A stretch of 64,000 nucleotides of DNA from Podospora anserina (lineage: Eukaryota): positions 7,502,001-7,566,000 of the forward strand of contig CM030332.1 in NCBI GenBank assembly GCA_017654855.1, written 5' to 3'. A model generated the notes under the pieces. That model had not been told where the DNA came from and ran no database searches. It was given only the letters and a program-made list of their open reading frames with translations. The position numbers and the translations under genes are program-made. How positions within the stretch are numbered: the stretch's first letter is position 1; each line of letters starts with the position of its first letter. This document shows, one piece after another, positions 1 to 64,000 of this stretch.

Positions 1-1230
1 GGTCTTAAAGTACTACCGTACTTACTTTTAAAGAAGTATTTTATACAGTAAAAAGAAGGATTTAACGGTAATAAAGGTTTAGAAAGGAAATTATTATTAT
101 AGAGATTATAAGACCGTAGGCGTTATAGGGAAGAAAATAATAAGGTTATAGATAGTTTATATAAAAAGGTTTTTAAATTATAAATCTAATTAAAGGGTAT
201 ATAATAAAAAATAAAGGAGGAAGGGCTTAAAGGATTTAATAGACGCGGAAGGATTTAACTTATTAAATACCTTTTTATTTTTTTTTAAATTTCTATTAAT
301 TCCCCGGTTTACTTCCCTCCCTAGTTCTTCATTAGTTTTAATTATTATTATTAAAGGAAATAAATACGTTATAGGTCTTCCTTTTAATTATAAAGGGTTT
401 AAATTAAATAACATATCGAATAACTTTTAACGATTAAGTAAAGTAATAACCTCCTTTAGGTTCCGTATTCTTATAATAATAAACTCGCTATTCCTCTTTA
501 AGCTTATAATTACCCGTCCCCCTATTTATAATTACTTAAGATCGCTAATAATATACCTTTCGCCTAATTATATACTTAGTTTTATAGGATAGGAGTAGGT
601 TCCTAAAGTTCCTTAAAAACGAAGGGAGGAAGTCGTTAGGTTACTAATTATAATAGTTCGATAGGGATAGAGGTATACTCTAAAATCCGAAAAGTAAGGG
701 TACTTTTCTCTTTAATTAAGGGAGAATAGATAAAGGGATAGTAGGATTATATCGTTTTCCTTTCTTTTTACTAAACAATATTTTCTTTTTTTTTAGTTTA
801 TAAAGGATTTTTTTCTTATATACGTATTTACCTACTGGTTTATAGTGGTTAAATGCGAAGGGAGGTTTGGTTTAGGGTGCGGCTATAGGCCTGAGAGTAT
901 AAGTAAGGAAGCGGGGCTCTCAGAGGACTCAGGGGTTCAGGGGTTATATATATAAGCGGTCTACTTCGGACATTCTATTTTAAATAGATTATCGACTTTT
1001 ATTCTTTTCTTCGTATTTGGTGCCTTGCACGCGTGCAGGCAATTCTGGCCCTCTGATCAGGCCAATCCGGTGCTTATTATGTGGCCTGCGAGCCCATAGT
1101 GTCTTTTCTTTGTCCTACGTGAAGTGCGGCCTGCGAGCGAGTCACTGTCACGTAGGTGTGTTCATTCTGAGACCTATTGAGGGTATATTTGTGGTGTTGT
1201 GGTTGTTTTGTGTGTTTTCTCACCATTTCA
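1..1230 (+). mobile_element. Gypsy family A copy 1, 3' end only (3' accessory region, PPT, 3' LTR); inserted into copy 0
   Basis: 1-867 matches the 3' internal region of complete copy 2 (~27920-28785); PPT GAAGGGAGGTT precedes LTR TGGTTT...CACCATTTCA. Confidence 0.92.
868..1230 (+). repeat. Family A 3' LTR (363 bp)
   Basis: TG...CA termini; same sequence at 7421, 17277, 28786, 34828, 40375, 51883. Confidence 0.95.
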
Positions 1231-4200
1231 GTATAGGAGTAAAAAGATTATAATTTATTTAAATAAGGGCCTTACTTAATAATTTTTTTTTTTTTTTAAT
1301 ATTTATTTATTAAATATTTATTTTTTAAATATTATTTTTTTAAATTTTTACGTTAATTTTATTATTAATATTTAACTTTAATTTTTTTTCCCTTAAATTA
1401 AAGGGGCTAAATAGCTTTTTCGATAATACGTTTATTATAAGGTTTTTACTTTTAAAAATATAAATAATTATAAAATTAAAAAGTTTAATTTATTTTAATT
1501 ATTTTATTATTAAAGTACCAGGAATATTATTAGCCGCCCCCTAGACTTAATAGACTATTATTTAAACGTCCGTTTTTACCGTAAAGTATATCCTAAAAAA
1601 ATACCTTTTAAATTTCTTTAAAGTATATAATAGTCCTCTCAATTCCCTCTTAATAATATTATATTTCTATTTAACTAGGTTTTAAATATTATTTTTAAAT
1701 TAATAAGAATACCGTTTTCTATTAAATTTTATTTATTTAATTACCGTTCCCTACCCCGTTAAACTTATATTAAAAATAATAAAGATTTACTAAAACGGTT
1801 ATTATTAAATATTAAAAAAATTAAATATAATACCTCTATAATTAAAAAAGTAAATTACTTTATTATATTTTATTAAATTTCTATTTATTCCTATCTCGTA
1901 TCTTTCTTTATTAAAAAATATAATAAAACTATAATTAAATTAAAGAGAGATACTTATAACTAATAGTAATTAATAATCCTTAAAAAAGTATAAATATCTT
2001 TAAAATTATAATAAATTCGTTATTCCCTTATCTTTATTATCTTTATTTAATTAAAGAAGCGCCCGTCCGGTATATAAGAATAACTAAAAATAATAGTTTC
2101 TTGTCTATATTAAAGGGATTTTACGGCTATAATTATAATTCCTATAAACTTATAATTAAATAAAATTATATTAATATTCTTTAAATACTTTAGAATTTAC
2201 TTTCTAACTCCTAACCTTTCTTCTTTACTATTATAGTCCTACCTTAACCCTTTTATTACAATATCGTCTAAATATAACCGATATACCTATAGGATAAAAT
2301 CTTAAAAAACTTTAATTACGGTTTTTTAAAATTAAATTATTAAATTAATAGCTCCTTAAAGTAAAGTATATATTTTAAATAGGCCGATAAGTATCGCGAA
2401 AGTAGTAAAGTCTTAACTTATTAAAACTAATTTAATTTAATTATATTCGGAAAAGAAATTAAGTAAAAAAGTAATAAAGTATTTTATAAAATTCTCGCTA
2501 AACTCCTTAATACTTAATAGGATAAAGGTATTTCGTTATATAACTTTATTATATTTTTAAATATCGTTAATTAAACGGAAGTTACTATCCTTTTTTTTTA
2601 TTAGGAACTAATTATTATAGTAAGGACTATACGCTTCTTTAATAATATTTTTTTTAATTCGTTCTTTAAGGAAATTAATAACTTTTTTTATAAATAATTT
2701 CGGAATTAAAATAAATTTACTTTATTATACTTTATAAAAAATAATTTTAATATATTAAATAAAAAAAACTTTTTTAAAGATCTATTTATATTTAATAAAG
2801 TCCTATACTAATATAGCCTCCCTTACGAATAAAATTATTATAAATACTTTAACCTCCTAATTTATTAAAATATTAATAATTTATTTAATTAAATTAGTTA
2901 AGCGTTTTAAAGTAAAGTATAACTTTTTAATTATTTTAAAAAACTTAAAGATTATAATATTATTAAATTCTAAATTATATTATAGGGATTCTTTAATTAT
3001 TACTTATCTCCTTACTTTTTAATTCGGATTTCCTTTAAAAATATTACTATTTAACTTAATATTATTAACCGGCTTTACTTTCTTATTTACCCTCTTATAT
3101 ATTATAATAATAATAATAATATTTATAGGCGTTAATTAAGTTTATTTAAAAATAATAATTAAATTAATCTTTATATTATTTTTTTTTTTAAAAGAGGGCG
3201 GAAGTAAATACTATTTATATAGTTATATAGTAAAAAAATTATATTAATTTAATTAAATAAAGGACTAATTAAATATTTTTAAATATAAAAATACTATATT
3301 AGGCTTAAATAAAATTATTTTATTAATTTTTTAATTAAACGGTAATAATATTTTTAATAATAATAGCGATAATATTAAATATAAATTTATTATAAAAGTT
3401 AGTAATAGCGGTCGTTCTTTCTTTAAAATTTTATCCGAAGTTAGAGTTTTTATTATAATTTTTATTTTTTTAAATTAAAATAAAAATTTTTTTTTTAGTA
3501 GTCCTTTATACTTCCCTTCTTTTTTTTTTTTTAATTATTAATATTTTTTCCTCCCTTATTCCTAATATCCCCCTTTTCTTTATTTTTATAAAAAATAATA
3601 TTAAACGTTAAATAATAATTTAATAATAATAAACTTAATTCCCTTAAAATAAAATTAAATAAAAAACGTTTAACTCCTTTATTTAATTCTTTAATTACTT
3701 TATTCTTTTCTTTTAACTTTTCCGTTATTTATTTAAGGATAAGTATTCCTTTATTAATTAATCCCTTAAATACCTATAAAAGTTAATTAATAGGAAAGGT
3801 ATTACTTCGATCTTTACCGTTATATTCCGCTTTTATTTTATTAATTACCTCCTTTTTTATTATATAATATATTTATATTAATTATATAATCCTTTATAAA
3901 ATTAAAAATAAAATTTATATTTATAAAGAACGGAATATTTAATAATAAATTATAAAAACCTAAAGCCTTAATATTATTAATAATAAAAAAATAATATAAA
4001 ATTAAAATCCTAATTAATATTATTAAAGTTTAAATTTTATTTATAAACGTAATTAGATTTTTATAAAGGCCTTTAAACTATAGGTTCGTCAATACTATCG
4101 GTAAATAAAATCTTTTAATTATAGCCCTATTAATTAGGTTATATTTCGAATTTATATTTAATATTATTAATATTTTTTTTAAAATTAATAAAACGAAATT

Positions 4201-7200
4201 ATAATATAGCGATAGAACGTTATAAGTTTAAATAATAGTTTTTAAAAGAGTTCGTTTATTACCGAAAAGCCGGCTAATAAACGTAGATAGTAAAGTCCGT
4301 AATTACTTTTCTAAACTATTACCCGGTTAAACCTTACTTTTAATAATTTTCTTTTAGATACTTCCCTCGACTATACTATATTTATTATTTATTATAATTC
4401 TATATAAAGTAAAGATAATTTTTTTTTAATTAAATAAAAAAGTTTTATTATATTTAACTATCTAAAAATTCGTTTAAACCGTTAATAATAAAGTTTTCCC
4501 CTTTTATAAAACTTTTTTTTTTTTATTTAAAGTACTTTTAAAAGATTTATATTACTCGATTACTTTAGTATCTTTAATTATACTTTTTACATAATCTATT
4601 AACCGGTAAATAAATATAAGTAAAACCCTATAATATTTTTTTAATATAAATTTAATTTAATTATAAATATATTTTTTAATTCTTTTAATAATATAATCCT
4701 TAAAATCCTTTACTTTATTATTAAATAACCTTAAATTACTCCGGACTCTATCCCTTTAATCGAACGAAACTCCTTCTTTAATTACTTTTAATTTCTTTTA
4801 CGTAAAGATAAATATTACTTTCGGATTTTCGGCTAAAACTAAATTATTTATATTTTTTTTCGATAAATCTTTAATTTTTACTTTTTTTATTCCTTACGCG
4901 CTTACCTTTATTTTTACTTTTTAATTATAAACGATTATTAAAGTATTATTAAAGTACTTTAAAATACTTTTAAGTAATTACTTTTTTATTAAATAGCGTT
5001 ATAAAGTATTTTTAATAATATAATTACTAATTAAATTCTCGTTAAACGGTATATAAAGTTTAAAGTATTTATAAAGTTTATTTAATTTAATATTTATAAC
5101 TTTAATTATTTAAATAATTATCTATTCCCTCCCTTTAATTAAAGAAATTTCGGGCCTATATCCTTTACCTTTATAAACTTTTTAATATTTAATTTATTTC
5201 GTATAAGCTTTATAAATTTTATTTAATTTTAATTTTAATAAAATTATAATATAAACTAAATTACTAACTTTCCCTTTACGTTATACTTTCTTTATATTCT
5301 TTTAATTAAACTATATTTTTTTACTTTCCGGCCATTCCTTTTTACTAATATATATTTTATTTCCTTTAATATAGTATAGTCCTTACACTTTATTATATTT
5401 TTTCTTTAAATATTTTATTAATTTAATATAATAATTAGTTTTACCGTATTAAAAGTACCTTCTTAATAAAGGAGGATTATCGCGGTACTACCCCTTTAAT
5501 CTTCCGAACTAAATTTTAATATTAATAATAAAAAAAGTATTAAAAAATAAATTTATTTTTTTATTAAAATTAATATTAAAATCTAAGGAATAAAGTATTT
5601 AGTTTTTTAAATATTAAACGTAGGTCTTTATTATTTTAAATTTATTATTTTCTAATATAAAAAAACTACCGTAAATATTTATCCTTAAATATTATAATAT
5701 TATTTCTTTATTTATTATAGCGTTAACCGTTATATATTAATTAAGTATTTCGGCCGTTTAATTAAAGGTAATAGGGGAAAGTATAATAATTAATTTATCC
5801 TTTTTATAGATTTTTCTTTTTACGTTATATTTATTTTTAATTATATTATTAATTTAATTACTTTAAATAATAAAATTTATAAATTTTAAATGACGTTTAA
5901 ATCTTTTTTAATTAATAAAAGTTATTTTTATTAATTTAAAAAATTTTATTTAAAAGTAGTTAGTAACTTTAGCTTTTATTACCTCTTTCTCCCCGGTCGG
6001 TATTCGAAAAAGTAATTTAAAGTAATTAAAAATAACTTTCTTTAACTCGCCTATACCTTTAGAAATAATTTTAATATAAAAGTTATTTAACTCCCTATAA
6101 ATATTTTTATTTTATCGGGGGTTATAGATTTTAAAGAGGCGTTTAAGGCGGATAATTAAAATAGGTTAAATATCGGTAAGTATAAGTAAATCTATATATT
6201 TATTAATTTATTTTCCTATATTAAAATTATATTAGGATTTAAATTTATAAATATAAAAAATAAATTCTATAATATAGTATTTTTTATAAATATTTTCGAA
6301 ATACTTTAAATATTTTATAAAGTATTTTCCTTTAAAATTACTTTTAAAATTAATTTTTTTCGAATTAAAAAATTTATATTAAAAAGAATATATAGGTATT
6401 ATAGAATAAAGGGTTAGATAATTAAACGTAGGGGACCTTTAAAAGTAATAATAATTAAAGTAAACTCCTATAGAATATAAATATCCGGGTTATTAAAATT
6501 AATATACGAATTTAAAAAAAGGAGCGGGATATCCGGTATACCGAGTAAGAAATATAATATAATTTTAAATAATAGGATTTAAGTAAATACGAGGTTCACT
6601 TAATATATTAGGAACGTTAAGCTTTATAATCGGGCTACTTTAATTAAAAAAGGGGCGAAAGGTCTTAATATTTTTAGGGTAAATACAATTTATAATTAAA
6701 GAAAAAATAAATAATAATAATTTCGGGGACTTAATTATTAAAATAATTACTTTTATTATAAAATAAATTATAGGAGCTTAATACCCTTAGTTATCGCTAA
6801 AAAGGTTAACCGAAATAATAAATAAAATATTATTAAATATATTAATATTCGATAATTATTATTATATTTATATTAATAATATAGTTTTTTTTTTATATAT
6901 ATTATTAAAAATATAAAAATAATTATTTTTTATAATTTTAATATATAAATATAAATTATATTTATTTAAATTAAAAGGAAAATATTGTTATTTCTTTACT
7001 TTTAAATTCCTAATATTTTAAATTAAATTAATTTAAAAATCTTTATAATTATTTATTATTATTAAATAATATATTAAAAAAATTCTTTTTAATTAAAAAT
7101 AAGAAAGGACTTTAATAATTAATATAGAAATAAAGTTTATTAACGAACTAATTTTAATTAATATTTTTAATTTACTTTCCGGTTTTATCCGGACTATATA

Positions 7201-7783
7201 TTTAATTCTTTATTCGCGGGTAAAAAGTTTAGAGTTTAATCGATAATAAAAGAGTTTTATTCGATTAAACGGAAAAAAATTATTTCCGTTAAACTTCGCG
7301 GGGTTTAATAAAGTTATCGGTACTTATTATCGTTCGTAATTTCGTACTTCCTTTAGTACCTAGGGCTTATAAGTTTAATTTAAACCCTAAACTTTATTTA
7401 ACCCGGGTACAACCTTTATTTAAAATAATAAAAAAATATATAAAATAATTATAATATTATAAATATACCTTTAATAAGTTTTAAAATAAATATATTTACG
7501 TAATAGTAACTCGCTCGTAGGCCGCACTTTACGTAAAACAAAGAAAAGATATTATAGGCTCGTAGGCTATATAATAAGCACCGGATTAGCCTGATTAGAG
7601 GGCTAGAATTACCTGCACGCGTATAAAGCACAAAATACGAAGAAAAGAATAAAAGTCGATGTCCTATCTAAAATAGAATGTCCGAAGCAGACCGCTTATA
7701 TATATAACCCCTGAACCCCTGAGTCCTCTGAGAGCCCCGCTTCCTTACTTATACTTTTAGGCCTGTAGCCGCACCCCAAACTA
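1231..7783 (-). mobile_element. Gypsy family A copy 0, 5' part (5' LTR, gag, protease, RT, RNase H), heavily RIPed
   Basis: Colinear with 45661-52244 of copy 3; cut at 1231 by copy 1. Confidence 0.92.
7421..7783 (-). repeat. Family A 5' LTR of copy 0
   Basis: Reverse complement of LTR-A; PBS remnant CCCGGGTACAACCTTTA immediately to its left. Confidence 0.93.
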
Positions 7784-8500
7784 ATATAGCTTCCTTACTA
7801 TATAATTATATAAATATTATTTATTTCCGCCCCTTTTTTAAAAAAAAATTAATATAAAGATTAATTTAATTATTACTTTTAAATAAACTTAATTAACGTT
7901 TATAAATATTATTATTATTATTACAATATATAAAAGGGTAAATAAGAAAGTAAAGCCAGTTAATAATATTAGGTTAAATAATAGTACTCCTAAAGGAAAC
8001 CCGAACTAAAAAGTAATAAGATAGGCGGTAGTTAAGGAATCCCTATAATATAATTTAGAATTTAATGATATTATAGTCCTTAAGTTTTCCGAAATAATTA
8101 AAGGATTACGCTTTACTTTAAAACGATTAACTAATTTAATTAAGTAAATTACCAATATTTTAATAAATTAAAAAATTAAAATATTTATAGTAATCTTATT
8201 TATAAAAGAAGCTACTTTAGTATAGGACTTTACTAAATATAAATAGATCCTTAAAAAAGTTTTCTCTATTTAATATATTAAGACTATCCTTTATAAAGTA
8301 TAGTAAAGTAAGTTTATTCCAATCCCGAAGCTACTTATAAGGAAAGTTATTAATTTTTTTAAAGAACGAATTAAAAGAAATATTATTAAAAAAGCGTATA
8401 GTCCTTACCGTAATAATTAATTCCTAATAAAAAAAAATAATAATTTCTATGTAATTAACGATACTTAGAAATAAAATAAAATTACATAACGAAATACTTT
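7784..8500 (+). mobile_element. Family A host-copy fragment (start of RT region)
   Basis: Matches copy 2 ~21844-22562; bounded by copy 0 and Copia B. Confidence 0.88.
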
Positions 8501-8728
8501 TGTTAATGTGTGGGTACTACTAAGTGCCTTACTTACTGCCCTACAGATTAATATTACAGTGGGCAGTACTGCTATAAGTAGTAATAGAACTTCCCGGCTT
8601 GGATCCCTTTAGAATGTTCTTTACAAGGGACCCTTAAAGGCTTACAGGGCTACTGTGGCCTGAGGCTTAGTCAATGGATACTAGAACCTTCTAAAGTAGC
8701 TATAAGCTTATATAGTAAGTTGCTATAA

Positions 8729-9151
8729 TGTCACAAACCAACCATATAGCAAGGCCAGGTGGAGACTGCAGCCGGCCATGCCTGCCAATTAGAGGAAGAA
8801 GACACGGCGGCAGGGCTGCAGGGTAGGACAAGGCTCACTGCTTAGTAAAGGTGAGCCGGATCACCACGCTCACCAGGTGAGCGCGGTGAGTTCTAAGGGA
8901 TCACTACGGGTCGCTGGTGAGCGAGAGTGATCTAGGTACGAAGGTACTTAGGGATTTATAGTTTATATATACGGAGAAACTAAATAGCTTATAAATAGTT
9001 CCGTAATATATAATTATAGCTTATATTTATAGTATTTTATATTTATATTAAAATATCTTATTATATATTGTTTAGTTGTACCGAACTAATTGTTAGAAGA
9101 AACCTTTAACCGAGTATCCCTTTCAGAGGTTCTATACAGGGGTTCGTTATA
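8729..9151 (+). repeat. Gypsy D 5' LTR
   Basis: Direct repeat of 15710-16132. Confidence 0.95.
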
Positions 9152-9210
9152 CGTTATATACTTACTTTAACTCTATTATCGGATAAATTAAAGGTATTAA
9201 GTTAAACGCT

Positions 9211-11290
9211 ATAGCCGAAAATACCTAACTTACTATTAACCAACTCCTTACTCGTATCTAGGAGCTCAAAAATAAGTTACGCCTTTCCTATAATACCCTT
9301 ACGTAAGAAAACGCTATACTCCACTAGGAGATCGGCACCATGCGTAAAGAAGGAAAGCGTACTAAACTCGAAGCTCCCGACCGCTACGGAGGAGCTAAAG
9401 GAAAGTTAAGAGGATTTTTGATTTAGCTTAAGGTATACTTTCGGTATTACTTTTCTCGTTTCCCGGACGAAGAGTTTAAAATAATATACGCTACGTCCAG
9501 GCTTAAGGATAAAGTACTTACCTAATTCGAGCCTATTTTAGGAAATTATTTCGATAATAAGTACGATAAAAGGAAAGATATTATTAAAAAGTATTTTAAA
9601 TTATATAAAGGTTTTAAGGAGAAGATTAAAGAGGTATTTAGAGAGTACGATAAAGGTAGGCGTACCTAAAAACGACTAGCTAACCTTAAATAGACTAGGT
9701 CTATTACCGACTACGCTATAGTATTTAGAACGGATATACTTTATAGCGAAATTAATAACGAAAGATTAATATAATTATTTTATAATAGGTTTAAAGAAAA
9801 AATTAAGGACGAGCTATACCGATAGGAGCAACCAGAAACTATCGATAAGTATATCGTAATAGCGGTCCGTATCGACGACCGGCAGTACTAACGCCGTAAG
9901 GAGCGTAAGGGCATACACGTATAAGGACCTTACTACCCTAACGATAAAAAAAAAAGAAGACTTTATAGAACTTACGTCTTAAGAACTACTTACGCGGGAC
10001 TTATAAAGGTAAACGCGGTCCAGAAACGGTTTAAAGGGAAGAACGACGTTAAATACTTTAATTACAGGAAGATAGGCTATTTTAAAAGAAACTATCGGGT
10101 ACCTAAGTAACTTAATTAGAAAGAAAAAAAGATAGCGGTAGTCGTTAAAGTAATACGGATTATCGAGATCTCTAGCGCTAAATACGTTTATAAGGATTTT
10201 CGGGACTCGGCGGACGACTATACTAATAGCGATTATAAATACGAATCTCGGGAAGGAAAATTAATAATCGACTCCGAGGGGGAAAACCGTATTATAGAAT
10301 AAAAATTACCGGTTTAAGGAGCTATAAGGCTGGAGGAAAGTACGGTTCTAGGACCCTCTAAAGAAACTTTATAACGATTAAGACGGGTCTTCGCCGTAAG
10401 TATAACTATTATTCTAGACCCGGCCGTATAATAGGTAAAGGAGCGAGTTTAAAGGTTCGAGGAAGAGTTTAATTTGTTCCGGGATAAATATCGGTAGGTA
10501 AACGTATAATTCCGGGAATTATAAAAGTAAGTAGCGTAAATAGCTATTATAGTAATTAAATAATTTAATCCGATATTACGCTATAAAATTATATAGTAGA
10601 TTATCCTAAAGACTAAGTTTAAGTAGTACCGCGGTAAACTAATATAATTAACGTACGAAGTAAGTAAACTTAGGTTTAAAGAACCTAAGTAAGAAGAATT
10701 TTAGAAAAATAAAAAAGTTATTAGTATAGGACTTTCTTAAATATTTAAATAAATACCTTATTACGAATAGTATAAACTATATATTAAAAATATAGTGTAA
10801 TTATACCCCAGACTCCTAAAGTATAGGAGGATGCTTTAATTTTAGTATATTATATATAGTTATATAAAGTATTATTAAGGAAAAGCTCTCTAGGGATATT
10901 GGTTAGTAAAATAGGAGGGAAAGTACGGATTTCCTAAACCTATTACGAGGATTATAGTTAGGTAAAGTTAATTATAAAAAGAATTAAACGATTATTTTTT
11001 ATGGAGGTAGGGAGACCTAATTAAATTGGAAGAGGGACTTTAGGTTATATAGTTTACGCTTAGGTACGTGAGATGCTACTTCGAGTGGGTAATAAGCTAG
11101 GGAGAAGAGTCGGTTAAAGAGAAGGAATATAGTTTAGTGTAGTATAAGAGCCCGGATTACGCTTTTTACTTACGAGTAAAGGTGTAGAAGTATTACGAGG
11201 CTAGTGTTAAGGGATATAAGGTACGTAATAAGAAAAGGGTTTAGAATAGTTTTAGGAACGAAAAGTAGGAAGAAGCTTAACGATAATAAT
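9211..11290 (+). pseudogene. gag: Gypsy D gag (RIPed); ends approximate
   Basis: KLEAPDRYGG motif; de-RIPed CCHC knuckle CFNCGKMGHFKRDC at ~10055-10096. Confidence 0.75.
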
Positions 11291-11399
11291 TAATTAATTT
11301 CGAGCTACTAGATAGTTTAATAAAGGAGGACGCTTTAGAGGTATAATAATAGTCGGGAAAAGGGCTACGGCCTTTCGCGAAAGCCGTAAACCTTTAAAG

Positions 11400-14300
11400 G
11401 ACTACGAACTACGTATTAGCGAGGTCGCTATTACGTAAAGGAGGGGTATAAAAAATAAAAGGTTACGAGTAGCGGCGCGTTAAAAGGGGTTTTAAACGTA
11501 AGTATTTGTGGATAGCGGAGTAAAAGCGGATTTAATTTTATTAAGATTTATATAATAAGCCCGAGTTCCGTAAAAAAAGAAAGAGGAAGAGGTTATTATA
11601 AAAAGATTTTTCCTTACTTAATTAGTAAGTAAAGAGACGTTACTATTAAATATTATAGTATTAAGAAAGATAACGAAAGTAATTTTCGATATCGTGGATA
11701 TAAGGCTAGAGAAAGATATAATTTTAAGGTAATTATAGTATAAGGATTATAATTTAAATATCGATTGGAAGGATAGTAGTTACTTACGACCGAAAGTATA
11801 CCGGGAGTATTTAATTAACGATAGGAGATTAGGGGTACGGTAGGAGTAAAGTGCGGGATAAATACTTTCTACAGTACTACTATAAGAGATATGAGAAGTA
11901 TTAATGTATTTAATCGATATAGGCGGTAAAATCGAAAAAGTAAGGTTAGTAAAAATAATTACGTTAATGGAAATTATAATAGTAATAAAGGATAAATACG
12001 TTTATTATAATAATTTAAAGAAAAGTAAAAAAAAGGAGGTATTAATGGAGTACCGGGGGTATCTGGTGTTTATAGTAAAATATTTTTAGGGTTTATTAGA
12101 GAGGGGATTATAGGATTATAAAATTAAGTTTAAAGAAGGAGCTAAATTTAAGCTTTTTTAGGTTTATTATATTAACGATAAATAGAGTAAAGAGTTACGA
12201 AAGTATTTAAATAAAAATATTAAAAGAAGATATATTAAAGTATTTATATCGCTAATTAAATATCCTATTTTTTTCGTACTAAAGAAGGATAGGAGTCCGT
12301 AATTATATATAGATTATCGATAATTAAATTAAGAAACGGTAAAAAACAGTTACTTATTATTATTAATTTTATAATTATAAAGTTAATTATTAGGGATATA
12401 ATAGTTTATTAAATTTAATATATTAATTAGATATACGTATATACGAATTAAGGAGGGGGACGAATGGAAAATAATTTTTCGTACGCTTTATAGGTATTTC
12501 GAGTACTTTGTTATACCGTTTAGGTTTATTAATATATTAATAACTTTTTAGGCCCTCGTTAATTATATAATTCGTTAGTATCTCGATAAAATAATAGTTT
12601 ATTACTTTAACGACGTTTTTATTTACTTACGTACTTTAGAGGAGTATAAATAGTACGTTAAAGAGATTTTAGACGCGCTATATAAAGCTGGATTATTAAT
12701 TAATAAAGATAAAAGCGAGTTCTATATATAGGAAACGGTTTACTTAAGGTATTTAATTTTATTAAAAGAAATACGAATGGAGTTAGGGAAGATCGCGGTA
12801 GTTAAGGATTAGCCGAGATTATAAATAAAGACGGCCGAATAATTAAAGATTAAGGTTCGAAAGTTTTTAGGATTTATAAATTTCTATCGGATATTTATAC
12901 GGAATTACGGCGCTATAGTAAAACTATTAAACGACCTAACTAAAAAGGACGCCGAGTTTAAGTAGGGAGAGGAGTAGGAACAGGCTTTTTAGGTTATTAA
13001 AAACGCTATTACGGCGGACCCAGTGCTTAAGCTCCCCGACCTAAACCGACCTTTCGAGGTTAAAATAAATACCTCCGACTATACTATCGGAGGGTAGTTA
13101 GGATAACGAAACGAGGATAGGAAGCTATACTTAGTAATATTCTTTTTAAAGAAATTAGAAGGACCACGTAAAAACTACCCTATCTATAATAAAAAGCTAC
13201 TTATTATTATTAAGGTTTTCGAGGAATAGAGATTATACTTTAACGGTATTAATTACGAGGTCTAGATTTATATAGACTATAAGAATTTAAGGTATTTTAC
13301 TATTATTAAGGTCTTTAACGTTAAGTAAGGTAAATAATCGGAATTTTTATTAGAATTTAACTTTTAAATTTACTATAAAAAGGGATTTAAGAATATAAGA
13401 GTAAATACTTTAAGTAAAAGGGCGGACTATTATGAAGTAAAAGTAATAAAGGAGTTACTACCTTTACTATAAGAAATAGTAGAAGGTATACTTAAGTACC
13501 CGCTTTAGTAGTGGGCTAAATATTATATAGTGTATCGAGAGGAATCTACTACCTATAAATATTAAAGTAATATCGATAGTAACGATTAAGAACGATAAGC
13601 TAAGTTAGAACTATTAGAGATTTAGAAGGATAATTGTTACCGGCTCTAGTATAATAATAGGGCCTACGTCGATCTAGCACAACGGAGGATATTAATTTAG
13701 GAAATCCACGAGTTAAAATTCGGAGGATATATAGGAGTAGCTAAGACGACAGAAAAGGTTAAGTAATACTTTAATTAGCTAGGATTAAAGAAGGATATAG
13801 AGGAGACGTTACGGGAGTATAATCTCTATAGGAGAATAAGAATAAAGAGGTATAAGCCATATAGATTTTTAGAGCTATTATTAGTAGCGGAATAACCCTA
13901 GAGTTTAATATTAATAAACTTTATTATTAAACTATTAGAATCTAAGGACTTAATTACGGGCGTTAAATATAATAATATTTTAACGGTAATTAATAGGCTT
14001 ACTAAGTAAACGTATTTTTTACCCTATAAAGAGATTTGGACGGCGGAATAATTAATGGATATAGTATTTCGGAACGTTATAGCGATATATATATAGTTAA
14101 GGGAGTTTATTACGGATCGCGATATTAAGTTTATATTAAAGTTTTAAAAAGCTCTAATAAAGTAAGTAAAAGTAAAAAGTAAAGCGTCGTTAATATATTA
14201 CCTATAGACGGACGGCTAGACGGAAAGGCTTAATTAAATTATTAAATAGTACCTTCGGAACTATATTAATTTCGAATAAAATAATTAAATTAAACTTTTA

Positions 14301-14960
14301 CTAATAATATAATTTACGTATAATATAGTATTTACGGAGACGATAAGAGTTATACTATTTTTCGCGAATTACGGATTCGAGGCGGATTTATAGTAAAGAT
14401 TAAAAGTAAGAGTATTTAGGGCGGTAGTAAAAGTAAGGAAATTATATATATTATATACTAAACTTAAAAAAAAATTTAAGTTCGTTCGGGAATATATATA
14501 TAAGTACTATAACGTTAAACGGCTCGAGGGACCTCGCTTAAAGAAGGGGAATAAAGTATTTCTTTTAATATAAAATTTATATATAAAATAATTAAATAAA
14601 AAATTAGACTATAGGAAGGTAAGACCTTTTACGGTTAAAGAAAAGATATCGGAAACGGCTTTTAAATTTAAACTATTAAATACTATACGGTTATAATTAA
14701 ATACTTTCTATATTTTATTTTTAAAACTAGTATTACGGGATACTAATCCCGATATATAAATAAAAGCCGAAAATAAAGAAAAAAAGTACGACGTAAAAAA
14801 AGTATTAAATTCGTATATTAATAAAGGATAATTAAAGTATTTAATTAATTAATTAAACTACCTAACTATAAATAATTTTTAGAAACTAATTACGAACTTT
14901 AATTACCCTAAGAAACTAAAGGAGTTCCACCGAAAGAATCCTAACTGACCCCGGGCGTAA
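11400..14960 (+). pseudogene. pol: Gypsy D pol (PR-RT-RH-IN-chromodomain), RIPed; ends approximate
   Basis: VDSG ~11508; EGDEWK.AFR and YxDD ~12603; ITDRD integrase; GPF ~14620; chromodomain-like YDVE.V.D...YL..W..Y...NSWEP 14785-14900. Confidence 0.88.
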
Positions 14961-14970
14961 AATTAAATAA

Positions 14971-15568
14971 TTAGTCGAAACCAGCGGGAAGCTCGAAGAT
15001 AGCGTTAGGGTTAAAGACGCTAGTAGCCTCCTAGTCTATAATACCGAAAGTACCTAACGATTGGGCTTAGCCGACTAAAGATTATTCGCCTAATAAATCT
15101 ATAGGCTCGAGCGAGGAGGGTACTAAGGCATCCACCTCGTTTAATAACTCTATTTCCCAACGAAAGAGTTCGGTACCCTAGTTATATATCGATTTACGTT
15201 ACTTACGGAAACGAGTTAAGGAGCTTAGTGTCTCTGTTAATAGATTCTTTTTCGCGGCTATTTCTTTATTAATTTTCTTTTATTTTAATAAGTTTTTAAC
15301 TACTACGACCGTTAGAAAAGAAGGACTATTACGCAAAACATAAGTACCTATAAAAATTAATTACGTTTAGCCTATCGTACGATTTACTTATTCGAACGTA
15401 ATTCGAGTAGCGGTTCGACCCCTCCTTTATAACGTAACGCCCTTAAGGCTTCGCACGTTAATAGCGGGAGTAAAGTATAACTTCGATACTATTTTAATTA
15501 ATCGAGGCGGAGAGAACTATTCGTTTACAAGTAGTATCGCGGTAACGTTTCTTTACGCGACCCGTCAT
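14971..15568 (-). pseudogene. Antisense accessory gene of D: six-Cys Zn-cluster-like domain, coiled coil, acidic tail; probable intron 15303-15351
   Basis: Intact ATG at 15568; de-RIP MPCSRCQRAKPQGRCVMKEGSNRCSNCVRMGKSCD; (G)TAGGT..CTAAC..TAG intron restores frame to ..LSSLARLRKQR..GVVDW. Confidence 0.7.
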
Positions 15569-15709
15569 CGTTAGGTATACCGAGGTAAGCTTATAGAAAG
15601 AAGAAAAGGAGGGGGGTTACTTACGCGCAGGAGAGAATAGTAGCGCTAAGGGTATAAAGGATAATAACGTCGAGTCTTTCGGAACGAAAGACGACGAGGG
15701 GGAGCATCG

Positions 15710-16132
15710 TGTCACAAACTAACCATATAGCAAGGCCAGGTGGAGACTGCAGCCGGCCATGCCTGCCAATTAGAGGAAAAAGACACGGCGGTAGGGCTGC
15801 AGGGTAGGATAAGGCTCACTGCTTGGCAAAGGTGAGCCGGATCACCACGCTCACCAGGTAAGCGCGGTAAGTTCTGAGGGATCACTACAGGTCGCTGGTA
15901 AGCGAGAGTAATCCAGGTACGAAGGTACTTAGGGATTTATGGTCTATATATATGGAGGAATTAAATAGCTTGTAAATAGTTCCGCAGTATGCAATCACAG
16001 TTTATATTTACGGTATCTTATATTTATATTGAGATATCTTGTTATGCACTGTTTAGCTACACCGAACCAATTGTCAGAAGAAGCCTTCAACCGAGTATCC
16101 CTTTCAGAGGTTCTGTACAGGGGTTCGTCACA
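15710..16132 (+). repeat. Gypsy D 3' LTR
   Basis: TGTCAC...GTCACA; TATA-like run ~15945. Confidence 0.95.
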
Positions 16133-16541
16133 CATAATGGTGTGATTTACAGGGCACCTTTGCTGCCGAAGGTTCTATAGATTTCCGTGAGTCTACACTA
16201 GACCTACCTAAGCCCACTAAATACCCCAAAGTGGTATAGGGGCTTCCAGGGCCTACAGGACCTATAGTAGGCTTACGAAAGCCTATATATAAACCTCTCC
16301 TCTCTCCTATAAAATAGTTTTCTTTCTTTCCTTAAGGGCAAAAGCTTAAGGCTAAGGCCAAAGGCCAAGGCCAAGGGTAATAAAAGCAATTTTTATTCTT
16401 TATACCTTACTGTATTACAGTGCTTTACCTTCCTTCGGCACTGCCGTCGTATCCTCCCGCTTCCGCTTGCGCACTGCTGTATTTTACAGTAACCCTATAT
16501 AGGTTCTATATTATAGGCCTATTAGGGCTTACTAGCTAATA

Positions 16542-16553
16542 GGTTATAAGCCC
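16542..16553 (+). promoter_or_regulatory. Copia B primer-binding site (internal tRNAiMet, half-tRNA type)
   Basis: GGTTATAAGCCC = RIPed GGTTATGAGCCC directly after the 5' LTR; same at 40285 in Copia C. Confidence 0.85.
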
Positions 16554-16610
16554 GGGTAACCACCTAGCCCGGAATCTAGCTTATTTATGCGCTTTTAGTC
16601 GACGTACCTA

Positions 16611-16903
16611 CAGCACTATACTATAAGCTATATAGCTTCTTACTAAGAAGCCTTTTCCAGTGGAATTAGCGCTGTACTACAGGCTTTACCACTGCTGTGA
16701 TTACAACCCTAGCTAATACTTCTAAGCTAATTTACAGCACTGTACTATAGGCTGTATAGCTTCTTACTAAGAAGCTTCTTTAGTGGAATTAGTGCTGTAC
16801 TACAGACTTTCTATTATTGTGACCATAACCCTAGGCTAATACCTTTAGGCTAATCGTCGACTTAAAGCACTGTACTATAGGCTATACAGCTTCCGAGAAG
16901 CCT
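16611..16903 (+). repeat. ~125-130-bp tandem repeat (about 2.3 units) in the Copia B leader
   Basis: GCACTRTACTATARGCTRTAYAGCTTC recurs at ~16613, ~16737, ~16868. Confidence 0.85.
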
Positions 16904-17641
16904 ACTTATTGACCTATACGGTTATTTCTACTAAGTCCTCGCCTTTACTATAGCTAACTAGCCTATAGATTAAAACCAGTTAGGTATTATAGAGGCTACT
17001 AGCCCTATAGTATAGGCCTTATAGGCCCATATCGACACTATTAAGGATAGGCTTCGGCAGGTTATATTACTACTTAAAGCTCAGGCTACTAAATAGCTAG
17101 TAGCTATACCGGCCACCCACACTACCGAGCCTCCCGTAGCTCTAGCTACTTCAGTACCTTCAGCACCTATTATAGAGCTTTTTATAGCGACCTTCAGCAC
17201 ACTTACTACAAAAGAGCTCGCCAAACAGTCCCTAAACCTCGCTAAATAACAGCGCCTTTTAGGACCCGATAATTATTAGTTTAAGGTGCGGCCACAGGCC
17301 TAAAAGTATAAGTAAGGAAGCGGGGCTCTTAGAGGACTTAGGGGTTTAGGGGTTATGTATATAAGCGGTCTACTTCGGACATTCTATTTTAAATAAGATA
17401 TTAACTTTTATTCTTTTCTTCGTATTTTATGCCTTACACGCGTGCAGGCAATTCTAGCCCTCTAATTAGGCCAATCCGGTACTTATTATATGGCCTGCGA
17501 GCTTATAGTGTCTTTTCTTTATCCTACGTAAAGTGCGGCCTACGAGCGAGTTATTATTACGTAGGTATATTTATTCTAAAACCTATTAAGGGTATATTTA
17601 TAATATTATAGTTATTTTATATATTTTTTTACTATTTTAAA

Positions 17642-17658
17642 TAGAGGTCGTGCCCGGG
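17642..17658 (+). promoter_or_regulatory. Family A PBS, probably complementary to the tRNA-Gln 3' end
   Basis: TAGAGGTCGTGCCCGGG (de-RIP TGGAGGTCGTGCCCGGG) 2 nt after the LTR; also at 51864-51880 (-). Confidence 0.7.
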
Positions 17659-18219
17659 TTAAGTAAAGCTTAGGGTCTAAACTAAACTTATAAACTCTAA
17701 ATATTAAAGGAAGTACGAAACTATAAATAATAATAAATATTAATAACTTTATTAAACTCCGTAAAGTTTAATAAAAATAATTTTTTTTTATTTAATCGGA
17801 TAAAACTCTTTTATTATCGATTAAACTTTAAACTTTTTACCCGTAAATAAAAAGTTAAATATATAATCCGGATAAAACCGGAAAATAAATTAAAAATATT
17901 AATTAAAACTAACTCGTTAATAAACTTTATTTCTATATTAATTATTAAAGTTCTTTCCTATTTTTAATTAAAAGGAATCTTTTTAATATATTATTTAATA
18001 ATAATAAATAATTATAGGGATTTCTAAATTAATTTAATTTAAAATATCGGGAATCTAAAAATAAAAAAACGAAAATACTTTCCTTTTAATTTAAATAAAT
18101 ATAATTTATATTTATATATTAGAATTATAAAGGATAATTATTTTTATATTTTTAATAATATATATAAAGAAAAAACTATATTATTAATATAAACGTAATA
18201 ATAATTATTAAATATTAAT

Positions 18220-21200
18220 ATATTTAATAATATTTTACTTATTATTTCGGTTAACTTTCTTAATAATAATTAAGGATATTAAACTCTTACGGCTCGTTCT
18301 ATAATAAAAGTAATTATTCCGGCGGCTAAATTCCCGAAATTATTATTATTTATTTTCTTTTTAACTACGAACCGCACTTATTTTAAAAATATTAAAACCC
18401 CTCGCTTCCTTTTTAATTAAAGTAGCCCGACTATAAAGTTTAACGCTCCTAACGTACTAAATAAACTTCGTACTTACCTAAATCCTATTATTTAAAATTA
18501 TATTATATTTCTTATTCGGTATACCGGATATCCCGCTCCTCTTCCTAAGTTCGTATATTAATTTTAATAACCCGGATATTTATATCCTATAGGAATTTAC
18601 CCCGACTATCGCTACTTCTAAAAATCCTTTACGTTTAATTATCTAACCCCCTATCCTATAATACCTATATATTTTCTTTAATATAAATTCTTTAATTTAA
18701 AAAAGATTAATTTTAAAAGTAATTTTAAAGGGAAGTACTTTATAGAATATTTAAAGTATTTCGAGAATATTTATAAAAAATATTATATTATAAAATTTAT
18801 TTTTTACGTTTATAAATTTAAATTTTAATATAATTTTAATATAAAAAAATAAATTAATAAATATATAAACTTACTTATATTTACCGATATTTAATTTATT
18901 TTAATTATCCGCCTTAAATACTTTTTTAAAATTTATAATTCCCGATAAAATAAAAATATTTATAAAAAATTAAATAATTTTTATATTAAAAGTATTTTTA
19001 AAAATATAAACGAGTTAAAGAAAATTATTTTTAATTATTTTAAATTACTCTTTCGCATATTAACCGGGGAGAAAAAGGTAGTAAAAGCTAAGGTTATTAA
19101 TTATTTTTAAATAAAATTCTTTAAATTAATAAAGATAACCTTTATTAATTAAGGAAAATCCGAACGTCGTTTAAGATCTATAAATTTTATTATTTAAAGT
19201 AATTAAATTAATAATATAATCGAAAATAAGTATAACGTAAGAGGAAAAATCTATAAAAAAAATAAATTAATTATTATACCCTCCTTTATTATTTTTAATT
19301 AAGCGGCCGAAATATTTAATTAATATATAGCGGTTAACGCTATAATAAATAAAAAAATAATATAATAATATTTAAAAATAAATATTTATAATAATTTTTT
19401 TATATCGGGAAATAATAAATTTAAGATAATAAGGACCCGCGTTTAATATTTAAAAGATTAAGTACTTTACTCTTTAAATTTTAATATTAACTTTAATAAG
19501 GAAATAAATTTATTTTTTAATACTTTCCTTATTATTAATATTAAAATTTAATTTAGAAAATTAAAAAGGTAATATCGTAATAGCCCTCCCTTATTAAAAA
19601 AGTATTTTTAATATAATAAAATTAATTATTATATTAAATTAATAAAATATTTGAAAAAGGAATATAATAAAGTATAAGGATTATATTATATTAAAGGAAG
19701 TAAAATATATATTAATAAAAAGGAATAGCCGGAAAATAAAAAAATATAGTTTAATTAAAAGGATATAAGGAAGGTATAGCGTAAAGGGAAGGTTAGCGAT
19801 TTAGTTTGTACTATAATTTTGTTAAAATTAAAACTAAATAAAACCTATAAAATTTATATAAAATAAATTAAATATTAAGAAACTCGTAAAGGTAAAGGAT
19901 ATAGGCCCGAAGTTTCTTTAATTAAAGGGAGGGAGTAAATAATTATTTAAATAATTAAAACTATAAATATTAAATTAAATAAATTTTATAAATACTTTAA
20001 ACTTTATATACCGTTTAATAAAAATTTAATTAGTAATTATATTATTAAAAATACTTTATAACGCTACTTAATAAAAAAATAATTATTTAAAAGTATTCTA
20101 AAATACTTTAATAATATTTTAATAATCGTTTATAATTAAAAAATAAAAATAGGGGTAGGCGTATAAGGAACGAAAAGAATAAGGATTAAAGATTTACCGA
20201 AAGAAAATATAAATAATCTAATTTTAATTAAAAATCCGAAAATAGTATTTACTTCCGTATAAAAAAAATTAAAAGTAATTAAAAAAGGAGTTTCGTCCGA
20301 TTAAAGGAATAAAGTCCAGAATAATTTAAAGTTATTTAATAATAAAGTAAAGGACTTTAAGGATTATATTATTAAAAAAATTAAAAAAGTATATTTATAA
20401 TTAAATTAAATTTATATTAAAAAAATATTATAAAATTTTATTTATATTTATTTATTAATTAATAAATTATATAAAAAATATAGCTGAGGATATTAAAATA
20501 ATCGAGTAACGTAGATTTTTTAAGAATACTTTAGATAAAAAGAGAAAAGTTTTATAGAAGGGGGAAGCTTTACCGTTAATGGTTTGGATAAATTTTTAAA
20601 CGGTTAAATATAGTAAAACTCTTCCGTTTAATTAAAAAAAGACTATCCCTATTTTATATAGGATTACGGTAAATAATAAGTATAGTATAGTCGAGGGAAA
20701 TATTTAAAAAAAAATTATTAAAGGTAAAGTTTAATCGGGTAATAGCTTAAAAGAGTGATTACGGACTTTATTATTTATATTTATTAATTAATTTTCCGGT
20801 AATAAATAAACTTTTTTAAAAACTATTATTTAAATTTATAACGTTTTATTATTATATTATAACTTTATTTTATTAATTTTAAAAAAAGTATTAATAATAT
20901 TAAATATAAATTCGGAATATAATTTAATTAATAAAATTATAATTAAAAAATTTTATTTACTAATAGTATTAACGAACCTATAGTTTAAAAGTTTTTATAA
21001 AAATCTAATTATATTTATAAATAAAATTTAAATTTTAATAATATTAATTAAGGTTTTAATTTTATATTATTTTTTTATTATTAATAATATTAAAATTTTA
21101 AATTTCTATAATTTATTATTAAGTATCCCGTTCTTTATAAATATAAATTTTATTTTTAATTTTATAAAGGGCTATATAATTAATATAAATATATTATATA

Positions 21201-24200
21201 AAAAAAAATTAATTAAAACCTATATAATAAAAAAGGAGGTAATTAATAAAATAAAGGCGGAATATAATAATAAAAATCGAGGTAATACCTTTTTTATTAA
21301 TTAATCCTTATAGGTATTTAAAGGATTAATTAATAAAAGAATATTTATTTTTAAATAAGTAACGGGGGAGCTAAAGGAAAGGAATAAAGTAATTAGAGGA
21401 CTAAATAAAAAAGTTAAATGTTTTTTATTTAATTTTATTTTAAGGGAATTAAGTTTACCGTTATTAAATTATTATTTAACGTTTAATATTATTTTTTATA
21501 AAAATAAAAAAAAGGAGGATATTAAAAGTAAACGAGGAAAAAATATTAATAATTAAAGGGAAGGAAAGAAAGGAAATATAAAGGACTATTAAAAAGAAAA
21601 ATCTTTATTTTAGTTTAAAAAAATAAAAATTATAATAAAAACTTTAATTTCGGACGAAATTTTTAAAAAAAAACGACCGTTACTACCGACTTTTATAATA
21701 AGTTTATATTTAATACCGTTATTACTATTATTAAAAATATTATTACCGTTTAATTAAAGGATTAATAGGATAGTTTTATTTAAGCCCGATATAATATTTT
21801 TATATTTAAAAATATTTAATTAGTTTTTTATTTAATTAAATTAATATAACTTCTTTACTATATAATTATATAAATATTATTTACTTCCGCCCTTTTTTAA
21901 AAAAAAAAATAATATAAAAACTAATTTAATTATTACTTTTAAATAAGCCTAATTAACGCCTATAAATATTATTACTATTATTATAATATATAAAAGGGTA
22001 AATAAAAAGGTAAAGCCGGTTAATAATATTAAATTAAATAATAATACTCTTAAAGGAAATCCGAATTAAAAAGTAAGGAGATAGGCGGTAGTTAAAGAAT
22101 CTTTATAATACGGTTTAAAATTTAATAATATTATAGTTTTTAAGTTTTTTAAAATAATTAAAGGATTATACTTTATTTTAAAACGCTTAACCGATTTAAT
22201 TAAATAAATTATTAATATTTTAATAAATTAGGAAGTTAAAATATTTATAATAATTTTATTTGTAAGGGAAGTTATATTAATATAGGATTTTACTAAGTAT
22301 AAATAAATCCTTAAAGAAATTTTCTTTACTTAATATATTAGGATTATCTTTTATAAAGCGTAGTAAAATAAATTTATTTCGATTTTAAAGTTACTTATAA
22401 AAAAAATTATTAATTTTTTTAAAAAACGAATTAAAAAAAATATTATTAAAGAAATATATAGTCTTTACTATAATAATTAATTTTTAATAAAAAAAAAAAT
22501 AGTAACCTCCGTTTAATTAACGATATTTAGAAATATAATAAAGTTACGTAACGAAATACTTTTATTTTATTAAGTATTAAGGAGTTTAGCGAGGACTTTA
22601 TAGGGTACTTTATTACTTCTTTATTTAATTTCTTCTCCGGATATAATTAAATTAAATTAGCTTTAACGAGCCGAAACCTTATTACTTTCGCGATATTTAT
22701 TAGCTTATTTAAGATATATACTTTACTTTAAGGAGTTACTAATTTAGTAACTTAATTTTAAAAAACTATAATTAAAATCTTTTAAAATTTTATTTTATAA
22801 ATATATTAACTATACTTAAATAATATTATAGTAAAAAGATTAAAGTAAGACTATAATAGTAAAGAAAAAAGGTTAAAAGTTAAAAAGTAGGTCCTAAAGT
22901 ACTTAAAGAATATCGATATAGTTTTATTTAATTATAAATTTATAAAAACTATAATTATAACTATAAAATCCCTTTAATATAAATAGGAAATTATTATTTT
23001 TAATTATTCTTATATACCGGACGGGCGTTTCCTTAATTAAATAAAAATAATAAAAATAAAGGAATAACGAATTTACTATAGTCTTAAAGATATTTATATA
23101 TTTTTAAAGATTATCGGTTATTATCGGCTATAAATACCTTTTTTTAATTTAATTATAATTCTATTATATTTTTTAATAAAGAAGGATACGAAATAAAAAT
23201 AAATAAAAGTTTAATAGGGTACGATAAAGTAATTTACTTTTTTAATTATAAAGGTACTATATTTAGCTTTTTTAACGTTTAATAATAACCGTTTCGGTAA
23301 AATCTTTATTATTTTTAATATAAATTTAACGAGGTAAGGAACGGTAATTAAATAAGTAGGATTTAATAGAAAATAATATCTTTATTAGTTTAAAAAGAGT
23401 ATTTAAAGCCCGGTTAAATAAAAGTATAATGCTATTAAGAGGGAGTTAAAAGGATTATTATATACTTTAAGGAGATTTAGAAAGTATTTTTTCGGGGTAT
23501 ATTTTATAATAGAAACGGACGTTTAAATAGTAATTTATTAAATTTAGGAGGCGGTTAATAATATTTTTAATATTTTAATAATAAAATAATTAAAATAAAT
23601 TAAACTTTTTAATTTTATAATTATTTATATTTTTAAAAGTAAAAATTTTATAATAAATATATTATTAAGAAAGTTATTTAGCCCTTTTAATTTAAAGGAA
23701 AAGGAATTAAAGTTAGATATTAATAATAAGGTTAATATAAGGATTTAGAAGAACGATATTTAAAAAGTAAGTATTTAATAAATAAATATTAAAAAGAAAA
23801 AAAGAAAATTATTAAATAAAGCCCTTATTTAAATAAATTATAATTTCTTTATTCCTATACTATTACCGAGTTCCTCGCGATTAATATAAAGTTAAAAATT
23901 AAAATAAAGTTTAACGTTTAAACTATTAAAAATAATATTTTAAAAATAATTTTCGAAAATAAAGTTTTATTTTTTAAATTAAATAAAGGAAGCTTTTCCC
24001 CTAAAAGAATTATTAATTTTTTAATCGAGTAGGAAAAAATCTTTAATATATATTATAACGAAATAAGTTATAAAAGACGGAAAGTTACTTATATTTAAAT
24101 AATAAAAAATTATTATTAAAAAAGTATATATATTAATATTAAGGTTTAAATTAAAATATATAAATAATATTAATAATAAAGCCCGAAATATTAAAAGGAT

Positions 24201-25560
24201 TAGTATTTATATATTAAGCTTTTAATTACTTTATTTATAAAGTAGTATTTAAACGTTTAGTTTTTATTAACGATTTCGAAAAAAAATATTTATTTTTTAA
24301 AAGCGAAGAATAATTTAATTAGGTATTTAAAAATAAAGGTTTTAAACTTAAATAAGGTTTTTAGGGTTAAAAACTTTATTTTATATAATATTATTTTTAG
24401 ATAGGGTTACTCTTTAATTATAGTAATAGACGGCGGATTAAAATTTAAAAAGGAAATTATTAAGATTTTAGAGAGGTTAAGAGTTTTTCGGGTAATAGTT
24501 TTACTTTATAACGTAAAAGTAAATAAAATAACGGAATTTAATTATATTTTAATTATATTAATACTAATAAAAATAATAAATAGAACGGAAAAAAAATAAA
24601 AATAGTAACTCCCTTATATATTATTTATTAATAAAATTATAATATAAAGTATTTATAAGTATAATATTTTTTATTTAATATATAAGTTTAACTTTATTAC
24701 GCTAATTAAAAAGGACGTACCGTTATAGAAAGTCGTTTAATAAAAAAAAATTAGTTTCGATAAATTAGGAAAATATTAAAAGGAAAGAGTAATTATAGAT
24801 TTAATAAAAGTAAGGACGAGATTATTAAAAACTTAAGAAATAAATTTAATTTTAGTAATTAAAAAGGTTAGTATAGTAAAATAGAAAGCCATAGTAAAAA
24901 AAAATAAAAAAGAGATTCGTAATATTAAGTCTAAAAATAGTATAATTAAAAGGGAGGACTTAATATTAATATATAAAATAAATAGAAAGTTAAATATAAA
25001 TATAATAAAGAAGCTATAGTACCGTTAGAACGGCCCTTTTAAAATAAGGAAAGTTAAACTAAATAATATTTATTACTTTCTAAAAATATTAAATAAAGTA
25101 TTATTACGAGTTTTTTATATATTAAATAGGGTAAAGAAGTTTTTTAAGTTAAAAAATATATATATAAATAAAGAGGATATAAATATATAATTAGGATTAA
25201 AAAGAATTAAGTAAGTATTTAGGAATAAAGTAAAGGAAGGTATAAATATAATAAAAAATAAAAATAAAAAAAAAAATAATAAAAAAAATATTAAAGAAAA
25301 TAATAATTAGGGGGAAGATTTAAATAAAACGGAAAAATATTAAAGTATAAAAAAAATTTAAAAAAAATAAAAATATAAAGGTAGTCCTAAAGAAAGGTAA
25401 ATTAAAGGATTTTTTAAGTAATTAAAGGAAAATAATAATAAAAGTATTATAATTATTATTTTTTTTTAAAAGGGTATTAAAATTTATATTATAAAAATAA
25501 AATTATAAAAGTTATTTATTTTTAAAGGAAAAAAAAATATTAAAGGAAGTAATTAATTAA
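18220..25560 (+). pseudogene. Family A gag-pol (RIPed); ends approximate
   Basis: De-RIP RT motifs FAGYPVTSLLDFFSGYDQ, LPQGATNSV, YLDDI; RNase H HFTVETDA; integrase DGG.EFK; RWDGPF ~25022-25039. Confidence 0.82.
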
Positions 25561-28500
25561 AGTAAAGATTATTATATTAAATTTTTAATTTTTTCTTTTT
25601 TTTTTCTTATTATTTTTTTTTCCGATTTACTCCTCTCTTTATACCCCTTCCTCTAATTTAAGGAAGTAAAAGATTATTTTTTTTCTTTTTTTTTCTCCTT
25701 TTTTTTATTTATTTATTATTTTTTAAATTCTTTATATTTAGTCCGCTATTCTTCCTACTTTTAATCCTAATCGACTTTTTTATTATTAAAAATTAAATTT
25801 ATAGTATTATAATTTAACTTTAATAACCTACTATTATTAAAATCCTTAAAATAAAAGCTATTTTTATTAATATTAAATTATAAATAATAAATATTTTTAT
25901 ATTAATAATTTTTATATTTTTAATCGAAATCCTTTTTTTCTATATAACTAAAGTATAATTATATTACTTTAATTTTAATCTTATCGAAAAATATTACGAA
26001 AAACCGGTAATAACTTTAATTATATTTATTATATAAATTAATATAATTAAATCTAATATATTAATATTAAACTAAATCTAATTAGGGGGGCGATATTTAT
26101 AATAATTTAATAATTTAAATAAATAAGTTTTTAAAACGATAAACCTATTTAATAATTTCGAAAATTTAATACCCGAAAAATTATTTATTAAACCGTTTAA
26201 CGAAAATCCGTTTAACAAAACCGGTCGATAACGTTTTAAAAATATAATTAATAATAGTTTTATCTATACTAATATCCTTAAAAAGTAATTATTACTCTTT
26301 TTTACCCCCCTTCTTTATTAAATTAAGGAGGAACTATTTAAAGTAAAGGGAAGTAATTATATATTTAAGATTTAAAAAAAAAATTTTAAAATATTAAAAA
26401 ATAGTTTAATAGGGGAGAGAAATATTATAATAAATATTAATATTTTTAAATATAATAGAATTATAAATATAAATAAAATATTAAATTTAAATATATTTTT
26501 TATAAGTAATACTTTAATTATTAAGAATACGGGTAAAATTAATAGGATAATAAGTAAGGGTAGTAAGTAAAGGCTTTTAAATAAAGTTTATAGTAACTTT
26601 AAATTAATTATACGTAATAAAGTTAAAAACTTTTTTAATTTAATTAAAAAGTTTTTTAATAAAAAAGGTTATAAATATTTAAGTAGTAAGGTCGTTAATT
26701 GTTTAATCGAATAAAGTAATAAATTTCTTTAAAGAAAAGGTTATTAGGAAAAAATAATTAATAAATATTAAAAAAAATAAAAAGTAAACGGGAATAAAGA
26801 AAATTAGTATAGGTATTTATAATTAGAGGATAGGACGGTACGATTGGTCTTATAAACCTCTATAGGAGGGAGATTTATTAAAACGTTTTTTCCTTTTTAA
26901 ACGGTTTACGTAATTATTTAATAATTTTACTTTATAAACTAAGTAAATAATAGAGAATAAAGATTTACCGAAGACTTTTTTTTTTTTTTAACTTTTTATT
27001 TTAAAAAAAAAAAAAAATTCTTTACTTCCCTTTCGATAACCCTTTAATTATAGATTATACTATATATTATTCCCTCTTAATTTTTATAAAATAATATTAT
27101 TAATGTTTTTTATAAAGTTTATTTATAATATATTATAAAAAAAATTTACTGTTATTAAAAAATTCGGCCCTTTTAATAATCTCGTTAAAAAAATTATTCG
27201 AAAAACGCGCCTTTAAAATATTAATAAAATTTATAATTTTAATCCTCCGTATAATATTTTTTTTTTTTAAAATAATAATATTTTTTAGCTTATTCGTTTT
27301 AACTTTAATTTAATTACCGACCTAGAAAATTATATTATAGAAAAGCAGTTTAACTAAATTAATATTACTTTCGTAAAGTAATTTTCGATTAATATTATTA
27401 AATATTTTTTTTTTAATTTAAAAATAATAATCCTCCTTAATCGAATTTATATTTACGGTATTTATATAGTTTCCTTTATTTATATTATATATAACCTTTA
27501 AAGTTAATTAAAAATTAAATAATAATTTATTAACTCGGTCCTTACCTATATTTTTTAATATTTTTTTTAGGAAATCCTTAAGCGTTATATATAGATTTTT
27601 AAAAAGCCTTTAAACCCTATTATAATAAAGTTATCGATATATTTTTTTTTATTTAATAATAATTATAATACTTTTAACCGATAATATTAAGTCCTTTTTA
27701 TTTATATTAATAACGGAAATTATTAAGTAATAAATATTTATAACGTTACTATTAGTATTTTAATTTATATAGATTTGTTAAAAAATTAAAAAAAGTATTA
27801 AATTAATACTATTTTTTATTTAATATTTTATATTCGTTACGCTTTTTACTATAATTTTAATATAAAAATAAAAAAATTAATTTATAGTAAATAGGGCGGG
27901 GCGTAAGAATATAGTTTTTAGGTTTTAAAGTATTACTATATTTACTTTTAAAAAGGTATTTCGTATAGTAAAGAAAAGGATTTAACGGTAATAAAAATTT
28001 AAAAAAAAATCGTTACTATAGAGATTATAAAACTGTAGGTATTACGGGGAAAAAAATAATAAAGTTATAAATAATTTATATAAAAAGGTTTTTAAGTTAT
28101 AAACCTAATTAAAAAGTATATAATAAGAAATAAAGAAGGAAGGGCCTAAAGGATTTAATAAACGCGGAAGGATTTAATTTACTAAATACCCTCTCGTTTC
28201 CTTTTAAGTTTTTATTAATTTCCTAATTTACTTCCCTCTTTAATTTTTTATTAACTTTAATTATTACTATTAAAAAAAAAAAATATATTGTAAATTTTCC
28301 CTTTAATTATAAAAGGTTTAAATTAAATAATATATCGAATAACTTTTAACGATTAAATAAAATAATAACCCCTTTTAGGTTCTATACTCCTATAATAATA
28401 GACTCGCCGCTCCTCTCTAGGCCTATAATTACTTATCCCCTTACTTATAATTACTTAAAATCGTTAATAATATACTTTTCGTTTAATTATATATTTAGTT

Positions 28501-29152
28501 TTATAAGATAAAAGTAAGTTCCTAAAGTTCTTTAAAAATAAAGGGAGGAGGTCGTTAAGTTACTAATTATAATAGCTCGATAGGGATAAAAGTATACTTT
28601 AAGATCCGAAAAGTAAAGGTATTTTTCTTTTTAATTAAGGAAAAATAAATAAAAGAATAGTAAAATTATATTATTTTCCCTTTTTTTTACTAAATAATAT
28701 TTTTTTTTTTTTTAATTTATAAAAGATTTTTTTTTATATATATATTTACTTACTAATTTATAGTAATTAAATATAAAGGGAGGTTTAATTTAGGGTACGG
28801 CTATAGGCTTAAAAGTATAAATAAGGAAGCGGGGCTCTTAAAGGACTTAAGGGTTTAGGGGTTATATATATAAGCGGTCTACTTCGGACATTTTATTTTA
28901 AATAGGAAATCGACTTTTATTCTTTTCTTCGTATTTTATACCTTACACGCGTATAGGTAATTCTGGCCCTTTAATTAAGCTAATCCGGTGCTTATTATAT
29001 AGCCTGCGAGCCTATAGTGTTTTTTTTTTATCCTACTTAAAGTGCGGCCTGCGAGCGAGTTACTGTCACGCAGGTGTGTTTATTTTGAGACCTATTGAGG
29101 GTATATTTGTAGTGTTGTGGTTATTTTGTGTGTTTTCTCACCATTTTACTAC

Positions 29153-32100
29153 CAATAGTGGCACTAGGCTATTTCTATACAATTCAGGGCCCTTGGAATA
29201 CCTAAATTTCTGGAAAATCCTAATTCGGTAAACGCCCGGCTTTCCGACCTACAGAAGGCAGCCCTGCTATTAACCCTCAGAAATACACTAAAGGAAGGCC
29301 CGTTATCCACTATAGCCTTCGAAACCGACCCCGTTGTGGCCTATAAGCGCCTTCGCTCACAGTACGCTCCGGCGCAGCCTACCCTCCGAGACGAGCTATA
29401 TAAGGCCTACCACCACTTGCAGTTCGATAGGTCTATACCTATCGTGGATTTCAACGCCCAATTTAACACCTACGTAAGTAGGCTCGGGGCCTTAGGCGTT
29501 AAAATAGCCCAAATCGACCAACTAAACTACTATTTTAATGTACTGGAAAACCATTTTCCACAGTAGGCCGAGCGCTATAAAGGCCTACTTCGGCAGGAGC
29601 AATGGCTCTACCATACAGAAGGCAAGCCTACTAGGCTAAGCCTTTTGTATTTCCAGGAAGACCTTTTAGCCGAAACCCGTAATTCGGCTACTTCCACTGC
29701 CCACCAATTACAGGCCCTATAGGCTACCTACAAGCCTATTAGTAGCGAAAAGAAGCCTAACTTTTAGGCTTCTCAAGCTCACCGGTCCTCACCAAATAAG
29801 GACCAAAAGCCCTATAAAAAACAGGGCAATAAGCAGTGGAAGAAAGGCCTGAAAAAGGACGACCGCTATAACGACCGCTATAACAGCCGCAAAGACGGCC
29901 GTAAGGACAGTCGCAAAGACAACCGCAAGGACCAAAAGGACCTACCCGCTACCGAGGCTTTTACTATAAGCTACGACCTTAACTTAGGCACTATATTTAG
30001 AAGTAATATAACTAAAGAATATAGCGACCTAGGGCCTGATCCTCCCGAAGAACTGGCTAAATTTAGCTACTCAACCGCTACACCACGTACCCAGTGGCTC
30101 TTCGATATAGGCTCTACAATACATATCTGCAACAATAAAGCCTTATTTACCAACCTACAGTTCTCTTCTTCCCTGGGCTATATTAGTACAGGCGGTAGCC
30201 CAGTCAAGCCGCAAGGCAAAGGCACTATAAAAGTTGAATTCTTCAGTGGTTTTGAGGGCAAAAAAGCGGTATATACTACTGTAGCCCTTAAAGAGACCCT
30301 CTATATTCCAGACTTTCCACTGAATATAGTTAGTGGTCACAGGCTCTACGCCTCCGGTAGGACCCTTCTTAAGGACCGCCTATATTCGGCTTCTAGGAAG
30401 CTACTGGCCCTCCTTAACTTTAAGAAAAATAGGTTCTTTTTTACTACCAAAACCACGGTTCCAGCTAAAATAGAGCATTTAACGCTATAAGCATACGGCT
30501 CTATTTAGTGCTACAGCACTAAAGACAGCGATTCAGACCCTGAATCAACTACCATTACGCCTGAATTTCCAGCTACTACAGCGCTTACCACAGCGCTTAC
30601 CACAGTGCCTACCACAGCGCCTACCACAGCGCTTACCACAGCGCCTACCACAGCGCCTACCACAGTGCCTACCACAGCGCCTACCACAGCGCCTATCACA
30701 GCGCCTAAACCAATTACCACTACGGCGCCTACCCCTCGCCGTATAGGGCATTCGCCCTACCAATATAACCAAGCATTGATTCAGGCTACAAGACTCTAGC
30801 ACGTTCGATTAAGTTATATAGGCCTAAACCTTCTAAAGAAAACTGCCCTAATTACTAAGGGCATACCCAATTTACAGAAGGTACAGCCTACAGATCTAAC
30901 CTATAAAAGCTATGACGCAGCTAAATTACTGCGTAAACCTTCTAAAAGGCCTGTAACGGACCCACCGTATACGCTGAGTCGAATAGAAGGGGATATATTT
31001 ATGATTCGACCCACCCCACTGAACAGCAGGCCTTACGGGCTTATTTTAGTGGACCGTAAGACCCGGTACAGGCTTGTTAGGCTCCTAAAAACTAAGGACG
31101 AAGTCGCTATAGAGGCTCGCTCCGCTATAGAGAGCTTATATAATACTTATAAGCGGTACCCGGCACAATTCCACTACGACGGGGGCAAGGAAATTCGAAG
31201 GCTACTGCCCTACCTTACTAAAAAAAGTATAACCTTTAATGAGTCTAGCCCATACGCCCACCACTAAAACGGCCTAGCCGAGCGCTCTATTCGGGTAATT
31301 TTAGAGCGTCTACGAGCCACTATAGTAGCCTCTAGCCTACCACTTACCCTCTAGTACTACGTAATTAGCTCTATTATGGATATTATTAACCGTACAGCTA
31401 CTTCCACTAAGGAATTTACGCCCCACCAGTTATTTTTTAACGAATTAGTGCCTTTATAGGCCCCTCACGTTCCTAACCTCGGACCTTATAGGGCTATAGG
31501 CGCTGAAGTTCTAGTACTTACACCGCTTAAAAAACGTATTACTGTAAGGAAGTTAGAGCCTAAAGTTATTAAAAGTAAGCTTCTAGCCGTACTAGGCAAT
31601 AATACTTACTTAATGTAGCTAAGCTACCGGCAAGTAATCTAAACGCTATTCGTTAAACTATACGAAGATTATAAGCCTTATTTAAAAGGACCTATAGCCT
31701 CCACATCGCAACTAAAGCTTCTAGAACTGGAAGATATCGAGCTTTCAGAAGGGGAACCCCTATAATCACAGAAGGGGCACTTACTGCAACAGTACCTCCT
31801 AGGCCTATACTTATAGTAATAGCACCTCTAAAGCTTACTAATATCGAAGTACTACTTCCGCAGGCCACTAAGTTACAAAAGGAGGAATTCGAAGTAGTAG
31901 ATAACGATACTATAGATACCACTGCTCTAGTATATTATTTTATTAACCAGGCTGCTACGGCTGTTACCTACAGCACTGCTTCTATTAGCACAGAACCTAG
32001 GACCTTTAAACAGGCCCTAAAGCACCCACTAAAGGACCAGTAGCTACAGGCCTCCTTCAGTAAACTACAGCAGCTACTAAATTCCAAAACCTTCTACTTC

Positions 32101-32599
32101 ATCAACCGCTCTCAGGCTCCAAAAAGGCCTATTACTAGCCGATAGGTCTATAAAGCTAAAAAGGACTTACAGGGCTAAATTATTAAATTTAAAGCCCGGC
32201 TAGTAATTAGAGGCTTCTAACAGGTACCCGGAACCGATTTCACGGAGACCTTTGCAGCCACTACGGCACCACCTACCTAGCGGGTTTTACTAGCTATTAT
32301 AGCTAAAGAAGACCTAGAAATTAAGCAAATTAATTTCGTTAGGGCCTTTCTTAACGCTAGTGTAGACTCCGATATATATATAGAAGTCCCTAAAGGCCTA
32401 TACGAATATAGCCTTAGTAGCCAAACCGCTATAGACCTTCTGAAACAACATTGCTAGGACCCTTCGAAGGACCAAGTTATAGTACTAAAAAGGTCCCTAT
32501 ACGGCCTAACAAAGGCCTTACCAGCACCCAAGTTCCAGCGCTTTTTAGAGCTAATAAACTACCGGAAGCCTAGTACTTATAAAGGCCCTACGGCCTAGT
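29153..32599 (+). pseudogene. Copia B gag-pol (continuation after A insertion), RIP stops and internal RT/RNase H deletion
   Basis: QWLFD.GS..HICN protease ~30092; WHVRLGH ~30797; integrase YDGGKE / ESSPYAHHQNGLAER; RT FKARLV.RGF.Q; ORF-track 29336 and 31001 ORFs are fragments of it. Confidence 0.9.
30577..30732 (+). repeat. 12-bp coding minisatellite (ACCACAGCGCCT; TTAP units) in Copia B pol
   Basis: About 11 tandem units between protease and pre-integrase. Confidence 0.93.
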
Positions 32600-32630
32600 A
32601 AGTGGGCACCTAGCACTCCCATAGAAGGGG

Positions 32631-33249
32631 TGTTAATGTGTGGGTATTACTAAGTGCCCTACTTACTGCCCTACAGATTAATATTACAGTGGGCAGTACT
32701 ACTATAAACAGTAATGGAACTTCCCGGCTTGGATCCCTTTAAAATATTCTTTACAAGGGACCCTTAAAGGCTTACAGGGCTACTGTGGCCTGAGGCTTAG
32801 TTAATGGATACTAAAACCTTCCAAAGTAGCTACAGGCTTACGTAGTAAGTTACCACAATAGTGTGATTTACAGGGCACCTCTGCTGCCGAAGGTTCTATA
32901 GATTTCCGTGAGTCTACACTAGACCCACCTAAGCCCACCAAATACCCCAAAGTGGTATAGGGGCTTCCAGGGCCTACAGGACCCACAGTAGGCTTACGAA
33001 GGCCTATATATAAACCTCTCCTCTCTCCTGTAAAATAGTTTTCTTTCTTTCCTCAAGGGCAAAAGCTTAAGGCTAAGGCCAAGGGTAATAAAGGTAATTC
33101 TTATTCTTTATACCTCACTGTATTACAGTGCTTTACCTTCCTTCGGCACTGCCGTCGTATCCTCCCGCTTCCGCTTGCGCACTGCTATATTTTACAGCAA
33201 CCCTATATAGGTTCTATATTATAGGCCTATCAGGGCTTACCAGCTAACA
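32631..33249 (+). repeat. Copia B 3' LTR (619 bp)
   Basis: TG...CA, preceded by PPT. Confidence 0.95.
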
Positions 33250-35186
33250 ATATTAATAACGGAAATTATTAAATAATAAATATTTATAATAATATTATTA
33301 ATATTTTAATTTATATAAATTTATCGAAAGATTAAAAAAAATATTAAATTAATGTTATTTTTTATTTAGTATTTTATATTCGTTATACTTTTTACTATAA
33401 CTTTAACGTAAAAGTAAGGAAATTAGTTTACGGTAAATAAAGTAAAGTATAGGAATATAGTTTTTAAGTTTTAAAGTATTACCGTATTTATTTTTAGAAA
33501 GGTATTTTGTATAGTAAAAAGAAGGATTTAACGGTAATAAAAGTTTAAAAAGGAGATTATTATTATAAAGATTATAAGACTATAAGCGTTATAAAGAAAA
33601 AAATAATAAAATTATAAATAATTTATATAAAAAAGTTTTTAAATTATAAATTTAATTAGAGGGTACGTAATAAAAAATAAAAGAGGAAGGGCCTAAAGGA
33701 CTTAATAAACGCGGAAGGATTTAATTTATTAAATACCCTCTCGTTTCCTTTTAAATCTCTACTAATTCCCCGGTTTACTTTCTTCCTTAATTTTTTATTA
33801 ACTTTAATTATTATTATTAAAAAAAAATATATATTATAAGTTTTTCTTTTAATTATAAAGGATTTAAATTAAATAATATATCGAATAATTTTTAATAATT
33901 AAATAAAGTAATAACCCCCTTTAAATTCTATATTTCTATAATAATAAACTCCCCGCTCCTCTTTAGGCTTATAATTACCCGTTTTCCTATTTATAATTAC
34001 TTAAAATTATTAATAATATACTTTTTATTTAATTATATACCTAGTTTTATAAAATAAGAGTAAGCTCCTAAAGTATAACGAACCCCTATATAGAACCTCT
34101 GAAAGGGATACAGGTTAAAGGTAACTTCTAATAATTAGTTCGGTGTAGCTAAACAGTGCACAACAAGATATCTCGATGTAAACACAAGATGCCGTGAATA
34201 TAAGCTTAAATTACATACTGCGGAACTATCTATCTACACCAGCCAGTTCCTCCGTATATATAGACCTTGGGGCCGTGAGGTGCTCGCCCTGCTATAGCCC
34301 CGATCACTCCTAGCACATTGCATCCTGCATTGTGCTCGTCGTGCTATACCTCTGATCACTCCTAGCACATTGCATCTGCATTGTGCTCGTCGTGCTATGC
34401 CTCTAATCATCCCTAGCATCTTGCATCCTGCAGACTGCTCGTGAGCCTTGGCGCCATAGCACTTTTGCCTAGCCCTGATCGGCTTGTTCCCTGACTTCCT
34501 GAATGATTGGCTAGGGGCGACCTGCGCCCCACATGTGGCGCGACCTGCCGTTGGGTTAACTGTGACATAAAGTTCCTTAAAAATAAAAGGAAAAGGTCGT
34601 TAAGTTACCGGTTATAATAATTCGATAGGGACAAAAATATACTTTAAAATCCGAAAAGTAAAGGTACTCTTCTCCCTAATTAAGGGAGAATAGATAAAAG
34701 GATAATAGGATTATATTATTTTCTTTTTTTTTATTAAATAATTTTTTTTTTTTTAATTTATAAAGGATTTTTTTTTTATATATATATTTATTTATTAATT
34801 TATAGTAGTTAAATGTAAAAGGAGGTTTAGTTTAGGGTGCGGCTACTTCTCTAAAAATATAAGTAAGGAAGCGGGGCTCTCAAAAGACTTAGGGGTTTAA
34901 GGGTTATATATATAAGCGGTCTACTTCGGACATTCTATTTTAGAGAAATCATCCACTTTTATTTCTTTATATTTTGTGCTCTGCACGCGTGCAGGCAATC
35001 CTGGCCTTCTGATTAGGCTAACCCGGTGCTTATTATATAGCCTGCGAGCCTATAGTATCTTTTATCTGTCCTAAGTAAAGTGCGGCCTGCAAGCGAGTTA
35101 CTGTTACGCAGGCGTGTCCATTTAGGGACCTGTTGAGAGTATATTTGTGGTGTTGTAGTTAGTTTATGTGTTTTCTTACCATTTTA
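33250..35186 (+). mobile_element. Family A host copy, 3' part with variant 3' LTR (34828-35186), interrupted by solo LTR F
   Basis: Matches copy 2 from ~27704 onward; LTR ends ACCATTTTA at 35186. Confidence 0.9.
34074..34567 (-). mobile_element. Solo LTR F (D-family R-U5, distinct U3 with ~52-bp tandem repeats)
   Basis: Perfect 5-bp TSD TAAAG on both sides; left ~190 bp match D/E R-U5. Confidence 0.93.
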
Positions 35187-35342
35187 ATAGTAGCCCTGTA
35201 AGCCTTTAAAGGTCCCTTGTAAAGAATATTCTAAAGGGATCTAAGCCGGGAAGTTCTACTATTGTTTATACTAGTGCTGCCCACTGTAATATTAATTTGT
35301 AGGGCAGTAAGTAAGGCACTTAGTAGTACCTATATATTAATA
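35187..35342 (-). repeat. 5' part of another Copia B LTR, interrupted by the family A host copy
   Basis: Reverse complement of the first ~156 bp of LTR-B. Confidence 0.9.
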
Positions 35343-35447
35343 TTAATAAATAAGCTAGCTTTTTTTAGAGCCGTTAAAATATTACGAACGTAATTTAAAT
35401 ATTTTTTTTTTATATAGCTATAAATAAGGATATTATTTAGGTATACG
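35343..35447 (-). pseudogene. Gypsy H reverse transcriptase fragment (YLDDILIYS region)
   Basis: Continues 59357-59771 across the ATACG TSD of element E. Confidence 0.8.
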
Positions 35448-35854
35448 TGTGACGAACCCCTATATAGAACCTCTAAAAGGGATACGGGTTAAAGGTAACT
35501 TCTAATAATTAGTTCGGTTCAGCTAAATAGTGCATAACAAGATATCTCGATATAAATATAAAATGCCGTAAATATAAATTTAAATTGCATATTGCGGAAC
35601 TATTTATCTATACTAGCCAGTTCCTCCGTATATATAGTTTTTATACTAAGCCGTAATTAGTCTCCTAAGGCTATTAATTACCTCGGTTTAGTTTGCTTAG
35701 TGCCTTAATTATACTAATTACCTTTGCTTAGTCTACTTAGTACTCTAATTACACTAATTACTTTGCTTTTACTATAATTAACTTCCCTATACGTTCTCCC
35801 GATTAGCCCTTTATTCCCGTAGCCCTATAACCGTCCTATACTAAGGTTATAATA
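35448..35854 (-). repeat. Gypsy E 3' LTR (407 bp)
   Basis: Matches 58990-59356 plus one extra ~40-bp unit. Confidence 0.92.
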
Positions 35855-35957
35855 CGATATTCCCCCTCTTAGGTTAACGCCCCGATAACTTAGCTCGCTT
35901 ATCTCTCCTATCGATAACCTTAAGTAAATTTTCCTCCCTTATTACTATCCTTCTATA

Positions 35958-36554
35958 ATATTTAACCGCGTTAAGAAATTTACGCCGAAAGGTCCCTCGA
36001 GTACCCTTCGCCGTTAGAATTTTATAGCTATTACCTTTATTTTCGGTAACGAAATACTTCCCTATTCTTCTTACGAGGCCCTTAATATCTCCGATTACCG
36101 CACTTCTAAACGCTCCTCTAAATATAATTACTATATATATTCCGGTCGCTCCGACTGCGATATCCTAGGCCTTACTCTTGCGTTAATAGCCTCCTTACGT
36201 CGCTAAAAAGAAAAACTAAACGCCGACGAATAATAGGCTCGTACGGCTATACTATAGGCTACTTCGAAACTCTTGTAAGTAAATACCTAACGCCGTACTT
36301 TAATTATTAAATTCCGTCGTTTAGCCGCTTACAAGGAGCGGGTAATTAAGGATTTAAAGCGGGAAAAAGTATAGGTTTCTTTCGCCGCTAATCTTCCTTT
36401 AACCTTTTCCCTTAACTAAACTTCCGATATACTAGACTAGCTTAGTTAGTCCTTACCGGATAACTTATCTCTTAATCCTAGCGTAGCCGGTTTTTCCTTC
36501 TTTACTACTTAAAATACCGTTAATAATACGCCTTCCCCTTTTTAAAATAATTAA
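35958..36554 (+). pseudogene. Antisense accessory gene of E: six-Cys Zn-cluster-like domain, coiled coil, acidic tail; end approximate
   Basis: De-RIP MSNRVKK...EMLPCSSCEALNISDCRTSKRSSKCNYCVHSGRSDCD (last Cys still TGC at 36156), then LRRQKEKLDADEQQAR. Confidence 0.7.
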
Positions 36555-36899
36555 AGTATATAATATTATTTATATTTAATTCCCTTTATACTTTTTAATT
36601 TTATAGTATAATATATAATATATCGATTATTATATTAAAAACGTAAATTCGATTTTTATTAAAGTTCTCGAATCTCTATATTATTATTATTTAACGGTAA
36701 TCTAAGGACTTATTTTTTTTATTTAAGTTTTAGTCGGTTTAAATATCATTAATAAAAAAATTTTTATTTATTTAAATAAATAAAATTTGTTTTTAATTTT
36801 TATAAATTATTTATAATTAAATATTTTAATTAATTAATTAAATATTTTAATTATTTTTTATTAAACTATAAATTTAATATTTCTTTTATATTATATTTT

Positions 36900-37534
36900 T
36901 ATTAATGTGTGGGTACTACTAAGTGCCCTACTTACTGCCCTACAGATTGATATTACAGTGGGCAGTACTGCTATAAGCAGTAATGGAACTTCCCGGCTTA
37001 GATCCCTTTAGAATGTTCTTTACAAGGGACCCTTAAAGGCTTACAGGGCTACTGTGGCTTGAGGCTTAGTTAATGGATATTAGAACTTTCCAAAGTGGCT
37101 ACAGGCTTACGTAGTAAGTTACCACAATAGTGTGATTTACAGGGCACCTCTGCTGCCGAAGGTTCTATGGATTTCCGTAAGTCTACACTAGACCCACCTA
37201 AGCCCACCAAATACCCCAAAGTGGTATAGGGGCTTCTAGGGCCTACAGGACCCACAGTAGGCCTACGAAGGCCTATATATAGACCTCTCCTCTCTCCTAT
37301 AGAATAGTTCCTTTCTTTCTTTCCTTAAGGGCAAAAGCTTAAGGCTAAGGCCAAAGGCCAAGGCCAAGGGTAATAAAGGCAATTCTTATTCCTTATACCT
37401 CACTGTATTACAGTGCTTTACCTTCCTTCGGCACTGCCGTCGTATCCTCCAGCTTCCGCTTGCGCACTGCTGTATTTTACAGCAACCCTGTATAGGTTCT
37501 ATATTATAGGCCTATCAGGGCTTACCAGCTAACA
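36900..37534 (+). mobile_element. Copia B solo LTR inside E, no TSD
   Basis: Full LTR-B; flanks ATTTT / ATATT; adjacent E integrase sequence missing. Confidence 0.92.
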
Positions 37535-40500
37535 ATATTATTATATTTAATGCTAATTACTATATTTTTTAATTTTAATAATTTAATAATAAAGTTTATT
37601 ATAATTAAATTTCATAATTATTTTACTATTAATAATAACTTTAGAAATTTATAAAGTTTATATTTCGTAACCTTTATTTTTTTATACGTATAGTATAACT
37701 AAATAGCTTCCTTAATATTATTTTTAATTTTTAATTAATTAAAATATTATTTAATTTTTTCTATAGTTTTAACGATATTTATATACCCTCCGAACTTTAA
37801 CCTATAGATCTCTATTACTAATACCGTCCTATTATTTAATATTATATACGTTCGATTTTTATACTATAGTCTTCCCTAATTATTTTTTTAAATACTTTAT
37901 AGCTTTAGCTTTTCCTATTAATATTATTTTATAATATTATTATTTAATTTCCTTTAATATTTATTAAAAATAGTTTTCTCGTAATATATTATATAATACA
38001 TTATTTACGGCTATAATAGATATTTAAGGGTATTATCTAGTGCCTTCTCGAGTAATAGTAGTAATTCCCTAGGTATATCCTTATAATAGTCGGCTCGCCG
38101 GTTAAGTACGTTTACCTTAACGTTCTCCGAACCCTTCTTATAATTAATTTAAAAATTAAATTTTAAAAGAAATTTTAATTATTATATTTATTATACGTTA
38201 AGGACCTTTATAATAATAAAATATTATAGATTTTTATAATTTATATAGATTTATATTTCGTAATTAATATTATTAAAGTATAACCTTTATTCCTTAAATA
38301 TTTCGATAATAGTGAGTAGCTTTTTATTATAAATTAAGTAATTTTAACGTATTTCTTTTAATTTCTTTAAAAAGAAAACTATTAAATATAACTTCCCGTT
38401 ATTATTTTACTATTTTAATTACCTATTAATCGTATAGTTTAATATATTAGCTTTAACTTCGAACGGTCGATTAAAGTTTAATAATTTAAATACTAAATCC
38501 TTTAAAATAACCTTTTTTAGTTCCTAAAAAACCTACTCTTTTTCCTACCTTTACCGGAACTCCACGTCTTTCTTAATTAAATAATTAAATAATTATACGA
38601 TTCCTATATACTTATAAATAAATATTTAATAAAAATTTAGAAATTTTAAAAATTCTTTAATATATATTTATAATTATAATATAAACTAATCTTTAATTAT
38701 TATAATCTTTTTAAATTCTATACGAACTTTATTTAATAATATTAAATATTTTAAATATATTATTTTTTATATATAAAGCTTATTTTTTTTATTAATTAAA
38801 AATCTAATTCCGTATAACGCGTTAAGTATCTTTTATATATATCGCTTATATTCCTTTAAAATATATAAATAAATAAAAACATTATTAAAATAATATATTA
38901 TTATTTTATCGAGGTACTTCCGGATTATATAATTAACGAGAGATTAAAACGTTACGGGCGTATTAATTAATTTAAATAGTATTATAAGATACTTAAAATA
39001 ATTATAGGATATACGAAACGTTATTTTTTATTTATTTCCTTTTTTAATCCGTATATAGGTATACCCAATAAATATATTTAAATATATAAAGTATCGCGCT
39101 TTAATTAATTAACTCCGTAATTTAAATATTAATAATAATAAATAATTATGTTTTACCGTTTTATTATTTAATTAACGGTAGTCTATATATAATTATAAAT
39201 TACTATTTTTTTTTAATACGAAGAATATAAAGTATTTTATTAGTAATATAAACTTTTTAATATATCCTTTCTTTAAATTCTTATTTAAGTATTTCCGTAA
39301 TTCTTTATTTTACTTATCATTAATATAATAAACCTTAAATAACCGTAATTTAACTCCTTTTTTTAATTTAATTTTATAGTTTTATAGTCTTTACTTTAAA
39401 AACCCCTCTAAATATTTAGCCGTAAAGGCTAGGTATCCTCGATATTCCACCGGTACTATTTTTTTTTACTTTTCTTTATATTATTATAATAAACGTACTT
39501 ATTAATTTCCGATATCTTTATTAATATTATTAACTTTATTTCTTTAATCTTACCACCTATATCAATAAAATATACTATTATTTTTTAAGTTCTTTACGGT
39601 AGTACCGTGGAGGGTACTTGTCCTACACTCTACTCTATATATACTTTTAATTTCTTATCGTTAATTAAATATTTTTAAAGTTTTTTTTAGTCGTAAATAA
39701 TTATTATCCCTCTAATCGATATTTAAATTATAATTTTTATACTATAATTACTTTAGGATTATATCCTTCGAAAGTCCTATATTTATAATATTAAATATAA
39801 TTAAAATTATTTTTCTTTTAACTATAATATTTAAAAGTGTTAAAATACAGCACTTATTTGTGGATTTTACAGTATGTTCTTTCTCGTGGCTTACAGCACT
39901 CAAAGGCTTCAAGCCACAGCGCCTATAACGCCCATAGCGGTTATAAGGAACTATAAAGTTTTTATATAAATTATTGTGGCTAACTGAACCGGTAGAAGTT
40001 ATGGGGATTAATAAGGAGGAAAAAGAGGTTTTGGATGCCTATAAAAGGCTCCCCTCCTAGTGTATTTGGAATAATCCTTTTCTTTCTTAAGTTTAAGTCA
40101 AACAGTTAAAATCAATATACTGGTTTACTATACTTTTGTAGGGCATAGTTCCCTATATTTACCTTCCTTCGGTACTACCTTATACTATCGTACCTCGCAA
40201 TCCAAAAACCCTAGAGTCTTTAGGTAATTGCTTCCGACTTACCTAGAAGGCATATAATTAGCTTACCGATAATATATTTTAATAAATTATAAGCCCGGAC
40301 TTATATTTAAATTCTAGCGAGTTCCTTTATTCTACGTTCCTATAGCGGTTTCTTACCGTAAGCCCTGTTTTTATTAAAATGGTAAGAAAACACACAAAAC
40401 AACCACAACACCACAAATATACCCTTAACAGGTCTCAGAATAAACATACCTACGTGACAGTGACTCGCTCGCAGGCCGCACTTTACGTAGGACAAAGAAA

Positions 40501-40823
40501 AGACACTATGGGCTCGCAGGCCACATAATAAGCACCGGATTGGCCTGATTAGAGGGCCAGAATTGCCTGCACGCGTGCAAGGCACAAAATACAAAGAAAA
40601 GAATAAAAGTCGATGTCCTCTCTAAATAGAATGTCCGAAGCAGACCGCTTATATATATAACCCCTGAACCCCTAAGTCCTCTAAGAGCCCCGCTTCCTTA
40701 CTTATACTCTTAAGCCTATAACCGTACCCTAAACCAAACCTCCCTTCGCATTTAACCACTATAAATTAATAGGCAAATATATATATAAGAAAAAAATCTT
40801 TTATAAATAAAAAAAAAAAAAAA

Positions 40824-42458
40824 ATATCGTTTAGTAAAAAAAAGGGAAAACGATATAATCCTACTATCCCTTTATTTATTCTCCTTTAATTAAAGAGAAA
40901 AATACTTTTACTTTTCGGATTTTAAAATATACTTCTGTCCTTATCGAGTTATTATAATTAGTAACCTAACGACCTCCTCCCTTTATTTTTAAAGAACTTT
41001 AAGAGCCTACTCTTATTCTATAAAACTAAGTATATAATTAGGCGAAAAGTATATTATTAGCGATTTTAAGTGGTTATAAGTAGGGGGACGAGTAATTATA
41101 GGCCTAAAAAGGAGCAGCGAGTTTATTATTATAGGAGTATAGAACTTAAAGAGGGTTACTACCTTATTTAATCGTTAAAAGTTATTCGATACGCTACTTA
41201 GTTTAAACCCTTTATAATTAAAGGGAAGACCTACGACGTATTTATTTCCTTTAATAGTAATAATTAAAGTTAATAGAGAACTAGGGAGGGAAGTAAACCG
41301 AGGAATTAATAGAAATTTAAAAGGAAATAAAAAGGTGTTTAGTAGGTTAAATCCTTTCGCGTTTATTAAATCCTTTAGGCCCCTCCTCCTTTATTTTTTA
41401 TTATATACCCTCTAATTAAGCTTATAACCTAAAAACCTTTTTATATAAGCTATCTATAACTTTATTATTTTCTTTCCCGTAACGCTTACGGTCTTATAGT
41501 CTCTATAGTAATAATCTTCTCTCTAAGCCTTTACTACCGTTAAATCCTCCTTTTTACTATACGAAATACCTCTCTAAAAGTAAGTACGGTAATACTTTAA
41601 AACCTAAAAACTATATTCCTACGCCCCGCCCTATTTACTATAGGCTAGCCTCCTTACTTTTACGTTAAAACTATAATAAAAAGCGTAACGGATATAAAAT
41701 ACTAAATAAAAAATAGTATTAGCTTAATACCCCTTCCAATCCTTTAACGAATCTATATAAACCAAAATACTAATAATAACGTCGTAAATACTTATTACCT
41801 AATAGCTTCCGTTATTAATATAAATAAGGAGGACTTAATATTATCGGTTAAAAGTATTATAATTATTATTAAGTAAAAAAAAGCGTATCGATAACTTTAT
41901 TATAATAGGGTTTAGAGGCTTTTTAGGGATCTATATATAACGCTCGAGGATTTCTTAAAGAAAATACCGAAAAATATAAGTAAGGACCGAACTAATAAAT
42001 TACTACTTAGCCTCTAATTAACCTTAAAGGTTATATATAACGTAAGTAAAAAAAGTTATATAAATATTATAAATATAAATCCGATTAAAGGGGGTTATTA
42101 TTTTTAAATTAAAAAAAAAATATTTAATAATATTAATCGAAAACTATTTTATAAAAATAATATTAATTTAGTCGAGCCGCCTTCCTATAATATAATCTCC
42201 TAGGTCGGTAATTAAGTTAAGGTTAAAACGAATAAACTAAAGAGTATTATCGCTTTAAAAAAAGAAAATACCGCGCGGGGGACTAAAACTATAGACCTTA
42301 TCGATACTTTAAAGGTGTATTTTCCGAATAATCTCTTTAACGAGATTATTAGGAGGGCCGAATTTCTTAATAGTAGTAAATTCTTTCTATAATATATTAT
42401 AAATGGACTTTATAAAAAGCGTTAATAATATTATTTTATAAGAATTAAGAGGGAGTAA
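40824..42458 (+). pseudogene. Putative antisense ORF X1 of family A (~540 codons, unknown product)
   Basis: One frame reads protein-like throughout after RIP reversal (e.g. KTVDLIDTLKARFPNDLFNEIVGRAEFLD); stops are TAA/TAG only, which RIP makes weakly informative. Confidence 0.45.
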
Positions 42459-42774
42459 TATATAATGTAATCTGTGATTAAAGGATTATCGAAAGGGAAA
42501 TAAAGAATTTTTTTTTAGAATAGAGAGTTAAAGAGGGAAAAAGATTTTTGGTAAATCTTTATTCTTTATTATCTACTTAACTTATAAAATAAGATTATTA
42601 AATAGTTACGTAAGCCGTTTAAGGAGGAAAGAGCGCTTTAATAAGTTTCCCTCCTATAGAAGTCTATAGGACTAGTCGCACCGTTCTATCCTTTAATTAT
42701 AAATACCTATATTAATTTTCTTTATTTTTATTTACTCTTTATTTTTTTTAATATTTATTAATCGCTTCCTCTTA

Positions 42775-43806
42775 ATAGCCTCTTTTTTAAAAAAACCTAC
42801 TACTTTATTTAATTAAACGGTCAACGACTTTATTATTTAAGTATTTACAACCTTTTTCGTTAAAAAACTTCTTAGTTAGGTCGAGGGAGTTCTTAACTTT
42901 ATTACGTACGATTAGTCCGAAGTCGTTATAAACTTTACTTAAAAACCTTTATTTACTACCCTTACTTATTATCCTACCGACCTTACCTATATTCCTAATA
43001 ATTAAAGTATTACTTATAAAAGGTACGTCTAGGTTCGGCGTCCTACTTACGTTTATAACTTTATTATACCTAAAGGTATTAATATTTATTACGATATTTC
43101 TTTTCCCTATTAAGTTACTCTTTAATACTTTAAAATTTCCCCTTTAAATCTTAAATACGTAGCTACTCCCCTTTACTTTAAATAGTTCTTCCTTAATTTA
43201 ACGAAAAAGGGGGGTAAAAAAGAGTAGTAATTATTTTTTAAGGATATTAGTGCGGATAAAACTATTATTAATTATATCTTTAAAGTATTATTAACCGGTT
43301 CCGTTAAACGGATTTTCGTTAAACGGTTTAATAAGTAATTTTTCGGGCGCTAGCTCTTTAAAATCGTTAAACAGGTTTATTACTTTAAAAGTTTATTTAT
43401 TTAGGCTACTAGATTATTATAAGTACCGCCCCCCTAATTAAATTTAATTTAATATTAATATATTAGATTTAGTTATATTAATTTATATAATAAATACGAT
43501 TAAAACTATCGCTAATTTTTCGTAACGTTTCCCGATAGGACTAAAACTAAGGTAATATAGTTATATTTCGGTTATATAGGAAGAGAGGACCTCGATTAGA
43601 AATACGGGAATTACTAGTATAAGGATATTTATTACTTATAGTCTAGTGTTAATAAGGATAGCCCTTACTTTAAGGATCTTAATAGTAGTAGATTATCGAA
43701 GTTAAATCGTAGTACCGTAAGCTTAATTCCTAATAATAAGGAAGTCGATTAGGATTAAAAGTAGGAAGAATAGCGGGCTAAGTATAAAGAGTTTAAAAAA
43801 TAGTAA
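42775..43806 (+). pseudogene. Putative antisense ORF X2 of family A (~340 codons, unknown product)
   Basis: Single frame from (M)ASF.EEP to ..EVDWDWKWEEWRAKYEEF; flanked by low-complexity spacers. Confidence 0.5.
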
Positions 43807-43959
43807 ATAAATAAAAAAAAGGAGAAAAAAAAAGAAAAAAAATAGTTTTTTATTTTTTTAAATTAGAGGAAGGGGTATAAAGAGAGGAGTAAATTAGAAA
43901 AAAAAATAATAGGAAAAGAAAAAAAAAAAATTAAAAATTTAATATAATAATCTTTACTT

Positions 43960-46900
43960 TAATTAATTACCTCCCTTAATATCTTTCCTCCCTTTAAGAA
44001 TAGATAATTCTTATAGCTCTATTTTTATAATATAAACTTTAGTACCCTTTTAAAGAAAAATAATAATTATAATACTTTTATTATCGTTTCCCCCTAATTA
44101 CCTAAGAAGTCCTTTAGTTTACCTTTTTTTAGGATTACCTTTATACTTTTGCCCTTCTTAAATTTCTTTTATACTTTAATATTCTTCCGTTCTATTTAAG
44201 TCTTCCCCCTAATTATTATTCTCCCTAGTATTTCTTTTACTATCTCTTTTTCTTTATCCTTATTTTCTACTATATCTATACCTTCCTTTACTCCATTCCT
44301 AAATACCTATTTAACTCTCTTTAGTCTTAGCTACATATCCGTATCCTCTTTATTTATATATACGTTTTTTAACCTAAAAAATTTTTTTACTTTATTTAAC
44401 ATATAAGAAGCTCGTAATAGTACCCTATCCAGTATCTTTAGGAAATAATAAATATTACTTAGTTCGACCTTCTTTACTTTAAAAGGGCCGTCCTAATAGT
44501 ACTATAGTTTCCTTACTACACTTATATCTAACTTTCTATCTATTTTATATACTAATACTAAGTCCCCCCTTTTAATTATATTATTTTTAGGCCTAATATT
44601 ATAAATCCCTTTTCTGTTTTTTTTTATTACGGCTTTTTATTTTACTATACTAACCTTCTTAGCCACTAAAGTTAGATTTATTTTTTAGGATTTTAATAGT
44701 CTCGCCCTTACCTTTATTAAATTTATAATCGCTCTTTTTTTTTAATATCTCCTTAATTTATCAAAACTAATTTTTTCTTATTAAACGACTCTCTATAACG
44801 GTACGTCCTTTTCGATTAGCGTAATAAGGTTAAATTTATATATTAAATAAAAAATATTATATTTATAAATACTTTATATTATAGTCCTATTAATAAATAA
44901 TATATAAGGGAGCTATTACTTTTACTTTTTCCCCGTCCTATCCGTTATTTTTATTAGTATTAATATAATTAGGATATAACTAAATTCCGTTACTCTATTT
45001 ACTTTTACGTTATAAAGTAAAACTACTATCCGAAAAACTCCTAGCTTCTTTAAAATTTTAATAACTTCCTTCCTAAATTTTAATCCGCTATTTACTATTA
45101 CGATTAAAGGGTAACCCTATTTAAGGATAATATTATATAAAATAAAGTTTTTAACCCTAAAAACTTTATTTAAATTTAAAACTTTCGTTTTTAAATATTT
45201 AATTAAATTATCCCTTACTTTTAAAAAGTAAATTTTTTTTTCCGAAGTTATTAGTAAAAACTAAACGTTTAAATATTATTTTATAAATAAAGTAACTAAA
45301 AGCTTAATATATAAATATTAATCCTTTTAACGCTTCGGGCTCTATTATTAATATTATTTATATATTTTAATCTAAACCTCGATATTAGCGTATATACCCT
45401 TCTAATAATAGTTTTTTATTATTCGGGTATAAGTAGCTTCCCGTCCTTTATAACCTATCTCGTTATAATATATATTAAAGACTTTTTCCCGTTTAATTAG
45501 AGGATTAATAATTTTTTTAGGGGGAAAGCTTTCTTTATTTAGTTTAAGAAATAAAATTCTATTTTCGAGAATTATTTTTAGAGTATTATTCTTAATGGTC
45601 TGAACGTTAAACTTCGTTTTAGCCTTTAGTTCCGTACTAGTCGCGAGGAACTCGGTAATAATATAAGAGTAAGGAGACTATAGTTTATTTAAATAGGGGC
45701 TTTACTTAATAACTTTCTTTTTTTTTTTTTTAATATTTACCCGCTAAATACTTATTTCTTAAATATCGTTTTTCTAGATCTTTACGTTAACCTTATTATT
45801 AATATCTAGCTCTAACTCCTTTTCCCTTAAATTAAAGGGGTTAAGTGGTTTTCTCGATAGTACATTTACTATAAGGTTCTTACTTTTAAAAATATAAATA
45901 ATTATAAAGTTAAAAAATCTAATCTATCCTAACTATCTTATTATTAAAGCGCCGGGAACGTTACTAGCCGCCCTTTAGACTTAATAGATTACCACTTAAA
46001 CGTCCGTTTCCACCGTAAAATATACCCCGAAAAGATACTTTCTAAATCTCTTTAAAGTATATAATAGTCCTCTTAACTCCCTCTTAATAGTATTATACTT
46101 TTATTTAGCCGGGCTTTAAATACTACTCTTAAACCGATAAGGGTACCGTTTTTTATTAGGTTTTACTTATTTAATTACCGTTCCTTACCCCGTTAAATTT
46201 ATATTAAAAATAATAAAGATTTTACCGAAACGATCGTTATTAAATATTAAAGAAGTTAAATATAGTACCTTTATAATTAAAAAAGTAAATTACTCTATTA
46301 TACTTTATTAAGCTTCCGTCTATTCTTATTTCGTATCCTTCCTTATTAAAAAATATAGCGGAACTGCAATTAAATTAAAGAGAGGTACCTATAGCCGATA
46401 GTAGCCGGTAATCCCTAAAAAAGTATAAATATCCTTAAAACTATAGTAAGTTCGCTATTCCTTTATCTTTACTATCTTTATTTAATTAAGGAAGCGCCCG
46501 TCCGGTATATAGGAATAGCTAAGGATAATAGCTTCCCGTTTATACTAAAGGGATTTTACGGCTATAATTATAATTCCTATAAGCTTACAGTTAAATAAAA
46601 CTACATTAATATTCTTTAAATACTTTAGGACTTACTTTTTAATTCCTAACCTTTCTTTTTTACTATTATAATCCTACCTTAGCCCTTTTACTATAATATC
46701 GTTTAGGTATAGCCGATATACTTATAGGATAAGATTTTAAAAAACTTTAGTTACGGCTCTTTAGAATTAGGCCACTAAGTTAGTAGCTCCTTAAGGTAGG
46801 GTATATATCCTAAATAGGCCGATAAATATCGCGAAGGTAGTAAGGTCTCGGTTCGTTAGGGCTAATTTAATTTAGTTATATCTAGAAAAGAAATTAAGTA

Positions 46901-49900
46901 AAAAGGTAATAAGGTACCCTATAAAGTCTTCGCTAAACTCCTTAATACTTAGTAGGATAAAGGTATTTCGTTATATAATTTTATTATATCTTTAGGTATT
47001 ATTAATTAAACGGAGGCTACTATTCTTTTTCTTTATTAAAAATTAATTATTACGGTAAGGATTATACGTTTCCTTAATAATATTTTTTTTAATTCGTTCC
47101 TTAAAAAAATCGATAACTTTCTTTATAAGTAGCTTCGGGATCGGAATAAATTTACTTTATTATACTTTATAAAGAATAGTTTTAATATATTAAATAAGGA
47201 AAACTTTTTTAAGGATCTATCTATACTCGGTAAAGTCTTATACTAATATAACCTCCCTTATAAATAAAATTACCGTAAATACTTTAACCTCTTAATCTAT
47301 TAAAATATCGGTAATTTATTTAATTAAATCGACTAAACGTTTTAGAGTAAAGCGTAACCCTTTAATTATTTTAGAAAACTTAGGGACTATAATATCGTTG
47401 AATTCTAAGTTATATTATAGGGATTCCTTAATTATTACCTATCTCTTTACTTTTTAGTTCGAATTTCTTTTAGGAATATTATTATTTAACCTAATATTAT
47501 TAACCGGCTTTACCTTTTTATTTACCCTCTTATATATTATAATAATAATAATAATATTTATAGGCGTTAGTTAGGCCTATTTAAAAGTAATAATTAAACT
47601 AGTTTTTATATTATTTTTTTTTTTAGAAGGGGGCGGAGGTAAATAATATTTATATAATTATATAGTAAAGAGGCTACGCTAACTTAGTTAAGTAAGAGAC
47701 TAATTAAATATCCTTAAATATAAAGATACTATATCGGGCTTAAATAGGGTTATCTTGCTAGTCCTTTAATTAAACGGTGGCGATGTTTTTAGTAGTGGTA
47801 GCGACGGTATTAAATATAAACCTATTATAAAGGTCGGTAGTAACGGTCGTTCTTTCTTTAAAATTTTATCCGAAGTTAGAGTTTTTATTATAATTTCCAC
47901 TCTTTTAGGTTAAAATAAAGACTTTTCTTTTTGGTAGTCCCTTATACTTTCCTTTTTTCCTTCCTTTTAATTATTAATATTCTTTTTTCCTTTACTCTTA
48001 ATATCCCCCTTTTCTTTATTTTTATAAAAAATAATATTAAACGTTAAATAATAATTTAATAATAATAAATTTAATTCCTTTAAAATAAAATTAAGTAAAA
48101 AACGTTTAGTTCCTTTATTTAATTCCTTAATTACTTTATTCCCTTCCTTTAGCTTTTCCGTTATTTACTTAGGGATAGGTATTCCTTTATTAATTAATCC
48201 CTTAAATACCTATAAAAGTTAATTAATAAAAAAAGTATTACCTCGATCTTTACTATTATATTCCGCCTTTATTTTATTAATTACCTCCTTTTTTACTATA
48301 TAGGTTTTAATTAACTTTCCTTTATATAATATATTTATATTAATTATATAGCTCTTTATAAAATTAAAAATAAGGCTTATATCCGTAAAGAACGGGATGC
48401 TTAATAGTAGGTTATAGAAATCTAGAGCCTTAATATTATTAATAATAAAAAAATAATATAAAATTAGAACCTTAATTAATATTATTAGAGCCTAAATCTT
48501 ACCTATAAATATAACCGGATTTCTATAAAGGCTTTTAAACTATAAGTTCGTCGATATTATCGGTAAATAAAACCTTTTAACTATAGCCTTACTAATTAGG
48601 TTATACTCCGAGCCTATATCTAATATTATTAATACCTTCTTTAAAGTTAGTAAAACGAAGTTATAATATAGCGATAAAACGTTATAGGTTCGAGTAACGG
48701 CTCCCAAAAGAATTTACTTACTACCGGAAAGCCGGCTAATAGGCGTAAATAATAGAGTCCGCAATCACTCTTTTAAATTATTACCCGGTTAGACCTTACC
48801 TTTAATAATCTTCTCTTAAATACCTCCCTCGACCATACTATACTTACTATCCGCCGTAATCCCGTATAAAGTAGGGACAGTTTTCCTTTAATTAAACGAA
48901 GGAGTTTTACTATATTTAGCCGTCTAAAAATTCGTTTAAACCGTTAATAGTAAGGCCTCCCCCTTTTATAAAACTTTTTTTTTTTTATCCGGGGTATTTT
49001 TAGAAGATTTACGCTACTCGATTATTTTAATATCCTCGGCTATATTCTTTACGTAATCTATTAACCGGTAAATAAATATAAGTAAAACCCTATAATACTT
49101 TTCTAATATAAACTTAGTTTAATTATAAATATACTTTTTAGTTTTCTCGGTAATATAATTTTTAAAGTCCTTTACTTTACTATTAAGTAACCTTAAGCTA
49201 CTCCGGACTTTATCCCTTTAATCGGACAAAACTTTTTCTTTAATTACCTTTAGTTTTTCTTACGCGGAGGTAAATACTACTTTTAGATTTTCGGCTAAAG
49301 TTAGGTTATTTATATCCTTTTTCGGTAAATCCTCGATCCTTACTCTTTTCGTTCTTTACGCGCCTACCCCTACTTCCACCTTTTAATTATAAACAATTAT
49401 TAAAGTATTATTAAAATACTTTAAAATACTTTTAGGTAATTACTTTTTTATTAAATAACATTATAAAGTATTTTTAATAATATAGTTACTAACTAAATTC
49501 TCGTTAAACGGTACGTAGGATTTAGAATACCTATAAAGCTTATTTAACCTAATATTTATAACCCTAGCTATCTAAGTAACTATCTATTCCTTTCCTTTAA
49601 TTAAAGAAATTTCGGGCCTATATCCTTTACCCTTACGAATTTCTTAATATTTAATTTATTTTATATAAGTTTTATAAGCCCTATTTAGTTTTAGTTTTAA
49701 CGAAATTATAGTACGAACTAGGTCACTAACTTTCCTTTTACGCTATACTTTTTTTATATCCTCTTAATTAAACTACGCTTTTTTACTTTCCGGCTATTCC
49801 TTCTTACCGATATACACTCTACCTCCTTTAATATAGTATAGTCCCCACGCCTTATTATATTTTTTCTTCGGATATTCCGTCGACTTAATATAATAATTAA

Positions 49901-51303
49901 TTTTACCGTATTAAAAGTACTTTTTTAGTGGGGGAGGGTTATTACGGTACTACCCTCCTAATTTTCCGAACTAGGTTTTAATATTAATAATAGGGAAGGT
50001 ATTAAAAAATAAATTTATTTCTTTATTAAAGTTAATACTAAAATCCAGGGAGTAAAGTACTTAGTTTTTTAGGTATTAAACGCGGGTCCTTATTATTTTA
50101 AATTTACTATTTTCCGGTATAAAGAAACCACTATAGATATTTACCCTTAAATACTATAGTATTATCTTTCTATTTATTATAATATTAACCGCTATATATT
50201 AATTAAGTACCTCGGCTACTTAATTAAAAGTAATAGGGAAGGGTATAATAATTAATTTATTTTCTTTATAGATTTTTCCTCTTACGTTATACCTATTTTT
50301 AATTATATTATTAATTTAATCGCTCTAAGTAATAAAATTTATAGATTTTAAACGACATTCGGATCCTCTTCGGTTAATAAAGGTTATTTTTATTAATTCG
50401 GAGAATTTTATTTAAAAGCGGTTAGTAACCCTAACTTTTATTACCTCTTTCTCTCCGGTCGGTATTCAAGAGAGTAGTTTAAAGTAATTAAAAATAACCT
50501 TTTTTAATTTACTTATACCTTTAAAAATAATTTTAACGTAAAAGTTATTTAATTCCCTATAGATATCTTTGTTTTATTGGGGGTTATAGATTTTAAAAAG
50601 GCGTTTAAAGCGGATAACTAGGATAAGCTAAGTATCGGTAAGTATAGGTAGGTCTATATATTTATTAATTTATTTTTTTATATCGAAATTATATTAAAAT
50701 TTAAATTTATAAACGCGAAAAGTAAATTCCACGATATAATACTCTTTATAGGTATTTTCGAAACGCTTTAAATATTCCGTAAAGTATTTTCCTTTAAAAT
50801 TACTTTTAAAACCGATTTTCTTTAGATTAGGAAATTTATATTAAGGAAAATATATAGGTATTATAGGATAGAGGGTTAAATAATTAAACGTAGGGGACCC
50901 TTAAAAGTAACGATAGTCGGGGTAAATTCCTATAAAATATAAGTATCCGGGTTATTAAAATTAATATACGAATTTAGAAAGAGGAGCGGGATATCCGGTA
51001 TACCGAGTGGGAGGCGTAGTATAATTTTAAGTAGTAGGATTTAGGTAGGTACGAGGTCCACCTAGTACGTTAGGAGCGTTAGGCCTTATAGTCGGGCTAC
51101 TTTAATTAGAAAGGGGGCGAGGGGTTTTAGTATCTTTAAGGTAAGTGTAGTTCGTAACCGGGGAGAGGACGAATAGTAATAATTCCGGGGACCTAGCTAC
51201 CGGAATAATTACTTTTACTATAAAATAAGCCGTAGAAGCTTAATACCCTTAGTTATTACCGGGAAAGCTAGCCGAAGCGATAGGTAGGATATTATTGGAT
51301 ATA
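43960..51303 (-). pseudogene. Family A copy 3 gag-pol (RIPed); ends approximate
   Basis: Colinear with copy 2 gag-pol; gag motif FEGKYFTEYLKRFE ~50750-50800. Confidence 0.82.
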
Positions 51304-52489
51304 TCGATACTCGATAATTACTATTATATTTATATTAATAATATAATTTTTTTTTTATATATATTATTAAAAATATAAAAACGGTTATTTTTTATAACTT
51401 TAGTATATAAATATAAATTATATTTATTTAGATTAAAGGGAAAGTATCTTTATTTCTTTACTTTTAGGTTCCCGATATCCTAAATTAAACTAACCCGGAA
51501 ATCCCTATAATTATCTATTATCGTTAAATAATATATTAAAAGGATTCCTTTTAATTAAAAATAAAAAAGGACTTTAATAATTAACGCGGAAATAAAGTTT
51601 ATTAACGAACTAGTCTTAACTAATATTTTTAATTTACTTCCCGGTCTTATCCGGACTATATATTTAACTCTCCACTCGCAGGTAAAAAGTTTAGAGTTTA
51701 GTTAATAATGAAAAAGCTTTATTCGATTAAACAAAAAAAAATTATTTCCGTTAAACCTCGCGGGGTTTAATAAAATTATCGGTATTTATTATCGTTCGTA
51801 ACTTCGCACTTCCTCTAGTACCTAGGGCTTGTAAGTCCAGTTTGGACCCTGAGCTTTACTTAACCCGGGCACAACCTCTATTTAAAATAGTAAGAAAATA
51901 CATAAAATAACCACAATACTACAAATATACCCTCAACAGGTCTCAGAATGAACATACCTGCGTGACAGTGACTCGCTTGTAGGCCGCACTTTACGTAGGA
52001 TAAAGAAAAGACACTATGGGCTCGCAGGCTACATAATAAGCACCGGATTGGCCTGATCAGAGGGCCAGAATTGCCTGCACGCGTGTAAGGCATAAAATAC
52101 GAAGAAAAGAATAAAAGTCGATGTCCTCTTTAAATAGAATGTCCGAAGTAGACCGCTTATATACATGACCCCTGAACCCCTGAGTCCTCTGAGAGCCCCG
52201 CTTCCTTACTCATACTCTCAGGCCTGTAGCCGCACCCCAAACCATTATAGGCTACTAAGCCCTAAAATTAAAATATTTAATTTTATATTTATTAATTAAC
52301 GCCTTACTTTCTAGGCCTTCGTCTTTTATAATAGACGAAGAGATGAGGAACGTCCCCCCCCTTTTTAACTCACCCTTAAATATCGACCCGACCGCTTTAA
52401 GTTAATAAATCGTTATTTAACTAGAAACCTACTTTAAAGTCTAGTTTAATAAGCTTATAAAGAAGCTAAAAAATATAGTTATTCGTTAA

Positions 52490-55400
52490 AATAAAAAAAT
52501 TATTACGTTATAGGTTTCCACTAGAAACTCGGTACCTCGTTTAAAGGACTCCCTTATACTAATACCTTCGGCTATACTTACCTCCGCTTTTTTATTATCG
52601 ATACCTCCTACTCCGCCTACGGTTACTATTTTTTTAATAAAGGACTTTAGTAAGTAAACCCTTTAATTAATTAAGAAAAATAAGCTTTTAGGGCCTAATA
52701 ACTATCGATAATAGATTTAAACTTTTATTATTTAATTAAAGGTTATAAAGATCTTAAACTTTATTAATAAACCTACCGAGGTTATTAATACCCTAACGGA
52801 TATACTTAAAGCCTATTTAATCCTTATTATCCGGAATACTCTTTAGTAGGGTCCCCTTTAAACTATTAAAATAAAGGACTTTCCGGCTACTATTTTCCTA
52901 CGCCTATAAGCATAATATACTTTAACTTAATTAATTATTCGGGATAAGTTTTATAAATCCTATTACTTACTGAAATTTAATAGTTCCCTTACGGTAATAA
53001 AATTTAATACTAAATTTAATACTTTTATTTCTCGGCTTAAGGACTTAAATATAATTATCTAAAAAACTAACTAAATTAATTACTATTTAAATACTTTAAA
53101 ATATAGTTTTTTATAATAGTATAAATACTATAGAACTTTAATTCGTTATTAAATATACTTAAACCCGACTAAATTATTTAATCTTTCCTTCTTTTAAAAT
53201 AACTTTCTTATAAAAACCCGGAACTTAATTACTTTAGTTACTTAAGCTCTTACAGCCCTATAGTTTTAGCACTTTAAAGCTTAAAAAAATAATAAATTTT
53301 TTAAAAATAAACTTAAAAATTCTAGATTTTTAAAGGGTTTAAGGGGTTTAAGGGGTTTAGAAAACTCTAAAGGCTCTATAAATTTAAAGAGCTCGGGAAG
53401 TTCGAAAAAAAAAAAAAAAAAAATAAGTTTAAAAAATATTCCTTATAAAATTCTTTACCCCTAATAGATACTATAAAAGTTTCTTTTTTAATAAACTTTA
53501 ATTTTAATATAGAATTCTATAATATTTTAAAAGATTTTTTTTTTAATAAAGGAAACTTTATAATTTACGTTTATAAAAGCTTTCGAGGTATATAGTTTTT
53601 CGATATTAGTTTCACCATTTATATATATAATAAGAGAAACTTTTTTATAGATTTTTTAATACTTAAAAACCTAAGCTCGGTTTAAATAGGGGGCGGCCCT
53701 ATAAGCCTAATAAGCTAAAGTACTATAAAGGTTTATTTCTATACCGGAATTAAGAACGGAAAGGCCTATTATTTTATAGTTTTATTTTTTAAAATCCTTT
53801 ATATTTCGAATTTCTTACTAAATATTATAAATAAAAAATATTTTTATTATTCTAAAGGAACCTTATTTTACTAAAAAATTTTCGATATTAATAAAAAGTT
53901 TATTACTTTATTCGACTTTGATAAATCCGAATTCTTTTTAGGAATTAAAAGAAAGAGCCGCCCCGGAAAGTATAATTATTAATATAACTATAACGCTTAT
54001 ACTAAAAATTTTAATAATTTAAAGGACTTTAAAATTCTTACGATCCTTAAGGAATCTAAAGCCCCCGAAATTCTAAAGGGGGTTAAGGATTAAACGCTAA
54101 TTATTTTACCGGTAAAGCTTTCTAAAAAGTTTTTTAAGGAACCCTTAATAATATTTATCGAAATTACTATCCTTTAATATATACAGTTAAATTATATAGA
54201 CTTTACCCTTTTAAAAAAAACCTCTTTAATTACCGAAGGAATGCCTAACCTATAGAAAATCCGGCCTAAAAATTTTATTTATAAGAACTATAATACCGTA
54301 AAAATCTTTTATAGGCCCTTTAGGCAGGCCGTTAATAACCCTCCATTTACCCTAAACCGGATTAAGGGAAATATTATTTCGATTAAGCTTCTTCTACTTA
54401 TAAAGAAGGCCTACGCCCTTATTTTAGTAGATCGGAAGACCCGTTACCGCTTTATTCGGCCTTTAAAATTAAAAAAAGATACCGCTTAAGAGGCCCGCTT
54501 AATAATCGAAGGCCTAAAGAACTCCTTTTATAAGTACCTAAAATACTTCTACTATAACGGGGGAAAAGAAATCTTACCTTTAAAAGCCTATTTCGTAGAA
54601 AAAAGTATTGGCTTTAGTACTTTAAGTTTTAGAACCTTTAACTAAAACGGCTTAGTAAAGCGTTTTATTTATATTATTTTTAACCAATTAAGGACTATAA
54701 TACTCGCTTTAAGCCTCCCGCTTACTTTCTAGAGCTATATTATTTAACTTATAATTAAAATTATTAATAAAATAGTATAATCTTTTAAAGAACTTACGCT
54801 TTATTAACTTTTCTATAATAAATTACTTCCTAACTAACCGGCCTATAGGCTTAACCTTCTAAATTATAAAGCTATTAATACCGAAGTTATAGTATATATC
54901 TTTACTAAGAACCGGATTTTAGGAAAGAAACTTGCGCTTAAAGGAATTAAAGGCTAGCTCCTTATAGTCTTCGGCTACTAGACTTACCTAGTTTATTTAA
55001 ACTTAAATAAAGTTATTTAAATTAGTTTTATAAAGTTTTATAAAGACCTTAAAACCTAACTTATAAAGCTACCGAACTTTATTAACCTATTAAAAATAGT
55101 AAACCGGTTTAATAATTTAAAGGATAAATTAGATATTTAAACCCCTATAGAGGACCCTATTTAAATACCGGATTTTAGAATTCTAGTACCCTCTACCACT
55201 ATTAAGATCCTACTACCTTAAGCGACTCGAGAGTAACGTAAGGAGTTTAAGCCTATCGACGAAATAAATTATATTAAGCTTATTAATTACTTAATTTCTA
55301 GGTCTCTAAAAACCTTAATAGTTTAGTTTATAGTTACGTTTTTAAAGCCTAATACCTTTAAATAAATCTTAAAGTACTTTAATAAAGACTAATAATTATA

Positions 55401-56946
55401 AATAATATTTATAGAAATATAATAACTTTTTATAACGAAAACCTTTTACTTTATTAATCGTTTAAAAACTAAAAAATAATTAATTATTAATCGTTAAATC
55501 TTTAAGGAAAAGAAAAACCTATAAAGTATTATAGTAAAGTATAAAGTACGGCTAATTACCCGGGGATTTTAATAAACCTTAAAAATTAATTTTTTATAAA
55601 CTTACGCTTCTACTATAAGCCCTTTAACCTAAAGGATTATACTAACTATTATTACGATATTCGATTAGGATATCGAGTAAGTAGATTTCGTAAGAGCCTT
55701 CTTAAATTCGGAAACCGATTTCGATATATATATCGAGCTTCCGTAGGGCTTAACCGAGTTTTTTTATAGTAATTTAGCCGCTATAACCTTACTTAAGAGA
55801 GCTAGCTAAAACCCTATAAAAAACTAAATTATACTTTTAAAGAAATCTCTCTATAGCCTTAAATAAGCGTCTTACTTATAGTAATAAAAGGTTCTTATAA
55901 TAGCCCAAGCACTAGGTTTTAGGCTACTAATTTTAAATATAATTACTTATTTTTACCTAAATTATATAATTTTTCTTATTAATTACGTTAATAACTATTT
56001 ACTTATAAGCCTATAGTACTTATAACTCCAGGCCTTAAAGAAAGTAATAGGTAACTACTATAATATTAAAGATCTTAGCTCGGCTCGCTATTTCTTAAGT
56101 ATTTAAATCGAACGTAATAGACTAAATCGTTGCCTCTAACTTCACTAAAAAACCTATATTAGCGAAGCCGTTAAATACTTTAATATTAATATTAAACTTA
56201 TACCTTTTCCTTTAAGCCTAAGGCTTATAAGATATAATAATAAATCTAAAAGCCCTATAATACCTATAGAATAGTACCTCTATTAATAACTAATCGGTAT
56301 TACTATATATACTATAGTCTAAACGAAGCTTAATATAGCCTTTAATATTTAATAGCTATTACAGTACTTAAAAGTACTTACTTTAATATACTTTAAAGCT
56401 ACTAAATTCCTTCTTTCTTACCTATATACTACTATAGATTTAATTATTAATTATAGCTTAAATAAGGATTTAATACTTATTAGGTTTATAGATAGTAATT
56501 AAATTAAGTATAAAACTAATATTAAATTAATATACGGTTAACTATTTATACTCGTTAAAAAACCTATTAATTAAAAATCTAAAAAGGCCTTTACGGTTTC
56601 TTTTAGTACCCTAGAAGCCGAGTTTATAAGGTTTATAGAGGGCTTTAAGGAAGCTATATAGCTTAGGGGATTATTCTAAGAGATCGGTAAGTTTATTTAT
56701 TAGCCTACCCCCCTATTATATAATAACGAAAGCTCTATTACTATTACTTATAGTAGTAAGTATAACTACCGAATAAAATATATACTTATTAAATTCTAAA
56801 GGGTTAAGGAAGCTATAACTACTAAAGTAATTATTATTATTTACCTACCTACTAAGAAAATACTAGCTAATAGGCTCACTAAAACTCTTCCGGTAACTCT
56901 ATTTAATAGATTTATAGAGCTCTTAAATCTTACTAGACCGTTCTAG
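52490..56946 (+). pseudogene. Copia C gag-pol (RIPed); start approximate
   Basis: Integrase ILVDRKTRYR / YDGGKE; RT KKSLYGLKQA ~55840, YVDD ~55984; RNase H STLEAEF and ADGLTK ~56866. Confidence 0.9.
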
Positions 56947-58989
56947 CTACCTACGCATTACGGTTATAGAGGGGGTATTAAAATACAGTACTTATTTATA
57001 GATTTTATAGTATATTCTTTCTCGTGGCTTATAGCACTTAAAGGCTTTAAGCCATAGCGCCTATAACGCCTATAGCGGTTATAAGGAACTATAAAGTTTT
57101 TATATAAACCACTGTAGCCAACTAAACCGGTAGAAGTTATAGGGATTAATAAGGAGGAAAAAGAGGTTTTGGATACCTATAAAAGGCTCCCCTCCCAGTG
57201 TATTTAGAATGATCCTTTTCTTTCTTAAGTTCAAGTTAAATAATTAAAATTAATATACTGGTTTACCACACTTTTGCAGGGCATAGTTCCCTATACTTGC
57301 TTTCCTTCGGTGCCACCTCACACCGTCGTACCTCGCAGTCCAAGAACCCCAGAGTCTTCAGGTAATTGCTTCCGACCTACCTGGAAGGCATACAACTAGC
57401 CTGCCGACGACATATCTCAACAAAAAGTAATATTTTTTATAGACTTTTTATATCGGAAATAGTCTTTATATAACGATTTATTTCTTTTTTTTTATTTTAT
57501 AATATCCTAACTTAATATACGAACTATAATAAAATTAGGTTTATCTTTATATTTCCGTTTATTAATATTATTATTTAAATATTATTTTAATATATTATAA
57601 TTTAAAAGCGTTTATTTTTTTTACTTTTTCCCTATATAGTAACGATTTCGTTAACGAGTACCGGATTATTATTTTATATTTTTATTTTATATCGATACTT
57701 TTAATAATATTATTTATAATCCGTTAAAGGTTACCGGCCCTCGCGAAAGGCTATAAATTATTTTTTAAATAGTTATATCGTTTAAAAACATTTTCTTACT
57801 TTAGGTTATTTAATAATATAAAGTTTTTTAATTATACCCGTTTAATTTCCTTTTATTTTTCGTTTTTTATATATTTAATATTTTTTTATATATATATTTA
57901 ATAACGGTTCTTTACTTTACTTTATTAATACTTAATAATTATAACTTTTATAACTTTCGGTCTTTTTAATATAATAATTATTATAATCTTTTTTTTTTAT
58001 TTAAATTACTTAAATATTTTATAATTCCTTTTAAAGTATTTTACTTTACTATAATTAAAATATTTAAAATTAGTTTTACTTTAGTTTTACGGCCTATATT
58101 ATTAAATAGTATTAACTTTTATAGGCCTTACGTATATAGTCTCGAAACGTAAGTCCCGTATAGCCGTTTTTTCCTTTTATTATTAAGGTAATAAGGTCCT
58201 TATATATATATACCCTTACGCTCTCTACGGCACTAATATTATCGATTATTAATACGGATTACTATTACAATATACTCGTTAATAATCTTTAATCGTTTTA
58301 TTTAATATAGTTTATCCTTAATTTTTTTTAAACCCGTTATAAAATAATTATATTAATTTTTTATTATTAATTATACTATAAATTATATTTATTTTAAATA
58401 TTATAATATAATTAATAATAAATTAAATTTATTTAAAATTAATTAATCGCTTTTAAATACGTTTACTTTCGTTATACTTTCTAAATACCTCCTTAATTTT
58501 CTTTTTAAAACCTTTATACAACTTAAAGTACTTCTTTATAATATCCTCTCTCTTATTATATTTATTATTAAAGTAATTTCTTAAAATCGGTTCGAACTAA
58601 GTAAATACTTTATTCTTAAGCTAGAACGTAATATATATAATTTTAGATTTTTTATTTAGAAAACGAAAAAGGTAGTACCGAAAGTAAATTTTAAATTAAA
58701 TTAGGAACTCTCTTAACTTTCCCTTTACGCTTCTATAGCGATCGGGTACCTCGAGCTTAATACGCTTTCCCTCCCTACGTAAGGTACTAATTTTTTAGTG
58801 GAGTATAGTATTTTTTTACGTAAGAGTATTATAGGAAAGGCGTAATTTATCTTTAAGTTCTTAAATATAAGCGAAAAGCTAGTCGATAGTGGGCTAGGTC
58901 GAGCCCCCCTAAGTACTAACGTTTCCGGCTATAATATTATTTTAATACCTTTAATTTATCCGTAATAAAGTTAAAGTAAGTATATAACG

Positions 58990-59356
58990 TATAACAAACC
59001 TTTATACAGAACCTTTAAAAGGGATACGGGTTAAAGGTAATTTCTGATAATTAGTTCGGTGTAGCTAAACAGTGCATAATAAGATGTCTCGATATAAATA
59101 CAAAATGCCGTAAATATAAGCTTAAATTACATACTGCGGAACTATCTATTTATACTAGCTAGTTCCTCCGTATATATAGTCTTTATGCTAAGCCGTGATT
59201 AGTCTCCTAAGGCCACTAATTACCTCGGCTTAGTTTACTTAGTACCTTAATTACACTAATTACTCTACCTTTATTATAATTGGCCCCCCTATACGTTCTC
59301 CCGATTAGCCCCTTATTCTCGTGGCCCCACAACCGTCCTGTATCAAGGTTGTAATA
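58990..59356 (-). repeat. Gypsy E 5' LTR (367 bp)
   Basis: Followed on the element strand by CGTTATATACTTAC, as in D. Confidence 0.92.
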
Positions 59357-59771
59357 ATACGGTATAAAAAATATTTAAGTATTTTTATAGAGTATTATTA
59401 ATAAACCGTTAGAATATAGTAAGAATTTTAATTAGCTTAAACGGTATAACTAATAATTTATAAAAAGTAAATTTCGTTCGAAAAGTAATAAAATACTTTT
59501 AGCTTTCTTTAATCTAAATATTATTAAACGCGGAGATAATATTAATCTTAGTAAAGTACTTTATTTCTTTTAGGTTATTTAGGGATTTTTTAGTTAAAAA
59601 TAATAGGTAACGGTCTTTAACCAAAATATTATTTAAGCTTCGGTAATCGATATAAAAACAGAGGCTCCCGTTTACCTTTTTAATAAATAGTACGGGTAAA
59701 GCGGTAGGGGAGGAGCTCGGGCAAATAAATCCTTTCTTTAGGTTTTCTTTTAGCTAAGCCTTTAGGGCTAG
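59357..59771 (-). pseudogene. Gypsy H reverse transcriptase fragment (ground layer of the nest)
   Basis: De-[40 protein letters not shown]...KDRYPLP...TAFRT. Confidence 0.85.
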
Positions 59772-60209
59772 TGTTATAACCCTAAAGTATAAACGAGAAT
59801 AACGATTGGTTGTGGAACCACGGGAGTAGGGGCTAATCGGGAAAATACCTAGGAGAGCCAATCACAAAGAGGGACGGTAATTAGTACGATTAGAGCACTA
59901 ATTAAACTAAGTAAGCTAGGCGGGGGTAATTAATGTAATTAGGACACTAATCAGGCTAAGCGTAAGTAATTAATATACTCGGGACACTAATTAGAGGAAT
60001 CACGGCTAAAAAAAAAAGTTTATATATACGGAGGAACTAGCTAGTATAGATAAACAGTTCCGCAGTATGTAATTTACAGTTATATTTACGGCATCTTATG
60101 TTTACATCGAGACATCTTATTGTGCACTATTTAGCTGCACCGAACTAATTGTCAGAAGTTACCTTCAACCCGTATCCCTTTCAGAGGTTCTATATAGGGG
60201 TTCGTCACA
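59772..60209 (+). mobile_element. Solo LTR G (D/E family, E-related U3), no TSD, at the edge of the AT block
   Basis: TGTTAT...GGGGTTCGTCACA; flanks GCTAG / TATAG. Confidence 0.9.
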
Positions 60210-60680
60210 TATAGCTATACGCTTCAGTAATAAGCTATAGGTACTAAGTATTAAGTCTTCCGCTATTGCGAGTACTGTGACAGCATGTCTATGTAGGACC
60301 TACAGGCTTATATAGGATATAACTTTTAATAACTATTGTAGACTAGTGATTATAATTATAGCTTAAAGTTTAGAATTTATTAGGATTTTTAGAGGATTAT
60401 AGGTAATTCATTTACCTATATAAATTTTGTGGTGGAAAAAATTCGTTAATATCATGTATATACTACCGGCATTTTCGCTTGCAACTTACAGCAGTAGCCC
60501 CTATACTACAAAATTATTAACATACAAAAGTAGGTTAAGCACCTATTATATAGTGAACCATGCCTTGAAAGACAATTATTAGACCTTTCAAAATAGTTAA
60601 TAAGCTCTTAAAGATAGTTAAAAGGCCTTCAGAGATATTTAAAGAACCTATTAGCTTGCTTTTGAGGCATGGTTTATGAT
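60210..60680. other. RIP-leakage transition zone from TE block to GC-balanced DNA
   Basis: Sequence not repeated in the window, with TpA excess fading towards 60.7 kb. Confidence 0.6.
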
Positions 60681-61972
60681 ATAATGGCAGAAAGTTGGGA
60701 CCTGGGAGTGTTGACATCTACAGGCAAGTGACACCTTCTTGCCAACGGATCGAACCGGCTGGCAGCAAGGGACGGGAAGCTGCAAGGGGAGAGAGCGGTT
60801 GCCTTATCAGATCCTGTCAGGGACAGGGATCAAAAGAGGTGAGCTGGAAGGGTTGCTCTTGCAGAAAGCAAATCAAACAACTACTATTGAATGGCGGGTT
60901 AAAGGAAAAAGTGCTCAACAGAGGGGAGGCTTGGAATACAATACTTTGTACAGCAAACTCTCTTATCTAGAGAAGAGGATTCCTGTGTCTTTTGAAGTAG
61001 AGCCGATCGCCTCGCGATATGGGAGTCCCATCGTTCATTTTGGAGATGGAGCTTCAACCGTTGACGAGGTGGGGTGGCTATTTGATGGTGGGGGTCCCAG
61101 GGAACATCGCAATTGCAACGGTCGCCAGCATGCGGAGGGAGAAGCAGGTCCAAGAGATCGGTCTGGCAGGTGAGGGTGTCCCATCTTGGCAGTGATGGAG
61201 TGGACGGGCGGGCATATTAAACCACCAGACTGTCCCACGCTGCTAATCGTGTTCCCGAGACCCCGCCACCCAATCGACATGCGGTTGCCGTGTTGCAGGC
61301 TGTTTTGACATCTCTCACAAATCTTACTGACGGTATACCAGGCCCGGACTGGATAATTTCAGTTGTGCCAGATTGGGAATCTCCATGAGCATACCTTAGG
61401 CCGAATCTTCTGGCAGTCCCTTCCCTGGAGCAAAATCAGGCAAGCAGCTCCCGACATCCGACCTTCAGCGTAGATTCAAGATCTGAGTTTTGTTTATTTT
61501 CACACCTCAAGAACAGAGGCCACGCTCTAGCTAAATCGACGCCCCGAATGCCTTCAGCGTGTCACCAACCACACAACGTTCGCTCAACGGATAGCTCCAG
61601 ACCGCTGCCCGCTGCCAACATCAGCCAGCCAGCCAACAACTCCCACGAAATCCTGACGGAAGAGGCGTTATTAAGCTTTCAACACCAACGTCAACATTTC
61701 TCCACCTCGGCATTTGCCAACGATCTCGAATCTTCCTGTACCGACGACACCTGGCCCGTGAGCGTCTCAGCTTCCAGGAACGATTACAAGCACAGTCACT
61801 GGAAGACAGTCCTCGATGGTCACAGATTACCAGCCCAAGACAGTATTCATATCCATATCTTGGCCTCATCGATATCATCATCGACACAGTACCGACCCTG
61901 GTTGTACATCACGGCTGTGTACAAGGCTCTGGTCTAGGCCTCAAGCCGAGGACGAGAAGCCTCCACTTCACA

Positions 61973-64000
61973 ATGGCAACATGGAGTGGCCAACGGACAC
62001 GCCTTACAATGCTCTTACACATCATCCTATTCACGTCTCTGTCGAGGGCTGCTAAGGTCATGTTCACGACAGGGACAGATGTTGATGGTGTGACACGAGA
62101 ACTCGCTGCAAATCGGTATCCAGCTCTCTATACTGGTGATTATGGCGACTGCATGGGCGGAAACAGTCTATTCAGCATCAGCAAATTTGATGCTGCGTAT
62201 TATGCCGACAACATGACGATAGTGCTTCATATGGACGGCACTAGCAGTTTGAGGAACGAGTCCCTGATGATGCGCATTTCTGTTGACGCATATGGCGAGA
62301 ACCGATTTGATAAGATCGTGAATCCTTGCAACCTCAACATTGCTAGGTGAGTCCGAATTGGCTCCGGACTTGAAAGACGTATACTTACAAACATGCAGTC
62401 TATGTCCTGTTCTTCCTGATGTGCCATTCCGAGCCTGGGTAGAAATTCGTGTTGGCCCACAGCAGATAGGGGGCATACCTAACATTGCTTACGAGATACC
62501 CGATTTCGAAGGCACGACTCGAGTGCAAATCTTTGCCGGCTCTGGTCAACAAGAGGCTGGATGTTTTCAAGCTGCCATGCAGAACGGGAAGAGTCTTTCG
62601 CACGCGTATGTTATCGCGCCCTTCATGGGCCTTTTCACAATGGTCGCCATCATCGCCTCCTTTTCCACTGCGGCATACGGAATAAGCGTCCCTCACATGA
62701 GGATGCACCACGCTCATTCGCTCTCGGTCTTCATCGTATTCGAAACCTTCCAGACGATATTCTTCTCGGGGGCACTTTCTGTCAAGTGGCCATCGATCCT
62801 CGTTGCATGGTGGTCAAACTTTGCCTGGTCCGCTGGCTTCATCTACGCGCCCCCTTTTGTCCAGTCGATCAACTCTTTTGCAGGCGTCCAGGAGGAGCTA
62901 GGGCACGTCGATGGTTCCGGTCCTATGATTATCAACAGAGGAGAGCATTTAGTTGACCAGATCTATGGGCGATCTCTGATGACCAGGGGCTCGTTCAACG
63001 CCACTGATCCTTGGCGGTATGAATGGGGTGGTGATCCAGTAGCCCTTGGGTTACCACTTCCAGGCACTTGGAGTGGCTTTCCTGCAACGCTGGCGGCTAT
63101 TGGAATTCCAGCTGCCGATGCCTTTGTGTTCGGCTTGCTTTGGTTTCTGATAGCCGTCGCTCTGGTCATGTTTGTCGTCATTGGTGTCAAGATCTTGTTT
63201 GAGGGTCTCGCGAAAGCGAGGCTGGTCAAAGAGGATAGGCTTGCCTACTTTCGCAGCTACTGGGTCGGATTCCTCGGCCATGCTCTGTTACGAACACTGG
63301 TCATTGGGTTCTTCATGCTTATGACCCTGGCTATTTTCCAGTTCAAAATTCGGGGCTCTGTTGGCGCGATAGCAGTTGCGGCTGTGGTATTCTTCGTTGT
63401 TTTGATGGGGGTGACGTCGCTAGTGGCGTATGGGGTCTGGTGTCGAACTCGACACGGTACTTTCACCATCACGAAGGACCGGGCTGTTTTCTACCGATCA
63501 ACGTGGCGTGTTTCAATAATTTTGGAGACCAGGATAAAGGAGCACAACTTGGAGGTCAAGCCTATCCTCAGCATCCCAGTCTACCGCCTTCGACACAACA
63601 ACCACGACGACGACTACCCTACCGTCCATCTAGATCAGCTGTACGTTAAGAGATTTGCATGGCTCACAGCGCGCTACAGACGCACACGGTGGTGGTTCTT
63701 TGCTTACTACATTACATATTCATTTGTTCGAGCAGCTTTCATAGGAGGAGCTGGGGACGTTCCTCTTGTGCAGGTTTACGGTGTACTGGCGCTTGACATA
63801 GTCAACCTTGCCATCAGCGCTATCTCAAAACCCTTCGAAGGAACTCGAAACACGGCTATGGGTGTCTGGGTACTCGGCCTTTGCAAGATATTGACCACCG
63901 GCATCTCGATTGCTTTTCTTCCTCAGCTCAAAGTCAACCGTATCATCACGACTGCGCTCGGGGTAATCATCATTGTGATCCAGGGTTTCACTACCGTTGC
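61973..64000 (+). CDS. TRP-like ion channel / FLC (flavin carrier, spray-like) membrane protein, 3'-truncated by window; exons 61973-62346 and 62399->64000
   Basis: Signal-peptide-like N-terminus; ML-like domain (NPC...SLCP, AYEIPDFEG, GCFQA); WWSNFAWSAG and WLTARYRRTRWWFF motifs; many hydrophobic helices; exon 2 frame reads open at every stretch checked. Confidence 0.92.
62347..62398 (+). other. 52-bp spliceosomal intron
   Basis: GTGAGT...CTTAC...GCAG; removal joins NIA-S-LCP in frame. Confidence 0.9.

Follow-up and report, generated by a model that had tools for sequence, protein, structure and literature searches.

Exchangeable U3 regions and an antisense zinc-cluster-like gene in RIP-mutated, crapaud-like retrotransposons of Podospora anserina

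Background

A stretch of 64,000 nucleotides of Podospora anserina (GCA_017654855.1, contig CM030332.1; the whole stretch is hereafter the window) carries long terminal repeats (LTRs) that look assembled from exchangeable parts. It raises the question of whether the U3 half of such an LTR and the antisense gene beside it are inherited together as neighbours or as a matched regulator and target. A sequence-only reading of the window had suggested that gene and U3 move as a cassette by template switching, forming a matched transactivator/enhancer pair or a way to evade homology-based silencing, and had ranked this as a candidate for an undescribed system.

Results

The window contains a full-length 7404-bp Ty3/Gypsy chromovirus-type retrotransposon, here called D (8729..16132, forward strand), which is RIP-mutated, sits in an LTR of another family and is flanked by TATAA and CATAA. 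It has Pfam matches to Retrotrans_gag (E 0.005), RVT_1, RT_RNaseH, Integrase_H2C2 and SH3_Tf2-1; the chromodomain itself has no Pfam match in the RIP-mutated frame. The two 423-bp LTRs differ by 0 transversions. The 5' LTR (D5, 8729..9151, forward) consists of a U3 of type D (8729-8963) and a part from the TATA box to the end (8964-9151), and the 3' LTR (D3, 15710..16132, forward) of the same two parts (15710-15944 and 15945-16132), with GCCAAT at +56 and GGTGAG-type words in its U3. A polypurine tract precedes it (15693..15709, forward).

A second element, E, spans 35448-59356 on the reverse strand as one full copy split by nested insertions, with the target site duplication ATACG at 35443-35447 and 59357-59361. 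Its 3' LTR (E3, 35448..35854) comprises a U3 of type E (35637-35854) and a TATA-to-end part (35448-35636). An LTR of 640 bp from another family interrupts the pol region (36761..39840, reverse; RT, RNase H, integrase and chromodomain end) at about 36893-37532, and about 770 bp of integrase are missing there. Leader, gag and linker (57412..58989, reverse) lack about 1.0 kb that D has at 10129-11170. The 367-bp stretch at 58990..59356 (reverse), which the earlier reading had overlooked, is E's own 5' LTR (E5), with a type E U3 that has one repeat unit fewer than E3. Two LTRs stand by themselves: F, a 494-bp solo LTR (34074..34567, reverse; U3 type F 34263-34567, TATA-to-end 34074-34262) with the target site duplication TAAAG, and G, a 438-bp lone LTR (59772..60209, forward) with an E-like U3 (59772-60020) and flanks GCTAG/TATAG that form no clean duplication.

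The roughly 190 bp said to be common to the LTRs are indeed shared: the six LTRs have 188-189 bp from TATA to end in common, and all 15 pairs align over 186-189 bp (z 35-49, a score reached by 0 of 200 shuffles). The exact word GGGGTTCGTCACA is retained at three places (D3, E3 and G); in D5, E5 and F it is altered by RIP-type changes. As for its description as a constant R-U5, the constancy holds, and the part probably also takes in about 42 bp of core promoter between TATA and a start site that we infer only tentatively, because the 10-letter purine/pyrimidine self-priming match can occur by chance in 189 bp.

Upstream of TATA, at least three unrelated U3 halves had been claimed, with G resembling E, and we found the types D, F and E (E3, E5 and G). 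Alignments between types are no better than chance (z -1.0 to 1.8; score reached by 9-171 of 200 shuffles), and those within types are strong (z 55 for D5-D3, 26 for E3-E5, 18 for E3-G and 19 for E5-G). A GCCAAT-like box is present in each U3, exact in five of six; the exception is E3, with a RIP-type variant at the place where E5, its twin, reads GCCAAT. That every U3 has its own internal repeats is true of F (three units of about 52 bp, with GCCAAT at +57 and without a RIP signature), of type E (units of 31-49 bp) and of D5 (five GCTCAC/CTCACC words, a number found in 0 of 200 shuffles), and not of D3 alone, whose repeat words do not exceed chance (68/200 shuffles). The type E repeats resemble CCAAT-box arrays, with 4, 4 and 3 RIP-tolerant C[CT]AAT[CT]A[CT] words. 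None of the six U3s contains a CGG-N-CCG or CCG-N-CGG pair.

The U3 has been swapped by recombination, as had been proposed, since F has 0 transversions against E5 in the 189 bp from TATA to end despite an unrelated U3 (z 0.6). The divergence of D and E is mosaic as well, with transversions at 1.9% in the leader and N-terminal part of gag (15/773), 7.0% in RT (42/597), 9.6% in RT-RH, 11.8% in integrase (78/660) and 7.1% at the chromodomain end. Past pol, the antisense region aligns weakly (z 3.1, 18% transversions) and the U3 is unalignable. Homology breaks off where pol ends (D 14921) and returns at TATA (D 15938). Between the antisense gene and U3, D and E resemble each other only in about 15 bp of the polypurine tract. 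Gene and U3 thus differ as one block in these two elements, and a differing U3 does adjoin a differing six-Cys gene in D and E; the co-variation claimed for them comes from these two elements of the window, with one or two contigs in addition, and two neighbouring sequences with no homologous stretch between them would be expected to show the same pattern.

Contigs from other sequencing runs add to this picture. Two (X1 record 1 and X11 record 12) track D pol to 14926 and then stop or continue unlike D, and loose contig ends at 15758, 15901 and 15941 point to further U3 types and to crossovers inside U3. Among the 32 pieces listed of 1932, two bridge the D-type gene/leader into the D-type U3 with at least 31 letters to either side: X11 record 15 and X1 record 3, the latter perhaps the D insertion seen again in a second strain. 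No listed piece runs along the D gene up to the LTR edge and diverges there.

Judged from their sequence, the antisense six-Cys genes are real. In D, the six-Cys part (15347..15568, reverse strand) matches the intact relatives P0011 (E 5e-8) and P0012 (E 5e-4) in phmmer, and all six codons at the Cys positions of the intact relative read TAY; the spacing in P0012 is C-x2-C-x8-C-x8-C-x2-C-x6-C. The distal coding part (14941..15306, reverse) is coiled-coil-like with an acidic tail, its frame broken by RIP stops, and the frame shift between the two parts suggests an intron near 15350-15302, the exact donor not being settled. In E, the gene (35958..36542, forward) is one uninterrupted frame broken by RIP stops, encoding the six Cys (C-x2-C-x7-C-x8-C-x2-C-x7-C), then a long helix and an acidic tail. 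At the Cys positions of the relative, all six codons of E read TAY or TGC; of the 171 codons aligned to intact P0004, 158 are identical or RIP-compatible, and BLASTP against P0004 gives 61% (E 6e-69). The nearest intact proteins with a named source are those of Triangularia verruculosa, T. setosa and Podospora pseudopauciseta. The D- and E-types are distant homologues (hhalign 95%, E 4e-8).

One contig of run X18, whose label 'RNA' is a guess, looks spliced on the antisense strand. It skips a candidate 72-nt intron (15553..15624, reverse) with a GTAAGT donor and a CTAAC branch site, a skip not listed in three DNA-type runs. The acceptor position reads TAA in D, and the intron would take out the conserved N-terminal start of the protein. 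A second skip in this contig, of 294 nt between 9-bp direct repeats, is at most a candidate intron: of nine possible cut positions, seven suit it no less well than the GT-AG one, and it may instead be a deletion or a template switch. No RNA runs are listed for 34074-36554, which bears neither way on expression. The LTR word had 0 matches in viral contigs and 35 loci in metagenome contigs, with LTR or protein similarity in 0 of the 35, and the E-type pattern had 275 matches in viral and 77 in metagenome contigs, none of them confirmed.

Canonical Zn(II)2Cys6 proteins follow the pattern C-x2-C-x6-C-x5-12-C-x2-C-x6-8-C. The six Cys of the antisense product are conserved in the intact relatives (five invariant in 15/15), and their spacing together with a basic N-terminus is retained from Sordariales to Fusarium. 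The product resembles Zn(II)2Cys6 factors (PF00172; Gal4, Hap1, Put3, Lac9, Pho7) in its two C-x2-C pairs, long dimer-type helix and acidic tail, and in the automatic database names of P0006 and P0019; it differs in the second spacing, which is x7 (E-type) or x8 (D-type) instead of x6. None of the 15 intact relatives matches Pfam Zn_clus at E 0.1. In Foldseek, 8 of 20 weak matches are Zn2Cys6 proteins (best E 2.2, HAP1), none reaching E 0.001, and superposition on 1cld gave a weak match (rmsd 2.2 over 33 columns). A PDB sequence search returned no match below E 0.1. The strongest feature of the predicted E-type structure is a 65-residue helix (74-138), and VIA-align retrieved generic coiled coils only (best Z 6.8), the helix filling the list; the D-type model has a pLDDT of 50. 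In Gal4-type proteins, the loop between Cys2 and Cys3 contacts DNA. This loop, of 7-8 residues across types, differs between D- and E-types and in the E-type is acidic and without basic residues. Because of this loop and of the lack of significant Foldseek and PF00172 matches, the six-Cys protein is not an assured DNA binder. We lean slightly towards a nuclear, zinc-binding, coiled-coil accessory protein that would tune the element's own transcription or chromatin.

RIP has saturated both antisense genes (0.9-2.1 CpA+TpG per 100 bp), as it has the U3 of E3 (range for all three 0.9-2.3). The U3 of F is unmutated (17.7) and the U3s of D are nearly so (13), beside saturated neighbours. In D, saturation runs from the 5' TATA through the last base ahead of the 3' LTR, and both U3s are spared, as expected if the pairing partners had the D gene and another U3. 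We regard this as suggestive only and dropped the sharp footprint as proof that the D gene travels with other U3s: in a control family with constant LTRs the LTR ends are spared too, in one 5' LTR up to the inner edge.

Discussion

Taken as a whole, the locus is probably best explained by RIP-killed, crapaud-like subfamilies that exchange U3, with the gene beside the U3 carried along. Such subfamilies share TATA-R-U5, primer site and gag-pol, so that their RNAs could be co-packaged, and reverse transcriptase may switch template wherever sequence is shared (TATA/R, leader-gag, pol). Switching would homogenise the shared parts and set old, unrelated U3s on the same R-U5. Reverse transcription would be one route to the U3 swap seen between F and E5, and DNA gene conversion can give the same outcome. 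PMC6894440 describes a first-strand transfer in which the joined R/U5 and U3 come from two different RNAs; for F against E this alone is insufficient, because the crossover lies upstream of TATA and not in R. In the genomic RNA, U3 is the immediate neighbour of the antisense gene, and the only shared sequence separating them is about 15 bp of polypurine tract. The two would therefore mostly travel as one block by default, as observed for D against E and as we expect in general. Most likely, the 3' LTR also serves the six-Cys gene as a promoter in antisense direction, as suggested by the one apparently spliced contig.

In the crapaud family of the P. anserina complex, Westerberg et al. 2024 described 14 U3 subfamilies with recombinants and proposed template switching (PMC10787394), so that U3-defined subfamilies recombining in this way are a published system and not an undescribed one. 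The likeness extends to variation limited to the U3 ahead of the TATA box with a conserved 3' half of the LTR, to recombinant LTRs and solo LTRs with less RIP, and to a length of about 7.3 kb with gag and RT-RH-IN-chromodomain (PMC10787394), compared with 7404 bp and gag, RT, RNase H, integrase zinc and SH3 in D. Subfamily representatives of crapaud have LTRs of 339-443 bp (PMC10787394); ours measure 423, 407, 367 and 438 bp, and F, with an extra repeat of about 52 bp, falls outside at 494 bp. A crapaud class with an internal deletion of about 1.1 kb, its position not given (PMC10787394), may correspond to the roughly 1.0 kb that E lacks after gag, and crapaud is enriched in AT-rich centromeric regions (10.64898/2025.12.02.690432). 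We infer from this anatomy, set beside the description of crapaud, that D, E, F and G belong to crapaud or a sister family; a literature search with LTR words gave, among the matches listed, only unrelated hepatitis B primer texts. PMC10787394 draws two ORFs; its main text mentions neither a third gene, antisense and with six Cys, nor two types of it. What our results add is this under-described, zinc-cluster-like accessory gene; the modular LTR is already known.

An antisense gene between pol and 3' LTR, as found in D and E, has a positional counterpart in brtn of Boty-like/BcGypsy1 elements (Botrytis cinerea, Sclerotinia), reportedly described by Zhao et al. 2011. These are also fungal chromodomain Ty3/Gypsy elements; compared by description only, brtn differs in that the citing texts give no six-Cys motif for it (PMC7264820, PMC8365987, PMC4227169, PMC5987419). 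None of the 13 hits of the six-Cys protein search came from Botrytis or Sclerotinia. Beyond brtn we found no zinc-cluster antisense gene described in fungal Gypsy elements, in literature mostly at abstract level, and the extra ORFs of BcGypsy (PMC8365987) may bear on novelty. U3-defined subfamilies on a shared backbone are known from the Tnt1 superfamily (PMC1838419) and from Ty1/Ty2 LTR hybrids (cited in PMC10787394), in both cases with no element-encoded regulator beside U3 in those descriptions. For a protein acting on the DNA of its own element family, parallels can be drawn to the VANC anti-silencing proteins of VANDAL transposons and to retroviral antisense/accessory genes. As these belong to another element class and another kind of protein, the likeness is analogy only.

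The matched regulator/enhancer cassette, in which each subfamily's antisense protein recognises the words repeated in its own U3, gene and U3 co-evolve and their linkage is selected, is not supported by our results, and we consider it doubtful. It would account for the joint, sharply bounded difference of gene and U3 between D and E, for the words peculiar to each U3, for the differing Cys2-Cys3 loop at the site of Gal4-type DNA contact, and for the two bridging contigs with none leaving at the LTR edge. Inheritance as a block is, however, expected from adjacency alone, the two elements and a contig that may be the same insertion make a small sample, and none of the 15 relatives matches Zn_clus. 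U3s moreover recombine internally, the CCAAT-like arrays of type E could be read by host factors, and the RIP footprint of D fits, suggestively, partners with the D gene and another U3. In crapaud, the internal tree does not follow U3, and LTR subfamily and internal region show little association, the antisense gene not being separately analysed (PMC10787394). A bolder form, a portable 3' module of Gal4-like protein and bound U3 array that diverged into insulated pairs and is plugged by template switching between the shared pol end and TATA-R-U5, seems to us just as doubtful.

Less improbable, and still unlikely, is that the protein serves particle assembly, nuclear import or integration as a zinc/coiled-coil adaptor, or that the antisense RNA is the regulator, with the U3s tuned solely to factors of the host. 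PMC7264820 discusses both possibilities for antisense ORFs, and the absence of a significant Zn2Cys6 match, the acidic E-type loop, the dominance of the long helix and an intron that would cut out the protein's start are consistent with them. The retention of six-Cys spacing and basic N-terminus from Sordariales to Fusarium and the lean of the weak structural matches to Zn2Cys6 proteins argue against them. That U3, with the gene, diversified to escape RIP is very improbable: the unmutated U3 of F and the nearly unmutated U3s of D amid saturated neighbours would suit it, but both antisense genes and the U3 of E3 are saturated, shared gag-pol draws RIP onto every full copy, the family with constant LTRs has spared LTR ends as well, and escape from RIP was tested and rejected for crapaud (PMC10787394).

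Once that escape was rejected, the crapaud study left the split of U3 into 14 subfamilies unexplained (PMC10787394). A hidden third gene, of at least two deeply diverged types beside U3, opens a direct test of this question on public data, the 150 full copies of that study. If the portable-module reading were true, the 14 published U3 subfamilies would act as regulatory 'channels', with a separate antisense gene to switch each of them, and a matched pair would make this a rare retrotransposon that encodes its own sequence-specific regulator. Otherwise, the locus joins a known modular LTR to an accessory gene that lacks annotation and often gets mistaken for a transcription factor of the host.

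Two complete elements and two lone LTRs

Across its first 60 kb the window consists of nested LTR retrotransposons, rich in AT, with TpA in excess and CpA/TpG depleted, as in fungal repeat-induced point mutation (RIP). This RIP-mutated stretch (1-60200, ~60 kb) ends abruptly before a normal gene region and is similar in size and content to Podospora centromeres as described in the available part of a preprint. A host gene of the fungal TRP/flavin-carrier type (Pfam TRP_N and TRP; 62322-64000, plus strand) is truncated by the window end.

We identified D as a complete plus-strand element of 7404 bp (8729-16132). Its two 423-bp LTRs differ only by transitions, and reading frames with X substituted at stops gave matches to gag, RT, RNase H, integrase and SH3. 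The LTR that the sequence-only reading placed at 35448 as E is real, but it is only the 3'-terminal part of another complete element, on the minus strand, that reaches 59356. We consider E a full element because D tiles are collinear on 59185-57412, 39751-37500 and 36900-36761, the U3 of its 5' LTR (58990-59356, minus strand) matches the E-type U3 (z 26), and ATACG is present at both ends. It lacks ~1.0 kb after gag. With F, a solo LTR with the target site duplication TAAAG, and G, a lone LTR without a clean one, the window contains two full-length elements of this family plus two lone LTRs.

A second Gypsy family of 11.9 kb with constant 364-bp LTRs (17276-29148, plus; 40374-52244, minus; 1-7786; 33250-35189) served as the RIP control; one copy has an inverted 5' half (1230-7786). 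A Copia-like internal region with light RIP mutation (29152-33258) contains a 12-bp tandem array at ~30573-30733 and carries a 640-bp LTR; further copies of this LTR lie at 36893-37532 and, interrupted by D, at 8494-8729/16133-16539.

Shared LTR 3' halves and swapped U3s

All 15 pairs among the six LTRs (the 5' and 3' LTRs of D and E, termed D5, D3, E5 and E3, plus F and G) align from the TATA run through to the LTR terminus, over 186-189 bp (z 35-49), as the sequence-only reading had described. Its claim of at least three unrelated U3 halves also held: there are three upstream types (D5 and D3; F; E3, E5 and G), none of which beats shuffles against another type. The GCCAAT-like box ascribed to each U3 is exact in five of the six and inexact in one, and the internal repeats stand out in F and the E-type but are weaker in D. 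RIP produces transitions only, and transversions thus gauge real divergence. F and E5 have no transversions in 189 bp, yet their U3s are unrelated; U3 divergence therefore does not merely track the rest of the element, and the U3 swap is real. Between F and E, the crossover sits upstream of the TATA, ~42 bp ahead of the inferred start site. The primer-binding position (9152-9165; 58976-58989) is complementary, RIP changes allowed, to 15986-15995, 42-44 bp past the TATA, which resembles Tf1-type self-priming and would place the transcription start there.

Transversions between D and E amount to 1.9% in the leader and N-terminal part of gag, 7.0% in RT, 11.8% in integrase and 7.1% at the chromodomain end, beyond which the antisense region is barely alignable (z 3.1) and the U3 unalignable. 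Homology stops at D 14921 and starts again at D 15938, and the only sequence common to D and E between antisense gene and U3 is ~15 bp of polypurine tract.

This modular pattern, singled out earlier as the best candidate for an undescribed system, is already published. According to the portions available of the crapaud study in the Podospora anserina complex (Westerberg et al. 2024; PMC10787394), 14 subfamilies are set by the U3 before the TATA box, the 3' half is conserved, LTRs measure 339-443 bp, and recombinant LTRs occur, with template switching as the proposed route. The same portions report a class with a ~1.1-kb internal deletion at an unstated position, and little association of LTR subfamily with internal region; RIP escape is rejected. 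D, E, F and G agree with this description, as distinct from its sequences, on every anatomical point compared apart from the length of F (494 bp). U3 shuffling is, in the excerpts available, a general outcome of reverse transcription (PMC6894440) and defines the Tnt1 subfamilies (PMC1838419).

Antisense six-Cys genes

The E antisense frame (35958-36542, plus strand) matched one intact relative (P0004, Triangularia verruculosa, 61%), with 158 of 171 aligned codons identical or RIP-compatible and all six Cys positions reading TAY or TGC. Searching from P0004 added six relatives, including one from Podospora pseudopauciseta, and a profile search found 13, Fusarium proteins included. The six-Cys part of the D gene matched two relatives, and all six Cys positions are TAY against P0012. 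Since the two types are homologous (hhalign 95%, 62 columns), they are old alleles of one accessory gene rather than unrelated cargo. The E frame is nearer the T. verruculosa protein than that of P. pseudopauciseta (108 of 139 codons identical or RIP-compatible), hinting at old subfamilies common to several species, or at horizontal transfer. Predicted N-terminal extensions of two E-type relatives from other samples (P0008 and P0009) start like the D reverse-strand reading over the LTR start and polypurine tract (VCDTM-P/L-PL), which suggests that these genes also adjoin a 3' LTR.

In the predicted structure of P0004, the Cys region reaches pLDDT 74-78, the helix spans 65 residues and the tail is disordered. 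Of 20 Foldseek rows, 8 are Zn2Cys6 proteins, no row reaching E 0.001, and none of the 15 intact relatives matches PF00172 in Pfam. The canonical second Cys spacing of Zn2Cys6 proteins is 6, compared with 7-8 here. The likeness is weak but consistent; on paper the protein would work as a Gal4-type design, making it a candidate member of the class.

Contigs from other sequencing runs

Contigs of four runs (among 24 listed) were compared with D 14300-16200; the best 32 of 1932 pieces and best 24 of 336 loose ends yield no linkage counts. Among the pieces listed, contigs track pol to 14926 and then stop or continue unlike D (X1 record 1, X11 record 12), and two join the D-type gene or leader to the D-type U3 (X1 record 3, which may be this very insertion in a different strain, and X11 record 15). 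Among the loose ends listed, breaks at 15758, 15901 and 15941 represent additional U3 types as well as crossovers within U3. A 6125-nt contig (X5 record 24) on 14502-15565 has a less-mutated D-type antisense gene at depth 563, against ~80 for single contigs, which suggests that a young, multi-copy element carries this gene type.

One 451-nt contig from run X18 (record 16) omits 15553-15624, a joint absent from those listed for the other three runs; read on the minus strand, the omitted segment opens with GTAAGT and has a CTAAC branch site inside. The contig differs from D mainly by A>G and T>C, and would come from a less-mutated source copy. It departs from D 54 bp ahead of the LTR, and its source is therefore a related but different variant. 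This single contig, from a run whose RNA label is guessed, modestly supports splicing of an antisense transcript. The other segment it omits (294 nt, 15054-15347, minus strand) is ambiguous, having GT-AG ends in D but lying between 9-bp direct repeats; if splicing, it would take out the coiled-coil part of the antisense protein.

RIP footprints and the proposed gene-U3 cassette

Both antisense genes and the U3 of E3 are RIP-saturated, giving no support to the proposed escape from silencing; the F U3 is without RIP mutation and those of D nearly so. The saturated tract of D (8964-15709) runs exactly from the 5' LTR TATA to the last base ahead of the 3' LTR, sparing both U3s and the 3' R-U5, with 26 TATA-to-end losses in D5 against 4 in D3. 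RIP footprints may thereby record how far homology with past pairing partners extended. Pairing partners with the D gene but a different U3 would leave this footprint, which hints against a strict cassette. It is only a hint because the constant-LTR control also spares LTR ends, mostly as a gradient but in one case as far as the inner edge of the LTR.

A common TATA-R-U5, swapped U3s and a mosaic backbone are established, as are two homologous gene types, each adjoining its own U3, and intact six-Cys relatives. The element RNAs would be co-packaged and switch templates at the common segments, with gene conversion as the alternative to this route. Gene and U3 would be inherited together by default, and the 3' LTR may serve as antisense promoter of the six-Cys gene. 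We lean slightly towards its product being a nuclear zinc/coiled-coil accessory protein that influences expression of the element itself; its binding to U3 is hypothetical, and recognition of the cognate U3 alone seems improbable. The matched gene/U3 cassette is a readily testable hypothesis.

The available text of the crapaud paper (PMC10787394) contains no mention of either an antisense gene or a zinc gene; a gene in this position, brtn of Boty, is known from papers that cite it. The antisense gene found here adds a real but little-described component to the family.

Follow-up and report, generated by a model that had tools for sequence, protein, structure and literature searches.

A RIP-inactivated antisense gene of a Podospora Gypsy element belongs to an ascomycete family of putative zinc-cluster proteins

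In the 64,000-nucleotide stretch of Podospora anserina DNA analysed here (the window), positions 35958 to 36554 of the plus strand almost certainly hold, to judge by their sequence, a RIP-inactivated pseudogene of an accessory-gene family carried by Gypsy elements. The family is borne by Ty3/Gypsy chromoviruses of filamentous ascomycetes, in which the gene, encoded on the strand opposite to pol, sits past the end of pol and ahead of the 3' LTR. The copy in the element termed Gypsy E is inactive in this window, a relic, and a second copy in the related element Gypsy D is likewise dead. On balance, the account that fits best is that of a RIP pseudogene of a Gypsy-borne antisense zinc-cluster gene, a putative regulator of the element.

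Results

Gypsy E and its degraded antisense gene

The window is AT-rich and densely repetitive, and bears a RIP signature. The ratios TpA/ApT and (CpA+TpG)/(ApC+GpT) are 1.44 and 0.34 for the whole window, 0.58 and 1.29 in the unique flank (61000-64000), and 1.91 and 0.09 in the interval 35958-36554. Gypsy E sits on the minus strand, and its accessory ORF, which is read on the plus strand, is therefore antisense (Table 1). Coding on the minus strand of the same interval was ruled out, as no sensible frame is present there. From low to high coordinates, the 3' LTR is followed by the accessory gene and then by the pol end, and gene and pol end are convergent. The polypurine tract is purine-rich on the element's own strand, and the LTR end GGGGTTCGTCACA is common to Gypsy D and Gypsy E. 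One sequencing run, guessed to be of RNA, overlaps this region only at 35448-35484. Further along, the degraded pol of Gypsy E still yields RT_RNaseH_2 in a minus frame (6.8e-11); it is interrupted by an LTR-like unit which also matches 8494-8729 plus 16133-16539, and which is an insertion foreign to Gypsy E.

Table 1. Features of Gypsy E and Gypsy D in the window
Feature	Position	Strand	Basis
Gypsy E 3' LTR	35448..35854	-	matches 58987-59365
Gypsy E 3' LTR halves	R-U5 ~35448-35637; U3 ~35638-35854	-	alignment to the LTR of Gypsy D
Gypsy E polypurine tract	35857..35873	-	read from sequence, compared with the tract before the 3' LTR of Gypsy D
RIP-inactivated antisense accessory gene, Gypsy E	35958..36554	+	frame, protein match, family HMM
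Zn2Cys6-like six-Cys cluster, now Y-x2-Y-x7-Y-x8-Y-x2-Y-x7-C	36063..36158	+	codons; P0001 alignment
Coiled-coil segment	36177..36371	+	corresponds to P0001 helix 74-138
Acidic tail, former Trp codons now stops	36372..36554	+	P0001 alignment
Gypsy E pol end (C-terminal part)	36719..36901	-	aligns with Gypsy D 14781-14970
LTR-like unit, 640 bp, interrupting Gypsy E pol	36902..37543		93% identical to 32633-33258
Gypsy E pol (RT, RNase H, integrase part), RIP-degraded	37522..39838	-	68% identical to Gypsy D 11642-13989
Gypsy D	8729-16128	+	LTRs 8729-9147 and 15710-16128
Gypsy D accessory gene, other subfamily, RIP-degraded	14903..15568	-	profile, protein matches

The frame of the Gypsy E gene comprises 198 codons and a TAA stop at 36552-36554, and contains 13 internal stops (14 in all). 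At 35958 an ATA stands where ATG is expected, followed by F-N-R-V-K-K. The codons at the six cluster positions are TAT (36063), TAC (36072), TAC (36096), TAT (36123), TAT (36132) and TGC (36156), and a GAT (Asp) comes directly after the sixth; the Cys-then-Asp hallmark of the family is present here as a former state only. With its internal stops, the ATA in place of ATG and five Cys codons lost, this copy is not an open reading frame.

When the frame was compared to known proteins, with X placed at the stops, a single protein was matched among 93 word-sharing candidates: P0001, an intact 211-aa hypothetical protein of Triangularia verruculosa (E = 2.7e-53, 61% identity, 87% coverage). P0001 starts with MSNRVKK and reads C-SS-C-x7-C-x8-C-NH-C-x7-C-D, with Cys at all six predicted places. 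Among 200 aligned positions 112 are identical and a further 60 can be accounted for by C>T or G>A alone, among them the change of the start from ATG to ATA and the five changes from Cys to Tyr; the remaining 28 are located mostly within the last 35 residues. Ten of the 11 stops facing the first 165 residues of P0001 stand opposite Gln, Trp or Arg. Residues 1-176 of P0001 are colinear with the Gypsy E copy in a single frame, and the first-pass annotation, which had called this version intronless, was therefore right. The same annotation had noticed, from the DNA letters alone, an antisense ORF with an RVKK start, the spacing x2-x7-x8-x2-x7 with one intact TGC, and a coil followed by an acidic tail containing D-W; all of these are borne out by the codons and by P0001, in which a helix is predicted at residues 74-138 and the tail motifs 'LDW' and 'GW' correspond to an N-stop and a D-stop in Gypsy E (W154 and W161 facing TAA and TAG). 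The Gypsy E tail is about 10 residues shorter than that of P0001. Three DNA runs from three studies contain 35940-36577, each contig piece deviating at 0 to 4 letters; the copy, nearly unchanged in several isolates, is therefore not an assembly artefact.

One conceivable explanation for the six-position pattern is that it is a chance by-product of RIP, which leaves many Tyr codons, and that the interval is a non-coding spacer. Tyr and Cys together account for 8.3% of the six-frame codons of the window. A relaxed [C/Y] version of the pattern, however, occurs only twice in the six frames of the window, in Gypsy E and at the matching place in Gypsy D; over 20 triplet-shuffled windows it was matched 13 times. 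The profile of the protein family described below, scanned against all six frames of the window, gave its best match in Gypsy E (E = 1.5e-17 over 35964-36377) and its second and third best in two frames of the Gypsy D gene; the sole other match at E <= 10 was noise (E = 1.3). Taken together, the match to P0001, the audit of RIP changes and the family profile refute the chance reading, to which we assign practically no probability.

A large family in Ascomycota

An exhaustive HMMER search with P0001 returned 230 representatives at E <= 1e-3, 28 of them at E <= 1e-10 and two at E <= 1e-30; counted as clusters at 50% identity in Ascomycota, the family thus numbers at least 230. Its members, mostly 150-220 residues long, were named from Podospora, Triangularia, Parathielavia, Pyricularia, Gaeumannomyces, Cytospora, Apiospora, Verticillium, Ilyonectria, Pseudogymnoascus and Pyrenophora. 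By these names the range covers Sordariomycetes, Leotiomycetes (Pseudogymnoascus) and Dothideomycetes, and several members are present in multiple copies inside one species. An alignment of 60 sequences shows an MSxRVxK start, a long stretch rich in heptads in which RLRxQ is conserved, and a tail that bears DW and is rich in Gly/Ser at its end; C36, C39 and C47 are invariant, and C56, C59, C67 and D68 are conserved at 90% or more. The six-Cys pattern was found in 268 of the 294 family proteins collected. Among these 268 the commonest loop spacing is 6/8/6 (87 proteins), while the 7/8/7 of Gypsy E occurs in 14 and the 8/8/6 of Gypsy D in four. The 35 residues ahead of the cluster carry a mean charge of +2.9 and the tails a mean net charge of -7.9, and in 141 of 252 tails an acidic residue or Phe is followed by Trp. 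The first loop of the cluster holds a mean of 1.9 Lys/Arg.

Complete and partial carriers outside the window were sought with a 10-sequence family alignment. Metagenome contigs returned three loci (L001, L002 and L003); no locus was returned from viral contigs with the same alignment. The first of the three, L001, is a chromovirus that lies complete on the minus strand: its two LTRs of 486 bp show 100% identity, and it has a 5-bp target duplication (CCTGC) and a polypurine tract. Its gag (8790-11201, minus strand) contains Retrotrans_gag and a zinc knuckle, and its pol (4900-8910, minus strand) contains protease, RT, RNase H, integrase, SH3 and chromo domains. The plus strand carries the family gene (3761-4318), at a distance of 74 nt to the 3' LTR and of 578 nt to the pol stop. 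In L002 and L003 the family gene also stands tail to tail with the chromodomain end of pol, and this chromodomain Gypsy layout is therefore found in three of three outside loci, or in five of five when Gypsy D and Gypsy E are counted. On inspection, the intact LTR of L001 was seen to contain a CCGAGGA-N5-CCGAGGA repeat and many copies of TGCTCAGTG/CACTGAGCA; this observation was not used as evidence.

Over the last 81 codons, dN/dS between L001 and L002 is 0.11 (dS 0.99, dN 0.11), a value which derives from one outside pair and from a dS near saturation. Together with the near-invariant Cys residues, this ratio supports purifying selection on the family, as far as such sequence comparisons go. 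The first-pass annotation had taken the gene to encode a functional protein under selection. For the family this part stands, as indicated by the Cys conservation, the low dN/dS in homologues and the existence of a complete carrier; for the window it does not, both copies there being dead.

Gypsy D and Gypsy E differ in one block

In Gypsy D, in which RT, RNase H, integrase zinc-finger and SH3 domains are still recognisable, the accessory gene begins with an ATG at 15568, has its six-position cluster at 15377-15472 and undergoes a +1 frame change past the cluster. The two frames match the family profile with E values of 0.0043 and 0.14, colinearly and in the right order and place, and the second also matches the family members P0205 (7.3e-10) and P0062 (9.4e-09). 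Compared to P0062, 25 extra bases are present between the post-cluster Cys-Asp (frame 0) and a Gly-Thr-Tyr-Val (frame 1). These bases may be an intron or an indel; removal of a 40-nt intron candidate (GTAAAT...TATAG) would take the sixth Cys with it, and the remaining loop would have five residues, as in none of the 268 members.

The nearest relatives of the Gypsy D gene are P0205 and P0062, and that of the Gypsy E gene is P0001. When P0062 and P0001 were used as intact proxies for the D and E types, they proved 33% identical (E = 5e-11), and the two subfamily profiles were matched by hhalign with a probability of 100%. By this profile evidence the two genes are members of two subfamilies of one protein family. 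The suggestion that Gypsy E carries, at the same place and in the same orientation as Gypsy D, a very divergent version of the same gene is thereby upheld, as is the remark that the two genes show little nucleotide similarity although pol is clearly alignable. The intervals between pol end and LTR gave a transition-tolerant local score of 36.5, versus 33.7 +/- 4.4 for shuffles. At 112 codons placed by the profile, 22 residues are common to both genes and transversions amount to 0.417 per site, as against 0.089 per site over 2304 nt of pol; in the pol end, 131 of 181 positions are identical and 16 are transversions (0.088 per site). Transition differences are similar in gene and pol (0.25 and 0.22), RIP inflating transitions everywhere.

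The same contrast was seen inside the LTR. The R-U5 halves are identical at 154 of 184 positions with eight transversions (score 270, shuffles 24.9 +/- 4.1), whereas the U3 halves are unalignable (score 27, shuffles 25.4 +/- 3.6). In these alignments, then, Gypsy D and Gypsy E have pol and R-U5 in common and differ in a block made up of the accessory gene and U3.

Predicted zinc cluster, helix and dimer

The classical Zn(II)2Cys6 pattern is C-x2-C-x6-C-x5-12-C-x2-C-x6-8-C. The commonest family type (6/8/6, 87 of 268) fits this spacing; the E type (7/8/7) and the D type (8/8/6) fall outside it in the first loop. A Pfam search with P0001 yielded no Zn_clus match even at E <= 10, and for the raw readings of Gypsy E and Gypsy D and for P0001 it gave weak coiled-coil noise only. 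Among 60 members, 23 matched Zn_clus at E <= 1, the best at 0.001, and none reached the gathering score of that model (PF00172); the next most frequent model was a coiled coil, with 10 members. In one source, P0002, P0191 and P0203 bear the name 'Zn(2)-C6 fungal-type domain-containing protein'. When the family profile was compared to the sequences of the PDB, the best match was PUT3 (1ajy; E = 0.047), and the six Cys all fell in register.

AlphaFold models were obtained with a pLDDT of 81.8 for P0001 and 91.6 for P0072, a member of 105 residues. They show a helix ahead of the cluster, two short helices that each start from a C-x2-C pair, and a disordered tail; the AF2 model of P0001 has one long helix at residues 74-138, with a pLDDT above 90. 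With P0072 as the Foldseek query, 18 of the best 22 rows were the DNA-binding domains of Gal4, Put3, Pho7, Hap1, Lac9, Leu3, Ppr1 and AlcR, all at E >= 0.33.

A homodimer of P0001 residues 28-142 was modelled with a score of 0.60, the best of three controls reaching 0.08; this run made no use of the alignment and included zinc, unlike the runs by which the score mark was calibrated. In that calibration, 21 of 30 solved same-chain pairs and none of 23 single chains came up to this score; for eukaryotes, the figures were 17 of 29 pairs, one of seven pairs lacking an older solved relative, and none of 30 single chains. Contact agreement between homodimer runs was at least 87% and partner pLDDT at least 83. 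The modelled dimer is antiparallel, residue 87 contacting residues 108-115 of the partner chain; in such an arrangement the two clusters would be held far apart, unlike those of Gal4-type dimers. The first loop is without consistent basic residues, and contact with DNA in the manner of Gal4 is therefore not assured.

We consider a zinc-cluster fold likely for the family. The name Zn2Cys6-like is used on account of the Pfam trend, the PUT3 match, the models and the charge pattern together; the protein is therefore best described as a divergent Zn2Cys6-like cluster followed by a putative dimerising helix and an acidic tail, Gal4-like and not a certified member of that class.

Discussion

An antisense gene in this position of fungal Gypsy elements is already known as brtn; its description at the level of a family appears to be new. 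The extra gene in a brtn-like position can now be seen as part of a large family, apparently under purifying selection across several ascomycete classes, whose hallmarks are a putative zinc cluster, a coiled coil and the acidic tail of a presumed regulator, and which, between two related elements, varies together with the promoter half of the LTR as a single block.

What might such a protein do? The start of the gene lies 74-142 nt away from the edge of U3 in the 3' LTR, and the gene is directed inward; because of this closeness and direction, its promoter must lie in or at U3, divergent from the promoter of the element. The antisense message would start at the 3' LTR, on its U3 side, and run inward, and its product would bind two zinc ions, dimerise through the long helix and bind DNA. 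It would then act on the element's own U3, with the acidic tail as activation domain, and gene and U3 would form a single regulatory cassette whose parts diverge or are exchanged together. A zinc-cluster dimer with an acidic tail that adjoins U3 and co-varies with it is most simply read as a transcription regulator of its own element, and we propose this role tentatively, at somewhat less than even chances. The fuller proposal, in which the Gypsy chromoviruses of ascomycetes possess a dimeric, Gal4-like factor of their own that recognises repeats in their U3, gene and U3 being a matched cassette that evolves jointly and is exchanged among lineages, is more doubtful.

A different scenario is that the protein does not bind DNA, and that the zinc module and helix serve protein contacts, for example in nuclear import, particle assembly or tethering of the integration complex. 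The lack of consistently basic residues in the first loop, the sub-threshold Pfam match to Zn_clus and the antiparallel arrangement of the modelled dimer, which is unlike that of known Zn2Cys6 dimers, all speak for it; yet the recurring neighbours in fold and sequence are all DNA-binding zinc clusters, the basic pre-cluster region and acidic tail resemble those of activators, and the gene co-varies with the promoter half of the LTR. This scenario is in our view unlikely. Slightly less probable again is that the gene works as a brake and not as an activator, be it as an antisense-encoded regulator of copy number or silencing, as a decoy of host zinc-cluster proteins, or as an antisense RNA that damps the sense RNA. 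The HBZ gene of HTLV-1, which is also antisense-encoded, mainly counteracts activation of the 5' LTR. The family gene converges on pol, and its transcript would overlap the sense RNA only if it passed its own stop codon. Against a brake stand the strongly acidic tails, many with an acidic/Phe-Trp feature that resembles activation domains, and, against a role of the RNA alone, the low dN/dS, which indicates that the protein itself matters.

For the contrast between Gypsy D and Gypsy E, the first-pass annotation had proposed a fast-evolving accessory protein, which agrees with the much higher rate of transversions in the gene than in pol. As the unalignable block also includes U3, however, an exchange of gene and U3 as a block between Gypsy lineages, e.g. 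by template switching during reverse transcription, explains the contrast as well as fast evolution does. The borders of the block are sharp on both sides, and the two genes fall into separate subfamilies, each with its own relatives elsewhere. In the outside pair, moreover, the gene is 82% identical and the pol C-terminus 86% (134 of 156), a similar degree of conservation which argues against a generally much faster clock of the gene. On the other hand, the comparison is one of two elements, both RIP-degraded, in which the donor lineage was not found, and U3 and accessory genes are in general the fastest-changing parts of retroelements. We give block exchange close to an even chance, and the claim of fast evolution is only partly borne out.

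If the regulator idea is true, these elements bring their own transcription factor with them, which bears on how they escape from or tune host control, and also on the origin of some small fungal zinc-cluster proteins. For annotation, genes of this family are dispersed under the label 'hypothetical protein', and we advise that they be masked like other transposon genes; they can be recovered from RIP-degraded DNA when Tyr is read as a former Cys.

No zinc-cluster gene in a fungal Gypsy element was found in the literature searched, which included 'LTR Retrotransposons in Fungi' (PMC3248453), where neither 'antisense' nor 'zinc' occurs; a search on the locus tags MGG_18021 and MGG_15916 gave nothing related. 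The closest system is brtn of the Boty-like elements of Botrytis and Sclerotinia, an extra gene that is described as lying between pol and the 3' LTR, opposite to gag-pol (PMC8365987, PMC7264820, PMC4227169, PMC5987419). According to passages citing it, its host is a fungal chromodomain Gypsy element (PMC7264820); it has been on record since 2011 (Virology 417:248). In those passages it is given neither a domain nor a function, and its host range is narrow; the ORF is drawn in the supplements of PMC8365987. An antisense gene between pol and the 3' LTR is the layout shared by Gypsy E, Gypsy D and the three outside loci, and the likeness to BRTN seen here is one of layout; no match named BRTN or coming from Botrytis or Sclerotinia was present among the named family matches (8000 word-sharing candidates per search). 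In plants, Grande, RIRE2, Retand and PvRetro13 are reported to carry antisense ORFs between pol and the 3' LTR that are conserved within families and have no known function (PMC7264820). They share place and orientation with the family gene, in another kingdom; the passages concerned do not mention a zinc-cluster domain (PMC7264820).

With the Zn(II)2Cys6 factors (Gal4, Put3, Ppr1, Hap1, Leu3; PF00172), the family protein shares six Cys with a commonest spacing of 2/6/8/2/6 and, in the models, a helix from each C-x2-C pair and the order of cluster, linker, dimerising helix and acidic region. It differs from them in being small (about 200 residues) and without the fungal_trans middle domain, in scoring below the Pfam threshold, in the seven-residue first loop of the E subfamily, in its very long helix (about 65 residues, modelled as antiparallel), and in being encoded by a retrotransposon and not by a host gene.

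HBZ of HTLV-1 is a dimerising bZIP transcription factor whose gene lies on the antisense strand and is transcribed starting from the 3' LTR. It belongs to another class of factors and to a vertebrate retrovirus, and has no homology to the family described here, so that the parallel is one of analogy only. Should the proposed regulation of the element by its own factor hold, both would be antisense genes adjacent to the 3' LTR that encode dimeric DNA-binding regulators of their own promoter, and the family would be to fungi what self-regulators such as HBZ or Tas are to retroviruses, and a possible source of zinc-cluster factors for domestication by the host.

Mosaic structure of Gypsy D and Gypsy E

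The RIP-degraded elements Gypsy D and Gypsy E are mosaics. Their pol genes and the R-U5 halves of their LTRs can be aligned, with approximately 0.04-0.09 transversions per site, whereas the antisense six-Cys accessory gene is unalignable between the two elements, as is the U3 half of the LTR. This division suggests that the gene and U3 act as a single variable or exchangeable block.

In the sequenced organism, the gene variant of E is apparently present in one copy at 90% likeness. In three DNA runs, the depth over 35987-36525, a part of this gene, was that of a single contig (about 29-155), as compared to 14,000-59,000 for the R-U5 end of the LTR.

In the D copy, a +1 frame shift directly follows the six-Cys cluster (15283-15373, minus strand), and the same stretch holds 25 bases more than the nearest intact relative. 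The frame change may be due either to an intron or to an indel; removal of a 40-nt candidate intron (GTAAAT...TATAG) would also take out the sixth Cys.

Positions of LTRs and LTR-like units
Feature	Position	Remark
LTR of Gypsy D	15710-16128	paired with D accessory gene, 14903-15568
LTR of Gypsy E	35448-35854	paired with E accessory gene, 35958-36554
LTRs of intact element L001	3202-3687 and 11273-11758	identical to each other
640-bp LTR-like unit, copy 1	36902-37543	within pol of Gypsy E
640-bp LTR-like unit, copy 2	32633-33258	end of GC-richer Copia-like element
640-bp LTR-like unit, copy 3	8494-8729 + 16133-16539	split, flanking Gypsy D

Neighbouring repeats and outside loci

The window holds three copies of a 640-bp LTR-like unit. 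One of them is split around Gypsy D, which suggests that D entered a unit of this kind by insertion. The Copia-like element at 29000-33250 is far less AT-rich than its neighbours (GC 0.43-0.47); its RIP indices are nonetheless raised (TpA/ApT 2.24), and its reading frames are fragmented into several ORFs. An 11.9-kb inverted duplicate (17279-29151 and 40372-52242, 83.6% identity), with a GC of 0.15-0.18 for most of its length, contains 6.6-kb repeats, a further copy of which lies at 1230-7786.

Three outside metagenome loci carry members of the accessory-gene family, L001 and L002 among them. The LTRs of L001 hold numerous TGCTCAGTG/CACTGAGCA copies and, in U3, a direct repeat CCGAGGA-N5-CCGAGGA, all of them candidate factor sites. 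In L002 (about 2700-4871, minus strand), a truncated Gypsy pol has Helitron_like_N and PIF1 helicase domains upstream of it, which suggests that a Helitron inserted into this Gypsy element.

Predicted dimer

For residues 28-142 of P0001, the intact Triangularia verruculosa homologue of the E protein, the model predicts an antiparallel homodimer centred near residue 99. Its two zinc clusters would therefore sit at opposite ends, an arrangement that would differ from that of Gal4-type dimers.

What the first reader, a model, noticed from the sequence alone, without database searches (positions are those of the whole stretch)
40745..43900. Family A has a ~3.1-kb post-integrase region with two probable antisense ORFs
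Seen: between the end of pol and the PPT, both complete copies keep ~3.1 kb (parts also at 1-867 and 33250-34827). In copy 3 one antisense frame reads protein-like for ~540 codons (40824-42458, with a Trp-rich stretch and a hydrophobic segment) and another for ~340 codons (42775-43806). I recognise no domain. Inference: unknown cargo genes in a Ylt1-like element. RIP blurs stop codons, and part of the sense frame also looks coil-like, so the strand is not certain.
Basis: partly seen in the sequence, partly recalled or inferred. Interest (0 to 1): 0.7.

Follow-up and report, generated by a model that had tools for sequence, protein, structure and literature searches.

The report
Retrotransposon carrying SUMO-type protease gene
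A fungal jumping gene carries two extra, back-to-back genes, a SUMO-type protease and a six-cysteine protein, plus a short DNA word repeated along its length, which may be a kit for keeping itself switched on.

Summary
The region is a RIP-wrecked copy of a real two-gene cargo in an 11.9-kb Ty3/Gypsy element of a Podospora genome (probably grenouille). Four low-RIP copies in the same genome show the genes directly. ORF1 (40908-42431) lies on the same strand as pol and encodes a Ulp1/C48-family cysteine protease (His-Asp-Cys and Gln kept; fold matches Ulp1/SENP/NEDP1). ORF2 (42775-43845) is antisense, has one 54-nt intron and encodes a ~338-residue DUF3716-like six-cysteine protein. A distant intact element (RT 62%, cargo 25-28% identical, no DNA similarity) has the same layout and intron position. 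A pol-less locus carries the same gene pair. The palindrome CTGATCAG recurs 39 times in the low-RIP copy (about 6 expected) and 76 times in the pol-less locus. Best mechanism (inferred, about 45%): the DUF3716 protein reads this word and the protease strips SUMO-like marks from the element's chromatin, like plant VANC/Kaonashi anti-silencing. Activity, substrate, binding and expression are not shown. This scan had already reported the same system on other copies in this genome; I found no description in print.

The parts
40374..40736 (-). 3' LTR of copy 3 (363 bp; TG...CA ends, 4-bp target duplication)
40739..40747 (-). polypurine tract
40908..42431 (-). RIP-killed gene for a Ulp1/C48-like protease, same strand as pol (507 aa from the likely start; a public annotation starts at 42598, 562 aa)
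   Evidence: open in low-RIP copy L028
41613..41804 (-). catalytic core: His (41804), Asp (41783), oxyanion Gln (41633), Cys (41615); here His>Tyr, Gln>stop, Cys>Tyr by RIP
41010..41081 (-). conserved C-terminal motif of the protease family after a long Ser/Pro-rich linker
   Evidence: found in 11 of 31 relatives
42432..42774 (.). 343-bp spacer from which both genes diverge; TATA-like TATAAATA at 42698; inferred two-way internal promoter
   Evidence: promoter function is inference
42775..43418 (+). exon 1 of the antisense DUF3716-like gene (start ATG mutated by RIP in this copy)
   Evidence: (P0006)
43419..43472 (+). 54-nt phase-2 intron (GTAAGT donor, CTAAC branch, AG acceptor in low-RIP copies)
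   Evidence: kept in 4 of 4 low-RIP copies; same codon position and phase in L072; intron-less homologues in L071 align gap-free across it
43473..43845 (+). exon 2 with the six-cysteine DUF3716-like motif and a charged helical tail
44067..45400 (-). 3' end of pol (integrase, GPF/Y motif, acidic tail, no chromodomain); converges on the antisense gene
40886..43866 (.). 11 former sites of the CTGATCAG-like word (40886, 41034, 41214, 41412, 42081, 42474, 42638, 42809, 43193, 43434, 43859), all erased by RIP in this copy
27094..28616 (+). copy 2: RIP-killed protease gene
25674..26744 (-). copy 2: RIP-killed antisense DUF3716-like gene (intron 26047-26100)
1..697 (+). 3' part of the protease gene of a copy that begins before the window
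33250..34661 (+). 3' part of the protease gene in a truncated copy, split by an insertion at 34075-34567

Best explanation
SHOWN (about 95% sure): the stretch is the dead copy of a conserved accessory module of a Ty3/Gypsy lineage in Sordariomycete fungi. It has a sense-strand gene for a Ulp1/C48 (clan CE) cysteine protease and an antisense, one-intron gene for a DUF3716-type six-cysteine protein, placed back to back between integrase and the 3' LTR, and intact copies carry a dispersed palindromic word (CTGATCAG and one-letter variants) about every 240-300 bases. INFERRED: both genes are read from the shared 343-bp spacer, independently of the 5' LTR; the intron survives reverse transcription because it is antisense in the genomic RNA. 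INFERRED (about 45%): the DUF3716 protein binds zinc and recognises the word along the element, and the protease removes SUMO (or another ubiquitin-like tag) from chromatin or silencing proteins there, so the element keeps itself transcribed: a self-targeted anti-silencing kit that works like plant VANC/Kaonashi proteins without being homologous to them. RIP destroys both genes and the word.
For: Genes: 4 full-length low-RIP copies (GC 0.51) among 30 fetched. Protease: 31 relatives at 22-56% identity; Pfam C48 at E<=0.05 in 24 of 31, over the cut-off in 15 of 31; His, Trp, Asp invariant in 25 of 25 aligned rows, Cys in 21 of 25; profile hits yeast Ulp1 at 3e-13; model pLDDT 77.8, Foldseek best yeast Ulp1 6e-7, Z 14.9 NEDP1 (rmsd 3.6, 198 aligned), 14.5 SENP3/5, 14.3 Ulp1; 4 of 4 strain differences inside the 507-codon frame are synonymous. 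Antisense gene: 28% over 347 residues to L072 (E 2e-29) and E 3e-10 to two L071 genes that pass the DUF3716 cut-off; intron conserved in place and phase. Layout: L072/L073 (one element, 99.9% alike) has gag-PR, RT-RH-IN, antisense gene and protease in the same order with no DNA similarity in the cargo. Pairing recurs in pol-less L071. Word: 39 sites against about 6 in dinucleotide shuffles; above all 200 synonymous-codon shuffles in gag, two pol frames and the protease gene; the same word is the top 8-mer in L071, 76 sites confined to 2-18 kb; 0 of 14 control stretches exceed their shuffles. Precedent: VANC proteins bind element-specific motifs and remove silencing (PMC5735166, abstract); some carry a Ulp1 domain (PMC13317346, passages).
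Against: No activity, substrate, DNA binding or chromatin effect was measured. The fold ties between SUMO and NEDD8 proteases, and 3 of 25 aligned relatives have Ser and 1 a gap at the catalytic Cys. The Podospora proteins themselves stay below both Pfam cut-offs (C48 17.8 of 20.7 bits; DUF3716 9.9 of 22). The word is weak in L072 (16 sites, 6.0+-2.8 shuffled; pol 12 of 200 and protease gene 87 of 200 shuffles as high), absent from exon 2 of the antisense gene, and was chosen after looking at the data; spacing is loose (median gap 241, CV 0.57). 26 of 30 fetched copies are RIPped, so the kit does not stop RIP. The LTR context is shown fully for only one distant element and partly for one more; the third has no pol. 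At least 8 host DUF3716 genes exist, so the word could be read by a host protein.
Confidence: 0.45

Rival explanations
1. Accessory genes of the replication cycle, not of silencing: the DUF3716 protein is a transactivator of the element's own promoters through the word, and the protease acts on Gag, integrase, repair factors or nuclear-pore proteins to ease integration.
For: Six-cysteine pattern recalls Zn2Cys6 activators (recalled; one search shows the pattern). Ulp1 or OTU domains sit on Ginger1 transposases, proposed to act in repair during transposition (PMC2836005, passages). Papers on Ty1 and the nuclear pore mention Ulp1 (PMC5909446, search listing only).
Against: The word is spread through coding regions over the whole element rather than gathered at the LTR or spacer. 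The same gene pair and word occur in L071, which has no gag or pol.
Confidence: 0.27
2. The protease-like protein works as a SUMO- or ubiquitin-binding scaffold or decoy, and catalysis is dispensable.
For: Cys replaced by Ser in 3 of 25 aligned relatives and missing in 1; a C-terminal motif is kept in 11 of 31 relatives.
Against: His, Asp, Gln and Cys are all kept in 4 of 4 low-RIP copies and Cys in 21 of 25 rows.
Confidence: 0.12
3. The genes act on the host (development, sexual cycle, defence), like REP9-1 of Zymoseptoria, and the word is an unrelated compositional feature or a host-factor site.
For: REP9-1, a transposon-borne DUF3716 gene, lowers pycnidia formation (PMC8232023, passages); host DUF3716 genes exist.
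Against: The word is confined to elements that carry the gene pair and is flat around the 7 host DUF3716 loci tested.
Confidence: 0.13
4. One reading: two antisense ORFs of unknown kind.
For: One antisense frame over 40824-42458 has few stops (10 in the low-RIP copy).
Against: It is the mirror of the open sense frame and has no match in relatives; the sense frame is a conserved protease.
Confidence: 0.02

Closest known systems
VANC / Kaonashi (KIU) anti-silencing proteins of Arabidopsis VANDAL Mutator-like transposons
   Same: Accessory genes in a mobile element, element-specific short DNA motifs, and in KIU a captured Ulp1 domain (PMC5735166 abstract; PMC13317346 passages).
   Different: Those are plant DNA transposons; motifs lie in non-coding regions and tandem repeats; Ulp1 is fused to VANC. 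Here: a fungal LTR retrotransposon, two separate divergent genes, word written through coding sequence, no VANC-type domain found by Pfam; anti-silencing untested.
Ulp1 domains of Ginger1 and Mutator transposases
   Same: Mobile element carries a C48 protease (PMC2836005 passages).
   Different: There it is in DNA transposons, in Ginger1 fused to the transposase. Here it is a stand-alone gene of a distinct orphan subfamily with its own N-terminal extension and C-terminal motif.
brtn, antisense gene of Boty-like Gypsy elements of Botrytis and Sclerotinia (Zhao et al. 2011)
   Same: Antisense gene between pol and the 3' LTR of a fungal Gypsy element (as cited in PMC7264820 and PMC8365987, passages).
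   Different: No protease partner is mentioned in the passages seen; homology to brtn was not tested (paper and sequence not seen).
REP9-1 and REP9-2 of the REP9 (IS3EU-like) transposon of Zymoseptoria tritici
   Same: DUF3716 genes as transposon cargo, two per element as in L071 (PMC8232023 passages).
   Different: DNA transposon; no Ulp1-like gene or DNA word in the passages seen.
Host Ulp1, Ulp2 and Den1/NEDP1 (MEROPS C48)
   Same: Fold and catalytic residues.
   Different: 12-17% structural identity; the cargo is sister to none of the three host enzymes in an unresolved tree (labels Ulp1/Ulp2/Den1 given from recalled motifs).
grenouille, Ty3/Gypsy family of Podospora
   Same: Only non-crapaud Gypsy family abundant enough (over 400 kb in the table part read) to hold 26 full-length matches; one LTR type.
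   Different: No sequence comparison with the named family was possible; a preprint calls grenouille chromodomain-carrying, which this element is not.

Membership tests
Ty3/Gypsy LTR retrotransposon | gag, then PR-RT-RH-IN order | tested here: met
Ty3/Gypsy LTR retrotransposon | LTRs with TG...CA ends, target duplication, PPT | tested here: met
   (363-bp LTRs, 4-bp duplication in a low-RIP copy and in copy 3)
Ylt1-like clade | RT/integrase tree groups with Ylt1 | not tested
   no Ylt1 sequence came from a tool; clade defined by phylogeny in PMC2864245 (passages)
Ylt1-like clade | no chromodomain after integrase | tested here: met
   Pfam finds none in the pol end
crapaud | chromodomain; about 7.3 kb (800 bp of LTRs = 11%) | tested here: not met
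   against 11.87 kb and no chromodomain
grenouille | second most abundant Gypsy family, uniform LTR | tested here: inconclusive
   fits by elimination; chromodomain remark conflicts
grenouille | 80/80 identity to the library sequence | not testable with these tools
   library not held
Peptidase C48 (Ulp1/SENP) | His-Asp-Cys triad and oxyanion Gln in order | tested here: met
   (4 of 4 low-RIP copies; 0 of 25 RIPped copies that cover the site)
Peptidase C48 (Ulp1/SENP) | Pfam PF02902 over the cut-off | tested here: inconclusive
   17.8 bits against 20.7 for this protein; over the cut-off in 15 of 31 relatives
Peptidase C48 (Ulp1/SENP) | clan CE fold | tested here: met
   features search 0.96
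SUMO-specific protease (as against NEDD8 or ubiquitin) | cleaves after the SUMO di-glycine | not testable with these tools
   structure hits tie within 1 Z between NEDP1, SENP3/5/7 and Ulp1
DUF3716 (PF12511) | six-cysteine pattern CxxC...C...CxxC...C with aromatic residue before the third Cys | tested here: met
DUF3716 (PF12511) | Pfam score over the cut-off | tested here: inconclusive
   9.9 bits against 22; homologues in L071 score 31.2 and 26.2
VANC/KIU anti-silencing system | protein homologous to VANC | tested here: not met
   no such family in Pfam scans of either protein
VANC/KIU anti-silencing system | element-specific DNA motif in many copies | tested here: met
   but through coding regions, not non-coding tandem repeats
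VANC/KIU anti-silencing system | protein binds the motif and lifts silencing | not testable with these tools
   needs binding and chromatin assays
brtn-type antisense gene | homology to brtn | not tested
   sequence not obtained; position and orientation agree

The most novel reading that the evidence does not exclude
Fungal mobile elements of unrelated kinds share a swappable three-part cassette: a DUF3716 zinc reader, a dedicated Ulp1-like eraser and a palindromic tag written through the element's own genes. It gives each element family sequence-specific immunity from SUMO-dependent heterochromatin silencing, a fungal counterpart of plant VANC evolved independently; this Gypsy lineage would be an LTR-retrotransposon carrier, and the pol-less L071 element a second, unclassified one.
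Probability: 0.35. Interest if true: 0.85.

Novelty: new variant of a known kind. Interest (0 to 1): 0.62.

Why it matters
How transposons stay active against fungal genome defence is an open question, and sequence-specific anti-silencing is well shown only in plant VANDAL elements. A protease, a candidate DNA reader and a candidate target word in one abundant element of a model fungus make it directly testable with purified proteins and chromatin assays. Even without that mechanism, a free-standing Ulp1-like gene kept across a fungal LTR-retrotransposon lineage was not found in print (10 searches), and such proteins are now annotated as ordinary fungal genes.

Tried and rejected
Expression: no RNA holder listed. 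Three runs guessed to be RNA and one of unknown kind were laid on a low-RIP copy; two gave one 11.5-kb contig over the whole element and none showed a splice joint, so they behave like DNA and say nothing on expression. Complex prediction of the protease tail with the L071 DUF3716 protein and catalytic domain: no answer, score 0.00, alignments not used. Single-sequence fold failed (pLDDT 34). Word-index protein searches found only the protein itself. Viral contigs: 3 pattern matches, 0 relatives. Tree of 32 catalytic cores: 13 of 29 inner branches open, long branches meet, one row probably mis-cut; no donor can be named. The branch-point count was off by one base and is replaced; L025 was dropped from the catalytic count because it does not cover the site. 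Atlas search of the 1569-aa L071 protein was blank; no terminal repeats seen there. No Starship captain near the Ulp-like genes at C1:5.83-6.0 Mb. Crapaud rejected. The antisense protein has no predicted structure and no language-model look-alike search. Supplements in old .doc format (PMC2864245, PMC2441463) and those of the preprint were not seen; they may list this element's extra ORFs or its name. Sasaki 2022 was not held.
Full report
Setting. Self-comparison of the window shows an 11.87-kb LTR element on the minus strand at 52244-40374, a second full copy at 17276-29148, and pieces at 1-1228, 1230-7789 and 33250-35189. The finding lies just inside the 3' LTR. It is heavily RIPped: every frame has 89-136 stops. 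The genome holds 45 matches to the region, 26 of them full length. Of the 30 fetched, four (L026-L029) have GC 0.51 and no RIP signature; all four are full-length elements. The window copy differs from L028 at 792 places, 788 of them C>T or G>A. These natural copies let the genes be read as they are. A public protein identical to the longer gene is filed under Podospora anserina. The element has gag with a zinc knuckle, then PR, RT, RH and integrase, and no chromodomain; ends TG...CA with a 4-bp target duplication. It is not crapaud (about 7.3 kb with a chromodomain; PMC10787394, passages). By abundance only grenouille fits (supplement 1 part 1); this name is an inference, and a preprint's remark that grenouille has a chromodomain conflicts with it.

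Gene 1 is on the sense strand. Only that frame matches relatives (E 1e-25 to 8e-12; best antisense E 0.011 over 13 residues). The likely start is 42431 (507 aa); the public model starts at 42598 (562 aa), and both forms are in the collection. In three runs that carry another variant of the element, 4 of 4 differences inside the 507 codons are synonymous and the 1 upstream is not, a small sample. The protein has the C48 motifs with His, Asp, Gln and Cys in order, aligned to yeast Ulp1. Pfam gives E 0.003, below the cut-off. An exhaustive search found 31 relatives; 24 of 31 list C48 at E<=0.05 and 15 pass the cut-off (one list was cut short). In 25 aligned rows His, Trp and Asp are invariant; the Cys is kept in 21, is Ser in 3 and missing in 1. 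The family has its own N-terminal extension and, after a long Ser/Pro-rich linker, a C-terminal motif found in 11 of 31 relatives. The model (pLDDT 77.8) matches yeast Ulp1 best by Foldseek (6e-7); by Z it ties between NEDP1 (14.9; rmsd 3.6; 198 aligned), SENP3/5 (14.5) and Ulp1 (14.3), so the substrate is open. Of 20 relatives looked up, 6 name an organism (Staphylotrichum, Cercophora, Parachaetomium, Cladorrhinum, Sporothrix, Grosmannia; all Sordariomycetes, recalled) and 4 lie on contigs of 11.3-12.2 kb, the size of a collapsed element. All four catalytic residues survive in 4 of 4 low-RIP copies and in 0 of the 25 RIPped copies that cover the site, the window's among them.

Gene 2 is antisense and spliced. 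The product would be 338 residues with six cysteines in exon 2. Splicing is inferred, from conservation: the L072 element has an intron at the same codon and phase, and two intron-less homologues in L071 align across the junction without a gap. Those homologues pass the DUF3716 cut-off (31.2 and 26.2 bits); the Podospora exon alone scores 9.9. The two genes diverge from a 343-bp spacer with a TATA-like word at 42698; a two-way promoter there is an inference.

Conservation of the module. A metagenome scan gave 9 pattern matches, 5 relatives, 4 loci. L072 and L073 are one element (99.9% alike, GC 0.59): gag-PR, RT-RH-IN (RT 62% identical), the antisense gene (28% over 347 residues, E 2e-29) and the protease (25%, E 5e-21) in the same order and orientation, with no DNA similarity in the cargo. 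L074 is a 2.1-kb piece with the protease's 3' end followed by sequence like the start of L072 and of gag. L071 has the protease and two DUF3716 genes diverging from it but no gag or pol. So the pair is older than the Podospora family and not tied to LTR elements.

The DNA word. Earlier notes of this scan on other copies in this genome (e1-7136705, e1-7124770) describe the same two genes and a dispersed palindrome; I tested the latter. An unbiased count gives TCTGATCA/CTGATCAG as top 8-mers in the low-RIP copy and CTGATCAG in L071 (40 against 2.7 expected), and not in host controls. Allowing one mismatch: 39 sites in the low-RIP copy (about 6 in shuffles), 76 in L071 confined to 2-18 kb, 16 in L072 (6.0+-2.8; mostly one-letter variants), 5 in L074 (shuffle maximum 4), and 0 of 14 control stretches above their shuffle maximum. 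Counts beat all 200 synonymous-codon shuffles in gag, both pol frames and the protease gene, L072 gag and the long L071 ORF, and all but 1 in the L071 protease gene, but not in L072 pol (12 of 200), the L072 protease gene (87 of 200) or exon 2 (no site). Spacing is loose (median 241, CV 0.57; L071 median 167, CV 0.64), so I do not confirm a strict nucleosome period. The word holds RIP targets on both strands; all 11 sites in 40745-43900 are erased in the window copy. The word was chosen after seeing the data; its independent top rank in L071 is the main control for that.

How it most likely works. Shown: genes, strands, family assignment, conserved layout, enriched word. Inferred: expression from the spacer, splicing, zinc and DNA binding, proteolysis, and the link between the parts. 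For the first: the word covers the whole body of elements that carry the pair, even one without pol, and plant VANC proteins bind element motifs and lift silencing (PMC5735166, abstract and outline), some with a Ulp1 domain (PMC13317346, passages). That SUMO supports heterochromatin silencing is recalled, not checked for this fungus. Against: nothing functional was measured, 26 of 30 fetched copies were RIPped anyway, the word is weak in L072, and the host has at least 8 DUF3716 genes.

What is known. Each part has precedent: Ulp1 domains in Ginger1 and Mutator transposons (PMC2836005, passages), DUF3716 genes in REP9 (PMC8232023, passages), an antisense gene in Boty elements (cited in PMC7264820 and PMC8365987, passages; original not seen). 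Ten searches and passages of PMC3248453, PMC2864245, PMC6431247, PMC2441463, PMC13547354 and PMC5014426 showed no free-standing Ulp1-like gene in an LTR retrotransposon, nor its pairing with DUF3716. The library lacks most subscription papers and Repbase reports, and some supplements could not be read, so this is not proof of absence; the protein itself is already annotated as a ubiquitin-like protease family member without its element context.

Verdict. A real feature, partly misread at first. New variant of a known kind; interest 0.62. The boldest reading not excluded, a swappable anti-silencing cassette of fungal mobile elements, has about 35% and would merit 0.85.

Noticed in passing
L071:2000-18000: About 16 kb marked by 76 copies of the word with sharp edges (0 in the first 2 kb and last 1.8 kb), holding two intron-less DUF3716 genes, the protease and a 1569-aa orphan ORF, but no pol, transposase hit or terminal repeat: a possible unclassified mobile element.
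   Followed up: partly
G000:C1:5.83-6.00 Mb (L069, L078, L079, L089): Two near-identical extra Ulp-like ORFs 135 kb apart, a DUF3716-like frame resembling the cargo type, and a 237-bp piece of the protease tail with part of an LTR; no DUF3435 gene nearby.
   Followed up: partly
L061 (G000:C7 low-RIP copy): Contigs of 4 of 4 runs disagree with the assembly at the 12 single-base insertion or deletion places listed, so frame breaks in the low-RIP copies are probably assembly errors and more copies may be intact than annotation would show.
   Followed up: partly
L062:2522-2480 (after the 5' LTR): A Met codon of the gag frame follows the 5' LTR at once and the frame is open through the LTR end; no room for a usual primer-binding site was seen.
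   Followed up: no
L072 against L073, antisense gene: The two 99.9% identical contigs differ by three Trp-to-stop changes and one Cys change in the antisense gene.
   Followed up: no
P0017, P0018, P0025: Relatives with Ser in place of the catalytic Cys: possible pseudo-proteases.
   Followed up: no
P0009: A public 1396-aa gene model joins ankyrin repeats, this protease domain and a further domain; it may be an element merged into a host gene model.
   Followed up: no
window 29000-33000: A 4-kb stretch of higher GC (0.43-0.47) with strong strand bias (CA 188 against TG 57) and two open frames, between element copies; its kind was not determined.
   Followed up: no
window 8960-16136, 34049-39838, 56975-60213: At least two other nested repeat families interrupt or flank the copies.
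   Followed up: no
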